From Candidatus Methylomirabilis limnetica (GTDB lineage: Bacteria; Methylomirabilota; Methylomirabilia; Methylomirabilales; Methylomirabilaceae): DNA of 32,000 nt. Numbering within the stretch: the stretch's first letter is position 1; the number at the start of each line of letters is the position of its first letter. The stretch spans positions 128,133 to 160,132 of the forward strand of contig NZ_NVQC01000016.1 of assembly GCF_003044035.1 (NCBI RefSeq), written 5' to 3'. Under the pieces are notes generated by a model that was given only the letters and a program-made list of their open reading frames with translations, had not been told where the DNA came from and did not search any database. Position numbers and translations under genes: made by a program. Below are positions 1-32,000 of this stretch, in pieces.

Positions 1-281
1 ACCTCGTCCTGTATCTGCAGGCCAGCACTGATGTCCTGGTCCGGAGAATTCAGTCACGGGCGAGGGCTTCCGAGCGGGAACTGGGACAGGCCTACCTGGA
101 GGACGTAAACGCAGCCTACAACCATTTTTTCTTCCACTACTCAGCGACGCCGCTGCTGGTTGTTAATACCGATGAGATTGACTTCGTCAAACACAAAGAG
201 GATTTTGAAGACCTGGTCAAACAGGTCGAAGCGGTGCGGGCTGGCACCCACTACTATGTGTCGCTTGGATCCCGTAAGTAG
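1..281 (+). CDS. deoxynucleoside kinase family protein, C-terminal fragment (5' end outside window)
   Basis: Open frame in phase with nt 3, stop TAG 279-281. The translation LVLYLQASTDVLVRRIQSRARASERELGQAYLEDVNAAYNHFFFHYSATPLLVVNTDEIDFV resembles the C-terminal half of dNK/dGK-type kinases (family recalled from memory). Confidence 0.55.
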   Translation, partial: LVLYLQASTDVLVRRIQSRARASERELGQAYLEDVNAAYNHFFFHYSATPLLVVNTDEIDFVKHKEDFEDLVKQVEAVRAGTHYYVSLGSRK

Positions 282-282
282 G

Positions 283-459
283 GACCGATTGCAACTACTC
301 AGATATTTAGACTGAAGGCTGAAGGTTGAAGGTTCTAAATTATCTCGCAAGGCACGAATCGAGCCATCCAAGACCTTTTCGGAGTTTTGTATGATTACGC
401 ATGACTTACCACTAAAAGCCTTCAGCCTTCAGCCTATCTACCTGAGTAGTTACGACCGA
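283..459. repeat. About 175-bp imperfect inverted-repeat element with heptamer arrays (CTGAAGG x3 at 312-332; CCTTCAG x2 at 419-432)
   Basis: Arm 283-335 (gaccgattgcaactactcagatatttagactgaaggctgaaggttgaagg) is about 80% complementary to arm 417-459. An approximately 80-nt non-coding spacer lies between them. Confidence 0.8.
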
Positions 460-461
460 TC

Positions 462-1304
462 ATGACTAGTCAGACGGTCAGGACGGTCACCCTGCAGGAG
501 ATGAAGCGAAAAGGGCGAAAGATTACTATGCTGACGGCGTATGACTACCCGATGGCCCTGCTTGTGGATCGCGCCGGGATCGATCTGATTCTGGTAGGTG
601 ACTCCGGGGGGATGACCGTTCTGGGGTACGAGACCACAATTCCGGTTACCATGGACGAGATGCTCATGATGACCAAGGCGGTCACTCGCGCTGTGAAGCG
701 ATCCATGGTGATTGCTGACATGCCGTTCATGTCGTACGAGGCTGAACCAGCAGAGGCGGTCAGAAACGCCGGGCGGTTCGTGAAGGAGGGTCTGGCTCAC
801 GCCGTCAAGGTCGAGCGCGGCTGGCCCTCCCTCCCATGCGTGAGAGCGATCGTGGACGCGGGGATTCCGGTTATGGGGCACGTCGGGCTTACCCCACAAA
901 CGGCCGTACTGCAGGAAGGCTTGAAGGTTCAGGGGCGAGGGCGCGACGACGCACGCCGCATCCTTGAGGATGCCATGGCGCTTGAAAAGGCGGGAGCTTT
1001 TGCGATCGTGCTTGAGGCGATTCCCGGCGTACTCGCCCGGGTGATCACTAAGCGGTTGACTATTCCCACCATCGGGATCGGTGCCGGTCCAGATTGCGAT
1101 GGTCAGGTTCTGGTCATCCATGACCTGCTTGGGCTCTTCGATCGTTTCGTTCCGAAGTTCACGAAGCAGTACGCTGATCTCGCCAAGGTGATCAGCGATG
1201 CGGTGAGCCGCTTCCGGGAAGAGGTGATCGAATGCCGATTTCCTGATGCCGCACACACATACTCGATCGACCAGGAGACCGAGAGAGCGCTGCTGGATCT
1301 GTGA
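462..1304 (+). CDS. panB: 3-methyl-2-oxobutanoate hydroxymethyltransferase
   Basis: 280-aa ORF with ATG start. Hallmark LTAYDYPMALLVDRAGIDLILVGDSGGM..LGYETTIPVTMDEM and IGIGAGPDCDGQVLV motifs. Confidence 0.95.
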   Translation: MTSQTVRTVTLQEMKRKGRKITMLTAYDYPMALLVDRAGIDLILVGDSGGMTVLGYETTIPVTMDEMLMMTKAVTRAVKRSMVIADMPFMSYEAEPAEAVRNAGRFVKEGLAHAVKVERGWPSLPCVRAIVDAGIPVMGHVGLTPQTAVLQEGLKVQGRGRDDARRILEDAMALEKAGAFAIVLEAIPGVLARVITKRLTIPTIGIGAGPDCDGQVLVIHDLLGLFDRFVPKFTKQYADLAKVISDAVSRFREEVIECRFPDAAHTYSIDQETERALLDL

Positions 1305-1413
1305 GAGGTACGAGGTCTCTGGGAGAATGTAGGGGCGCTGCTTGCTGAGCCCGCACGAAGTAAAACCTGTGTGGGGGCAAGGTTCCGGGAGACTGAAAGA
1401 GTGAGGGGGCGCA

Positions 1414-2262
1414 GTGCAGAATATTCATGAGCCGTCTGCGATCGGCCGCCGATGTGAGTCGCTTCGGCGCGAAGGGAAGACCATTGGACTCGTACCCACG
1501 ATGGGCGCCTTTCACGAGGGGCACCTGTCGCTCATGCGGAGAGCGCGCGCAGAAAACGATGTCGTCATCGTAAGCATCTTCGTCAATCCGATCCAGTTCG
1601 CGCGGGGCGAGGATTTCGATAGCTATCCGCGGGATCTGCAGGACGATCTGGCCCAGGCGGAGAGGGCAGGGGTTGATCTGGTGTTCACGCCGTCCGCAGA
1701 GGCGATCTATCCGGATGGCTTCCAGACGTACGTCGACGTGACCGAGATCACCGATGGGTTGTGCGGCGCTTCCCGTCCTGGGCACTTTCGTGGCGTGACG
1801 ACGATCGTCACGAAGCTGTTCAATCTTGTCAGGCCGCACCGGGCCTATTTCGGGCAGAAGGACTACCAGCAATCGGCGGTGGTTCGGCGCCTGGTGGACG
1901 ACCTCAATTTGGACCTCGAGATCGTCCTCTTACCGACGATCCGGGAGGCTGACGGCCTCGCGATGAGTTCCCGAAACGTTCGGTTGACGCCTGAGGAGCG
2001 ACAGGCGGCATGTGTCCTCTATGCGTCCCTCAGGCTCACGGAAGAGCGGGTCGAGGCAGGAGAGCGGAACACCAAGCTTCTACTCGATGAGATGCGAACC
2101 ATGATCGAGACTGAGCCGCTAGCGCGGATCGATTATGTAGCCCTCTGTGATCCTGAGACACTGAAGCCGCTCGATCAAATCGAAGGCCCCATGCTGGCCG
2201 CTATCGCCGTGCGATTCGGTGAGACGCGTCTCATCGACAATCTCCTGATTACGCTTCCCTGA
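1414..2262 (+). CDS. panC: pantoate--beta-alanine ligase
   Basis: 282-aa ORF, GTG start preceded by GAGGGGG. Contains GLVPTMGAFHEGHLSLM (HIGH-type motif) and FGQKDYQQ. Confidence 0.95.
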   Translation: MQNIHEPSAIGRRCESLRREGKTIGLVPTMGAFHEGHLSLMRRARAENDVVIVSIFVNPIQFARGEDFDSYPRDLQDDLAQAERAGVDLVFTPSAEAIYPDGFQTYVDVTEITDGLCGASRPGHFRGVTTIVTKLFNLVRPHRAYFGQKDYQQSAVVRRLVDDLNLDLEIVLLPTIREADGLAMSSRNVRLTPEERQAACVLYASLRLTEERVEAGERNTKLLLDEMRTMIETEPLARIDYVALCDPETLKPLDQIEGPMLAAIAVRFGETRLIDNLLITLP

Positions 2263-2450
2263 CGGTTGTCCTGCCCGCCCGCCAGCCTTTAGCTATCAGC
2301 CGTCGGATTTCGGCAACACACCCAAAGGATTCCGCATCACAACTACCTGCTTTCTGGTGATCTCCAGGTCCAGAACCTGCTCTTCCGCACTTGTCTAGCA
2401 AGCGGCTGAAAACCGACCGCTGAAAGCTGCATCTTGCCTGCATATTTCTC

Positions 2451-2479
2451 TTGACAGGGCCAACGCGCTTCACTATTGT
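2451..2479 (+). promoter_or_regulatory. Candidate sigma70 promoter of the dcw operon (Pmra-like)
   Basis: -35 TTGACA 2451-2456, 17-nt spacer, -10 TATTGT 2474-2479, about 65 nt upstream of the mraZ ATG. Confidence 0.6.
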
Positions 2480-2489
2480 ATGCGACATG

Positions 2490-2516
2490 GTGGGATGAAG
2501 TGGGATATAGTGGTAT
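2490..2516 (+). promoter_or_regulatory. Candidate MraZ operator: three direct GTGGKAT boxes at exact 10-bp spacing
   Basis: GTGGGAT at 2490, GTGGGAT at 2500, GTGGTAT at 2510, immediately downstream of the predicted -10. This matches the known organisation of MraZ boxes (TGGGN-type repeats with 10-bp periodicity). Confidence 0.65.
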
Positions 2517-2545
2517 AAAGCGCCATAGAAAAGCGGTGTGAGCCC

Positions 2546-2995
2546 ATGTTTCGCGGAAGCTTCGAACACGCCATTGACGACAAAGGGCGGCTCAGCATCC
2601 CGGCCAGATATCGCGAGATTCTCAAGCGACGACGAGAGCGTGAGCTTGTCCTGGTCGATCTCCTCTTTGACGCCTGCATCGCAGCCTACCCGATCAAAAC
2701 CTGGCAGCAGATCGAGCAGAATCTCCTGAGTAAGGGAAACTCGGATAAAAAGTTCCGGGAATACGCTCGCCTCATCTCGGCCCGTGCGGTCGAGTCGACT
2801 GTTGACAGCCAGGGGCGAATTCTGATTCCTCCGCAACTCAGAGAAAAGGCGGATCTGCGCCGGGATGTAGTGATTGTTGGGGTATTGGACAAGATCGAAA
2901 TCTGGAATAGAGATCGCTGGGCGTCCTTTTGCGCGCAGGAGCGGGACCCTGAGGATTACGCGAGCAAGCTGGCGGAACTCGGGATCCGGGTATAG
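2546..2995 (+). CDS. mraZ: transcriptional regulator MraZ
   Basis: 149 aa. MFRGSFEHAIDDKGRLSIPARYR and a second DSQGRILIPPQLRE repeat (duplicated SpoVT/AbrB-like MraZ halves). Confidence 0.95.
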   Translation: MFRGSFEHAIDDKGRLSIPARYREILKRRRERELVLVDLLFDACIAAYPIKTWQQIEQNLLSKGNSDKKFREYARLISARAVESTVDSQGRILIPPQLREKADLRRDVVIVGVLDKIEIWNRDRWASFCAQERDPEDYASKLAELGIRV

Positions 2996-3031
2996 GTGCA
3001 AAGGCCTGCCCCCGCGGGTGCGGGGGGTTCG

Positions 3032-3056
3032 GGGTACAGGGTGCAGGGTATGGGGG
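3032..3056 (+). repeat. Heptamer array GGGTACA GGGTGCA GGGTATG GGGG, preceded by a GC hairpin (3009-3026)
   Basis: Direct reading. The third unit contains the rsmH ATG (3050). The mraZ stop lies in a related GGGTATAGG at 2988-2996. Confidence 0.8.
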
Positions 3057-3967
3057 CTGGCGTGGCCATTGGGGAACTGCACGTCCCGGTCTTACTTACT
3101 GAGACGTTGGATGCCCTGCGGCCGCATGCTGGTGGTCGCTACCTGGATGCGACCGTGGGATTGGGAGGACACGCGGAAGCCCTCCTGATCGAGAGTGCGC
3201 CGACTGGTCATCTATACGGGCTTGATCGTGATGCCGAGACCTTGGTCTTGGCCAAGGAGCGCCTCAGGCAGTTCGGAGATCGAGTCGAGTTGTTCCAGGG
3301 TGACTTCGCCATGCTGGGTGCCATCGCCGCCGAGAATGGATGGGGCCCTTTCGATGGCATCTTGTTTGATCTGGGCTTTTCATCCTTTCAACTTGACGAT
3401 GCCTCCAGAGGATTCAGCTTCATGAGGGACGGGCCACTGGATATGCGGATGGATCGTCATGGAGATGGGATATCAGCGGCAGAGCTGCTGGCCAAGCTCT
3501 CGGAGCGCGAAATCGAGAGGGTCCTGCAGGACTACAGCGAGGAGCGTTGGGCGAGGCGGATAGCGGCGCGGATCGTCCAAGACCGGCGGGAGCAGCCACT
3601 GACCTCCACCGCTCAACTCGCGCGTCTGGTGGCTGCGGCGGTACCAAGGCGTGCCTGGCCGCGCCGGATCCATGTCGCGACACGAACCTTCCAGGCGTTA
3701 CGTATTGCCGTGAACGATGAGTTGGCCGGGCTTCGCCGTGGCCTGCAGGATGCCATCGGGCTGCTCGCTACTGGAGGAAGGATCTGTATCATCAGTTTTC
3801 ATTCGCTCGAGGATCGGATTGTGAAGGAAACGTTTCGGGGGTGGGCGCGTTCGGATCCGCCGCGCGTCCATCTTCTAACCAAACGGCCGGTTATCGCAAC
3901 GGAGCGGGAGATTGAAGTCAATCTTCGTGCCCGCAGCGCAAAGCTTCGGGCTGCGGAACGGTGCTAG
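3050..3967 (+). CDS. rsmH: 16S rRNA (cytosine1402-N4)-methyltransferase RsmH/MraW
   Basis: HVPVLLTETLDAL, DATVGLGGHAEA, DLGFSSFQLD, SFHSLEDRIVK motifs. ATG 3050 is preferred. In-frame GTG 2996 would add 18 repeat-encoded residues. Confidence 0.9.
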   Translation: MGAGVAIGELHVPVLLTETLDALRPHAGGRYLDATVGLGGHAEALLIESAPTGHLYGLDRDAETLVLAKERLRQFGDRVELFQGDFAMLGAIAAENGWGPFDGILFDLGFSSFQLDDASRGFSFMRDGPLDMRMDRHGDGISAAELLAKLSEREIERVLQDYSEERWARRIAARIVQDRREQPLTSTAQLARLVAAAVPRRAWPRRIHVATRTFQALRIAVNDELAGLRRGLQDAIGLLATGGRICIISFHSLEDRIVKETFRGWARSDPPRVHLLTKRPVIATEREIEVNLRARSAKLRAAERC

Positions 3968-3980
3968 AGGAGGGGATGAG

Positions 3981-4331
3981 GTGAGAGAGCAAGGTATCGC
4001 CGCGTTGACGTCGGTTGGACGAGATCGGGTGGGCAGTTTACTGAAACCGCGGGTTGATCAGATTCGAGGGTTCGATCAGCTCCCGTCGCTGCTGTTAGGT
4101 AGTCTCGTCCTTTTCGGGGTCCTGTGTTACGTGTGGCAGCCTATTCAGGTAGTTCGACTCGGGTACCAGGTAGAAGGCCTCGCGGGGGAGCGCGCTGACC
4201 TCATTCGACAGCAGAAAGAGCTGCGTCTTGAGGTCGCCAGGCTCAAGTCGCTCCGCCGCGTGGAGGAGATCGCCCGCGGTCAGCTTGGACTCATTAGCCC
4301 TAAGCCAGGTCAAGTGATCGTACTCGAGTAG
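3981..4331 (+). CDS. ftsL: cell division protein FtsL-like (single TM helix plus coiled coil)
   Basis: Position between rsmH and ftsI. TM segment LPSLLLGSLVLFGVLCYVW followed by a heptad-like LIRQQKELRLEVARLKSL. GTG 3981 sits 7 nt after GGAGG (3969-3973). The track ORF start at 3912 overlaps rsmH. Confidence 0.7.
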   Translation: MREQGIAALTSVGRDRVGSLLKPRVDQIRGFDQLPSLLLGSLVLFGVLCYVWQPIQVVRLGYQVEGLAGERADLIRQQKELRLEVARLKSLRRVEEIARGQLGLISPKPGQVIVLE

Positions 4332-4348
4332 TCTTTGGAAGATGTGGT

Positions 4349-6142
4349 ATGCCGATGCAGCGTCGTACTCGCGAGAGATCGTCCAAAAAAGGAGAGGCCA
4401 CGCCCGCGCCAGCGAAGCTCGGCCGGTTACGGCGTCGCGTGATCGTGCTGTTCTGCTCGCTTGCTGCAGCCCTCACGATCATTTCCGGCCGGCTCTTTTC
4501 TCTCCAGGTGTATCAATACGCGGATCTCGTAGAGGCCGCCAAGCGGCAGTCCTCGGACCGGATTTCATCGGTCTCCAGGCGCGGAACGATTTACGATCGT
4601 AATGGTCGGGATCTGGCCATTAGCATTGGGGCTTCCTCAATTGGCGCTCGGCCGTCCCAAGTGGTGAACCCGAAACGTGCCGCCGCAGCCCTGTCTGCCG
4701 CGCTCAGCCTACCTGCCGAGAAGATCCTTGAGCGACTCCAAACGGAGAAGCCGTTTGTCTGGATCAAGCGATCAGTCTCCACGGAGGAAGCGCAGGCTGT
4801 TGCGCGTCTCATGCTGAAGGGGATCGAATCTGACACGGAGAGTAAGCGATTTTATCCAAAACAGCAACAGGCGGCCCACCTGTTGGGGTTTGTAGGGACA
4901 GACGATCGCGGGCTGGAAGGACTTGAGCTGCAGTACGATACCTACCTGGCCGGTAAGCGTAAGTGGCTTGCACAACAACAGGATGCCAGGCGTCGACCGA
5001 TCTTCAGAGAGGAAGCAGGTGAGGCGCAGGGTTCAGATCTACACCTGACGATTGATGAGGTGGTCCAGTATATCACTGAGCGGGAGCTGGAAGCCGCGGT
5101 GACCAAATCCGGCGCCCTCAGTGGCAGTGCCATTGTGATGGATCCTTTCAGCGGCGAAATCCTAGCACTTGCCAACTACCCCACGTTTGATCCCAATGCG
5201 TATACTGAGGCGGTGGCTTTCGCTCGCCGGAATCGGGCGGTGGTGGATTACTATGCGCCGGGGTCGGCCTTTAAGGCCATCGTGGGCGCCGGCGCCCTGG
5301 AGGAGAAACTCGTGCGACCCGAAGATCAGTTCGACGGAGATGGAGGCGCCATCACGGTGGGCGGGGTCACCATTCGGGATCATGAACGGTTTGGGATCAT
5401 GACATTTTCTGAGGTACTGGCTCACTCGAGCAATGTGGGGGCTATCAAGGTCGGCATGCGGCTGGGCAAGAGCCTCTACTACAATTACATCAGCGGATTC
5501 GGATTTGGAAATCTCACCAATATCGATCTGCCAGGAGAAACGCCAGGCTTGGTCCGGCGTCCGAAGGAGTGGTCGGCCCTCTCGCTCGCCTCGCTCTCCA
5601 TTGGGATGGAGATCTCCGTGAGTCCCCTGCAAATGCTGGTGGCGATGAGCGCGATTGCGAACGGTGGCATCCTGGTTCGTCCCTACGTGGCGAAGTCAAT
5701 CGTCGCGGCGGATGGCAAAGTTATCGTCGAGAACGCGCCCGTGCAGGTCAGGCGAGTGATCTCGGAAGCCACATCGAGAACCCTCGCGACTGTCCTCAAA
5801 GGGGTGGTAACGGAAGGGACGGGAAAGGAAGCGGCCGTAGAGGGATTCGATGTAGCAGGGAAGACCGGGACCTCTCAGAAGCTGGAACCAGCCACCGGTC
5901 GTTACTCTCAGCATAAGGTGGTGGCGTCATTTGTCGGGTTTGTCCCGGTCGAGCAACCTCGGCTGGCTATCATCGTGATCATCGACGATCCGAGCACGCT
6001 CCGTTGGGGTGGATCGATTGCAGCGCCGACGTTCCGGGAGATCGCTCGTGATTCCCTGAAACATCTCGGGATTACTCCGGGCACCCGAGAGCGGCTCCGG
6101 GTGGCAGAAGGGATTCGCAGTGCAACTTTTCGCCTTAATTGA
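4349..6142 (+). CDS. ftsI: peptidoglycan D,D-transpeptidase FtsI (class B PBP)
   Basis: 597 aa. N-terminal TM anchor and the transpeptidase motifs SAFK (GSAFKAIV), SSN (HSSNVGA) and KTGT (AGKTGTSQK). Confidence 0.9.
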   Translation: MPMQRRTRERSSKKGEATPAPAKLGRLRRRVIVLFCSLAAALTIISGRLFSLQVYQYADLVEAAKRQSSDRISSVSRRGTIYDRNGRDLAISIGASSIGARPSQVVNPKRAAAALSAALSLPAEKILERLQTEKPFVWIKRSVSTEEAQAVARLMLKGIESDTESKRFYPKQQQAAHLLGFVGTDDRGLEGLELQYDTYLAGKRKWLAQQQDARRRPIFREEAGEAQGSDLHLTIDEVVQYITERELEAAVTKSGALSGSAIVMDPFSGEILALANYPTFDPNAYTEAVAFARRNRAVVDYYAPGSAFKAIVGAGALEEKLVRPEDQFDGDGGAITVGGVTIRDHERFGIMTFSEVLAHSSNVGAIKVGMRLGKSLYYNYISGFGFGNLTNIDLPGETPGLVRRPKEWSALSLASLSIGMEISVSPLQMLVAMSAIANGGILVRPYVAKSIVAADGKVIVENAPVQVRRVISEATSRTLATVLKGVVTEGTGKEAAVEGFDVAGKTGTSQKLEPATGRYSQHKVVASFVGFVPVEQPRLAIIVIIDDPSTLRWGGSIAAPTFREIARDSLKHLGITPGTRERLRVAEGIRSATFRLN

Positions 6143-7634
6143 GGGGACCGAGTACCAGGTTCTCCACGGGTCTGTCGATGTAGAGGTCCATGATGTCCGA
6201 TACGATTCCAGACATGTGAGACCCGGGGATCTATTCGTGTGCATCAGTGGGTTCAGGCGGGATGGCCACGACTTCCTCCAAGCCGCATGGGCCGCGGGTG
6301 CCGTTGCAGCCCTGGTGGAGCGAAGCGACCTGCCGGAGGGTGCACTACGGGGTGGGACGGTGGTAAGGGTAGCCAATGCCCGGCAGAGCCTTGCCATGGT
6401 CGCGTGTCGATTCTATGGTCATCCCTCGCATAAGCTCGCCATGGTGGGGGTGACAGGGACTAACGGCAAGACGACCACCACCTACCTGATCGAGTCGGTG
6501 CTGCGACGCGCAGGACATCAGGTCGGGCTGATCGGGACTATCGGGTATCGCTGCAACGGGGTAGAGATAGAGGCGGCGCGGACGACACCGGAGTCCTACG
6601 ATCTGCAAGCGCTTCTCAATCGGATGGCGCATCTGGGCACTGACAGCGTCGTCATGGAGGTCTCGTCCCACGCCCTGGCCCTGCATCGCGTTGATGACTG
6701 CGAGTTTGACGTGGCCGTGTTCACGAATCTGACACAGGACCACCTGGACTTTCATGGCACCATGGAGGCGTACCGAAGCGCAAAGCTTTCTCTGTTTGAG
6801 GGGCTAGGTGTCGGGTCAACGAAAGCGACGGAAAAGGCGGCGGTCATCAATATGGATGATCCGGCTGCTGACCTCTTTCTCGGGGCGACGCGTGTGAGAC
6901 GCTACACCTACAGCGTGCAACGGCCGGCGGACCTGTCGGCCACCGATATCGATATGGGACCGGATGGAGTTCGGTGCCAACTGCACACCCCGTGGGGGAC
7001 GACGGCGATTCACTCTCCGTTACTGGGGGGCTATAACCTGTCCAACATCCTGGCAGCCGCTGCTACAGGGTTACATCTCGGCGTGGATCTGTCAGCGGTG
7101 GCAGACGGGATTGCCGCACTCCACCACGTCCCGGGTCGGTGTGAGCGAGTAGAGGGGGGACAGGAGTTCAGGGTGATCGTCGATTATGCGCACACCCCTG
7201 ACGCCCTGCGACGCGTCCTTCATATGGCACGGCAGTGCTGTCCGGGACGCCTGATTGTCCTGTTCGGGTGCGGGGGAGATCGAGATCGGGGGAAGCGTCA
7301 AATTATGGGAGAAGCGGCTCTGCAGTTAGCCGACTTTACTGTGATCACCTCCGACAATCCCCGCAGTGAGGACCCTCATCAGATCATCGAGGAGGTCGAG
7401 GCTGGGGCGAAAAAGGTATGGGGTCAGGGAAAGGGCTATGTTACAATTTTAGACCGGGCAATGGCCATTCGTGAGGCTCTCTCGCTGGCGGGACAAGGTG
7501 ACATGGTGGTGATCGCGGGGAAAGGGCATGAGGCCTATCAGATTCTTCACGATCGCACGATTCCCTTTGATGACCGACAGGTGGTCAGAGAGGCGCTTCG
7601 CGAGCTGGGGTTCAACCGTGAAGACAGGGTATAG
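6120..7634 (+). CDS. murE: UDP-N-acetylmuramoyl-L-alanyl-D-glutamate--2,6-diaminopimelate ligase
   Basis: GVTGTNGKTTTTYL P-loop, DYAHTPDAL, and DNPRSEDP (the DNPR motif typical of meso-DAP-adding MurE). GTG start overlaps the ftsI end by 23 nt. Confidence 0.92.
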   Translation: MQLFALIEGTEYQVLHGSVDVEVHDVRYDSRHVRPGDLFVCISGFRRDGHDFLQAAWAAGAVAALVERSDLPEGALRGGTVVRVANARQSLAMVACRFYGHPSHKLAMVGVTGTNGKTTTTYLIESVLRRAGHQVGLIGTIGYRCNGVEIEAARTTPESYDLQALLNRMAHLGTDSVVMEVSSHALALHRVDDCEFDVAVFTNLTQDHLDFHGTMEAYRSAKLSLFEGLGVGSTKATEKAAVINMDDPAADLFLGATRVRRYTYSVQRPADLSATDIDMGPDGVRCQLHTPWGTTAIHSPLLGGYNLSNILAAAATGLHLGVDLSAVADGIAALHHVPGRCERVEGGQEFRVIVDYAHTPDALRRVLHMARQCCPGRLIVLFGCGGDRDRGKRQIMGEAALQLADFTVITSDNPRSEDPHQIIEEVEAGAKKVWGQGKGYVTILDRAMAIREALSLAGQGDMVVIAGKGHEAYQILHDRTIPFDDRQVVREALRELGFNREDRV

Positions 7635-7647
7635 GGTGAAGGGTATT
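7627..7647 (+). repeat. Heptamer array GGGTATA GGGTGAA GGGTATT (single arm), followed by TGGTGGTGGTG
   Basis: Direct reading. The murE stop TAG (7632-7634) spans units 1 and 2. Confidence 0.8.
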
Positions 7648-7657
7648 TGGTGGTGGT

Positions 7658-8425
7658 GTGCTGATACGTGTCGGTGACCTGGACACCCATTTTACCGTGT
7701 GGGGAGAGGGGAGGCCGATAGTTCTCCTTCATGGGTGGGGTACCTCAGCCGAGTCCCTGGGTACAGTCGCCAAGGCTCTGGAGGATCGATTTCGGGTGTA
7801 CGCCCTCGATCTACCTGGTTTTGGCTGGACGCCATCGGCTGCTACGGTGTGGGGGACATGGGAGTATGCCTCCTATGTCGAGGCATTTATGGATCGCCTC
7901 AACATCTCGGTGGCCAGTCTGGTCGGCCATTCATTTGGAGGCCGAATCGCGCTGGCCCTGGCTGCCAAGTGGCCCGATAGGGTCAAGAGTCTTGTTTTGG
8001 TGGCCAGCGCAGGGATCCGCCCGAGACGAGGGCCTCTGTTCCGCATGAAGGTTGGAGCCGCGAAGCTGGCGAAGCAGGTGTTTTCGCTGCCTATGTGGGG
8101 TAGGCTGGGCGAGCGAGTGATTGCCGAACTCTATCAGCGGATGGGGTCGCGGGACTATCGGAACGCCGGAGCACTACGCGCTACGCTGGTCAAGGTCGTG
8201 AGCGAAGACCTCCGGGGGATCTTGTCGTCTGTTCGTACGCCTACACTGATTATCTGGGGAGACCGGGATCAGGAGGTGCCGTTCTCCTCGATGGAGATTA
8301 TGGCGCGCGGGATACAGGGCTCGCGGTTGGAGGTGTTCGAAGGGGCCGGCCATTTCCCGTTTGTTGACAGCCCGGACCGTTTTGGCCGGTTGGTAAGGGA
8401 GTTCTTGTGCCAGGACAGCCAGTGA
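7658..8425 (+). CDS. alpha/beta-fold hydrolase (serine esterase/hydrolase family)
   Basis: 255 aa. Oxyanion HGWG, nucleophile elbow GHSFGG, and late Asp (WGDRDQEV) and His (GAGHFPF) consistent with a Ser-Asp-His triad. Only GTG 7658 is available as a start. Confidence 0.8.
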   Translation: MLIRVGDLDTHFTVWGEGRPIVLLHGWGTSAESLGTVAKALEDRFRVYALDLPGFGWTPSAATVWGTWEYASYVEAFMDRLNISVASLVGHSFGGRIALALAAKWPDRVKSLVLVASAGIRPRRGPLFRMKVGAAKLAKQVFSLPMWGRLGERVIAELYQRMGSRDYRNAGALRATLVKVVSEDLRGILSSVRTPTLIIWGDRDQEVPFSSMEIMARGIQGSRLEVFEGAGHFPFVDSPDRFGRLVREFLCQDSQ

Positions 8426-10128
8426 TGCGGTCGGGTGTGGTACTTGGACCTTCACTCGCAGGCCGGGCCGTCACTGGTCTTTTGCCATATATGGCGGTCG
8501 TTATAATGCGCCATCTGGATCTGATATACCTTGCCCAGCTGGAGCGTTACAACAGTGCGCGCCTGCGTGGTTGGATCGCCAGGCACTGGGGCCTGGTTCT
8601 GAACGGCCGAGGGGCCCTCGTTCAGGTGGCGGTCTTAGGGGCCGGAATTCTCCTTGCGTTGTTACCTCTCCCTGTTTTTCCCGGCTTAAGGCATGCCGGG
8701 ACAGGCACGTTTTACATTATCTGGCTGGCCGCCGGTATGTGGCTGAGATCCCGGTGGTCCTCGCTGCAGGTCAGTCAGCAACTGCAGTGGACATCTCGAA
8801 CGGTACGCTTAGTAGCAGTCACGTTCCTCCTTGCGGTGGTGGCCATGCTTGTAACCTCCGGGTTGACTGTACTCTTACTGTCCAGACTCATGGTGGCCCC
8901 TCTCGCCCTCCTTGTCGGTATAGGCTTGGCTACCGGCCTGCTTGTGATGTCCGAGATTGCGGCGGGCACGGTCCTCGTGGCAAACCTGAGCCTCGCTCCA
9001 CTGGAGCAGGCGGTCAATCAACGCTTCTATGCGCAGGCTAAAGTGCGCATGCGTCAGTATCCCGGGGAGGTCGTCGGGATCACTGGAAGCTATGGAAAGA
9101 CGACGACGAAGTTCATCGCCGCGACGTTGCTTCAGAAGCGCTACTCGGTCTTTAAGACGCCTGACGGGGTCAACTCCACCATGGGTATCGTTCGGGTTGT
9201 CCGCGAGGCGCTTCGGGACGATCACCAGTTTTTCGTCGTCGAGGTGGCGGCCTACGGCCCCGGCGAGATCAAGGAGGTGTGCGAGATCCTGCGGCCCCGG
9301 ATCGGTATCCTCACGGCGGTTGGGGTCCAGCACCTCGAGCGGTTCGGCACGCCGGAACGGATCGCCGAGGCGAAGTATGAGCTGATCGATTCGCTTCCAC
9401 CGGATGGCTTAGCGATCGTGAACGCTGACGATCCAGGCGCTCTGCGATTGGCCGAACGCGCGAGGCGGGAAGGTCGACGCGTGATCTTGTACGGGGTCGG
9501 TGATGACGAACGGGATCTGGACGTTCGGGGGAAAGACGTCAAGCTCTCCAGCCATGGCTCGGCCTTTCGCGTGGAGACCGGGTATGGCGCGGCCATGTTC
9601 GAGACCAAGCTGCTCGGGGGCTGGAACATTGCCAATATCCTGGGGGCGACGGCTGCTGCCTTAGAGTGCGGTGTACCCCTGGAGGAGATTGCCGACGGGG
9701 TGAAGTCTCTTACGCCGGCGCCCAAGCGCCTGGAGCTTCGCGAAGAGGGTGGGGTCATCAAGCTGATCGATGTGGCCAACGCCAATCCGCTTGGGGCCCA
9801 GATGGCCCTGGAGGTCCTCAGCCAGTTTAAGGGGGGCTCGAAGATCCTGATCACGCCGGGCTTGGTGGAGTTAGGCCAGATCGAGGCGGAGGAGAACCGC
9901 CGGTTTGGCCGAGCTGCCGCTGCGGTCTGCGATTACGTCCTGTTGGTCGGGCCACAGCAGACACTACCGCTGCGTGAAGGGCTTCGCGAGGGTGGGTTTG
10001 CCGATAGCCGGATCCTGGTGGCCCGGCACAGCGGTGAAGTGACTGACCACCTCAAGGCGATCGTCCGAGAGGGCGATGTCCTGCTGTACGAGAATCGACT
10101 GCCTGATACGTACCTGGAGCTCGCATGA
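8425..10128 (+). CDS. murF: MurF-like Mur ligase (UDP-MurNAc-tripeptide--D-Ala-D-Ala ligase position) with a polytopic membrane N-terminal region
   Basis: P-loop GITGSYGKTTTKF at nt 9076, then LTAVGVQHLERFG and NANP motifs and a MurF-like C-terminal domain. About 215 residues with 4-5 hydrophobic helices precede the P-loop. ATG 8425 overlaps the hydrolase TGA (TGATG). An alternative GTG lies at 8407. Confidence 0.75.
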   Translation: MRSGVVLGPSLAGRAVTGLLPYMAVVIMRHLDLIYLAQLERYNSARLRGWIARHWGLVLNGRGALVQVAVLGAGILLALLPLPVFPGLRHAGTGTFYIIWLAAGMWLRSRWSSLQVSQQLQWTSRTVRLVAVTFLLAVVAMLVTSGLTVLLLSRLMVAPLALLVGIGLATGLLVMSEIAAGTVLVANLSLAPLEQAVNQRFYAQAKVRMRQYPGEVVGITGSYGKTTTKFIAATLLQKRYSVFKTPDGVNSTMGIVRVVREALRDDHQFFVVEVAAYGPGEIKEVCEILRPRIGILTAVGVQHLERFGTPERIAEAKYELIDSLPPDGLAIVNADDPGALRLAERARREGRRVILYGVGDDERDLDVRGKDVKLSSHGSAFRVETGYGAAMFETKLLGGWNIANILGATAAALECGVPLEEIADGVKSLTPAPKRLELREEGGVIKLIDVANANPLGAQMALEVLSQFKGGSKILITPGLVELGQIEAEENRRFGRAAAAVCDYVLLVGPQQTLPLREGLREGGFADSRILVARHSGEVTDHLKAIVREGDVLLYENRLPDTYLELA

Positions 10129-11435
10129 GTGGCGCCGCCAGACGCATAGGGCTGATCTTCGGAAGTCGCTCGGTGGAACGAGAGATTTCGATCATGACCG
10201 CCAGTAAGATCTATGAGGTCCTGCTCTCATTGCAGGACCAGTTCGAGACGCTGCCGATCTTTATTACGGCAGAGGGCACATGGCTTACCGGCGAGGCGGT
10301 TCGGGATCTGTTGACGGTCGATGCCGAGATACGAAAGCTGGCGGAACGAAGCGTTGTGGCGGGAACGGCTGAGCGATCGAAGCTCGACGCGGAAAAGCTG
10401 CGGTTGAATCGGGATCGATACATACCCCTGCTTGACAACCTGGACCGGGGCCAGAGCGCGACGGGGGTTGATCCGCTCTTTCTGGCGCCGGACCCATCGG
10501 TCGGCACGTTGGTGCCGCAGCAGGAGCGAAAAGGCTGGCTTCGCAAACAGCTCCACCCCACAATCGACGTCGCCTTCCCGGTCATTCATGGGACGCATGG
10601 CGAGGATGGAACGATTCAGGGTCTGTGTGAATTGGCCGATCTGCCGTATGTGGGGGCTGGGGTCACCGCCTCGGCCATAGGAATGGATAAGATTATCTCC
10701 AAGCTCATCTTTCAGGGCGCAGGCCTTCCTGTTGTTGAGGGGGTCGGTATCACCAGACGCGAGCTGTTGGAGGATGAGGCGGCCGTTGCGAAGGGGATTG
10801 AGCGCAGGTTGAGCTACCCGGTGGTAGTCAAGCCTGCCGTGGCCGGTTCCAGCGTTGGCATAGGTATGGCTCATAATGCGGGCGAAGCGCTGAGCTTGGC
10901 GAAGCTCGCAATGCGCTTCAGCTCCCGCGTGCTGATAGAGCGGGCTGTTGAACAGCGGATCGAGGTGCAATGCGGCGTCCTGGGCAATCACGCGTTGACC
11001 GTCTCGGAATGTGAAGAGATCATCAACTCGGGCGAGGTTGTGGGCTACCGCGACAAGTACCCGGAGGACACACAGCCGGGAAGCGCGGATCTCGCGCCGA
11101 GCATCATTCCCGCCAGGATTCCAAAGACCCTTGCAGACGAGATACGCTCCATGGCAGCAGCAGCCTTTAAGGCGATCGACTCGCGCGGGATCTCCCGGGT
11201 CGATTTTCTTATCGACTCGGCCGCGATGAAGCCGTACGTCAATGAGGTCAATACCATGCCGGGGTCGCTTTCCTTTACCCTCTGGGAGGGAAGCGGGGTG
11301 AAGCCTGCGGAGCTTGTTATTCGTCTGGTGGAATTGGCGCTTGAGGCCCATCGAGAAAAGCGCTCAACCCATTTCAAATCGACAGAGGGCAGGGCGTTGG
11401 TGGATCGGCGGCATCTGGTGACGCCGGGCAAATAG
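10125..11435 (+). CDS. ddl: D-alanine--D-alanine ligase (long form, 436 aa)
   Basis: IGLIFGSRSVEREIS, FPVIHGTHGEDGTIQGLCELADLPYVGAGV and NEVNTMPG motifs (ATP-grasp Ddl). ATGA overlap with the murF stop. Confidence 0.9.
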   Translation: MSGAARRIGLIFGSRSVEREISIMTASKIYEVLLSLQDQFETLPIFITAEGTWLTGEAVRDLLTVDAEIRKLAERSVVAGTAERSKLDAEKLRLNRDRYIPLLDNLDRGQSATGVDPLFLAPDPSVGTLVPQQERKGWLRKQLHPTIDVAFPVIHGTHGEDGTIQGLCELADLPYVGAGVTASAIGMDKIISKLIFQGAGLPVVEGVGITRRELLEDEAAVAKGIERRLSYPVVVKPAVAGSSVGIGMAHNAGEALSLAKLAMRFSSRVLIERAVEQRIEVQCGVLGNHALTVSECEEIINSGEVVGYRDKYPEDTQPGSADLAPSIIPARIPKTLADEIRSMAAAAFKAIDSRGISRVDFLIDSAAMKPYVNEVNTMPGSLSFTLWEGSGVKPAELVIRLVELALEAHREKRSTHFKSTEGRALVDRRHLVTPGK

Positions 11436-11440
11436 GAGCA

Positions 11441-11505
11441 GGGTATAGGGTAAAGGGTGTAGGGTCTAGGGGAGGATCGAGACGTGGAACTCCTAAACCC
11501 TCTAA
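11441..11505 (+). repeat. Heptamer array GGGTATA GGGTAAA GGGTGTA GGGTCTA GGGG plus a short complementary arm (CCTAAACCCTCTA, 11492-11504)
   Basis: Direct reading. Fills the ddl-mraY spacer. Confidence 0.8.
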
Positions 11506-11514
11506 TGAGGTTTT

Positions 11515-12597
11515 ATGCTGTATCACCTGCTTTTCCCATTGCATCAAAGCTACGCTGTCTTAAACGTCTTCCGGTACGTGACCTTCCGTACGGCCGGGGC
11601 CATCCTGACCGCGCTGCTGATCAGTTTGCTGTTGGGACCTGCGCTGATCCGCAAGCTTCAGGAGTTGCAGATCGGTCAAAGCATCAGGGACGACGGGCCA
11701 GCGGGGCATCTGCAGAAGGCCGGGACGCCTACGATGGGTGGGCTCCTGATCCTGGCCTCTGTGCTCATCGCCACGCTGCTCTGGGCGAATCTGACCAACC
11801 GGTTCGTCTGGCTTGCCCTGTTTTGCACGGTCTGGATGGGGGCGGTGGGGTTCATCGACGACTACCTGAAGGTGGTGTCCAAGAATAGCAAGGGACTCTC
11901 GGTCAGAACAAAACTGTTGTGGCAGGTGATTCCCAGCCTACTCATTGGACTCTTCCTGTACATCAACCCGGTTGATCCATTTACGACGAAGCTGACTATC
12001 CCCTTTCTCAAGGACTGGATGCCCGATCTGGGCTGGGGCTATGTCCTGTTCGTGGCGCTGGTCATTGTTGGCACATCTAATGCGGTGAATCTGACCGACG
12101 GCCTCGATGGATTGGCTATCGGCCCGATCTTGATGACCGCTGCGGCGTATACGGTCCTGGCGTACATTGCAGGGCATGCCAGCATCGCTCACTACCTGCA
12201 GGTGATCTTTGTGAGAGGGAGCTCTGAGCTCACCGTTTTTGGCGGTGCCATCGTCGGGGCCAGCCTGGGATTCCTCTGGTACAACGCGTACCCCGCGCAG
12301 CTCTTTATGGGCGACACCGGCTCTTTGGCGCTTGGGGCCGCCTTGGCTACGCTCGCTGTTCTGGTCAAGAGCGAGTTGCTCCTGCTCATCGTCGGGGGGG
12401 TATTCGTGGCAGAGGCCATCTCGGTGATCATGCAGGTCTTCTCCTACCGGACTACCGGCCGACGAGTTTTCAGGATGGCGCCCCTCCATCACCACTACGA
12501 GCTGAACGGGATGGCGGAGCCGAAGATCATTGTCCGGTTCTGGATCGTCTCCTTTATCCTTGCCCTGCTCTCGCTCACCACGTTGAAGTTGAGGTGA
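11515..12597 (+). CDS. mraY: phospho-N-acetylmuramoyl-pentapeptide transferase
   Basis: 360 aa. [25 protein letters not shown]-terminus, [23 protein letters not shown]. Confidence 0.95.
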
Positions 12598-12611
12598 AGG
12601 CGTTGAGAAAG

Positions 12612-12707
12612 GTTTCGAGCTTCGAGTTTCGAGTTTCGAGTGCCACATGTCAGGTTTCACGTTACGAGTTTGGCTTACTCGAAACCTGGAACCCGGAACC
12701 CGGAACT
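12612..12707 (+). repeat. Second-family heptamer element: GTTTCGA-type x4 (12612-12639), 20-nt core CACATGTCAGGTTTCACGTT (12644-12663), CGAAACC/YGGAACC x4 (12680-12707)
   Basis: Direct reading. Partially self-complementary. Homologous to the element at 16342-16410. Confidence 0.8.
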
Positions 12708-12721
12708 GCATGGTGGTAACC

Positions 12722-14104
12722 ATGCTGGATCTGGCCGGTAAACGGGTGGTGGTCGTTGGGTTGGCGCGATCCGGGGAGGCGGCCTGCCGCCTATTGCTCA
12801 AACAGGGCGCCACGGTCATCGGCACCGACCGCAGGGGTAAGCGTGAGATCGGCGCTGACCTCTGCAGCCTGGAGCAGGACGGGGTCAGTCTTGAGCTGGG
12901 CGAGCAGTACCTGCACTCCTTGCTCTCGGCCGATCTCGTCGTGGTAAGTCCGGGGATCGATCTGCGTGAGCCGCTGTTTCAGCGGGTTCGTGAGGTGGGC
13001 ATCCCGCTCATCGGTGAGGTCGAACTGGCCTACCGGTACAGTGAAGCCACATTCATCGGGATCACCGGGACCAACGGTAAGAGCACCACCACGACCCTTC
13101 TCGGCGCAATTCTGAAGCACGCCGGCATGCCTTCGCATGTGGCCGGCAACATCGGTACCCCCCTCTGCCGAGTGGCGCCTTCCCTCGCGGCGGGTGAGTG
13201 TGTGGTCGTGGAGCTATCGAGCTTTCAATTGGAAACGATCGAAGAGTTCAGGCCGCGCGTGGCGTTACTGCTGAATCTCGCTCCTGATCATCTTGATCGC
13301 TACGATCAGGTCGAAGACTATTACCAGGCCAAGGCTCGCATCTTCGAGAATCAACGGCCGTCCGACTTTGCCGTCATCAATGCGGACGATCCGCTGGTTC
13401 TTCAGGTGTCAGCACGGGCCCGAGGACGGAGGATCGCATTCAGCCGGACCAGGCCGCTCGATACAGGGGCGTATGTTGAAGGCGATCAGCTCATGCTGGC
13501 CCTTGACGGGAGGCGAGAGGCCATCTGCCGGGTGTCCGAACTCCAGATCCAGGGGGTACATAACCTGGAGAACGCCCTGGCTGCCGGCCTCGCGGCGGCG
13601 GTAGCCGGCGCCCCCACAACAGCGATCCGGATAGCGCTCACCAGTTTCGAAGGGCTGGAACATCGTCTGGAGTTTGTCGCGGAGATCGACGGCGTTCGCT
13701 ACGTCAACGACTCCAAAGGGACCAATGTTGGGGCGGTTGTCCGATCGCTGGAGAGTTTTACGAACCCCGTTGTGCTCATCGCCGGCGGCAGGGACAAGCA
13801 TGGCGATTTCGCGCCGCTCATCCCCCTGGTCCGCGAGCGGGTCAAGCGGCTGATCCTGATCGGTGAAGCCGCTGAGACGCTGCGGCGAACGCTGGCCCCC
13901 GCGTGTCCGACGGAGGATGCGTCCAGTCTCGAGGAGGCCGTTCGGCGCGCCGCAGCCGCCGCATCACCAGGAGAGGTTGTGCTGCTTTCGCCGGCTTGCG
14001 CCAGCTTCGATATGTTTACTGATTTCGAAGAGCGAGGACGCGTGTTCAAGGCGGCGGTACGGGAGCTTCTGCCCCCCGCTTACAGTATACCAGGGCAAGC
14101 ATGA
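12722..14104 (+). CDS. murD: UDP-N-acetylmuramoylalanine--D-glutamate ligase
   Basis: LAGKRVVVVGLARSGEAA Rossmann-type N-terminus, GITGTNGKSTTTTL P-loop. Alternative in-frame starts are ATG 12710 and ATG 12647 (inside the repeat). Confidence 0.9.
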   Translation: MLDLAGKRVVVVGLARSGEAACRLLLKQGATVIGTDRRGKREIGADLCSLEQDGVSLELGEQYLHSLLSADLVVVSPGIDLREPLFQRVREVGIPLIGEVELAYRYSEATFIGITGTNGKSTTTTLLGAILKHAGMPSHVAGNIGTPLCRVAPSLAAGECVVVELSSFQLETIEEFRPRVALLLNLAPDHLDRYDQVEDYYQAKARIFENQRPSDFAVINADDPLVLQVSARARGRRIAFSRTRPLDTGAYVEGDQLMLALDGRREAICRVSELQIQGVHNLENALAAGLAAAVAGAPTTAIRIALTSFEGLEHRLEFVAEIDGVRYVNDSKGTNVGAVVRSLESFTNPVVLIAGGRDKHGDFAPLIPLVRERVKRLILIGEAAETLRRTLAPACPTEDASSLEEAVRRAAAAASPGEVVLLSPACASFDMFTDFEERGRVFKAAVRELLPPAYSIPGQA

Positions 14105-15216
14105 TCGCTAAGCGCCCCTCCTACGATAGGCTGCTATACGGTGTCTCGCTGGTGCTGGTCTTGATTGGTATCGTCATGGTCTATAGCGCGAGCGCCATCA
14201 AGGCCCAGGATAAATACGGCGATCCATTCTTTTTCCTGAAGAAGCAGATCCTCTGGGCCGTGATCGGGATCGCGGTCATGGTCTGGGCCATGTACCGCGA
14301 CTACCGGACATTTCAGCGGTATGCGCCCCTGTTGTTCTTAGTCTCGCTGTGCCTTCTCTCCCTGGTGCTGATCCCGTCAATCGGGGTCAAGGTCAACAGC
14401 GCACAGCGGTGGCTCCGGCTGTTCGGGGTCTCCTTTCAACCTTCCGAGCTTGCCAGGCTCTCCATCGTTCTACTCATGGCCAGGATCCTCGCCAGAAGCG
14501 CCGATCGGGAGGAGAACTTCACCAAACGCTTCCTCAAACCGCTGAGCCTTGCCGGACTCGTTTGCGGCCTGATTGTGTTTCAGCCCCACATTGGGATGGC
14601 GGCGGTCCTGATGTGTGCAGTCTTGGCGCTGTGTTTTGTGGCAGGCGTCCGTCTCAGTCACCTGAGCATTATTGTTCTCGTGGTCGTGACGCTTGCCTCC
14701 ATGTTCGTCATGGCGCAGCCGTATGCCAGAACGCGAGTGATGACGCTGTTGGACCCTAATCACGCCTCATCCCAAGCAGCGCATCAGATCCACCAGTCAA
14801 TCACCGCATCGGGATCGGGGGGACTTCTGGGGCGGGGGCTCGGCGACAGCTTTGGGAAACTGGGTTATCTGCCCGAGTCCCACACCGAGTTCATCTTTGC
14901 CGTCGTCGGGGAGGAGACAGGTTTCGTGGGGGCTCTGCTGGTGGTCTTCCTCTTCGGTATTATCCTGTGGCGCGGGACCCGGATCGCACTCCGGGCGCCT
15001 GATCTGTTCGGCGCCTATGTGGCGATGGGAATTACCTTTAGCATCGTTACACAGGCCGTCATCAACTTTGGGGTGGTTGTCGGACTGCTACCCATTACGG
15101 GTTTGCCTTTGCCGTTGGTCAGCTTCGGTGGCACATCCCTGATCACCACCTGTTTAGGTATCGGGATCCTGCTCAGCATCTCCCGTTACCAGGCGGCGAG
15201 AGGACGACTCGCGTGA
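14101..15216 (+). CDS. ftsW: SEDS-family peptidoglycan glycosyltransferase FtsW
   Basis: 371 aa and polytopic. QPSELARL, ESHTEFIFAVVGEETGF and GLPLPLVSFGGTS motifs. ATGA overlap with murD. Confidence 0.9.
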   Translation: MIAKRPSYDRLLYGVSLVLVLIGIVMVYSASAIKAQDKYGDPFFFLKKQILWAVIGIAVMVWAMYRDYRTFQRYAPLLFLVSLCLLSLVLIPSIGVKVNSAQRWLRLFGVSFQPSELARLSIVLLMARILARSADREENFTKRFLKPLSLAGLVCGLIVFQPHIGMAAVLMCAVLALCFVAGVRLSHLSIIVLVVVTLASMFVMAQPYARTRVMTLLDPNHASSQAAHQIHQSITASGSGGLLGRGLGDSFGKLGYLPESHTEFIFAVVGEETGFVGALLVVFLFGIILWRGTRIALRAPDLFGAYVAMGITFSIVTQAVINFGVVVGLLPITGLPLPLVSFGGTSLITTCLGIGILLSISRYQAARGRLA

Positions 15217-16424
15217 AGGCCATCATTACAGGAGGTGGGACTGGCGGTCACCTCTTTCCTGCCATTGCGTTAGCCGAGGAGCTCAGGTCAAGAAGGACAG
15301 ACGTGTCGCTCCTATTTGTTGGCGTCGAGGGAGGAATTGAGGCATCTTTGCTGGCTACGAGAGGTTGGGACTTCGAAGGGATCAGGGCTTCCGGCCTACA
15401 GGGCAAGCGCCTCCTGTCGCGGCTTAGGAGCCTCACGCTGATCCCCTCAGGCCTCATCCGGGCTCTATCGATCCTTAGACGGTTCCGTCCCGATGTTGTG
15501 GTTGGGTTTGGTGGCTACGCCTCGGCTGCCATGGTACTGTCGGGAGTGCTTGCGAGGGTCCCGACCGTGATCCATGAACAGAACGCCTTGCCAGGGCTTG
15601 CCAATCGATGGTTGGGGAGGATCGTTGATAGCGTCGCGGTTGCCTTCGAAGAGGCATCTGATTTTTTCCCCAAGAGTAAGGTGCGGGTGACCGGTAATCC
15701 AGTCCGAGCGGAGCTCTTCGGCGTGAGCAGGGCAGAGGCAGCGACCCGCTTGGGTCTCGATCCAAATCGATTCACCCTTCTGATCTTCGGTGGCAGCCAG
15801 GGGGCTCACCGGCTGAACCAGGCGGTTATGGAGGCGCTCCCTAAGCTTACAGACGAGCGAGAGCGGATCCAGTTCATCCATGCCACGGGTCCGCGCGACC
15901 TTTCTCTTGTCCGGCAAGGGTATGACGCTCTTGGATATTCCGCGGCGGTAGAGCCGTTCTTTCAGGCGATGGCCGTGGCGTATGCCATCGCCGACCTCTG
16001 TTTCTGTCGGGCCGGCGCCGGCACGGTGGCAGAGCTCTGCGCCCTGGGGAAGCCGTCGGTACTCGTTCCGTTCCCCTTTGCTGCTAACGATCACCAGCGC
16101 TACAATGCTGAAGCGCTGGTCGCCTCCGGCGGAGCCCGGATGGTGCTGGACCACGATCTAAGTGGTGCCACGGTAGCCGAGATCATACGGACGTTTCTTC
16201 GCGACAGAGAGGGACTTGAGGTCATGGCACACAGGGCGAAGAGCTTAGAGAAGCCGGACGCGGCGATCCGCTTAGCCGATCTCGTGACGCTGACTGCGTG
16301 CCAGGCGCCAGGCGCCAAGTTCTACGTCGGGTTCCAGGTTTCACATGCCAGGTTCCACGTTGGAGATCCGAAACCCAAAACTCGAAACCCAAAACTCGAA
16401 ACTGGAAACTGCAGCGATGTTTAA
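15213..16424 (+). CDS. murG: UDP-GlcNAc--lipid I N-acetylglucosaminyltransferase MurG, with a repeat-encoded C-terminal tail
   Basis: GGGTGGHLFPAIALAEEL N-terminus. GTGA overlap with ftsW. 403 aa, of which the last ~40 codons run through the heptamer element. Confidence 0.9.
   Translation: MKAIITGGGTGGHLFPAIALAEELRSRRTDVSLLFVGVEGGIEASLLATRGWDFEGIRASGLQGKRLLSRLRSLTLIPSGLIRALSILRRFRPDVVVGFGGYASAAMVLSGVLARVPTVIHEQNALPGLANRWLGRIVDSVAVAFEEASDFFPKSKVRVTGNPVRAELFGVSRAEAATRLGLDPNRFTLLIFGGSQGAHRLNQAVMEALPKLTDERERIQFIHATGPRDLSLVRQGYDALGYSAAVEPFFQAMAVAYAIADLCFCRAGAGTVAELCALGKPSVLVPFPFAANDHQRYNAEALVASGGARMVLDHDLSGATVAEIIRTFLRDREGLEVMAHRAKSLEKPDAAIRLADLVTLTACQAPGAKFYVGFQVSHARFHVGDPKPKTRNPKLETGNCSDV
16342..16410 (+). 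repeat. Second-family heptamer element: core CACATGCCAGGTTCCACGTT (16342-16361) plus CGAAACC CAAAACT CGAAACC CAAAACT CGAAACT GGAAACT (16369-16410)
   Basis: Direct reading. 18/20 identity of the core with 12644-12663. Confidence 0.85.
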
Positions 16425-17796
16425 GAAGATCCGGCACATCCACTTCGTAGGGATTGGGGGAGTCGGGATGAGCGGGATTGCCGAAGTTCTCTACAATCTT
16501 GGCTATCAGGTTAGCGGCTCCGACCTGAAGGTGTCAGAGCATGCCCTTCGTCTCCGGGAGTTGGGTGTGACCGTACAGATCGGCCACGATCCCGCCCATG
16601 TAATGGATGCCGACGTCGTGGTCCGCTCCTCGGCGGTCTCTCCAGAGAATCCCGAGATTGTCGCGGCGAAGGTCCATGCTATCCCGGTCATTCAGCGGGC
16701 TGAGATGCTGGCCGAGCTGATGCGGATGAAGAAGTATGGCGTGGCCGTTGCCGGCACCCATGGGAAGACCACGACAACCTCCATGGTGGCCACGGTCCTG
16801 GCCAAGGCTGGCCTTGACCCTACCGTGGTCATCGGGGGCAAGCTGGATGCGCTTGGCAGCAATGCGAAGCTCGGGCAGGGCGAGTTCATGGTCGCGGAGG
16901 CCGATGAGAGCGACGGCTCTTTTCTCAAGCTGGCTCCCACCATCGCTGTGGTGACCACCATCGACGCCGAGCACCTCGATTACTACCGCGACCTGCAACA
17001 GATCAAGGAGACGTTCCTCGAATTCATCAATAAAGTCCCCTTCTACGGCTCCGCTATTCTGTGTCTCGATCAAGAAGAGATCCGAGACCTGTTGCCCAGG
17101 GTGCAGAAACGCATTGTCTCGTATGCCTGTAACGCGCGGGCTGATTTGACGGCAGAGGGGGTCTCGCTCACCGGACTCAGCTCCATCTTCAAGGTGAGGT
17201 TCAGGGGAGAGCCTCTGGGGGAGGTGCAACTCAGGGTTCCCGGGTTGCACAATGTGTCGAATGCGTTGGCAGCGATAGCAGTAGGCCTCGAGCTGGAGAT
17301 CGAATTTGCCGAGATCCGGACGGCGCTCGGGGAGTTCTCCGGTGTCGCTCGGCGCTTCCAGGTGAGGGGGAGTCCTCAGGACATCATGGTGGTGGACGAC
17401 TACGCCCATCACCCGGCAGAGATCCAGGCCACGCTACAGGCGGCCAGGGCTGGATTTGAGCGGCGACTGATCGCCGTCTTCCAGCCGCATCGTTATACCA
17501 GGACCTTCAGGCTCCTCCCCGAGTTTGCTTCCGCTTTCGATCTGGCCGATCAGGTGATCATCACCGAGATCTACCCGGCGGGAGAGGCGCCGATTGTCGG
17601 CGTCTCCGGCAGACAGCTTGCGGACGTGATTGCCAGCCGGAGAGGGCCAAAGGTCCTGTACGTGGAACGCAAGGAGGAGATCCCGGATCGGGTCGTTGAT
17701 CTGGCCCGTCCTGGCGACCTGGTCATCACTATGGGCGCGGGAGACATCTGGAAGGCCAGCGAGCAGATTGTCGGCCGACTGCAAGAAAGGGTATAG
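16417..17796 (+). CDS. murC: UDP-N-acetylmuramate--L-alanine ligase
   Basis: MFKKIRHIHFVGIGGVGMSGIA N-terminus, GTHGKTTTTSM P-loop. The track ORF start at 16345 lies in the repeat core. Confidence 0.9.
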   Translation: MFKKIRHIHFVGIGGVGMSGIAEVLYNLGYQVSGSDLKVSEHALRLRELGVTVQIGHDPAHVMDADVVVRSSAVSPENPEIVAAKVHAIPVIQRAEMLAELMRMKKYGVAVAGTHGKTTTTSMVATVLAKAGLDPTVVIGGKLDALGSNAKLGQGEFMVAEADESDGSFLKLAPTIAVVTTIDAEHLDYYRDLQQIKETFLEFINKVPFYGSAILCLDQEEIRDLLPRVQKRIVSYACNARADLTAEGVSLTGLSSIFKVRFRGEPLGEVQLRVPGLHNVSNALAAIAVGLELEIEFAEIRTALGEFSGVARRFQVRGSPQDIMVVDDYAHHPAEIQATLQAARAGFERRLIAVFQPHRYTRTFRLLPEFASAFDLADQVIITEIYPAGEAPIVGVSGRQLADVIASRRGPKVLYVERKEEIPDRVVDLARPGDLVITMGAGDIWKASEQIVGRLQERV

Positions 17797-17874
17797 GGTA
17801 GAGGGTGGAGGGTATAGGGTTTAGGAAAAGCACTGATGCTGAGGTTTATACCCTACACCCTAAACCCTATACCC
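17789..17874 (+). repeat. Inverted heptamer arrays: GGGTNNA x5 (17789-17825), 21-nt loop, TNNACCC x4 (17847-17874)
   Basis: Direct reading. The arms are complementary unit for unit. The murC TAG (17794-17796) lies in the first unit junction. Confidence 0.9.
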
Positions 17875-17879
17875 TAACT

Positions 17880-18818
17880 ATGAGGGTACAGGAGATGGCG
17901 GCGGGGCAGCTCAAGTTGTCGGAACGGCTTCGAGGCGTGATCAAGGGAACGATCCTCACTGAAGAGCCGCTCTCCCTGCACACCTACTTCCGGATCGGCG
18001 GCCCAGCCGAGGCGATGGTCTACCCTGCTGGCCTTGAAGATCTGAAAGCCTTACTCAAGGTGGCGCGGGACGAGGCGATTCCTCTCCTGATCCTCGGTGG
18101 TGGAAGTAACGTGCTGGTGTTAGATGGAGGGGTCAGGGGTCTGGTCATCAACCTCTCACGAACCTTCCTGGAGCTTGAGGTCTCCGGCGAACAGATCAGG
18201 TGTGGGGCCAGTGTGCGGACAAGCCGTCTGCTGGCCTTCTCTGCAATGAGCAGCTTGACCGGTCTCGAAGGGCTGTCAGGTGTGCCGGGAACCGTCGGAG
18301 GGGCGATCAAGGGGAATGCCGGGACGCCATTAGGCGCCATCGTCGATCATCTTGACTGGATTCGCCTTGTGGACGGCTTAGGCGAGGAGCAACATCTTAC
18401 GCGGGAGGAGCTCGGCCCGGTTTACAGACACTGTACCATTCCGGCAGGTTCAGCGATCGTTGAGGCCTGTTTCACGCTTCGGAGGGGAAGGGCGGCAGAG
18501 ATCAGGGGGACGATCTCGACGTTGCTGGCGAGGAGGAATCTGACGCAACCTGTGGAGGTCAGGTCCGCCGGTTGTTTCTTCAAGAACCCTCCGGGGGACT
18601 TCGCGGGGCGTCTGGTAGAGCAGGCGGGGCTAAAGGGACTGCGGCGAGGAGGAGCCCAGATCTCTGAGAAACACGGTAACTTTATCGTGAATCTCGGCGG
18701 GGCTACGGCGGCAGATGTGTTATGGCTAATCGAGCGAGCCAGAGCCCTAGTGATGGTCAAGACAGGAGTGGAGCTTGAACTGGAGATCCAGGTCGTCGGA
18801 TCGCCCACCGCGAGTTGA
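17880..18818 (+). CDS. murB: UDP-N-acetylenolpyruvoylglucosamine reductase
   Basis: LHTYFRIGGPAEAMV..ILGGGSNVLV FAD-binding domain and GCFFKNP motif. The start is uncertain (ATG 17880 or 17895). The GTG 17805 extension is repeat-encoded. Confidence 0.88.
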   Translation: MRVQEMAAGQLKLSERLRGVIKGTILTEEPLSLHTYFRIGGPAEAMVYPAGLEDLKALLKVARDEAIPLLILGGGSNVLVLDGGVRGLVINLSRTFLELEVSGEQIRCGASVRTSRLLAFSAMSSLTGLEGLSGVPGTVGGAIKGNAGTPLGAIVDHLDWIRLVDGLGEEQHLTREELGPVYRHCTIPAGSAIVEACFTLRRGRAAEIRGTISTLLARRNLTQPVEVRSAGCFFKNPPGDFAGRLVEQAGLKGLRRGGAQISEKHGNFIVNLGGATAADVLWLIERARALVMVKTGVELELEIQVVGSPTAS

Positions 18819-19677
18819 TGAGGGTGTTGGATTTCGCCCAAATCGGCGCTTCCTGAGATTGGTACCGGCGAGATCAGGATGGTGGCGGAAGGACGTGACT
18901 CGCAAGGGCCGAAGGATTGATTCGCGCCTCAGGTGGGGTGCGAACGCAACCATCCTCTCTGTGCTGCTGGTCGTGCTTGGATGGCTGGTTTGGCAGCAGG
19001 TTCCACGCACTACGCCCATGCGCTATTTTCTGATTAGCGATCTCATCGTTGAAGGAAACAGACAAGTGCCTACAGCGGCGATTATCGATAGCTTGGCCCT
19101 GCCCGCCCATGCTGGCATCCTCCAGGTCGATTTGAAGGAGGTGGCGGCGGCCATTCTACGCAATCCCTGGATCAAAACGGCCAGGGTGAGCAGACGTCTT
19201 CCAGCAACCCTACTGGTTCACGTGTCGGAGCGCGCGCCATCCGCAGTTGTGGCGGTAGATCGTCCCTACCTCGTCAGTGAGGATGGGCTCATCCTGCAGG
19301 AGGCTTCACCCGCGGAGATGTCCGACCTCCCGATGTTGAAGCTCCACGCCGATCACCCACTCGAGACGGGGGGGCGGATCGATCCCGCTCGCATCGAACA
19401 GGGGATTTATCTATGGCAGCGGTTTCATCAGGGCGCCTTAGGACCGGATGTGCAGGTGAGAGAGATTCAATTGGAGGGCGATGGGAGCTACACCGTTTTA
19501 CTGGACCACGGGTTGCCATACCTGCGTTTCGGAGAGAAGGATGGCTTGCAGCAGCAGTTGGATCGGTTGGCGCGGGCGCTTGAGATGCGCGGGACCACCC
19601 TGCGCGAGTTGGAATATGTCGATCTCAGATTCTCCGATAAGGTCATCGTGAAGCCGCTTCCGAAGGAGGGCGCATGA
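18775..19677 (+). CDS. ftsQ: cell division protein FtsQ (basic N-terminal tail, TM helix, POTRA domain)
   Basis: TM helix ILSVLLVVLGWLVWQQV followed by POTRA-like IVEGNRQVPTAAIIDSL..PWIKTARVSRRLPATLLVHVSER. The 5' end is uncertain because the ORF overlaps murB by 44 nt. Confidence 0.75.
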   Translation: MNWRSRSSDRPPRVDEGVGFRPNRRFLRLVPARSGWWRKDVTRKGRRIDSRLRWGANATILSVLLVVLGWLVWQQVPRTTPMRYFLISDLIVEGNRQVPTAAIIDSLALPAHAGILQVDLKEVAAAILRNPWIKTARVSRRLPATLLVHVSERAPSAVVAVDRPYLVSEDGLILQEASPAEMSDLPMLKLHADHPLETGGRIDPARIEQGIYLWQRFHQGALGPDVQVREIQLEGDGSYTVLLDHGLPYLRFGEKDGLQQQLDRLARALEMRGTTLRELEYVDLRFSDKVIVKPLPKEGA

Positions 19678-20909
19678 CCCGAAGGGGCGAGCTCGTGATA
19701 GGGCTCGACATCGGCACGACCAAGATCTGCGTCATCGTCGCTGAAGTGACGGAGAACGGGGTCGAAATCGTCGGATGCGGGATCAGTCCATCGCGGGGCC
19801 TGAAGAAGGGCATCGTCGTCAACATCGATGTGACCGTTGAGTCGATCAAGCAAGCAGTCGAGGCAGCGGAGGCGATGGCAGGAGTCGCCCTGGATTCCGC
19901 ATTTGTGGGGATCGCCGGAGGCCACATCAAGGGGATTAATAGCCGGGGGGTCATCGCTATCTCCGGTAAGAACCAGGAGATCACTCAGAGCGATGTGGAT
20001 CGGGTCATTGAGGCGGCCAAGGCCATCACGCTGCCTGCCGATCGCCGAGTGATCCACGTCATCCCGCAAGAGTTCATTATCGACGATCAGGGGGGGGTGA
20101 AGGAACCGGTTGGAATGAGCGGATCTCGGCTCGAGGCCGAGATCCATATCGTGACGGGAGCCGTCGCCTCGGCAGAAAATATCATCAAGTGCGCGACCAG
20201 GGCTGGGCTGGAGGTGCGGGATATCGTGTTGCAGCCGCTGGCCTCCAGTGAAGCGACGCTGACCGCAGATGAAAAAGAGTTGGGAGTGATCCTGATAGAT
20301 ATCGGCGGCGGGACCACTGATATCGCTGTCTTCGTGGATGGGAGCATCCGCCACACTGCGGTGCTGCCGCTGGGCGGCGACCATCTGACCCATGACATTG
20401 CCATTGGACTCAGGACCCCTCCCCAGTGTGCCGAGCAGATCAAGCGCCAGTACGGTTGCGCCCTGGCCTCTCTCGTGGTGGGTGAGGATGCGGTGGAGGT
20501 CCCGAGCGTTGGCGGCCGTAAGCCTCGTCTGCTCTCGCGGCAGATGTTGTGCGAGATCGTTCAGCCAAGAATGGTGGAGATCCTCACATATGCAAGTCAG
20601 GAAGTGAAACGAGCCGGGCTGATGCAACAGATAGCCGCCGGGGTTGTGGTCACTGGTGGATCCTCGGCGATGACGGGTGTGCCGGAGCTAGCCGAACAGA
20701 TCTTCGACCTGCCGGTGCGGCTGGGGATACCGTCTGGCGTTGGCGGCTTGAAGGAAGTGGTAAGCTCACCGATGCATGCAACCGGCGTGGGCCTGGTGCT
20801 GTACGGCGCGGCGCATCTTAACCAGCATCGGTTTAGCAGGCCATCAGAACAAAGCCTGGTGGACAAGATCATCAAGCGGATGAGGCAGTGGTTTAGCGAT
20901 TTTCTGTAA
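19674..20909 (+). CDS. ftsA: cell division protein FtsA
   Basis: IGLDIGTTKICVIVAEV, IDIGGGTTDIAVF (actin-fold phosphate motifs). ATGA overlap with ftsQ. Confidence 0.95.
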   Translation: MTRRGELVIGLDIGTTKICVIVAEVTENGVEIVGCGISPSRGLKKGIVVNIDVTVESIKQAVEAAEAMAGVALDSAFVGIAGGHIKGINSRGVIAISGKNQEITQSDVDRVIEAAKAITLPADRRVIHVIPQEFIIDDQGGVKEPVGMSGSRLEAEIHIVTGAVASAENIIKCATRAGLEVRDIVLQPLASSEATLTADEKELGVILIDIGGGTTDIAVFVDGSIRHTAVLPLGGDHLTHDIAIGLRTPPQCAEQIKRQYGCALASLVVGEDAVEVPSVGGRKPRLLSRQMLCEIVQPRMVEILTYASQEVKRAGLMQQIAAGVVVTGGSSAMTGVPELAEQIFDLPVRLGIPSGVGGLKEVVSSPMHATGVGLVLYGAAHLNQHRFSRPSEQSLVDKIIKRMRQWFSDFL

Positions 20910-20948
20910 GTTCCAACATCCAATAACCGCTTTCGGGGGGAGGTGGAA

Positions 20949-22124
20949 ATGCCATTTGCGCTGGAGATCGATGCCGAGCACGCGGCCAAGATCAAGGTGA
21001 TCGGAGTTGGGGGCGGGGGATCCAATGCGGTAAATCGGATGTCGACATCGAATTTTACCGGGGTTGATTTCTTTATAGTCAACACTGACACGCAAGCGCT
21101 CAGGATGTCTTCCGTGGGCGCCAAGCTTCAGATCGGCGCCAACGTCACTGGGGGTCGTGGAGCAGGGGCGAATCCGGAGATCGGGCGACAAGCGGCGCTT
21201 GAGGATACCGACAAGATCCGAGCCCTCTTGGAAGGCGCTGACATGGTGTTTATCACCGCTGGTATGGGTGGCGGGACAGGAACCGGCGCCGCGCCTATCA
21301 TCGCGAATCTCGCCAAAGAGTTGGGCATCCTGACAGTTGGGGTAGTGACCAAGCCATTCGGCTTCGAGGGCAAGACCAGAGAGGTTCAAGCAGCCCGGGG
21401 ACTTGCTGCGCTGTGCGAGAGCGTCGATGCCTTGATCACTATCCCGAACCAGCGGCTGCTACAGGTGGTGGAGCGACAGACCTCGCTGACCGATGCTTTT
21501 AAGATTGCCGACGATGTATTGCGCCAGGCGGTGCAAGGGATTGCAGACCTCATTGTGGTGCCGGGTCTGATCAACCTGGACTTTGCCGATGTCAAGACCA
21601 TTATGGCGCAGCGTGGGATTGCGATGATGGGCATCGGAGTTGCGTCAGGGGAGAGCGCAGCCTCCGAAGCTGCCGCAAGAGCTATTAACAGCCCGCTCCT
21701 GGAAAATATTTCAATCGATGGCGCCAGGGGCGTCCTCATTAACATCACCGGCGGTCCGACGCTCTCATTGTACGAGGTGAACGAGGCCAGCTCTACGATC
21801 TCTATGGCGGCCCATCAAGATGCTAACATCATTTTCGGAGCGGTGATCGACGAATCGCTCAACGATGAAGTCTGTGTGACGGTGATTGCCACCGGGTTCG
21901 AGGCCACTACCGCGGTGAGAGAGGATGGGTCCTCAAATATGGTCGAAATGAAGATGTACGCATCCAGAGCAGCGGAGCGTGGAGGTTTCCTTAGGAAGCG
22001 CGGGGCGGTTGGGCATGAGACCTCCGATGATCAATTTAATCTCCGCGATCTGGAGCTCAGACCCCAGGACCTTAATGAGGACGAGCTGGACATCCCGACC
22101 TTTTTGCGGCGCCAAGCCGATTAA
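20949..22124 (+). CDS. ftsZ: cell division GTPase FtsZ
   Basis: [17 protein letters not shown], tubulin signature [13 protein letters not shown]-terminal [11 protein letters not shown] peptide. ATG 20949 sits 6 nt after GGAGG. Confidence 0.97.
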
Positions 22125-22178
22125 CCATTCCCGGAAAAGCTCTTCCTCGATGCGAGCCATGGAAGGGAGGATGCGTCA

Positions 22179-22373
22179 ATGAGGCGACTTAGCATACTGT
22201 TCAGGCTACTTCTATGTTCAGGCAGTTTGACGGTGACCTGTCCACACTGCTTGTTGCCGATCGGCGGATCGGAGAATGTCTGTCCGAACTGTCGTCGGCT
22301 GTTACGGTTTGAGGGGATTGCGGAGCTCCGGGCGAATAGCCATCCGGATCACGCCTTACGGCGGTGCGCGTAG
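22179..22373 (+). CDS. hypothetical small protein with CPHC-x10-CPNC zinc-ribbon motif
   Basis: 64-aa ORF. ATG sits 8 nt after GGGAGG. Has paired CxxC motifs. No family was recognised. Confidence 0.4.
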   Translation: MRRLSILFRLLLCSGSLTVTCPHCLLPIGGSENVCPNCRRLLRFEGIAELRANSHPDHALRRCA

Positions 22374-22397
22374 GGGCGGGGGTGAAGAAGGGTAAGC

Positions 22398-23096
22398 TTG
22401 GCGGAACGGGTGAGAGATCGGGTTGAGCAGGTAAGGCGTCGGATGGCCGAGGCGGCCCGCCGCGCCGGTCGGGACCCTGATGAGGTGGAGCTGGTTGCCG
22501 TCACCAAGACCGTGTCGGTTCCCCTTATCCGAGAGGCGGTTGATGCTGGTGCGATACTGCTGGGCGAGAATAGGGTTCAAGAGGCTTCGGAGAAGATTGC
22601 CCTCCTGAGCTCGCTCCCGGTCACATGGCATCTGATCGGTCATTTACAGACGAATAAGAGTCGCTCTGCTGCCGAGATGTTTGATCTGATCCATTCGCTC
22701 GACTCTTTGAGGCTTGCTGCCGCTCTGGACCGGCAGGGGGCATCTTTACGGAAGCAGGTACGGGTTCTCGTAGAGGTAAACCTGGAGGGAGAGCCCAGTA
22801 AGTCCGGCATCATTGAAACTGACCTCTTGCCTTTGCTCCAAGCCTGCCGGCAGTTTACGCATCTGGCTGTCGAAGGCCTGATGGCGATCCCACCATTCCG
22901 CAGGAATCCTCAGGAAGTCCGTCCTTTCTTTCGGAAGCTCCGGTGGTTACGAGATCAGGCGGCTAAGGCCTGCCCCGACTATCCTCTCCGCCACCTCTCA
23001 ATGGGGATGAGCCACGATTACGAGATCGCCATCGAAGAGGGAGCAACGCTGGTACGAGTCGGTACGGCGATCTTTGAGGAAAGGCCCGTAATTTAA
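22398..23096 (+). CDS. yggS: YggS/YlmE-family pyridoxal-phosphate homeostasis protein
   Basis: VELVAVTKTV..GENRVQEA..WHLIGHLQTNK..LSMGMSHDYEIAIEEGATLVRVGTAIF. TTG start. This family is commonly found downstream of ftsZ. Confidence 0.9.
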   Translation: MAERVRDRVEQVRRRMAEAARRAGRDPDEVELVAVTKTVSVPLIREAVDAGAILLGENRVQEASEKIALLSSLPVTWHLIGHLQTNKSRSAAEMFDLIHSLDSLRLAAALDRQGASLRKQVRVLVEVNLEGEPSKSGIIETDLLPLLQACRQFTHLAVEGLMAIPPFRRNPQEVRPFFRKLRWLRDQAAKACPDYPLRHLSMGMSHDYEIAIEEGATLVRVGTAIFEERPVI

Positions 23097-23193
23097 GGCT
23101 CGTAAATTGTCGTTGACCATGAGCATGTCTCATCCGCCTGCTTCGCTCTGCGAGAGGACATAGCAGGCGCCCTAGGACATATTAGGAGGAGAG

Positions 23194-24864
23194 ATGGGTC
23201 AGATTCCTGCCGAATACCTGCCTCCGATAGATCTCTGGCCGCAGCGCATCTACGCGCTCCCGGAATTCGTACACCTCCCTCAGCGGTTCAATAGCACCGA
23301 GGAGTTGCTGGATAAGACAGTTGTCGCAGGGAACGGCGACCGAGTGGCCCTCTACTTCGAGGACAAGCAGATCCCGTACAAGGCGCTGCTGGATCAGGTC
23401 AATAGGCTAGGGAGTGCGCTCAGGCGGCTGGGGATCGAGGAGACGGACCGGGTGGTATTGCGCCTGCCGAACATCCCACCGGCAATCGTGGCAAACTTTG
23501 CGGTCCTGAAGATCGGTGCGGTGATCGTCCCGACCTCCGTCCTCTTTTCCAGGGCCGAAATCGCGCACATCTGCAACAGCACGCAGGCCAAGGCGATCAT
23601 CGTTGCCGCCACACTGCTGGAGGAGTTCGAGCAGGCGCGGCCCCTGCTTCACACTGTCAGGCATGTCATTGTCGTCGGTGGAGCGCAGGAGGAGATCGAG
23701 CGGAAGGGCTATCTGGCATATCAGGCACTGCTTGATGGGGGCGATCCGACGTGCGATCCGGTGCGGCGTGATCGGTTGGATGTTTCGGTCATCCTCTTCA
23801 CCTCCGGAACGACGGGGCCGCCGAAGGGGACGGTCCACTTCATGGAAGAGGCGCTGATCGTCCCTGACAGCTTCGGCAAATACTGCTGGCGCGTAACTGA
23901 AGAGGACGTGCTCCTCAGTCCGGCTCCACTGGCAATGGCGGCCGGTTACTCCGTCGCGACTGCCATCCCGTATCGATTCGTGGCAGCCCTCTCCTTGTTA
24001 CCGCGCTTTACGCCGGAGGCGGCGTTCGAGACGATCCAGAACCACAAGGTCACCATCCTCTCGGCCCTCCCAACCGCCTATCGCAAGATGCTTCAGGTGC
24101 CGGATGCCCGGACGCGCTACAACCTCAGTTCGCTCAAGTTGTGCACGGGCGGCGGCGAGTCCTTGACCGCTCAGACCTACTTTGACTGGAAGGCGAAGTT
24201 CGGCATCGAGATCTTCGAGGGACTCGGCACCACCGAGATGATGTTCGTATTCGTCAGCTCGGCTGGGCCGAGAAAGGTCAAGCCGGGATCGATCGGCCCC
24301 GCCGTTCCGGGCTACGAACTCAGGGTGGTCAACGAAGAGGGGAGGGACTGCCGGCCTGGCGAACCCGGCGAGTTGCTGGCCAGAGGTCCAACGGGGACCG
24401 TCTACTGGCGCGATCCAGAAGCGCAACGGCGCGCCGTGACGGAAGGTTGGTGCCGCGCCGGGGATATGGTGACCGTGGACGAAGATGGCTATATCTCGTT
24501 CCTCACCCGCGAGGATGACCTGATCAAGAGTTCCGGGTACCGGATCGGCCCTGAAGAGATCGAGGATGTCCTGCTGACCCACGCGGCCGTGGCTGACGTA
24601 GGCGTGGTCGGTCTGCCTGACCCGGTCATGGGGCAGCGAACGAAGGCGTTTGTTGCGCTCAAAGCCGGTCAGCAGCCTTCCGAAGGGCTCAAGGCGGAGT
24701 TGATCGAGTTCTGCACGGGGAAGCTTGCCGTGTACAAGCTGCCGCGTGAGGTAGAGTTCCTGGATCGGATGCCGCGTGCCACCGGCCCCGGCGGCCCTGG
24801 CACCGGCAAGTTGCTCCGGCGGCTCCTCCGTCAGCGAGAGCAGGACAAACCGAAGGCAGAGTAG
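23194..24864 (+). CDS. AMP-dependent acyl/aryl-CoA ligase (benzoate/2-aminobenzoate-CoA-ligase-like)
   Basis: 556 aa. AMP-binding motif LFTSGTTGPPKG, GLGTTEM, GDMVTVDEDGYISFLTREDDLIKSSGYRIGPEEIE. AGGAGG precedes the ATG. Confidence 0.85.
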   Translation: MGQIPAEYLPPIDLWPQRIYALPEFVHLPQRFNSTEELLDKTVVAGNGDRVALYFEDKQIPYKALLDQVNRLGSALRRLGIEETDRVVLRLPNIPPAIVANFAVLKIGAVIVPTSVLFSRAEIAHICNSTQAKAIIVAATLLEEFEQARPLLHTVRHVIVVGGAQEEIERKGYLAYQALLDGGDPTCDPVRRDRLDVSVILFTSGTTGPPKGTVHFMEEALIVPDSFGKYCWRVTEEDVLLSPAPLAMAAGYSVATAIPYRFVAALSLLPRFTPEAAFETIQNHKVTILSALPTAYRKMLQVPDARTRYNLSSLKLCTGGGESLTAQTYFDWKAKFGIEIFEGLGTTEMMFVFVSSAGPRKVKPGSIGPAVPGYELRVVNEEGRDCRPGEPGELLARGPTGTVYWRDPEAQRRAVTEGWCRAGDMVTVDEDGYISFLTREDDLIKSSGYRIGPEEIEDVLLTHAAVADVGVVGLPDPVMGQRTKAFVALKAGQQPSEGLKAELIEFCTGKLAVYKLPREVEFLDRMPRATGPGGPGTGKLLRRLLRQREQDKPKAE

Positions 24865-24943
24865 TGTCCCGAGTCAGGTATTCGCACATCAAGGCTGACC
24901 AGTATTTGTCGACTGGGAAGTGTTCGAAAACTGTTTGACAAGT

Positions 24944-24968
24944 AGCGGGCAAGCAAAGAGAACCCGCT
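24944..24968 (+). terminator. Weak hairpin downstream of the ligase gene
   Basis: AGCGGG (24944-24949) pairs with CCCGCT (24963-24968) across a 13-nt loop, followed by CTGTCTTC. The U-tract is poor. Confidence 0.25.
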
Positions 24969-25036
24969 CTGTCTTCAGAAATTCCGTGACCGTAATAGAC
25001 TGGTCAGTATACGCATAGTTAGCCGGAACTACGAGA

Positions 25037-25489
25037 ATGGCCATTACACCCGACCGAAACTCATCCCACCTTGCAGGTGAGTACTTCGTAGCTGCGGAGC
25101 TCTATCGGCGCGGATACTCAGTTGCGATGACCTTGGGTAATGCGAAGGCCATCGACCTGTTCGCTGAGCACGATGGCCGCACAGTGAATGTGCAAGTCAA
25201 GGCAATCGCGCGCCGGAAGAACGTCGGCTGGCCCATCATGCAGGACAGGGTAGTACCGGGAGTGATGTACGTGTTCGTGTGCTTGAACGAACCGCCTGAT
25301 GCTCCGACGTACTTCATCGCCACCGCCGAGGAAGCGAGGTTGAAGGTCAAGCAGTACTCAACCCGAGGCATCATTGACCTCACTACCCTTCGCAACGAAC
25401 AGTTCCTTGGACGCTGGGACAAGATCGAGGCGGCTCTGGCGCCCGCCATCGTCCGAGCGACGGACAGATCCCGGCGCGCGTCCGGCTAA
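25037..25489 (+). CDS. hypothetical protein, PD-(D/E)XK nuclease-like fold predicted
   Basis: 150 aa. GEYFVAAELYRRGY (helix with Glu), AIDLFAE (Asp) and VNVQVKA (Q-x-K) occur in the order expected for a restriction-endonuclease-like core. The assignment rests on motifs only. Confidence 0.5.
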   Translation: MAITPDRNSSHLAGEYFVAAELYRRGYSVAMTLGNAKAIDLFAEHDGRTVNVQVKAIARRKNVGWPIMQDRVVPGVMYVFVCLNEPPDAPTYFIATAEEARLKVKQYSTRGIIDLTTLRNEQFLGRWDKIEAALAPAIVRATDRSRRASG

Positions 25490-25618
25490 CAAACAATGGA
25501 GCCGGCACGCCTGTTGTCTCGTGCAATCATATCGCTGATGTGCGCGGCTCATTCGTAGCCCAACAACACAGCGAGCATGTCGCAACCGCGGGGGCGCACC
25601 TTCCGGTCAGACGCGCGC

Positions 25619-25663
25619 CCGAGCGTCATCGATCTTGACGCTCGGCTCCGCCATCGATAGAGT
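25619..25663 (+). promoter_or_regulatory. Candidate vapBC promoter with overlapping palindromic operator
   Basis: 10-bp inverted repeat CCGAGCGTCA (25619-25628) / TGACGCTCGG (25636-25645). -35 TTGACG 25635-25640, 17-nt spacer, -10 TAGAGT 25658-25663. Confidence 0.45.
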
Positions 25664-25698
25664 GATTGTGCAACACTATTCGTATCGATGGAGGTCGT

Positions 25699-25905
25699 AT
25701 GGAGACGGTGGCGGTATCGCCCAAGTTCCAGGTCGTCATTCCGAAGCGGATTCGGGAAAAGCTGGGTCTGTCGCCCGGTCAGAAGGCACAGGCGATTCTG
25801 TACGGGGATCGAATCGAGCTCATCCCCGTACGGTCGATCAAGGGTATGCGAGGGTTCCTACAGGGCATCGCCACGACGGTCGAGCGTGAGGCGGATCGCC
25901 GATGA
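25699..25905 (+). CDS. vapB: AbrB/SpoVT-family antitoxin (VapB-type)
   Basis: METVAVSPKFQVVIPKRIREKLGLSPGQK (looped-hinge-helix/SpoVT-AbrB signature). ATG sits 4 nt after GGAGG. ATGA overlap with vapC. Confidence 0.8.
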   Translation: METVAVSPKFQVVIPKRIREKLGLSPGQKAQAILYGDRIELIPVRSIKGMRGFLQGIATTVEREADRR

Positions 25906-26279
25906 ATGTTGTCGACTCGAGTGCGTGGCTGGAGTATTTCGCGAACGACTCGAATGCCTCGTTCCTCGCTCGGGCGATCGAACGGACGGAGAAGTTGCTA
26001 GTTCCATCCCTGGTGGTCTACGAGGTGTTCAAGAGGGTCCTCCAGCAACGAGATGAGGGCCACGCGCTCCAGGCGGTGGCTGTGATGCAGCAGGGTACCG
26101 TGGTTGATCTCGACGCCCGGCTAGCGCTCCTGGCCGCTCGCATCAGCCTGGAACGTAAGCTGCCGATGGCTGATAGCGTTTTTCTCGCCACAGCCCGAGT
26201 CTACGGGGCAACGGTGTGGACACAGGACGCGGATTTCAAGGACCTGCCCGGCGTCCAGTTTCGGAGGCACACGCCTTGA
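25902..26279 (+). CDS. vapC: PIN-domain ribonuclease toxin VapC
   Basis: 125 aa. Acidic residues at the canonical PIN positions: VVDSSAW (D5), YEV (E41), MADS (D91), TQDADF (D109). Confidence 0.85.
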   Translation: MNVVDSSAWLEYFANDSNASFLARAIERTEKLLVPSLVVYEVFKRVLQQRDEGHALQAVAVMQQGTVVDLDARLALLAARISLERKLPMADSVFLATARVYGATVWTQDADFKDLPGVQFRRHTP

Positions 26280-26354
26280 AGGGTGGGCGGGCTAATAGAG
26301 CAATGGGGACTGACGCCGGAATGTGGCGTTGCTCCGTTAGCGGGGGCTAAGCGG

Positions 26355-27176
26355 ATGGACAACGATCTACACTTCGGTGATGCGTATCCGCCGCGCGAGA
26401 TTGCGCGGAAAGTCGAGGGCCTCGGTGTGGCGAAGGCGCGCACCGATGCACTCACGCTGCTCGTCCTGGCCGTGCTGGCCGGCGCCTTCATTTCGCTAGG
26501 GGCTCTCTTCTTTATCGTCGTGGTGACCAAATCCACCCTTGGCTTCGGCATGACGCGGTTGGTCGGCGGCCTGAGCTTCTGCCTCGGACTGATCCTCGTC
26601 GTTGTCGCGGGCGCCGAGCTGTTCACCGGGAATAACCTCATCGCCATGGCCTGGGCGAGTAGACTGATCGGTACCCGAGCGGTCATGCGCAACTGGTTCC
26701 TGGCTTACCTGGGTAATGTGGGCGGCTGCCTGGCTACGGTAATGCTCGTCGTGTGGGCCAACGTTGCCGATCTGGGCGGGGGTGCTGTCGGTGAGACGGC
26801 CCTCAATATCGCTCGCGCGAAGGCCGATCTTTCGGTTATCGAGGCCTTCACGCGCGGCGTTTTGTGCAACGCGCTGGTGTGTCTGGCGGTGTGGCTTGCT
26901 ATGGGCGGGCGTAGCGTGACCGACAAGATTCTGGCAATTCTCTTTCCCATTACCGCATTCGTGGCCATGGGCTTCGAGCACTCGATCGCAAACTGGTTCT
27001 TCCTGCCCCTCGGGCTCGCGCTGGATGGGGAAGGTACGGTGTCGGTCATCGGAGCAACGAGAAATATCGTCGCCGTGACCGCCGGCAACGTGGTCGGTGG
27101 GACCCTGCTGGTCGCCGGCGTGTACTGGGTGGCCTACTTACGAGGTGAGCGTCGGCCAAACGATGGGCCCTCCTAA
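26355..27176 (+). CDS. formate/nitrite transporter (FNT) family channel
   Basis: GAELFTGN and GFEHSIAN signature motifs and six hydrophobic helices. It aligns end to end with my recollection of FocA/NirC from ATG 26355. The track start GTG 26283 is probably too far upstream. Confidence 0.85.
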   Translation: MDNDLHFGDAYPPREIARKVEGLGVAKARTDALTLLVLAVLAGAFISLGALFFIVVVTKSTLGFGMTRLVGGLSFCLGLILVVVAGAELFTGNNLIAMAWASRLIGTRAVMRNWFLAYLGNVGGCLATVMLVVWANVADLGGGAVGETALNIARAKADLSVIEAFTRGVLCNALVCLAVWLAMGGRSVTDKILAILFPITAFVAMGFEHSIANWFFLPLGLALDGEGTVSVIGATRNIVAVTAGNVVGGTLLVAGVYWVAYLRGERRPNDGPS

Positions 27177-27226
27177 ATCCCGACTGGAGTGCGACCCTGT
27201 CGCCCGCGGGGTGCCCCCTACAAATC

Positions 27227-28201
27227 ATGTTAGACGCGCTTAAACATGGGCGGTCCAACCCCTCGCTACAGTCGACCGCCTATCGGGCCACCAAGCCCGT
27301 CCTCCTGGCGCCGGCGGGCAGCCTCGCGGCTGCGCAGGTGGCGCTAGAGGCCGGTGCCGACGCCATCTACGTTGGCCTCAAAGGCTTTAGCCGCGGCGGA
27401 CCCAGGAGCGAACTGACCTCCCTGGCGCTTCAGGACGTGCTGGTGGCGGCCCATGCGCAGGGCCGCCACGTGCAGGTTGCCCTCAATATCATCCCTAGCC
27501 AAGCCGAACGGCGAGACCTCGTGGAAAAGGTCGGGGAGCTGCTCGGGTGGGGGATCGATGGGGTCATCGTGAACGACGCGGGTCTTCTGGCTGAACTCCG
27601 TAGTCGGTACCCCAAACTTAGTATCACCGCCAGCATCGGCTGCGCCATCATGAACGAGGCCGATGTCGCCTTCTATCGCGACCTGGGGGCCGACGCGGTC
27701 GTACTTCCCGGTACCCTGACGCCTGATGAGATCGCTGCCTTCGCGCAGGTTCCCGATGTATTGATCGAAGTGATGAGCCATATGGTGCAAGAGTTCATTC
27801 TATTGGGCAGATGCTGGATGCCGAGCTATTACCGGCTGAATTCGAGTCCTATGGCATCCCAGTGTGAGGGCGTCAGTCGCCTGATGGGGAGCGTGAAGCG
27901 GGGAGGCGCCGGGGTGTGCTTCAAGATCTGCGAGCAGCCCTGGGAGCTTTACCGGGGAGAGCGATGCGTGGCCACACGGCTTCTGCCAAGCCGTCAGATC
28001 AGCGCGATCAATTACCTGGCCGATATCCTCAATGCCGGTGTCGATGTTGTCAAGCTCCAGGGCAGAGGTCTCGCAGCCGACCTGCTCGCCCCGCTCGTGC
28101 AGCGCTATCGTCTGGCAATCGATTCCTGGATGGCAGGAGAGCCCTTGCCGGCCTTTGCAGAGCCTTGCCTGGAACCTTCCTGGACGGTGATGCGCCGGTG
28201 A
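27227..28201 (+). CDS. peptidase U32 family protein, short UbiU-like form
   Basis: LLAPAGSLAAAQVALEAGADAIYVGLKGFSRGG N-terminus, VKLQGRG near the C-terminus, Cys-rich central segment. No SD before ATG 27227. Confidence 0.8.
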   Translation: MLDALKHGRSNPSLQSTAYRATKPVLLAPAGSLAAAQVALEAGADAIYVGLKGFSRGGPRSELTSLALQDVLVAAHAQGRHVQVALNIIPSQAERRDLVEKVGELLGWGIDGVIVNDAGLLAELRSRYPKLSITASIGCAIMNEADVAFYRDLGADAVVLPGTLTPDEIAAFAQVPDVLIEVMSHMVQEFILLGRCWMPSYYRLNSSPMASQCEGVSRLMGSVKRGGAGVCFKICEQPWELYRGERCVATRLLPSRQISAINYLADILNAGVDVVKLQGRGLAADLLAPLVQRYRLAIDSWMAGEPLPAFAEPCLEPSWTVMRR

Positions 28202-28222
28202 GGTCAGGATGAAGGAGGAATA

Positions 28223-29182
28223 GTGGTGCAGGTCTTTGAGTTGAACACGACCATCTCGAATCTGCGGGACCTCACCGAATCGGATCTGAGTCCATACGAT
28301 GCCATTTACCTTGGCAACATCACCTGTCGGCTGTACGAGGCGAACCTGCTGGAGCGTCTCGATGACCTGCGGGAGGCGATAGCGATCGTGAAGGGCCGAG
28401 GGCAGAAGGCGTACGTCACCACCTATGCCGCGCCGCGCAACGACAACCTGCCGCAACTCCGAAAGGTTGTGGCGGTAGCCGTGGAGACCGGGGCAGATGC
28501 CGTTGAGGTCCATAACCTCGGGGTCTTGAGGATCGTTCACGAGGAGTACCCCGATCTTGCTGTCCATATCGGCGGCTTCGCGAATGTCTATACCGACGGT
28601 GGCGCTGCCGTCCTGAAGCGATACGGGGCAGTTCGCATCACGCCCAACTACGAGCTGAGCCTGGAGGAGATCGGCGAGATCCATCGCCAGGTTGGGCTGC
28701 CGATGGAACTACTGGTTCATGGCAAGATGCCGCTCGGCATGTCAGACGACTGCTTTCTGCTGGAGTATGAGCAGGCCTGGGGGGTGACGTGTCCGACGCT
28801 CTGCCAGCAAGAGCTGTTCCTGAAGCAGGGCGATTGGGCGATGAAGTCAATCGGGAAAGGGGTCATGAGCGGGAAGGATGTCTGCCTGCTGGAACACTTG
28901 AGGCAACTGATGACCGAGGGGCATTCCTGTTTCCGGATCGAAGCGGCTTCAGAGAGTCCTGCCTACCGACTGGAGATTGGCCGGGTCTACCGCGAGGCGT
29001 TGGAGGCTGCCCTTGCAGGCAGGGACGGCGAGGAAGAGCGGTGGTGGGACACGATCAGACGCCATGCGCGAATTGGCCTGTGCAACGGTTTTTACTTTGG
29101 CACCTCTGGAATGGCCTACCATGGCGTGCAGCACCCGGGCGCGGACACTACGGAGGATCAACGGAGCGGTGTAGGGCAATGA
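28223..29182 (+). CDS. peptidase U32 family protein, UbiV-like form
   Basis: Lacks the ELLAPAG N-terminus. Has DAIYLGNITCRLY, HGKMPLGMSDDCF and C-x12-C-x3-C (DDC..TCPTLC). AAGGAGG lies upstream of GTG 28223/28226. Confidence 0.7.
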   Translation: MVQVFELNTTISNLRDLTESDLSPYDAIYLGNITCRLYEANLLERLDDLREAIAIVKGRGQKAYVTTYAAPRNDNLPQLRKVVAVAVETGADAVEVHNLGVLRIVHEEYPDLAVHIGGFANVYTDGGAAVLKRYGAVRITPNYELSLEEIGEIHRQVGLPMELLVHGKMPLGMSDDCFLLEYEQAWGVTCPTLCQQELFLKQGDWAMKSIGKGVMSGKDVCLLEHLRQLMTEGHSCFRIEAASESPAYRLEIGRVYREALEAALAGRDGEEERWWDTIRRHARIGLCNGFYFGTSGMAYHGVQHPGADTTEDQRSGVGQ

Positions 29183-30153
29183 TTGAGCTGCTCGCTCCCG
29201 CAGGTAATCTGGAGATGGCGGCGGAGGTGACGCGGGCTGGGGCCAACGCCATCTATGTGGGACCGCGAGGCTGGAGCCGACGCCGTGACACCTTTGAGAT
29301 GGAAGATGGCGCCGTCCGTGAGGCGATTCGGGTCGCCCATGATGGCGGAGCCAAGCTCCGAGTGGCATGCAATACTCACATGCAATCCAAAGAGATTCCG
29401 GCGCTGCTCAGTCGAATGGAGCGCTTCGTCATGGACGGTGTTGATGGCGCCATCATGGCCGATATCGGTGCGATCGCGGCAGTGCATCGGCGTTTTCCAG
29501 AGCTGCCCCTCCATGCTAGCATCGGGGCTAATATCCTGAACGACGCTGACGTGGCCTTCTACCGGGAGATCGGCGTCTGCCAGGTTGTGGCCGACACCAA
29601 GCTGACGTTGCGGGAGCTCACCTCCAGAAAGGCGCAACTCGACGTCGGGATCGAGATCTTGATCCATGCGAATGCCTGCTATACCTATCTTGGCAAGTGC
29701 TGGATGTCGCCCTACTATCGGCTTGAACGAACGATCGACGAGGCGGGTAAGGACCTCTTCAAGGGGAGTCCGAACCGGGGCGGGCTTGACTACCGCGTCT
29801 GTCTTGAGGCCTGGCAGCTTTACAGCGGCGACATCAAGCGGGAGGACCGCGTGGCGCTCAGGAACGAGGCGTTCTTCCTGCTAGAGGATATTCCGCACTT
29901 GATCGATCTGGGCGTCCGCTGTCTGAAGATCCAGGGCCGCGAGTACACCACGGCGCTTGTGGGGAACATCGTCAGGTTCTATCGCGAGCTGCTTGATGCC
30001 TATGTCGCCAACACGCCGGGTGAGCCGTTCGATCTGAACTCCTGGAAGGCGCGCTCGGCCGTGATCGAGGCCGAGCGGGATAGACAGCGGCACGCAGGGA
30101 CCCTGGCCTTACTGGCCGAGGCCAAGCTTCCTGTCACTGCTCAACCCGCATGA
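29179..30153 (+). CDS. peptidase U32 family protein, short UbiU-like form
   Basis: MIELLAPAGNLEMAAEVTRAGANAIYVGPRGWSRR, C-x6-C (CYTYLGKC), LKIQGREY. ATGA overlap with the preceding gene. The 130-aa upstream extension in the track ORF (28789) overlaps that gene and is rejected. Confidence 0.8.
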   Translation: MIELLAPAGNLEMAAEVTRAGANAIYVGPRGWSRRRDTFEMEDGAVREAIRVAHDGGAKLRVACNTHMQSKEIPALLSRMERFVMDGVDGAIMADIGAIAAVHRRFPELPLHASIGANILNDADVAFYREIGVCQVVADTKLTLRELTSRKAQLDVGIEILIHANACYTYLGKCWMSPYYRLERTIDEAGKDLFKGSPNRGGLDYRVCLEAWQLYSGDIKREDRVALRNEAFFLLEDIPHLIDLGVRCLKIQGREYTTALVGNIVRFYRELLDAYVANTPGEPFDLNSWKARSAVIEAERDRQRHAGTLALLAEAKLPVTAQPA

Positions 30154-30194
30154 GCCGCCGGCTCTTCCCTGGGCACGAAACTCCCTCGGGTTCT

Positions 30195-30282
30195 GTCATT
30201 GCGAGCGACCAACAGGAGCGCGGCAATCTCACCGTACTTTCACTGCGAGATTGCTTCGGTCGCTATGCTCCCTCGCAATGAC
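30195..30282. repeat. GC-rich palindromic repeat (GTCATTGCGAG...GCAATCTC / GAGATTGC...CTCGCAATGAC)
   Basis: Arms 30195-30230 and 30247-30282 are complementary at both ends with a divergent middle. It lies between convergent genes. Confidence 0.8.
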
Positions 30283-30346
30283 GGCTGGGGGACTTGCTGG
30301 GCAATGACACGGGGGACTTTCTACCCGATGTCATGCTTGGTTATGC

Positions 30347-30679
30347 TTAGCCAGCGGGGGCTGGCGCTGCGGTAGGGGCCGGCGCTGCGGCGGCCGCCAG
30401 CGCTGCGGCAGCCGGCTTTTCTTCCACAGGTACCGGTGTCGGCTTTGTGACCGACAGTTGCCACCGGATCAACCCGCCTAGAATCTTCTTCGGGGTGGCG
30501 ACGGTATAGCCCTGGCTGGTTGCCCACTGCTGTATCTCCCCTACCAGCGATTGCTCTGGCACGACAATCACCAGCTCGTCGTCTGCTGCCAACTCCTGCA
30601 GCGCCAGCTTGGCCTGGGGCAATCGGTAGTGACTCATCTCTCCTAGCAACTGAAAGTATCGCGTCATCGCTGTCATCAT
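30347..30679 (-). CDS. TusA/SirA-like fold protein lacking the catalytic Cys, with an Ala/Pro-rich C-terminal tail
   Basis: 110 aa. AAGGAGG directly upstream of the ATG cluster. LLGEMSHYRLPQAKLALQELAADDELVIVV..EIQQWATSQGYTV follows the TusA beta-alpha-beta pattern, but the CPxP motif is replaced by SHYRLP. Confidence 0.5.
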   Translation of the reverse strand: MMTAMTRYFQLLGEMSHYRLPQAKLALQELAADDELVIVVPEQSLVGEIQQWATSQGYTVATPKKILGGLIRWQLSVTKPTPVPVEEKPAAAALAAAAAPAPTAAPAPAG

Positions 30680-30714
30680 CCTCCTTGGCGTTTCATTTTC
30701 GTTGAGGGTCGAAA

Positions 30715-30841
30715 CCCCGCGGCTTGCCGCGAGTTCGTCATACCGGCGGAAGCCGGTATCCAGCGGGCCAGACTGGATTCCGTGTCAAGCACGGAATGAC
30801 TGGCCAGAACAGAAGACGATACCCCGCGGCTTGCTGCGGGG
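30715..30841. repeat. Composite palindromic repeat: two hairpins (30741-30758, 30777-30797) flanked by direct repeats CCCCGCGGCTTGCYGCG (30715-30731, 30822-30838)
   Basis: Direct reading. TACCGGC/GCCGGTA and ATTCCGTG/CACGGAAT stems. Confidence 0.8.
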
Positions 30842-30922
30842 TAGTTCATTTGAGAAGACATTGCCATCCAAAGACTACCAAAAGGTGCAAGTGCGAGTCA
30901 ACGCACGTTTTCGCTTTTCCCC

Positions 30923-30952
30923 TTGACACTGCTTTACGGGCGTTATTACTAT
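30923..30952 (+). promoter_or_regulatory. Candidate sigma70 promoter with no ORF downstream
   Basis: -35 TTGACA 30923-30928, 18-nt spacer, -10 TACTAT 30947-30952. Confidence 0.4.
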
Positions 30953-30956
30953 TCGG

Positions 30957-31200
30957 CCACTTCGACGGCTCCCCTCCGCCGTGAAGTGAAAAATAGGAGA
31001 AAATAGGAAAATAAAAAGGAAAATAGGGACAGACACAATACCGTCCGGCACATAATTTGCCCGGTTTGATTAAGGATCATATCTGAAGGTGGGGAAAAAG
31101 CAACAGCAACAGGATTTACCGGTTACGAAGGATTGCGGAGGGGTTTCGTCAGGAGTATAGATGGCGAAAGGGATGATGGGCGCAGGAATCCCTTTCGGAT
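30957..31200 (+). ncRNA. Speculative GGA-motif-rich non-coding transcript (or IS-adjacent non-coding DNA)
   Basis: No ORF of 60 aa or more on either strand. Hairpin 30957-30988, four GAAAATAGG-like direct repeats (30990-31029), and 13 GGA motifs between 30996 and 31199. Confidence 0.2.
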
Positions 31201-31219
31201 CACAAGAGTAAGAAACGCC

Positions 31220-32000
31220 TTATGATCTTTCTTCGTTTGATTTGAGTTGTTCGATATGTCGCTCTAATTCCTCATCACTGGCCCAGCCCATGAAGTGCAG
31301 CGTAATCATTTCAAAGGTTCTTCTGGTGGGTTTTCGTCCTGTCCAAAGGGTGATGAGCATGCCGGCGATCAGTGCACAGTAGATTTGGATGGTTAACCCG
31401 TTTTCGGATAGGGCGACAAGGTGATTACAGCCCAAGACACATTTGAACCACCGGAAGAAGAGCTCGACCTGCCATCTGCGCCTGAAGAGCAGCGCGATGG
31501 TTTCTGCGGGCACGTCCAGGAGGTTCGTTGCCAGCAGGAAGGTATAATCGACATCCCTGGTGCGGCAGGTTTTTTTGCTGGAGACCCGTGAGGGACGGCG
31601 AACGTTCTCATCCCCTTCATGGAACACCTGGATGATCCTGAGGGGATGCGGGCAGTCATCTTTTTTGCTGTCACAGCCTAAGGTAACGAGGAGGTCTTTT
31701 TGGACCCCCGCTAATCTGTCATTTTCCGTGAGGGGTTTTTCTTCGAGGATAGAGTAGGCGGCATTATCTCGTAAACGAATGACGAAGGCGCTTCGGGCAT
31801 TGATGATGTCATCTAGGAGTTTGTATTCCGCGTAGCCACAATCGAGCAGATAGACCGTATCGGGAGCGAGGAACGTTTTAAGGACCTTCTTTTCATTGCC
31901 GTTGCCGTGGGTGATGGCGGCCCTTGTCGGGACCTGTTTGCGGATGTCCAACTCCAGGTGGAGTTTGGCTGCCCGGTGTTCTTCATCTTGCCACAGGTTG
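31220..32000 (-). mobile_element. IS4-family DDE transposase gene, N-terminus beyond the window edge
   Basis: The frame stays open to nt 32000. Contains LLDCGY and the [Y/F]-x2-R-x3-E-x6-K signature LFRRRWQVELFFRWFK. TAA stop at 31220-31222. Confidence 0.8.

Follow-up and report, generated by a model that had tools for sequence, protein, structure and literature searches.

Intercistronic heptamer palindromes and Arg-Val-stop gene ends in the dcw operon of a Methylomirabilis species

Results

Organization of the dcw operon

The window (the whole 32,000-nt stretch of DNA that was analyzed) comes from a Methylomirabilis species of the phylum NC10/Methylomirabilota and carries its dcw operon for cell division and the cell wall. 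Gene identities were assigned with Pfam, which confirmed MraZ, MurE (Mur ligase N, M, and C), MurC, and Ddl. The genes are arranged in the following order.

mraZ (2546-2995), rsmH, ftsL, ftsI, and murE (6120-7634)
an alpha/beta hydrolase gene (7658-8425), murF, ddl (10125-11435), mraY, murD, and ftsW
murG, murC (16417-17796), murB, ftsQ, ftsA, and ftsZ

Neighboring genes in the operon abut or overlap. The nearest relatives of the window are Candidatus Methylomirabilota including M. oxyfera, with identities of 87% for MraY (against a groundwater MAG), 92% for MurC (against a Methylomirabilis sp.), and 93% for MraZ (against M. oxyfera). Loci of relatives were obtained by going from protein matches to the encoding contigs, and the resulting comparison set of ~200 kb is labeled L082-L092, with L087 representing M. 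oxyfera.

Heptamer arrays and their predicted folding

Most of the gaps between genes of the operon contain heptamer arrays, which were located with Tandem Repeats Finder and a period-7 scan. The features are listed below.

3032-3052, 7627-7647, 11440-11472, and 17788-17825, plus strand: GGGTNNA arrays
3003-3054, plus strand: segment of ~34 nt between mraZ and rsmH that is missing in relatives (alignment, Tandem Repeats Finder, and regular-expression scan)
7621-7647, plus strand: remnant of an element between murE and the hydrolase gene, consisting of the 5' terminus GAAGAC followed by GGGTATA GGGTGAA GGGTAT
11436-11505, plus strand: ddl/mraY element with a G-arm (11440-11472) and a partial C-arm, CTCCTAAACCCTCTAA (11490-11505)
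17782-17879, plus strand: complete murC/murB element with G-arm, loop, and C-arm
309-437, plus strand: heptamer hairpin (CTGAAGG)3 ... (CCTTCAG)3 upstream of panB, predicted fold -42.9 kcal/mol, z = -4.35
12608-12712, plus strand: mraY/murD hairpin (GTTTCGA)4 ... (CGAAACC/CGGAACC)4, predicted fold -36.5 kcal/mol, z = -2.6
16297-16413, plus strand: stop-free heptamer arrays (GCCAGGC; CGAAACY/CAAAACT) in the 3' end of the murG open reading frame

The arrays share a layout in which a purine-rich arm is followed by a complementary arm. The murC/murB element is the most stable example, with a G-arm of five units (17788-17825), a loop (17826-17846), and a C-arm of four units (17847-17877). Its predicted fold has an energy of -52.7 kcal/mol (z = -8.0) and places the murC stop codon TAG (17794-17796) in base pairs at the foot of the stem. 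The other complete elements have z scores from -2.6 to -4.4, and hairpins in relatives fall at -4.2 (L085) and at -2.9 and -3.9 (L087). The ddl/mraY G-arm reads AGGGTATA GGGTAAA GGGTGTA GGGTCTA GGGG and folds weakly in the window (-20 kcal/mol, z = -1.3), and a fuller version is present in the M. oxyfera orthologue (z = -3.9). This G-arm begins 4 nt past the ddl TAG, close to the 6 nt given in the initial annotation; the spacing measures 4-5 nt (TAG GAGC AGGGTATAGGG).

Two of the GGGTNNA loci are incomplete. Only half of the murE/hydrolase element is left in the window, as three G-units that lack a C-arm and join the downstream sequence at GGGTAT|TTGGTGG. The murE stop codon TAG (7632-7634) lies within the first of these units, and the remnant forms no hairpin (z = -0.05). 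The segment between mraZ and rsmH combines a GC hairpin (CCCCCGC GGGT GCGGGGG) with the three heptamers GGGTACA GGGTGCA GGGTATG, the last of which contains the probable rsmH ATG (3050); its fold is no better than that of shuffled sequences (z = +0.29).

A search of the whole window against Rfam 15 at gathering score returned 0 matches, and a terminator scan detected no terminator-like match or tail at any array. The sequence after the C-arms is CTATGAGG or TTGGTGG rather than a T-run. Identification of the hairpins as intrinsic (Rho-independent) terminators was rejected because a U-run does not directly follow them.

An element family in related genomes

The GGGTNNA copies have a common anatomy consisting of a G-rich arm (GGGTNNA)n that comes first on the mRNA strand, an A-rich loop start, and a complementary arm (TNNACCC)n. 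Inverted pairs of G-arm and C-arm occur at murC/murB and ddl/mraY in the window and at murE/hydrolase in L085, L087, and L088; full hairpins at this last junction are found in L085, L086, L087, and L088. The element has a conserved 5' end, (A)AGAC-AGGGTATAGGGT, and nearly always GGGTATA as its first unit. Its ends, CAGGGT...ACCCTG, resemble terminal inverted repeats, and the loops are A-rich at the start. The 16-mer AGACAGGGTRTAGGGT is common to three non-orthologous junctions: murE/hydrolase (L085, L086, L087, and the window at 7622-7637), murC/murB (L082, L085, and L086), and murF/ddl (L083, L084, and L088). Judged by these shared sequences, the GGGTNNA copies are one element family.

The elements vary in size and occupancy. 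At murC/murB, the array is present in six loci (the window, L082, L083, L085, L086, and L090), and the unit number runs from 3 to ~25 across relatives. The ddl/mraY and mraY/murD copies are present in some close relatives and absent from others. The ddl/mraY element is absent from L082, L089, and L091, and the mraY/murD hairpin is present in L085, L086, and L090 and absent from L082 and L083. Empty junctions are 1-13 nt long (ddl/mraY and mraY/murD in L082; ddl/mraY in L091). Orthologous copies of the CTGAAGG hairpin upstream of panB exist in L087 and L088, and M. oxyfera has arrays in nearly every spacer of its upstream dap/pan operon. L089 and L091 (74-81% identity) have no arrays at all. 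Every G-arm lies between -8 and +13 nt of the upstream stop codon.

The density of period-7 arrays is 24 per 100 kb in NC10 loci versus 2.9 per 100 kb in loci of other bacteria, an ~8-fold enrichment measured in ~96 kb of NC10 loci centered on one operon versus 78 loci from other phyla. In the NC10 loci, no enrichment is seen for periods 5, 6, 8, and 9, and period 10 shows a slight difference that comprises three arrays. Filled and empty ddl/mraY and mraY/murD junctions were compared by eye and gave no consistent target-site duplication; the similarity between them is weak and inconsistent, for example AAATAGGAG versus TAATGAGG. No transposase was found in the ~200 kb of related loci examined.

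Three genes with Arg-Val-stop endings

Re-reading of the sequence confirms the gene ends reported by the initial annotation. The mraZ gene ends CGG GTA TAG (2987-2995), and murE (7626-7634) and murC (17788-17796) each end AGG GTA TAG. The endings had been given as ..IRV, ..DRV, and ..ERV, and translation agrees (MraZ ..GIRV, MurE ..EDRV, and MurC ..QERV). Arg-Val-stop is confined to these three of the 26 genes in the window and is found in none of the other 23. The motifs around it are over-represented: GGGTATAGGG occurs 5 times versus 0.02 expected in the window, RGGGTRTAG 7 times versus 0.37 expected, and GGGTNNAGGGT 14 times versus 0.21 expected. The stop codon in all three genes had been assigned to the TAG of GGGTATAGGG. 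This holds for murE and murC but not for mraZ, where the site is GGGTATAGGT.

A further proposal was insertion of the repeat at native 3' ends, or their replacement by it. Comparison of the C termini with those of relatives sustains replacement for murC, sustains it in modified form for murE, and refutes it for mraZ. As read from these alignments, the three endings have three different histories.

The mraZ ending

M. oxyfera and L088 have an array-free spacer of 32 nt after mraZ, and in both the gene already ends in Arg-Val-TAG (CGT GTG TAG in M. oxyfera, CGA GTA TAG in L088). The L089 gene ends CGA CTG TAG. All 36 full-length MraZ homologues at the genus level end IR[V/I/L/M], and deeper relatives stop two residues earlier, mostly as ..LG[I/V/L]. 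The alignment shows that the ATCCGNGTRTAGGTGC context is kept in L087 and L088 and that the window has ~34 extra bases downstream of it. No array directly adjoins the gene; the nearest heptamers (3032-3052) lie 36 nt downstream of the stop codon. The comparison with relatives shows that the Arg-Val-stop of mraZ is ancestral, predates any repeat, and is not part of an array. The claim that the repeat supplied this ending is thus refuted by relatives whose repeat-free spacers follow the same Arg-Val-TAG, the outcome that the initial annotation itself had named as decisive. The resemblance of the mraZ end to a repeat unit arises only through synonymous third positions. This match extends to 8 of 8 bases of GGGTATAG and stands beside an inserted array fragment, and it could reflect local conversion rather than pure coincidence.

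The murE ending

MurE has 501-502 residues and its own TAA or TGA stop codon in L082, L085, L086, L088, L089, and L090, and it also has its own stop in L091 (482 residues) and L092 (514 residues). The arrangements at these gene ends are as follows.

L085 and L086: MurE ..FRRE, TGA, with AAAGACAGGGTATAGGG immediately after the stop
L088: MurE ..FSGE, TAA, with the element 3 nt later
L082: MurE ..FCRS, TAA, followed by a C-arm only
L089, L090, L091, and L092: MurE with its own end and own stop at an array-free junction

In the window and L087 the protein has 504 residues and the gene reads CGT GAA/AAA GAC AGG GTR TAG. Since these two genes lack exactly GAG TGA, the alignment shows that the murE stop was captured from the element by a 6-nt in-frame deletion of these two codons. 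The element first lay just past the native stop, and the deletion, which happened in the lineage leading to M. oxyfera and the window, then fused the reading frame to it. The loop and C-arm in the window were deleted later. Replacement of a native 3' end by the repeat thus applies to murE in a two-step version, with the element arriving after the native stop and the 6-nt deletion following.

The murC ending

The murC stop lies within the array. The gene ends (A/G)A(A/C) AGG GTR TAG in the first unit in five loci (the window, L082, L085, L086, and L090). Variant units in L083 are read through for four further units, and the gene again ends AGG GTG TAG. The last four codons of L082 and L085 murC (AAA/GAA GAC AGG GTR TAG) are the conserved 5' terminus of the element, identical to the copies at the murE and murF junctions. 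The array-free L091 gene is of nearly equal length and ends GAG GGG CGC TGA (..EAEGR). MurC homologues ending in RV number 13 of the top 33 versus 0 of the next 87, and the commonest endings among those 87 more distant homologues are GR (26) and ER (12). The element terminus thus forms the last codons of murC while the array-free relative ends differently, which upholds the proposal of a replaced native 3' end for this gene. We infer the exact event, in which the element would have replaced roughly the last three murC codons together with the stop. No relative examined retains an intact native murC stop with the element immediately behind it, and the insertion or fusion is placed earlier than that at murE, probably in an ancestor of the array-bearing members of the genus.

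Units that contain no stop codon are translated. Arrays of this kind at the murG 3' end encode a C-terminal tail of MurG in both the window and L090. The ETGNWKL-type MurC tails of L092 and several other homologues are translated from (CTGGAAA)n, and the L092 array starts exactly at the conserved murC Leu-Glu codons TTG GAA.

Discussion

Origin of the Arg-Val-stop endings

The identity of the shared ending follows from the repeat itself. Whichever frame (GGGTATA)6 is translated in, Arg-Val-stop appears within three units. AGG GTA stands before every TAG of a (GGGTATA)n array, and a period of 7, not being divisible by 3, carries successive TAGs through each of the frames. The Arg-Val identity therefore needs no special explanation. 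The common register emphasized in the initial annotation exists and is unremarkable, given that any frame entering (GGGTATA)n ends this way within three units. A stop in the first unit has a chance of 1/3 per independent event, and there are two independent events only.

The explanation that we favor, with a probability of roughly 0.7, is that a family of palindromes in the operon, inserted into the gaps between abutting genes and followed by stop capture, accounts for the murE and murC endings and that the mraZ ending is ancestral. Insertions would survive only in the few bases between an upstream stop and the next start. Since the genes abut or overlap, surviving copies would be confined to the gap after a stop, with the G-arm flush with the gene end. 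A reading frame that runs into the array would terminate within three units as ..Arg-Val-stop. Because the array supplies this stop, loss of the native one would cost almost nothing and could become fixed, and stop-free units would become translated tails instead. The elements would be transcribed in the operon mRNA, where strong hairpins or a G-quadruplex of the G-arm may form. Their effect on fitness is probably small, since slippage changes the unit number, arms on either side have been lost, and close relatives differ in which copies they have.

Simple coincidence, in which three genes just happen to end Arg-Val-TAG, does describe mraZ, where the ending is ancestral. As an account of all three it is barely credible. 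A rough estimate from typical Arg and Val frequencies (~0.5% per gene) predicts ~0.1 such genes versus the 3 of 26 found, RGGGTRTAG exceeds its expected count, and two of the three cases fall at the first unit of an array. Coincidence is refuted for murE and murC by the comparison with relatives and by the shared element terminus. The initial annotation also suggested that arrays grow by slippage from a seed overlapping the stop codon; each array would then have grown in place, and a native heptamer such as an ancestral ..GGGTATAG could be the seed. The mraZ end does resemble a unit while lying outside any array, the unit number spans 3 to ~25 at a single junction, the L092 (CTGGAAA)n array begins exactly at conserved murC codons, and L087 and L088 have a TGA stop within the first of two GCTGA-type units. 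Slippage clearly does alter the number of units once an array has arrived. Yet a 16-19-nt terminus, AAAGACAGGGTATAGGGTG, recurs at three non-orthologous junctions, and slippage cannot produce the complementary downstream arm. In addition, mraZ is the best seed candidate and has no adjoining array in any genome examined, and murE had its own stop upstream of the array. The shared 16-mer terminus, the C-arm, and the similar A-rich loop starts make growth from a stop-overlapping seed very unlikely as the origin of the GGGTNNA family.

The same palindromes can also be read as a selected arrangement, in which a stop placed in the foot of a hairpin or in a G-quadruplex arm links termination of murC or murE to the way the intercistronic RNA folds. 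The stability or processing of the mRNA, or translation of the following gene, would be tuned in this way, as reported for REP elements near E. coli stops. In both the window and L085, base pairs of the stem include the murC stop, and the murC/murB array is kept in six genomes. On the sense strand the G-arm always comes first, no more than 13 nt from the stop; its orientation relative to transcription carries no information, since nearly all genes in the loci lie on one strand and no array adjoins a minus-strand gene. Matches to the G3N1-7 x4 motif occur in the G-arms after ddl and murC and in the segment between mraZ and rsmH, and the same positional bias is reported for GGGNATC repeats (PMC4692102). 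Against selection, the C-arm is missing at murC/murB in L082 and L083, the murE/hydrolase junction keeps only the G-arm in the window and only the C-arm in L082, and the ddl/mraY and mraY/murD copies come and go among close relatives. This loss of arms in some relatives argues against strong selection. L089 and L091 are entirely array-free, the CTGAAGG and GTTTCGA unit families cannot form G-quadruplexes, and no terminator-like tail follows any array. Quadruplex motifs number 5 versus 2.8 in shuffled sequences, which is not clearly above background, and the arrays provide three of the five plus-strand matches. We consider selection of this kind unlikely. Selection rather than neutrality could lie behind two features of murC/murB, the persistence of the array across genomes with only ~81% MurC identity and the pairing of the stop in the stem. 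A broader form, in which self-propagating intercistronic palindromes repeatedly rewrite C termini of essential cell-wall enzymes throughout the phylum Methylomirabilota while a stop in the stem couples termination to hairpin or G-quadruplex folding and sets how strongly adjacent dcw genes are expressed relative to each other, is distinctly unlikely; if it were true, the Arg-Val-stop endings, the ETGNWKL-type MurC tails, and the MurG tail would all be such rewritten ends.

Relation to known repeats

The stop-capture explanation places these elements among known bacterial repeats. REP/BIME sequences of Enterobacteria and Pseudomonas are short imperfect palindromes that occur in multiple copies in operons, often just past stop codons. 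They form RNA hairpins, vary in presence or absence among relatives, number hundreds of copies per genome, and are linked to RAYT (IS200/IS605-like Y1) transposases. Unlike the Methylomirabilis elements, their arms are not tandem heptamers. MITEs such as Correia elements and Rickettsia palindromic elements insert at gene ends and alter C termini. The elements described here resemble MITEs in having terminal inverted repeats (CAGGGT...ACCCTG), in occupying non-orthologous sites, and in supplying stops or short C-terminal tails. They differ in that no target-site duplication was found at the junctions compared and in that their arms are periodic and expand or contract by whole units.

By analogy, the GGGNATC repeats of Xanthomonas and the GGGGA(C/T)T repeats of Nostoc are the closest known relatives. 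These G-rich heptameric repeats are described as quadruplex-forming (Rehm et al. 2015, PMC4692102), and the Methylomirabilis G-arms include candidate motifs for such a structure. Both groups consist of tandem 7-nt units with a fixed G-tract and variability at other positions, lie between co-oriented open reading frames after or overlapping stops on the coding strand, form convergent inverted pairs, and vary in unit number between close relatives at the same junction (PMC4692102). Convergent, stem-loop-capable pairs of GGGNATC arrays number 70 in Xcc and 75 in Xac (PMC4692102). The present elements differ in their unit (GGGTNNA), in their phylum (NC10/Methylomirabilota), and in having a conserved non-repeat 5' terminus (AGAC) with a first unit that is nearly always GGGTATA. 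In these genomes, moreover, several heptamer types that are not G-rich share the same hairpin architecture.

TAACTGA direct repeats of marine Beggiatoaceae, cyanobacteria, and Bacteroidetes (MacGregor 2015, PMC4679880) are likewise intergenic heptamers that place stops in three frames and overlap upstream stop codons, and when read in reverse or without stops they can encode protein repeats of seven residues. They have another unit sequence, are almost always direct without an inverted partner, and lie just upstream of start codons, where they are proposed to be binding sites for translational regulators (PMC4679880).

The Methylomirabilis elements add a new case to a class of bacterial repeats that is already known, and they reveal no new mechanism. 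They extend heptamer-hairpin repeats of the Xanthomonas/Nostoc type to a distant, uncultured methane-oxidizing phylum for which no describing paper was found; the literature search returned no paper on heptamer, quadruplex, or palindromic repeats in Methylomirabilis or Rokubacteria. Stop capture would account for the sharing of a C-terminal Arg-Val by unrelated essential proteins, and the 6-nt deletion in murE represents a clean, dated case of an intergenic repeat capturing the stop of a gene. The arrays are also an annotation hazard in NC10/Methylomirabilota, where gene callers extend the starts of murC and murD through them and array-encoded tails are reported on MurC and MurG.

Heptamer-array colonization is lineage-specific in the phylum

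Over their whole loci, two relatives (L089 and L091; 74-81% protein identity) lack heptamer arrays in the same operon. The spacers of these loci are GC-rich and non-periodic, and heptamer-array colonization is therefore lineage-specific within Methylomirabilota.

An alpha/beta-hydrolase gene (window 7658-8425) separates murE from murF, while murF and mraY flank a long ddl (436 aa; window 10125-11435). Methylomirabilota loci covering these junctions keep both placements, array-free L091 and the distant L092 among them.

Arrays at the murG, murC and murD boundaries

The MurG carboxy-terminal tail consists of translated stop-free heptamer arrays at the 3' end of murG (window 16297-16424; 9940-10008 in locus L090). 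In the window the protein ends ..PKPKTRNPKLETGNCSDV*, in L090 ..SRQSTVNSPQSTVNTSRCRDV*. The Methylomirabilis loci examined (the window, L082, L083, L085, L086 and L090) share a murG stop at the TAA of ATGTTTAA, which overlaps the start of murC. In L091 and L092, the end of murG precedes murC. In public gene calls, murC and murD reach too far upstream, across heptamer arrays (483 and 485 aa). In the window, conservation places the start at 16417 for murC (MFKKIRHIHFVG) and near 12721 for murD.

More distant Methylomirabilota carry MurC tails of 10-25 residues with a 7-residue periodicity (ETGNWKL..). These tails are (CTGGAAA)n arrays in translation, and the L092 array starts at the conserved Leu-Glu codons of murC.

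Location of the features
Window 16345-16416 and 12647-12720; loci L081 and L085: over-extended murC/murD starts
MurC homologues P0037-41, P0045, P0048, P0051 and P0054; L092 11360-11440: ETGNWKL-type tails
Window 2275-2300 and 2405-2435; L087 (M. oxyfera) 9780-9900; L002 2789-2900: CAGCYRT/GCTGAHM family

The region surrounding mraZ

A further heptamer family, CAGCYRT with GCTGAHM arms, occupies the panC-mraZ spacer and is also present in a more distant relative (L002). Downstream of the FAA-hydrolase gene in M. oxyfera and another relative (L088), there are two GCTGA-type units, the first of which contains a TGA stop. Immediately upstream of mraZ (window 2451-2520), a promoter-like TTGACA-17-TATTGT precedes three GTGGGATRWA repeats with 10-nt spacing. 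This site is conserved in M. oxyfera and L088 and resembles an mra promoter with an MraZ operator. The probable rsmH ATG (window 3050) falls within GGGTATG, the last unit of an inserted array fragment between mraZ and rsmH. Relatives seem to use as rsmH start a GTG that lies 12 nt downstream of the position of the window ATG.

Follow-up and report, generated by a model that had tools for sequence, protein, structure and literature searches.

The stretch of DNA analyzed here (the window, 32,000 nt) encompasses the dcw (cell division and cell wall) cluster of Candidatus Methylomirabilis (NC10), with the gene order mraZ, rsmH, ftsL, ftsI, murE, a hydrolase, murF, ddl, mraY, murD, ftsW, murG, murC, murB, ftsQ, ftsA, ftsZ and with a MurD that is 91% identical to its M. 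oxyfera counterpart. Tandem Repeats Finder (TRF) reported period-7 arrays at two sites, one between mraY and murD (copy 1) and one at the murG-murC junction (copy 2). Among the arrays of at least three units in the window, six have period 7, versus 0-1 at periods 5, 6 and 8-11, i.e. period 7 is the sole over-represented period. L022 and L023, two assemblies made independently from different sequencing runs, match the window with 100% identity over both copies; the repeats are therefore not assembly artefacts. The genes and repeat features at the two junctions are the following:

mraY: 11515-12597, plus strand; 360 aa (ORF list; PF00953 on orthologous loci)
5' segment of the copy 1 element: 12598-12611, plus strand; AGGCGTTGAGAAAG, purine-rich and Shine-Dalgarno-like, adjoining the hairpin base (filled versus empty junctions)
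Left heptad array of copy 1: 12612-12639, plus strand; GTTTCGA GCTTCGA GTTTCGA GTTTCGA, the 5' arm of the predicted hairpin (TRF, RNA fold, consensus fold)
Decayed heptads and apical loop of copy 1: 12640-12679, plus strand; GTGCCAC ATGTCAG GTTTCAC GTTACGA GTTTGGC, in the same 7-nt register
Core of copy 1: 12644-12663, plus strand; CACATGTCAGGTTTCACGTT, holding ATG 12647
Right heptad array of copy 1: 12680-12707, plus strand; CGAAACC TGGAACC CGGAACC CGGAACT, then GCA, the 3' arm of the predicted hairpin (TRF, folds, helix register)
Small predicted hairpin GCATGGT-GGTA-ACCATGC: 12708-12725, plus strand; holds ATG 12710, ATG 12722 and the Shine-Dalgarno-like GGTGGT (fold)
murD: 12722-14104, plus strand; consensus start MLDLAGKR, with a possible start 4 codons earlier at 12710 (N-termini of orthologues, Shine-Dalgarno pairing energies)
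murG ORF: 15213-16424, plus strand; 403 aa, with a variable C-terminal tail encoded by copy 2
Left side of copy 2: 16298-16341, plus strand; decayed NNNCCAN heptads GTGCCAG GCGCCAG GCGCCAA ... GTTCCAG GTTTCAC (TRF: 16300-16317)
Core of copy 2: 16342-16361, plus strand; CACATGCCAGGTTCCACGTT, holding ATG 16345, 18/20 identical to the core of copy 1
Right array of copy 2: 16369-16413, plus strand; six CGAAACC/CAAAACT/GGAAACT units and GCA, ending GGAAACTGCA (TRF)
murC: 16417-17796, plus strand; consensus start MFKKIRHIHF

A previous sequence-only reading of this DNA had noted that both core ATGs open stop-free frames, of 25 codons (MSGFTL...) to the Met of MurD at 12722 and of 24 codons (MPGSTL...) to the Met of MurC at 16417, and had offered three explanations: coincidence, a repeat-borne alternative start or leader, and selection against stops. 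Its coordinates, heptamers, 18/20 match of the cores, ATGs and open frames are all present in the sequence as it described them.

Copy 1 occupies a 124-nt spacer that runs from the mraY stop to the consensus murD start. The last codons of mraY, TTGAGGTGA, comprise a strong Shine-Dalgarno-like GAGGTGA and the stop codon (12595-12597). The adjoining 5' segment is missing at empty sites, and its (G)TTGAGAGA-like motif is kept in 8/9 element-bearing lineages. The stretch 12640-12679 is almost invariant across five lineages. At the other end of the element an additional in-frame ATG is found at 12710, within the small hairpin, which in L010 reads GCATGGC-GGTA-GCCATGC, a T-A to C-G double change.

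Variants of the mraY-murD junction and annotated starts

The mraY-murD junction was compared in 15 lineages, which fall into four types:

Empty junction: 5/15 lineages (L006, L016, L018, L019, L021)
Window-type element: 5/15 lineages (window, L004, L003, L009, L010), its length identical in all
Other heptad variants: 4/15 lineages (L014, GTTCCAA/CGGAACC, 231 nt; L015, GTTCCAA/TGGAACC; L017, ATTTCGA/CGGAACC; L020, degenerate)
Unrelated nonamer palindrome: 1/15 lineages (L007, 96-98% identical to the window over the cluster)

Empty junctions consist of a 13-nt spacer with AGAGG in M. oxyfera, of TGA-C-ATG in L016 and L019, and of 13 nt in L018 and L021. Measured against the empty site of L016, the insertion in the window is 12598-12708 (111 nt), between TGA and CATG. 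Copy 1 has inverted arms, and comparison of filled and empty sites (TGA/AGGCG...AACTG/CATG) revealed no target-site duplication, so it does not qualify as a MITE. Neither the five window-type lineages nor the identical assemblies differ in repeat number, and it is in more distant lineages that length and unit type differ. In L007 the right arm of the nonamer palindrome runs in frame into murD and the canonical Met is replaced (...IDANLAGKR); P0015 and P0026 likewise have a nonamer repeat in place of the canonical MurD Met. Because of this replacement, MurD must start at a repeat-borne ATG in these three cases, and the idea of an alternative start is therefore not absurd in this system.

For the exact sequence of the window, public databases contain MurD starts that give 485, 464 and 460 aa, while MurC is annotated as a 459-aa form on 16 contigs and as a 483-aa form on one. 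Most of the 47 closest MurD homologues have an N-terminus of the M[IL]DLxGKR type, and not the extension that a start in the repeat would add. Shine-Dalgarno pairing, calculated with a generic anti-Shine-Dalgarno sequence and not with this organism's own, yielded -2.5 kcal/mol for 12647, -3.5 for 12710, -9.0 for 12722 (GGUGGU) and -5.0 for 16345, and on the same generic scale most gene starts in the window lie between -7 and -12 kcal/mol. The pairing of ATG 12647 is the weakest among the annotated starts with a negative dG. We infer that murD would start at 12722 or 12710, not at 12647. For annotation, the short forms of MurD and MurC are favoured by the evidence, and stop-free repeats mislead gene callers.

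Copy 2 and the frames opened by the core ATGs

Copy 2 does not lie in an intercistronic spacer: the murG ORF (15213-16424) reads through copy 2, and its stop overlaps the murC ATG by 8 nt (ATGTTTAA). The segment of murG that follows ...ADLV varies in aligned length by whole triplets: L016, L004 and M. oxyfera have 102 nt there, L009 has 120, and the window, L007 and L003 have 150. In every lineage the murG frame remains open through copy 2, and the ATGTTTAA stop/start overlap is present in 6/7 aligned murG-murC junctions; the frame is open to the overlap in L018 and L021 too. L019 contains a different palindrome, in the murG frame, and L020 a shorter MurG with a 39-nt spacer, and at the position of the left side of copy 2 M. 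oxyfera has (GCGCCAG)x3.

Stop codons in another copy, which the sequence-only reading had named in advance as a sign against its alternative start, are seen in L003, where the core of copy 2 is CACATACCAAG, with ATA at the place of the window's ATG, and the murC frame is interrupted by TAA at -57 and by TGA at -27. Between the window and L003 the tail encoded by copy 2 is 74% identical, and copy 1 is 97% identical. Folding of copy 2 with its left side gave no significant hairpin (z = +0.19; 110 of 200 shuffles are as stable). Given the ATA and the stops, the 74% identity and the lack of a fold, copy 2 is shown to be a fast-evolving, repeat-derived C-terminal tail of MurG and no N-terminal extension of MurC. 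The frame kept open by selection is that of murG, not that of murC; the earlier idea of selection against stops thus holds in a frame that it had not considered and fails in the one for which it was put forward. Copy 2 is best read as a decaying relative of copy 1.

As to the core itself, a search of the window with the core pattern at up to 3 mismatches identified exactly 2 sites, with 0.00 expected in shuffles, and the claimed homology of the two copies stands. What does not stand is their description as two copies of a discrete 20-nt module. The 7-nt register of copy 2 continues through its core (GTTCCAG GTTTCAC ATGCCAG GTTCCAC GTT), and in the left arm of L015 (GTTCCAA GTTCCAA GTGCCAA GTTCCAG GTT) the GTG of GTGCCAA aligns with the core ATG. 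This register and this alignment identify the core as the inner end of the left heptad array, in decayed form, and its ATG as the mutated first triplet (GTG/GTT) of one heptad. Both sites thereby belong to a broader heptad-array family, a lineage-specific family of heptad-periodic imperfect palindromic repeats at dcw gene junctions of Candidatus Methylomirabilis.

The open frames are explained by the same units. Arrays of GTTTCGA and of CGRAACC contain no stop triplet in any plus phase and hence leave the frames open; none of the three plus frames has a stop anywhere in copy 1 (12605-12716) or in copy 2 (16292-16421). With all three frames stop-free, an open frame carries no information. Even taken singly, an open frame of this length turns up in 36% of the dinucleotide shuffles of copy 1 and in 55% of those of copy 2, and 57% of all 75-nt windows of the G+C-rich 32 kb have one too. 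The phase of the ATG has a chance of 1/3 per copy and of ~0.11 jointly, and it was noticed post hoc. Of the explanations proposed earlier, coincidence is thus the best account: the phase of the core ATGs relative to murD and murC, and with it the hidden in-frame start in the conserved core, is most likely a coincidental by-product of a stop-free repeat.

Initiation at 12647 and 16345, leading to extended MurD and MurC or to a fused regulatory leader, appears very improbable to us. It is true that none of the five window-type copy 1 elements lacks the core ATG or its open frame, but the whole element is invariant in length there and all its frames are open. The 485-aa MurD and the 483-aa MurC in some public annotations agree with such initiation, as do annotated extensions that come from other junction variants (P0025, P0029, P0033), and the nonamer repeats of L007, P0015 and P0026 must provide a start. 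Against it, ATG 12647 is without a Shine-Dalgarno sequence and sits in the apical part of the predicted hairpin, ATG 16345 lies inside the translated murG tail, copy 2 of L003 has lost the ATG and gained two in-frame stops, most orthologues lack the extension and five lineages lack the element altogether. The encoded peptides are not conserved between element variants, and in the five-lineage alignment, which contains few substitutions, 5/10 variable sites of the leader are third positions (binomial p ~0.2), i.e. without a significant third-position excess. In other junction variants 6/7 element-borne ATGs are in phase; we rejected this count as evidence because the loci had been selected by their annotated extension. 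Among four loci picked regardless of extension, L018, L019 and L021 are empty and L020 is degenerate, with its ATG out of phase.

Conservation, fold and possible role of copy 1

Over the 112-nt junction the five window-type lineages are 88-99% identical, whereas their third codon positions in the neighbouring 600 nt of mraY and murD agree at only 51-89%. A single position out of 112 separates L004 from L003, and no indels are found in these 112 nt in any of the five. In 30-nt bins the element is at least as conserved as the best-conserved coding bins, and the bin that spans the inner part of the left arm and the beginning of the core reaches 97-100% identity in every pair. A recent recombination tract is unlikely, since the neighbouring bins are not unusually similar. 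Core-pattern scans of 185,579 species genomes and of JGI metagenomes, collections that did not contain the window's own genome, revealed the core only at the orthologous mraY-murD junction (L003, L009, L010), in addition to six chance matches in unrelated DNA or taxa. The core occurs once per contig or genome in these scans, which makes homogenisation among many copies unlikely. The simplest reading of a nearly unchanged copy 1 in five lineages whose neighbouring synonymous sites have diverged is purifying selection on copy 1 as a nucleotide sequence.

The patchy occurrence of the element leaves room for a mobile or neutral explanation. The two sites could represent selfish or neutral repeat DNA without a cis function, merely tolerated at operon junctions, with arrays that arise by replication slippage and with arms whose complementarity is maintained either by template switching within a strand (quasi-palindrome correction) or through the movement of a miniature mobile element; the core ATG is a coincidence here as well. 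We regard this as rather unlikely, yet as a serious contender. It would account for the unrelated nonamer palindrome in a 97%-identical strain, for the other heptad families of very variable length at other junctions, for the CGAAACC units at the ddl-mraY junction of L010, for the mismatched arm types of L014 and for the fast decay of copy 2, and among the long simple-sequence repeats of prokaryotes no class is commoner than heptanucleotide arrays (PMC4679880). The dispensability of the element (5/15 junctions are empty, and L007 has a nonamer instead) is no harder to reconcile with a selfish or neutral element than with a functional one. What it explains poorly is a copy 1 far more conserved than the adjacent synonymous sites and free of indels over 112 nt, together with insertion boundaries without a target-site duplication and a core that is single-copy in the scanned collections, apart from chance matches.

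The copy 1 sequence (12611-12707) is predicted to fold into a hairpin with a minimum free energy of -46.6 kcal/mol with flanks (z = -2.9; 0/200 shuffles are equally stable), and the consensus structure of the five window-type sequences has 36 pairs. The predicted stem is ~36 bp long, with one A·C mismatch per heptad, i.e. at every seventh pair. In the arm register of the window 22 of 30 pairs are Watson-Crick, 4 are G·U and 4 are mismatches; the gapless register of the arms gives 22-25 Watson-Crick and 1-4 G·U pairs out of 30, with the seventh heptad position mismatched. Across heptad types the A·C mismatch at this position (unit-7) is conserved, and the position is unpaired in nearly all sequences. 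When the GTTTCGA/CGRAACC and GTTCCAA/TGGAACC heptad types are compared, 86% of the cells are standard pairs, versus 3-52% for slid partners, and seven pairs are altered on both sides (G-C to A-U, unit position 6); these both-side changes represent few independent events, because concerted evolution links the units of each arm. The five window-type copies show no fully compensatory double change among themselves, and pairing is kept in 8/12 stem substitutions, which is no different from chance for transitions.

A site that acts as double-stranded DNA was also considered, be it a binding site, an operator or unusual internal promoter that serves the distal dcw genes, or some other DNA signal. 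Conservation takes in the arms, the core and the 5' flank without a coding signature, as expected of such a site, and sense and antisense strands have equal folding energies, since in either orientation every heptad has a wobble pair and an A·C mismatch. An expectation that the G·U pairs would favour the sense RNA was rejected on the same ground, and energy discriminates neither between the strands nor between RNA and DNA. However, scans for sigma-70-like promoters and for intrinsic terminators (a G+C-rich stem with a U tract) revealed neither on either strand at either locus, the arms have two mismatches per heptad as double-stranded DNA, of which one becomes a G·U pair in RNA, and the element is missing in close relatives with the same operon. 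We therefore give a DNA-level function only a slim chance. Searches of Rfam returned no family match, either for the whole window at the gathering threshold or for 12500-12800 at permissive settings, where sub-threshold microRNA-like hairpin matches (E >= 0.05) were reported.

On balance we lean towards the view that copy 1 is a conserved cis-acting intercistronic RNA hairpin of the heptad family, with a coincidental ATG. It would be co-transcribed and untranslated, and act in cis within the polycistronic mRNA. Closure of the large hairpin would bring the mraY stop, GAGGTGA and the element's GAGAAAGG within a few nucleotides of ATG 12710/12722, and in such a virtual closed-hairpin junction the GAGGTGA of mraY has a computed dG of -11.5. 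By this route coupled translation of murD may survive the insertion of 111 nt. The long imperfect duplex may also serve RNA processing or stability, and the regular A·C mismatches may let a duplex of ~40 bp persist as DNA. Both bridging and processing are inferred functions.

We further speculate, and consider improbable in this full form, that copy 1 is an undescribed NC10 cis-acting RNA module, a 14-heptad hairpin with a conserved A·C mismatch at each seventh pair that, placed between one gene's stop and the next gene's start, re-creates by folding the geometry of ribosome binding or coupling or forms a specific processing or protein-binding site, and that such junction modules, heptad or nonamer, are exchangeable cassettes able to donate start codons and terminal residues to essential Mur enzymes.

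Beneath the apparent start in copy 1 lies a predicted hairpin of heptad periodicity, conserved at a junction of an essential operon, and the clade exchanges such junction cassettes and sometimes translates them. An essential and normally tightly coupled operon thus tolerates exchangeable repeat hairpins at its junctions, one of them conserved above synonymous sites, while the translation of some junction elements supplies the ends of Mur proteins. Should the hairpin act in translational coupling or mRNA processing, it would provide a compact natural case of structure-mediated intercistronic control, and a hairpin function, if true, would offer an entry point to the unexplained prevalence of bacterial heptameric repeats.

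Comparison with known repeat and coupling systems

Heptameric arrays between co-oriented ORFs have been described as GGGNATC repeats in Xanthomonas and Nostoc, with a preference for four units (PMC4692102), as TAACTGA repeats in Beggiatoaceae and cyanobacteria (PMC4679880), and as GGACCGG elements of four heptanucleotides in Geobacter metallireducens (PMC2700814). A literature search found no paper that links heptamer repeats to Methylomirabilis or NC10 bacteria. The mraY-murD spacer and the 3' end of murG share with these arrays at least three tandem 7-nt units, an over-represented period 7 and co-oriented flanking ORFs. Further common features are about four units per array, a position near stop and start codons of same-orientation genes, presumed transcription with the operon and variability between relatives. 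Unlike in those arrays, two arrays of different but complementary units face each other here and would form one long hairpin with a mismatch at every seventh pair. The units of this family are also not rich in G, which rules out a quadruplex, and the core is single-copy in the scanned collections.

REP, BIME and REPIN elements reach hundreds of nearly identical copies and are linked to a RAYT transposase (PMC3116915). With them copy 1 shares the character of an intercistronic imperfect palindrome that may form an mRNA hairpin and whose presence varies between relatives. It differs in that the core-pattern scans found no large set of dispersed copies, the core being confined to orthologous sites in those scans, and in that its arms are internally periodic.

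Mycobacterial MIRU are reportedly units of 40-100 bp that are not palindromic and vary in number between strains. Like copy 1, they are intercistronic operon repeats with open frames that join the flanking stop and start, and they raise the same question of translational coupling, but the repeats described here are made of 7-nt units in two inverted arrays. Rickettsia palindromic elements (RPE) are said to be multi-copy, ~100-150 bp long and inserted within functional domains. Copy 2 resembles them as in-frame repeat DNA that is translated as extra residues, in MurG tails of 102, 120 and 150 nt; it differs from them in residing in a dispensable C-terminal tail and in no longer folding into a palindromic hairpin.

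In phage T4 gene 38 a hairpin bridges the ribosome-binding site. The likeness to copy 1, which extends to models of translational coupling (PMC12548453), lies in a stem-loop that separates the start codon from the Shine-Dalgarno or stop region and by its folding would bring them close again; this is a mechanistic analogy only, with a predicted hairpin of ~97 nt here. The joining of two facing heptad arrays into one periodic hairpin appears to set copy 1 apart from all of the systems compared here, none of which seems to combine its repeats in this way.

Repeats at the dcw junctions of related lineages

At the mraY-murD junction of L007, a strain with 96-98% identity to the window, we found the following element, which is also present in P0001, P0003 and the MurD homologues P0015 and P0026:

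L007, 4434-4600: nonamer-periodic palindrome, GCGTTCATT.../...CAACAAACG, -66.6 kcal/mol

In L007 the palindrome continues into the murD reading frame and takes the place of the canonical Met, and therefore MurD must use a repeat-borne ATG (MDAIDATNATNAMDAMNAIDAIDANLAGKR). At the murG-murC boundary of other relatives, the locus L019 reveals a different palindrome (GGGGCGAAACATGTTTCGCCC), inserted in frame into the C-terminal tail of MurG (positions ~9560-9680 in the murG tail; MurG with the insert comprises 401 aa). The locus L020 encodes a shorter MurG, and yet another palindrome lies in a 39-nt spacer ahead of murC.

A chimeric element was observed on the reverse strand of the related locus L010, between ddl and mraY and about 100 nt upstream of the latter. 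Its left part consists of AGGGTAT-type units and its right part of (CGAAACC)x4; thus, units of the second heptad family are present at further dcw junctions in other lineages.

The locus L003 (DATMXF010000086.1) is a 33.6-kb contig labeled as "Patescibacteria group bacterium". It is probably mis-binned, because under this label it carries a Methylomirabilis-type dcw cluster with 84-86% identity to the window.

Further repeats in the window

Additional repeats and the region upstream of mraZ comprise:

283-461: 43-nt inverted repeat, copies 93 nt apart, TGAAGGY / AGCCTTC heptads at the inner ends, upstream of an ORF starting at 462
2451-2520: TTGACA...TATTGT promoter-like pair with three direct repeats, directly upstream of the mraZ ORF
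2546-2995: mraZ ORF
30195-30282, 30357-30411, 30710-30845: palindrome with 41-nt arms (GTCATTGCGAGCG...CGCAATGAC), 18-nt tandem repeat (GGGGCCGGCGCTGCGGCA, three units) and 29-nt direct repeat (CGAAACCCCGCGGCTTGC..., 107 nt apart)

The promoter-like pair is followed on its 3' side by three direct repeats with a 10-nt period (GTGGGATGAA GTGGGATATA GTGGTATAAA), which look to us like the MraZ operator of other bacteria.

The AGGGTAT heptad family

The first heptad family is represented in the window by:

3024-3055: AGGGTAT array
7626-7657: AGGGTAT array, first unit containing the murE TAG stop (7632-7634)
11440-11471: AGGGTAT array
17788-17877: AGGGTAT array, first unit containing the murC TAG stop (17794-17796), opposite an ACCCTAA array

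The last of these folds into an almost perfect hairpin (-52.7 kcal/mol, z = -7.7), and the ddl-mraY copy of the family differs widely in length among relatives. The + strand AGGGTAT arrays match the (G3N4)x4 G-quadruplex motif, in which they are similar to the GGGNATC repeats (PMC4692102).

Follow-up and report, generated by a model that had tools for sequence, protein, structure and literature searches.

We consider it somewhat more probable than improbable that three contiguous genes of the U32 family in Candidatus Methylomirabilis limnetica (g1, g2 and g3, further referred to as the trio) encode one heteromeric Fe-S hydroxylase, O2-independent and prephenate-dependent, acting on a CoA-handled and probably aromatic acid. 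The genes were analyzed within a window of 32,000 nucleotides, the window being the whole stretch of DNA considered. In this enzyme, whose assembly into a complex, Fe-S binding, use of prephenate, hydroxylase activity and class of substrates we infer, g2 would be the partner of UbiV type, its four-Cys [4Fe-4S] site being complete, g3 would probably be the UbiU/TrhP-type catalytic subunit, and g1 would be another U-type subunit, diverged and with its ligand set rebuilt. Analogy with UbiU-UbiV, TrhP and RlhA suggests prephenate as the source of the oxygen atom; it serves UbiUV as O donor (PMC10990095) and is needed for TrhP and RlhA to function (PMC6599085). Rather than ubiquinone or RNA, the substrate would most likely be a carboxylic acid, probably aromatic, carried as a CoA thioester; the thioester would be made by an acyl-CoA ligase (ACL) encoded upstream, which in most other genomes has two family-III CoA-transferases and two small uncharacterized proteins as companions.

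A multi-subunit anaerobic hydroxylase with substrate unassigned, proposed in an earlier note on this DNA, is still the best reading. The U32 trio is met again in many soil bacteria and is often situated beside genes of CoA-ester organic-acid metabolism, and this points to an undescribed use of this enzyme family.

Gene anatomy

The features observed directly were gene anatomy (Table 1), paralogy, conservation of gene order, cysteine patterns and neighborhoods. All four open reading frames named in the earlier note (FNT, g1, g2 and g3) were found, as was the ATGA overlap between g2 and g3, a sign of possible translational coupling of these two genes. The three U32 genes are intact; in the Pfam search each of the ~320-aa products had the PF01136 (Peptidase_U32) domain alone, with scores passing the gathering cut-off of 22.4 bits. 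They are, as had been said, short U32 proteins without a C-terminal extension; no TrhP- or RlhA-type C-terminal domain, including DUF3656, was detected by this search in g1, g2 or g3. The start codon is ATG in g1 and GTG in g2, the latter preceded by a strong Shine-Dalgarno sequence. N-termini of g1 and g3 follow the pattern (L)LAPAG...GA(D/N)AIYVG; the N-terminus of g2 is of UbiV type, with a Cys within ...AIYLGNITC... The imperfect inverted repeat, situated between the 3'-end of g3 and a convergent TusA-like gene, may act as a bidirectional terminator closing the unit.

Table 1. Features of the U32 locus, in coordinates of the window
Feature	Coordinates	Strand	Basis
AMP-forming acyl-CoA ligase (ACL), benzoate/anthranilate-CoA-ligase-like	23194..24864	+	PF00501 + PF13193
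FNT-family channel gene, FocA-like	26355..27176	+	PF01226, 229 bits
g1, divergent U-type U32 subunit, 324 aa	27227..28201	+	PF01136, 100.8 bits
Shine-Dalgarno AAGGAGG of g2	28212..28218	+	sequence reading
g2, UbiV-type U32 subunit, 319 aa	28223..29182	+	PF01136, 129.3 bits
ATGA, g2 stop / g3 start overlap	29179..29182	+	sequence reading
g3, canonical U-type U32 subunit, 324 aa	29179..30153	+	PF01136, 128.6 bits
Imperfect inverted repeat, 41-nt	30195..30282	.	arms 30195-30235 + 30242-30282, 73% complementary (repeat search)

Conserved order, paralogy and subfamily

We observed the g1-g2-g3 order on a single strand in 80 of 80 species-representative genomes, contigs that stop within the trio excepted. 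The genomes come from Methylomirabilota, Acidobacteriota and one member of Anaeromyxobacteraceae, i.e. from at least three phyla; since the one-strand order is kept in all 80 genomes where contigs allow, the arrangement is far above chance. Orthologs of g1 outside the genus have 49-57% identity; among the three paralogs g3 is conserved best, with 67-74% identity in Acidobacteriota loci.

Pairwise identity among g1, g2 and g3 is 17-35% (35% for g1 versus g3), and each paralog has conserved orthologs in 71-79 genomes. Recent duplication and decay of copies are therefore both ruled out; judging from the sequences, the trio consists of old paralogs.

In a neighbor-joining tree g2 was located inside the UbiV-type clade; g1 and g3 were sisters, apart from UbiU, TrhP and RlhA. 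The U-V-U arrangement suggested earlier thus holds for g2, by motif and by grouping, and for g1 and g3 as U-type sisters; g1, however, is not a standard UbiU-like protein, as its CX6C motif begins with Glu and not with Cys. All three proteins scored far below the NCBIfam equivalog cut-offs. With the UbiU model (NF047963, cut-off 440 bits) the scores were 109.6 bits for g1, 118.8 for g3 and 61.2 for g2; with the UbiV model (NF047965, cut-off 275 bits) g2 had 79.4 bits; the TrhP model (NF011996, cut-off 534 bits) gave each of the three its best NCBIfam score, 96-127 bits. By these scores the trio falls in no characterized clade.

The subfamily has nevertheless been catalogued: all four U32 proteins of M. 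oxyfera (D5MIP8, D5MIQ0, D5MIQ1, D5MIQ2) are tabulated as PepU32#6, an uncharacterized subfamily published as a name only, with D5MIQ1 of Ca. M. oxyfera as its reference (Kimura 2017; Sakai 2019). The U32 proteins of the window are 86-88% identical to proteins of a MAG labelled Ca. M. oxyfera and 86-98% identical to Methylomirabilis proteins; this listing and these identities indirectly support a place of the trio in PepU32#6. Cysteines of PepU32#6 were described as mildly or poorly conserved (Pelosi 2019, PMC6747719), whereas splitting the three paralogs reveals invariant cysteines in each; the earlier description may reflect pooled paralogs.

Cysteine patterns and subunit arrangement

In alignments of 71-79 orthologs the invariant cysteines are specific to each paralog. 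Those of g1 are C196, C231 and C235, with C139 present in 70 of 71 orthologs. An invariant Glu, E189, occupies in g1 the position of the first CX6C Cys of TrhP, UbiU and g3; only the catalytic Glu and the second Cys of CX6C are retained. Residue C213 is kept in 1 of 71 g1 sequences, and outside the window none has a Cys at the UbiU X16 position.

The g2 residues C35 and C177-X12-C190-X3-C194 make up the UbiV motif CXnCX12CX3C, aligned with C39, C180, C193 and C197 of UbiV; all four are invariant in 79 orthologs and in 26 distant representatives. C221 and C287 are likewise invariant in the 79 orthologs, and so is the C-terminal GLCNGFYFG, similar to ...DCNGYW of UbiV; like UbiV, g2 retains Glu and the second Cys.

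The invariant g3 residues E159, C167 and C174 correspond in the alignment to E162, C170 and C177 of TrhP, each essential there; RlhA likewise depends on its Glu and CX6C residues (PMC6599085). The motif region of g3 contains only three strictly invariant cysteines (C167, C174, C208), with C248 present in 68 of 71 orthologs. This does not match the UbiU ligand pattern CX6CX16CX38C (C169, C176, C193, C232): g3 has CX6C followed by X33-C, with no X16 Cys.

The AlphaFold model of g2 (pLDDT 91.9) has the U32 structure 5d88 as its best PDB match, and the g3 model also matches 5d88. Cluster binding by g1 and g3 is putative, the g3 model being unreliable in the Cys region (pLDDT < 50 over residues 166-230).

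Since a g3-like half and a g2-like half are naturally fused in one protein (P0134), the U-type and V-type subunits are expected to be in contact as in UbiU-UbiV. One could argue from the same protein, along with a possible partial fusion of g1-like and g2-like parts (P0209), that there is no three-subunit complex and that g2, the V-type partner, is common to two alternative heterodimers (g1-g2 and g3-g2) acting on different positions or substrates. UbiU-UbiV is a heterodimer (PMC6747719), TrhP1/TrhP2 work as a pair (PMC6599085), and g2 sits between both U-type genes. Still, the three genes always occur together and in fixed order in the 80 genomes, and g1 has no counterpart of a Cys essential in TrhP/RlhA, which suggests a non-catalytic or modified role. 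We regard this arrangement as rather unlikely; it is a variant of the main explanation and compatible with its substrate inference.

Linkage to an acyl-CoA ligase and a CoA module

The only conserved partner of the trio within the window is ACL, ~2.4 kb upstream, with toxin-antitoxin-type genes in between. The earlier note missed this gene. ACL orthologs occur at ≤10 kb from the trio in 30 of the 80 loci, in both main phyla; identity is 70-90% in 14 loci (Methylomirabilota and unlabelled contigs) and 60-63% in 14 Acidobacteriota loci.

Among solved structures, ACL is closest to 4wv3 (anthranilate-CoA ligase) and to 2v7b and 4eat (benzoate-CoA ligases). With the benzoate-CoA ligase model TIGR02262 (cut-off 375.25 bits) ACL scored 322.9 bits and its ortholog in locus L068 338 bits; because this family assignment is below the curated cut-off, 'aromatic' is a lean only.

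Elsewhere, ACL is grouped in one module with a pair of family-III CoA-transferases and two uncharacterized small proteins (ZnRib and unk211). The gene string is IclR-CoAT3-CoAT3-ZnRib-unk211-ACL-g1-g2-g3 in locus L016 and DAHPS/CM...g1-g2-g3-Amidohydro_2-CoAT3-CoAT3-ZnRib-unk211-ACL in L068, common genes in rearranged order. A reciprocal test starting from unk211 in metagenomes found the U32 trio in six of nine loci (those with at least 4 kb on each side of the CoA module). Weighing against the main reading, the window itself contains no CoA-transferase, ZnRib, unk211, Amidohydro_2 or IclR gene, ACL is separated from the trio by the toxin-antitoxin-type genes, and 17 of 55 large loci lack any CoA enzyme closer to the trio than 10 kb. 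Among the neighbors, Thermoanaerobaculia-type loci differ: here the trio is adjoined by genes for enoyl-CoA hydratase, MarR and a solute-binding protein. Regulators of IclR and MarR types, together with a ligase of benzoate/anthranilate type, are compatible with aromatic-acid metabolism.

A gene for a fusion of DAHP synthase and chorismate mutase is situated directly 5' of g1 in six Acidobacteriota genomes and one metagenome locus. Such a fusion makes prephenate; this adjacency, seen in a single lineage only, could also be that of a housekeeping gene. Against a catabolic role, one prephenate spent per turnover would be expensive. Also, Candidatus Methylomirabilis is known as a methane oxidizer and not as a degrader of aromatics, which counts against the main reading.

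Other readings of the locus

The U-type/V-type pairing and the UbiV cysteine motif would fit as well a hydroxylase of quinone biosynthesis that plays the part of UbiU-UbiV, for ubiquinone or a different quinone, in Methylomirabilota and Acidobacteriota; a protein distantly related to g2 (~30% identity) is indeed present in a UbiA-UbiE-V-U-O-methyltransferase cluster (L089). We find this improbable. Model scores are low (110-119 versus 440 for UbiU, 79 versus 275 for UbiV), recurrent neighbors are CoA enzymes and catabolic-type regulators, and tblastn found no match to UbiT (SCP2) or UbiA in the window or in the 80 loci. The lack of an adjacent SCP2/UbiT gene, remarked upon earlier, thus extends from the window to 80 related loci, where no ubi, SCP2 or prenyltransferase genes linked to the trio were seen; weak matches in these loci were UbiE-like in two and O-methyltransferase-like in one. 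We rejected g1, g2 and g3 as orthologs of UbiU or UbiV, given the scores below equivalog cut-offs and no linked ubi genes in 80 loci.

Slightly less probable still is hydroxylation of RNA, ho5U34 in tRNA or ho5C in rRNA, as carried out by TrhP, TrhP1/TrhP2 and RlhA. RNA is the target of most characterized U32 subfamilies, and the same has been proposed for other subfamilies; TrhP is the top-scoring model for all three proteins, and TrhP1/TrhP2 offer a precedent for tandem paralogs. The scores, however, are 96-127 bits against the TrhP cut-off of 534, the TrhP C-terminal domain and DUF3656 are absent, and the module with which the trio shows conserved linkage is one of CoA ligase and transferases. 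Among the annotated recurrent neighbor families of the 80 loci no RNA-modification gene came up, nor any methyltransferase or cmoA/B-type gene.

Cooperation of the trio with the FNT channel, e.g. by importing or exporting formate, nitrite or some small acid that the hydroxylase uses or produces, appears very improbable. The FNT stop codon is 50 nt before the g1 start on the same strand, as had been reported, and the + strand shows no terminator-like site in this gap; but the channel gene is no part of the conserved unit and is found beside the trio in the nearest relatives only (L003 and L008), where even so a P-type ATPase gene (L003) or a 917-aa ORF (L008) is inserted between FNT and g1. It is absent from the remaining 79 loci of the scan. 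The protein is nearest to formate channels: it scored 216 and 193 bits with FocA equivalog models (cut-offs 290 and 440) and 99 bits with the NirC model (cut-off 293), and its closest structures are FocA 3kcu (171 bits), HSC 3tdo (122 bits) and NirC 4fc4 (85 bits). For other nitrite-dependent bacteria it has been proposed that channels of FocA type transport nitrite. The FNT gene is a lineage-specific neighbor rather than a component of the enzyme.

That the three proteins are collagenase-type proteases is suggested by the family name and by database annotation ('putative protease', 'U32 family peptidase'); with no secretion-context signal, with a catalytic Glu and invariant cysteine sets of Fe-S type that hydroxylases share, and with the literature now regarding Cys-motif U32 proteins as hydroxylases, the chance of this is negligible.

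Comparison with known systems

Longer arrays of short U32 genes in uncultivated phyla (L088, L090, L091) and the L089 cluster contain tandem g2-like and g3-like members at 30-45% identity. Unlike the trio, they comprise either five to seven U32 genes or just a pair, and the CoA module is absent; their neighbors are glycosyltransferase/TPR, Hdr/Flp-like or quinone genes.

TrhP1/TrhP2 of B. subtilis (YrrO/YrrN; PepU32#5/#3) are, like the trio, tandem U32 paralogs, both of them required; in addition, g3 conserves the essential Glu and two Cys of TrhP/RlhA. In contrast to TrhP1/TrhP2, TrhP and RlhA, the trio belongs, by its probable assignment, to PepU32#6, consists of three paralogs, one of V type, and has no C-terminal TrhP-type domain or DUF3656, nor a methyltransferase partner among its annotated recurrent neighbors.

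Another system close to the trio is UbiU-UbiV (E. coli YhbU/YhbV), the O2-independent ubiquinone hydroxylase, also short U32 proteins of ~300-330 aa without C-terminal extension, encoded by U- and V-type genes in tandem. UbiV-like features are CXnCX12CX3C and the C-terminal CNG motif of g2, a UbiU-like one is CX6C of g3, and the chemistry is expected not to differ (Fe-S, independence of O2, prephenate as O donor). Identity to UbiU-UbiV, though, is just 22-27%, with scores that reach between one quarter and one third of the equivalog cut-offs. The Cys matching C193 of UbiU is missing from g3 and the first Cys from g1. There are three genes and not two, and in place of UbiT/SCP2 or ubi genes the neighbors are CoA enzymes. 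The hosts are different as well: the trio is found in NC10 and Acidobacteriota, UbiU-UbiV in Proteobacteria.

Gene content of the region

The region is a piece of the chromosome of a Candidatus Methylomirabilis genome (phylum NC10/Methylomirabilota); the closest database relatives of its U32 proteins are 86-98% identical to them, and those with a named source come from Methylomirabilis or NC10. The three short U32 genes (g1, g2 and g3, together the trio) follow a FocA-like channel gene, FNT, and all that the earlier note had said of the coordinates and features of these four genes proved correct. FNT ends 50 nt upstream of g1, g2 and g3 overlap by ATGA, and each U32 protein is of the short form without the long C-terminal extension: PF01136 is its sole match and it ends at ~320 residues. 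A ribosome-binding site, AAGGAGG, precedes g2. A promoter/terminator scan, which performed no better than on shuffled controls, gave no terminator-like site on the plus strand in the gap between FNT and g1. The inverted repeat downstream of g3 (41 nt, imperfect, 73% complementary, with a 6-nt loop) could be a REP-like element or terminate transcription in both directions.

Genes and other features of the region, in window coordinates
Feature	Coordinates	Strand	Remark
panB, panC, then mraW-to-ftsZ dcw (cell-division/cell-wall) genes	462-22124		
Alpha/beta-hydrolase gene	7658-8425		inside dcw cluster, between murE and the Mur-ligase gene
Mur-ligase gene	8407-10128		573 aa
Long D-Ala-D-Ala ligase gene	in region 7658-11435		436 aa; before mraY in dcw cluster
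yggS-like gene			after dcw genes, before ACL
ACL, AMP-forming acyl-CoA ligase gene	23194-24864		
PD-(D/E)XK gene, PIN/VapC gene	25037-26279		between ACL and FNT
FNT channel gene	26355-27176		
g1	27227-28201	plus	U32, diverged U-type
g2	28223-29182	plus	U32, UbiV-type
g3	29179-30153	plus	U32, canonical U-type
Inverted repeat	30195-30282		between g3 end and TusA-like gene
TusA-like gene	30347-30679	minus	convergent with g3
IS4-type DDE transposase gene	31220-31951		downstream of trio

With the PD-(D/E)XK and PIN/VapC genes inserted between ACL and FNT and the transposase gene further on, gene content is variable immediately after the dcw cluster. A related Methylomirabilis sp. locus, L003, has other toxin-antitoxin genes (HicAB, HigB, TIR) at the position of the PD-(D/E)XK and PIN/VapC genes.

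Conservation and family placement of the trio

Scanning one genome per species with a pattern made from a 13-sequence alignment (a 26-sequence version was too diverse), we found g2 relatives in 173 genomes; the best 80 of the 173 were taken for locus analysis. These 80 come from Methylomirabilota (including Rokubacteria), Acidobacteriota (Thermoanaerobaculia, Terriglobales, Acidobacteriaceae, Korobacteraceae and Sulfotelmatobacter) and one member of Anaeromyxobacteraceae; a few bear bin labels, for instance Patescibacteria or Thermoplasmata, that seem doubtful for these sequences. The order g1-g2-g3 on one strand was seen in all of the best 80 loci, barring contig ends inside the trio or split ORFs. 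Identity to the window in the Acidobacteriota loci was highest for g3 (67-74%), followed by g2 (62-70%) and g1 (48-55%). A plasmid search with g2 gave only relatives of <28% identity. At one Terriglobales locus (L172) g1 is broken up, with two ORFs (118 and 190 aa) in its place, and a Crp/FNR-type regulator gene (L172:6934-7686, minus strand) is divergent from it.

With 35% identity between g1 and g3 and 17-20% between g1 and g2, the members of the trio are old paralogs and not the recent duplication that the earlier note had considered as a possible undoing of its reading. A second such possibility, that the genes would fall into well-characterised clades, did not materialise either, as no trio protein attains any curated equivalog cut-off: scores were 110 and 119 bits with the UbiU model (cut-off 440), 79 bits with the UbiV model (cut-off 275) and 96-127 bits with the TrhP model (cut-off 534). 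In a neighbor-joining tree, built without support values and indicative only, g2 was grouped with UbiV-type proteins, while g1 and g3 were sisters, apart from UbiU, TrhP and RlhA.

Twelve subfamilies of U32 domains were set up by Kimura (2017). Supplementary Data 1 of Sakai (2019) places the U32 proteins that Ca. M. oxyfera has, four in all (D5MIP8, D5MIQ0, D5MIQ1 and D5MIQ2), in one of these, PepU32#6, and Pelosi (2019) took D5MIQ1 as the reference of this subfamily, reporting its cysteines to be no more than mildly or poorly conserved. From these M. oxyfera proteins we conclude, at the level of the organism, that g1, g2 and g3 are PepU32#6 members. In the literature we saw no function proposed for PepU32#6, no publication on the trio beyond the subfamily label, and nothing relevant linking U32 to CoA ligase, benzoyl-CoA, Acidobacteria or Methylomirabilis.

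Sequence search of the PDB with g2 and g3 gave no match at E <= 0.001. Fold searches with models of the two proteins returned only generic TIM barrels and the uncharacterised U32 structure 5d88, the sole solved U32 structure and the top match of the g2 AlphaFold model (pLDDT 91.9); hence there is no solved U32 hydroxylase for comparison. The g3 model, made with database homologs, is confident in its TIM barrel and has pLDDT < 50 along the Cys-rich stretch 166-230, where it is unreliable for spatial grouping of cysteines.

Conserved cysteines

Orthologs were aligned separately for each paralog (71 sequences for g1, 79 for g2 and 71 for g3, the window copy counted), and a fixed but different cysteine set was seen in each. 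In g2, C35 and C177-X12-C190-X3-C194 make up the exact UbiV ligand motif, CXnCX12CX3C; these residues are invariant in the 79 sequences, as are C221 and C287, the latter inside the GLCNGFYFG motif common to UbiV. Together with the tree position, this bears out the earlier designation of the second gene as UbiV-type. In g3, the retained residues E159, C167 and C174 align to E162, C170 and C177 of TrhP, which are essential by mutagenesis, as are their RlhA equivalents (PMC6599085); C208 is invariant and C248 nearly so, and UbiU C193 has no counterpart Cys in g3. In g1, the invariant residues are C139, C196, C231, C235 and a Glu, E189, which replaces the first Cys of CX6C. The three U32 paralogs of the trio are each specialised, carry residues of the hydroxylase type and make up a set with strict conservation and translational coupling.

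These patterns bear on a published statement: PepU32#6 was said to be without well-conserved cysteines, yet invariant ones are present in each paralog. Pooling of the three paralogs may have blurred the conservation and thus may be behind that report. The Glu-for-Cys replacement in g1 and the three-Cys site of g3 offer a natural experiment on the cluster ligands needed. In one related protein of 632 aa, P0134, g3-like and g2-like halves are naturally fused, which supports a putative U-V contact like that of UbiU-UbiV.

Linkage to a CoA-ligase/CoA-transferase module

We grouped the ORFs of the best 80 of 173 loci by clustering and annotated those families that recurred. Orthologs of ACL were found <=10 kb from the trio in 30 of these 80 loci (26 of the 55 loci of >=14 kb); 14 of them are 70-90% identical to the ligase of the window (Methylomirabilota and unlabelled contigs) and 14 are 60-63% identical (Acidobacteriota). 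The usual setting of ACL is a five-gene module: two family-III CoA-transferases (CoAT3), two small proteins, namely a Zn-ribbon protein (ZnRib, ~125 aa) and an uncharacterised one (unk211, ~211 aa), and ACL itself. Thus, locus L016 reads IclR - CoAT3 - CoAT3 - ZnRib - unk211 - ACL - g1 - g2 - g3, and L068 reads DAHP-synthase/chorismate-mutase ... g1 - g2 - g3 - Amidohydro_2 - CoAT3 - CoAT3 - ZnRib - unk211 - ACL - PAS - hydrolase; both strings were confirmed by the collection's own gene calls and Pfam matches. In the reciprocal search, made from unk211 in metagenome contigs, the module was complete in 37 of 80 loci; nine loci extend >=4 kb beyond it in each direction, and six of these nine contain the trio. 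The trio is genomically linked, in both directions, to the CoA-ligase/CoA-transferase module in two phyla.

Anthranilate-CoA and benzoate-CoA ligases are the nearest solved relatives of ACL, which scores just under the cut-off of the benzoate-CoA ligase family; for ZnRib, unk211 and the Amidohydro_2 protein there were no informative Pfam, NCBIfam or PDB relatives. The window itself has no CoA-transferase, ZnRib, unk211, Amidohydro_2 or IclR gene; it keeps only the ligase and the trio, parted by inserted toxin-antitoxin-type genes and FNT. Immediately ahead of g1, six Acidobacteriota genomes and one metagenome locus have a gene for a DAHP-synthase/chorismate-mutase fusion, whose product is prephenate.

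No CoA enzyme was found <=10 kb from the trio in 17 of the 55 large loci, among them eight of Acidobacteriota (L018, L019, L026, L031, L033, L036, L041 and L049); in one of the eight, L001/L018, the trio is preceded by a sigma-54 activator. The group with most Thermoanaerobaculia has the order hydrolase - enoyl-CoA hydratase - small protein - MarR (divergent) - trio - solute-binding protein.

Two gene types, Pat-like and histone-deacetylase-like, recur near the trio in Thermoanaerobaculia-type loci (L035:11686-13713, L067:13184-14341 and others), and ADP-forming acetyl-CoA-synthetase/GNAT (Pat-like) genes occur near it in 15 loci. In Rhodopseudomonas palustris such a Pat-like and deacetylase pair regulates acyl-CoA ligases by lysine acetylation.

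An RNR-R2-like/AurF-like diiron gene stands beside the CoA module in seven metagenome loci (L136, L141, L143, L151, L155, L158 and L169), with no U32 trio in their available flanks, and also in genomes (L055, L058, L077 and L080/L172). A speculative idea is that the diiron protein might do with O2 what the U32 hydroxylase would do without it.

Other neighbours and distant relatives

FNT adjoins the trio so closely in the window that a functional link might be supposed; such a link is unlikely, as only one of the best 80 of 173 loci (L008) and, besides, the Methylomirabilis sp. locus L003 have FNT beside the trio, with a 917-aa ORF and a P-type ATPase gene, respectively, between FNT and g1. The TusA-like gene is limited to the closest, Methylomirabilis-type loci (L009-L015). 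A Cys-rich ORF of ~87 aa (CxxC...CxxC), absent from the window, directly follows g3 in a mostly Methylomirabilota group of loci (L011:12041-12304, with equivalents in L012-L014, L040, L061, L075 and L079), where the unk211 counterpart is ~124 aa long, without the Cys-rich N-terminal part. Comparison by hhalign of small trio-flanking proteins from different lineages (ABM-like c32, c27 and Cys-rich c47) revealed no homology.

Distant g2 relatives (30-45% identity) occur in other gene arrangements. A metagenome contig carries UbiA - UbiE - V-type U32 - U-type U32 - O-methyltransferase (L089:8315-12513), which resembles a UbiUV-type pair set within a cluster for quinone biosynthesis. Tandem arrays of five to seven short U32 genes were seen in another metagenome contig (L088:1731-12853), an Omnitrophota genome (L090:1048-6634 and 11744-12727) and an Eremiobacterota genome (L091:711-5493), with array positions orthologous across the three in the neighbor-joining tree. 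The L091 array adjoins FlpD/FrhB/HdrA-like electron-transfer genes, whose products might serve as electron acceptors; next to the L088 and L090 arrays are DUF5989, TPR and glycosyltransferase genes. From these arrangements, multi-paralog U32 assemblies seem to be a broader, unstudied theme.

Proposed function

By analogy with UbiU-UbiV, TrhP and RlhA (PMC6747719, PMC6599085, PMC10990095), g1, g2 and g3 would form a heteromeric Fe-S enzyme hydroxylating an sp2 carbon without O2, with prephenate used in the reaction. Gene context points to a carboxylic acid, probably aromatic and handled as a CoA thioester, as the candidate substrate. Aerobic aryl-CoA hydroxylases are a loose precedent. Some points tell against this reading: about one third of the large loci have no nearby CoA genes, the chorismate-mutase link is limited to one lineage, stoichiometric use of prephenate would be costly for catabolism, and aromatic-acid use is not known for Methylomirabilis.

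Quinone biosynthesis, the role of UbiU-UbiV, is a possible alternative without contextual support: the earlier note saw no SCP2/UbiT-like carrier gene next to the trio, and indeed no UbiA or UbiT homolog is present in the window or in any of the best 80 of 173 loci. RNA hydroxylation, as by TrhP and RlhA, is possible too, and the gene context lends it no support. The view of U32 'peptidases' as hydroxylases that need no O2 and take the oxygen atom from prephenate is recent; a protease function of the trio is unlikely.

Action on an acyl-CoA can be put in a fuller form, which we advance tentatively and regard as rather doubtful: the trio would be the first U32 hydroxylase with a dedicated role in the metabolism of small-molecule CoA thioesters, a three-subunit, prephenate-dependent enzyme hydroxylating an aromatic acyl-CoA without O2 and found widely among the Acidobacteriota and Methylomirabilota that inhabit anoxic soils, peat and groundwater. 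If this form is true, the trio would be an enzyme for anaerobic ring hydroxylations unexplained by molybdenum hydroxylases, and U32 enzymes could comprise three specialised paralogs, one with a Glu-substituted cluster site. To our knowledge, neither direct activity nor the role of the Fe-S cluster has been demonstrated in vitro for U32 hydroxylases; soluble small-molecule substrates could make the long-sought assay feasible.

U32 hydroxylases are known to act on just two kinds of substrate, RNA pyrimidines and ubiquinone precursors. With its ties to CoA-ligase/CoA-transferase genes in abundant soil and groundwater bacteria, a third form, made of three strictly conserved genes, would broaden both the chemistry and the ecology of the family. 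The finding is real: next to the known U32 hydroxylases, which work without O2, the trio would stand as a heteromeric member set apart by a third subunit and by its new link to CoA genes.
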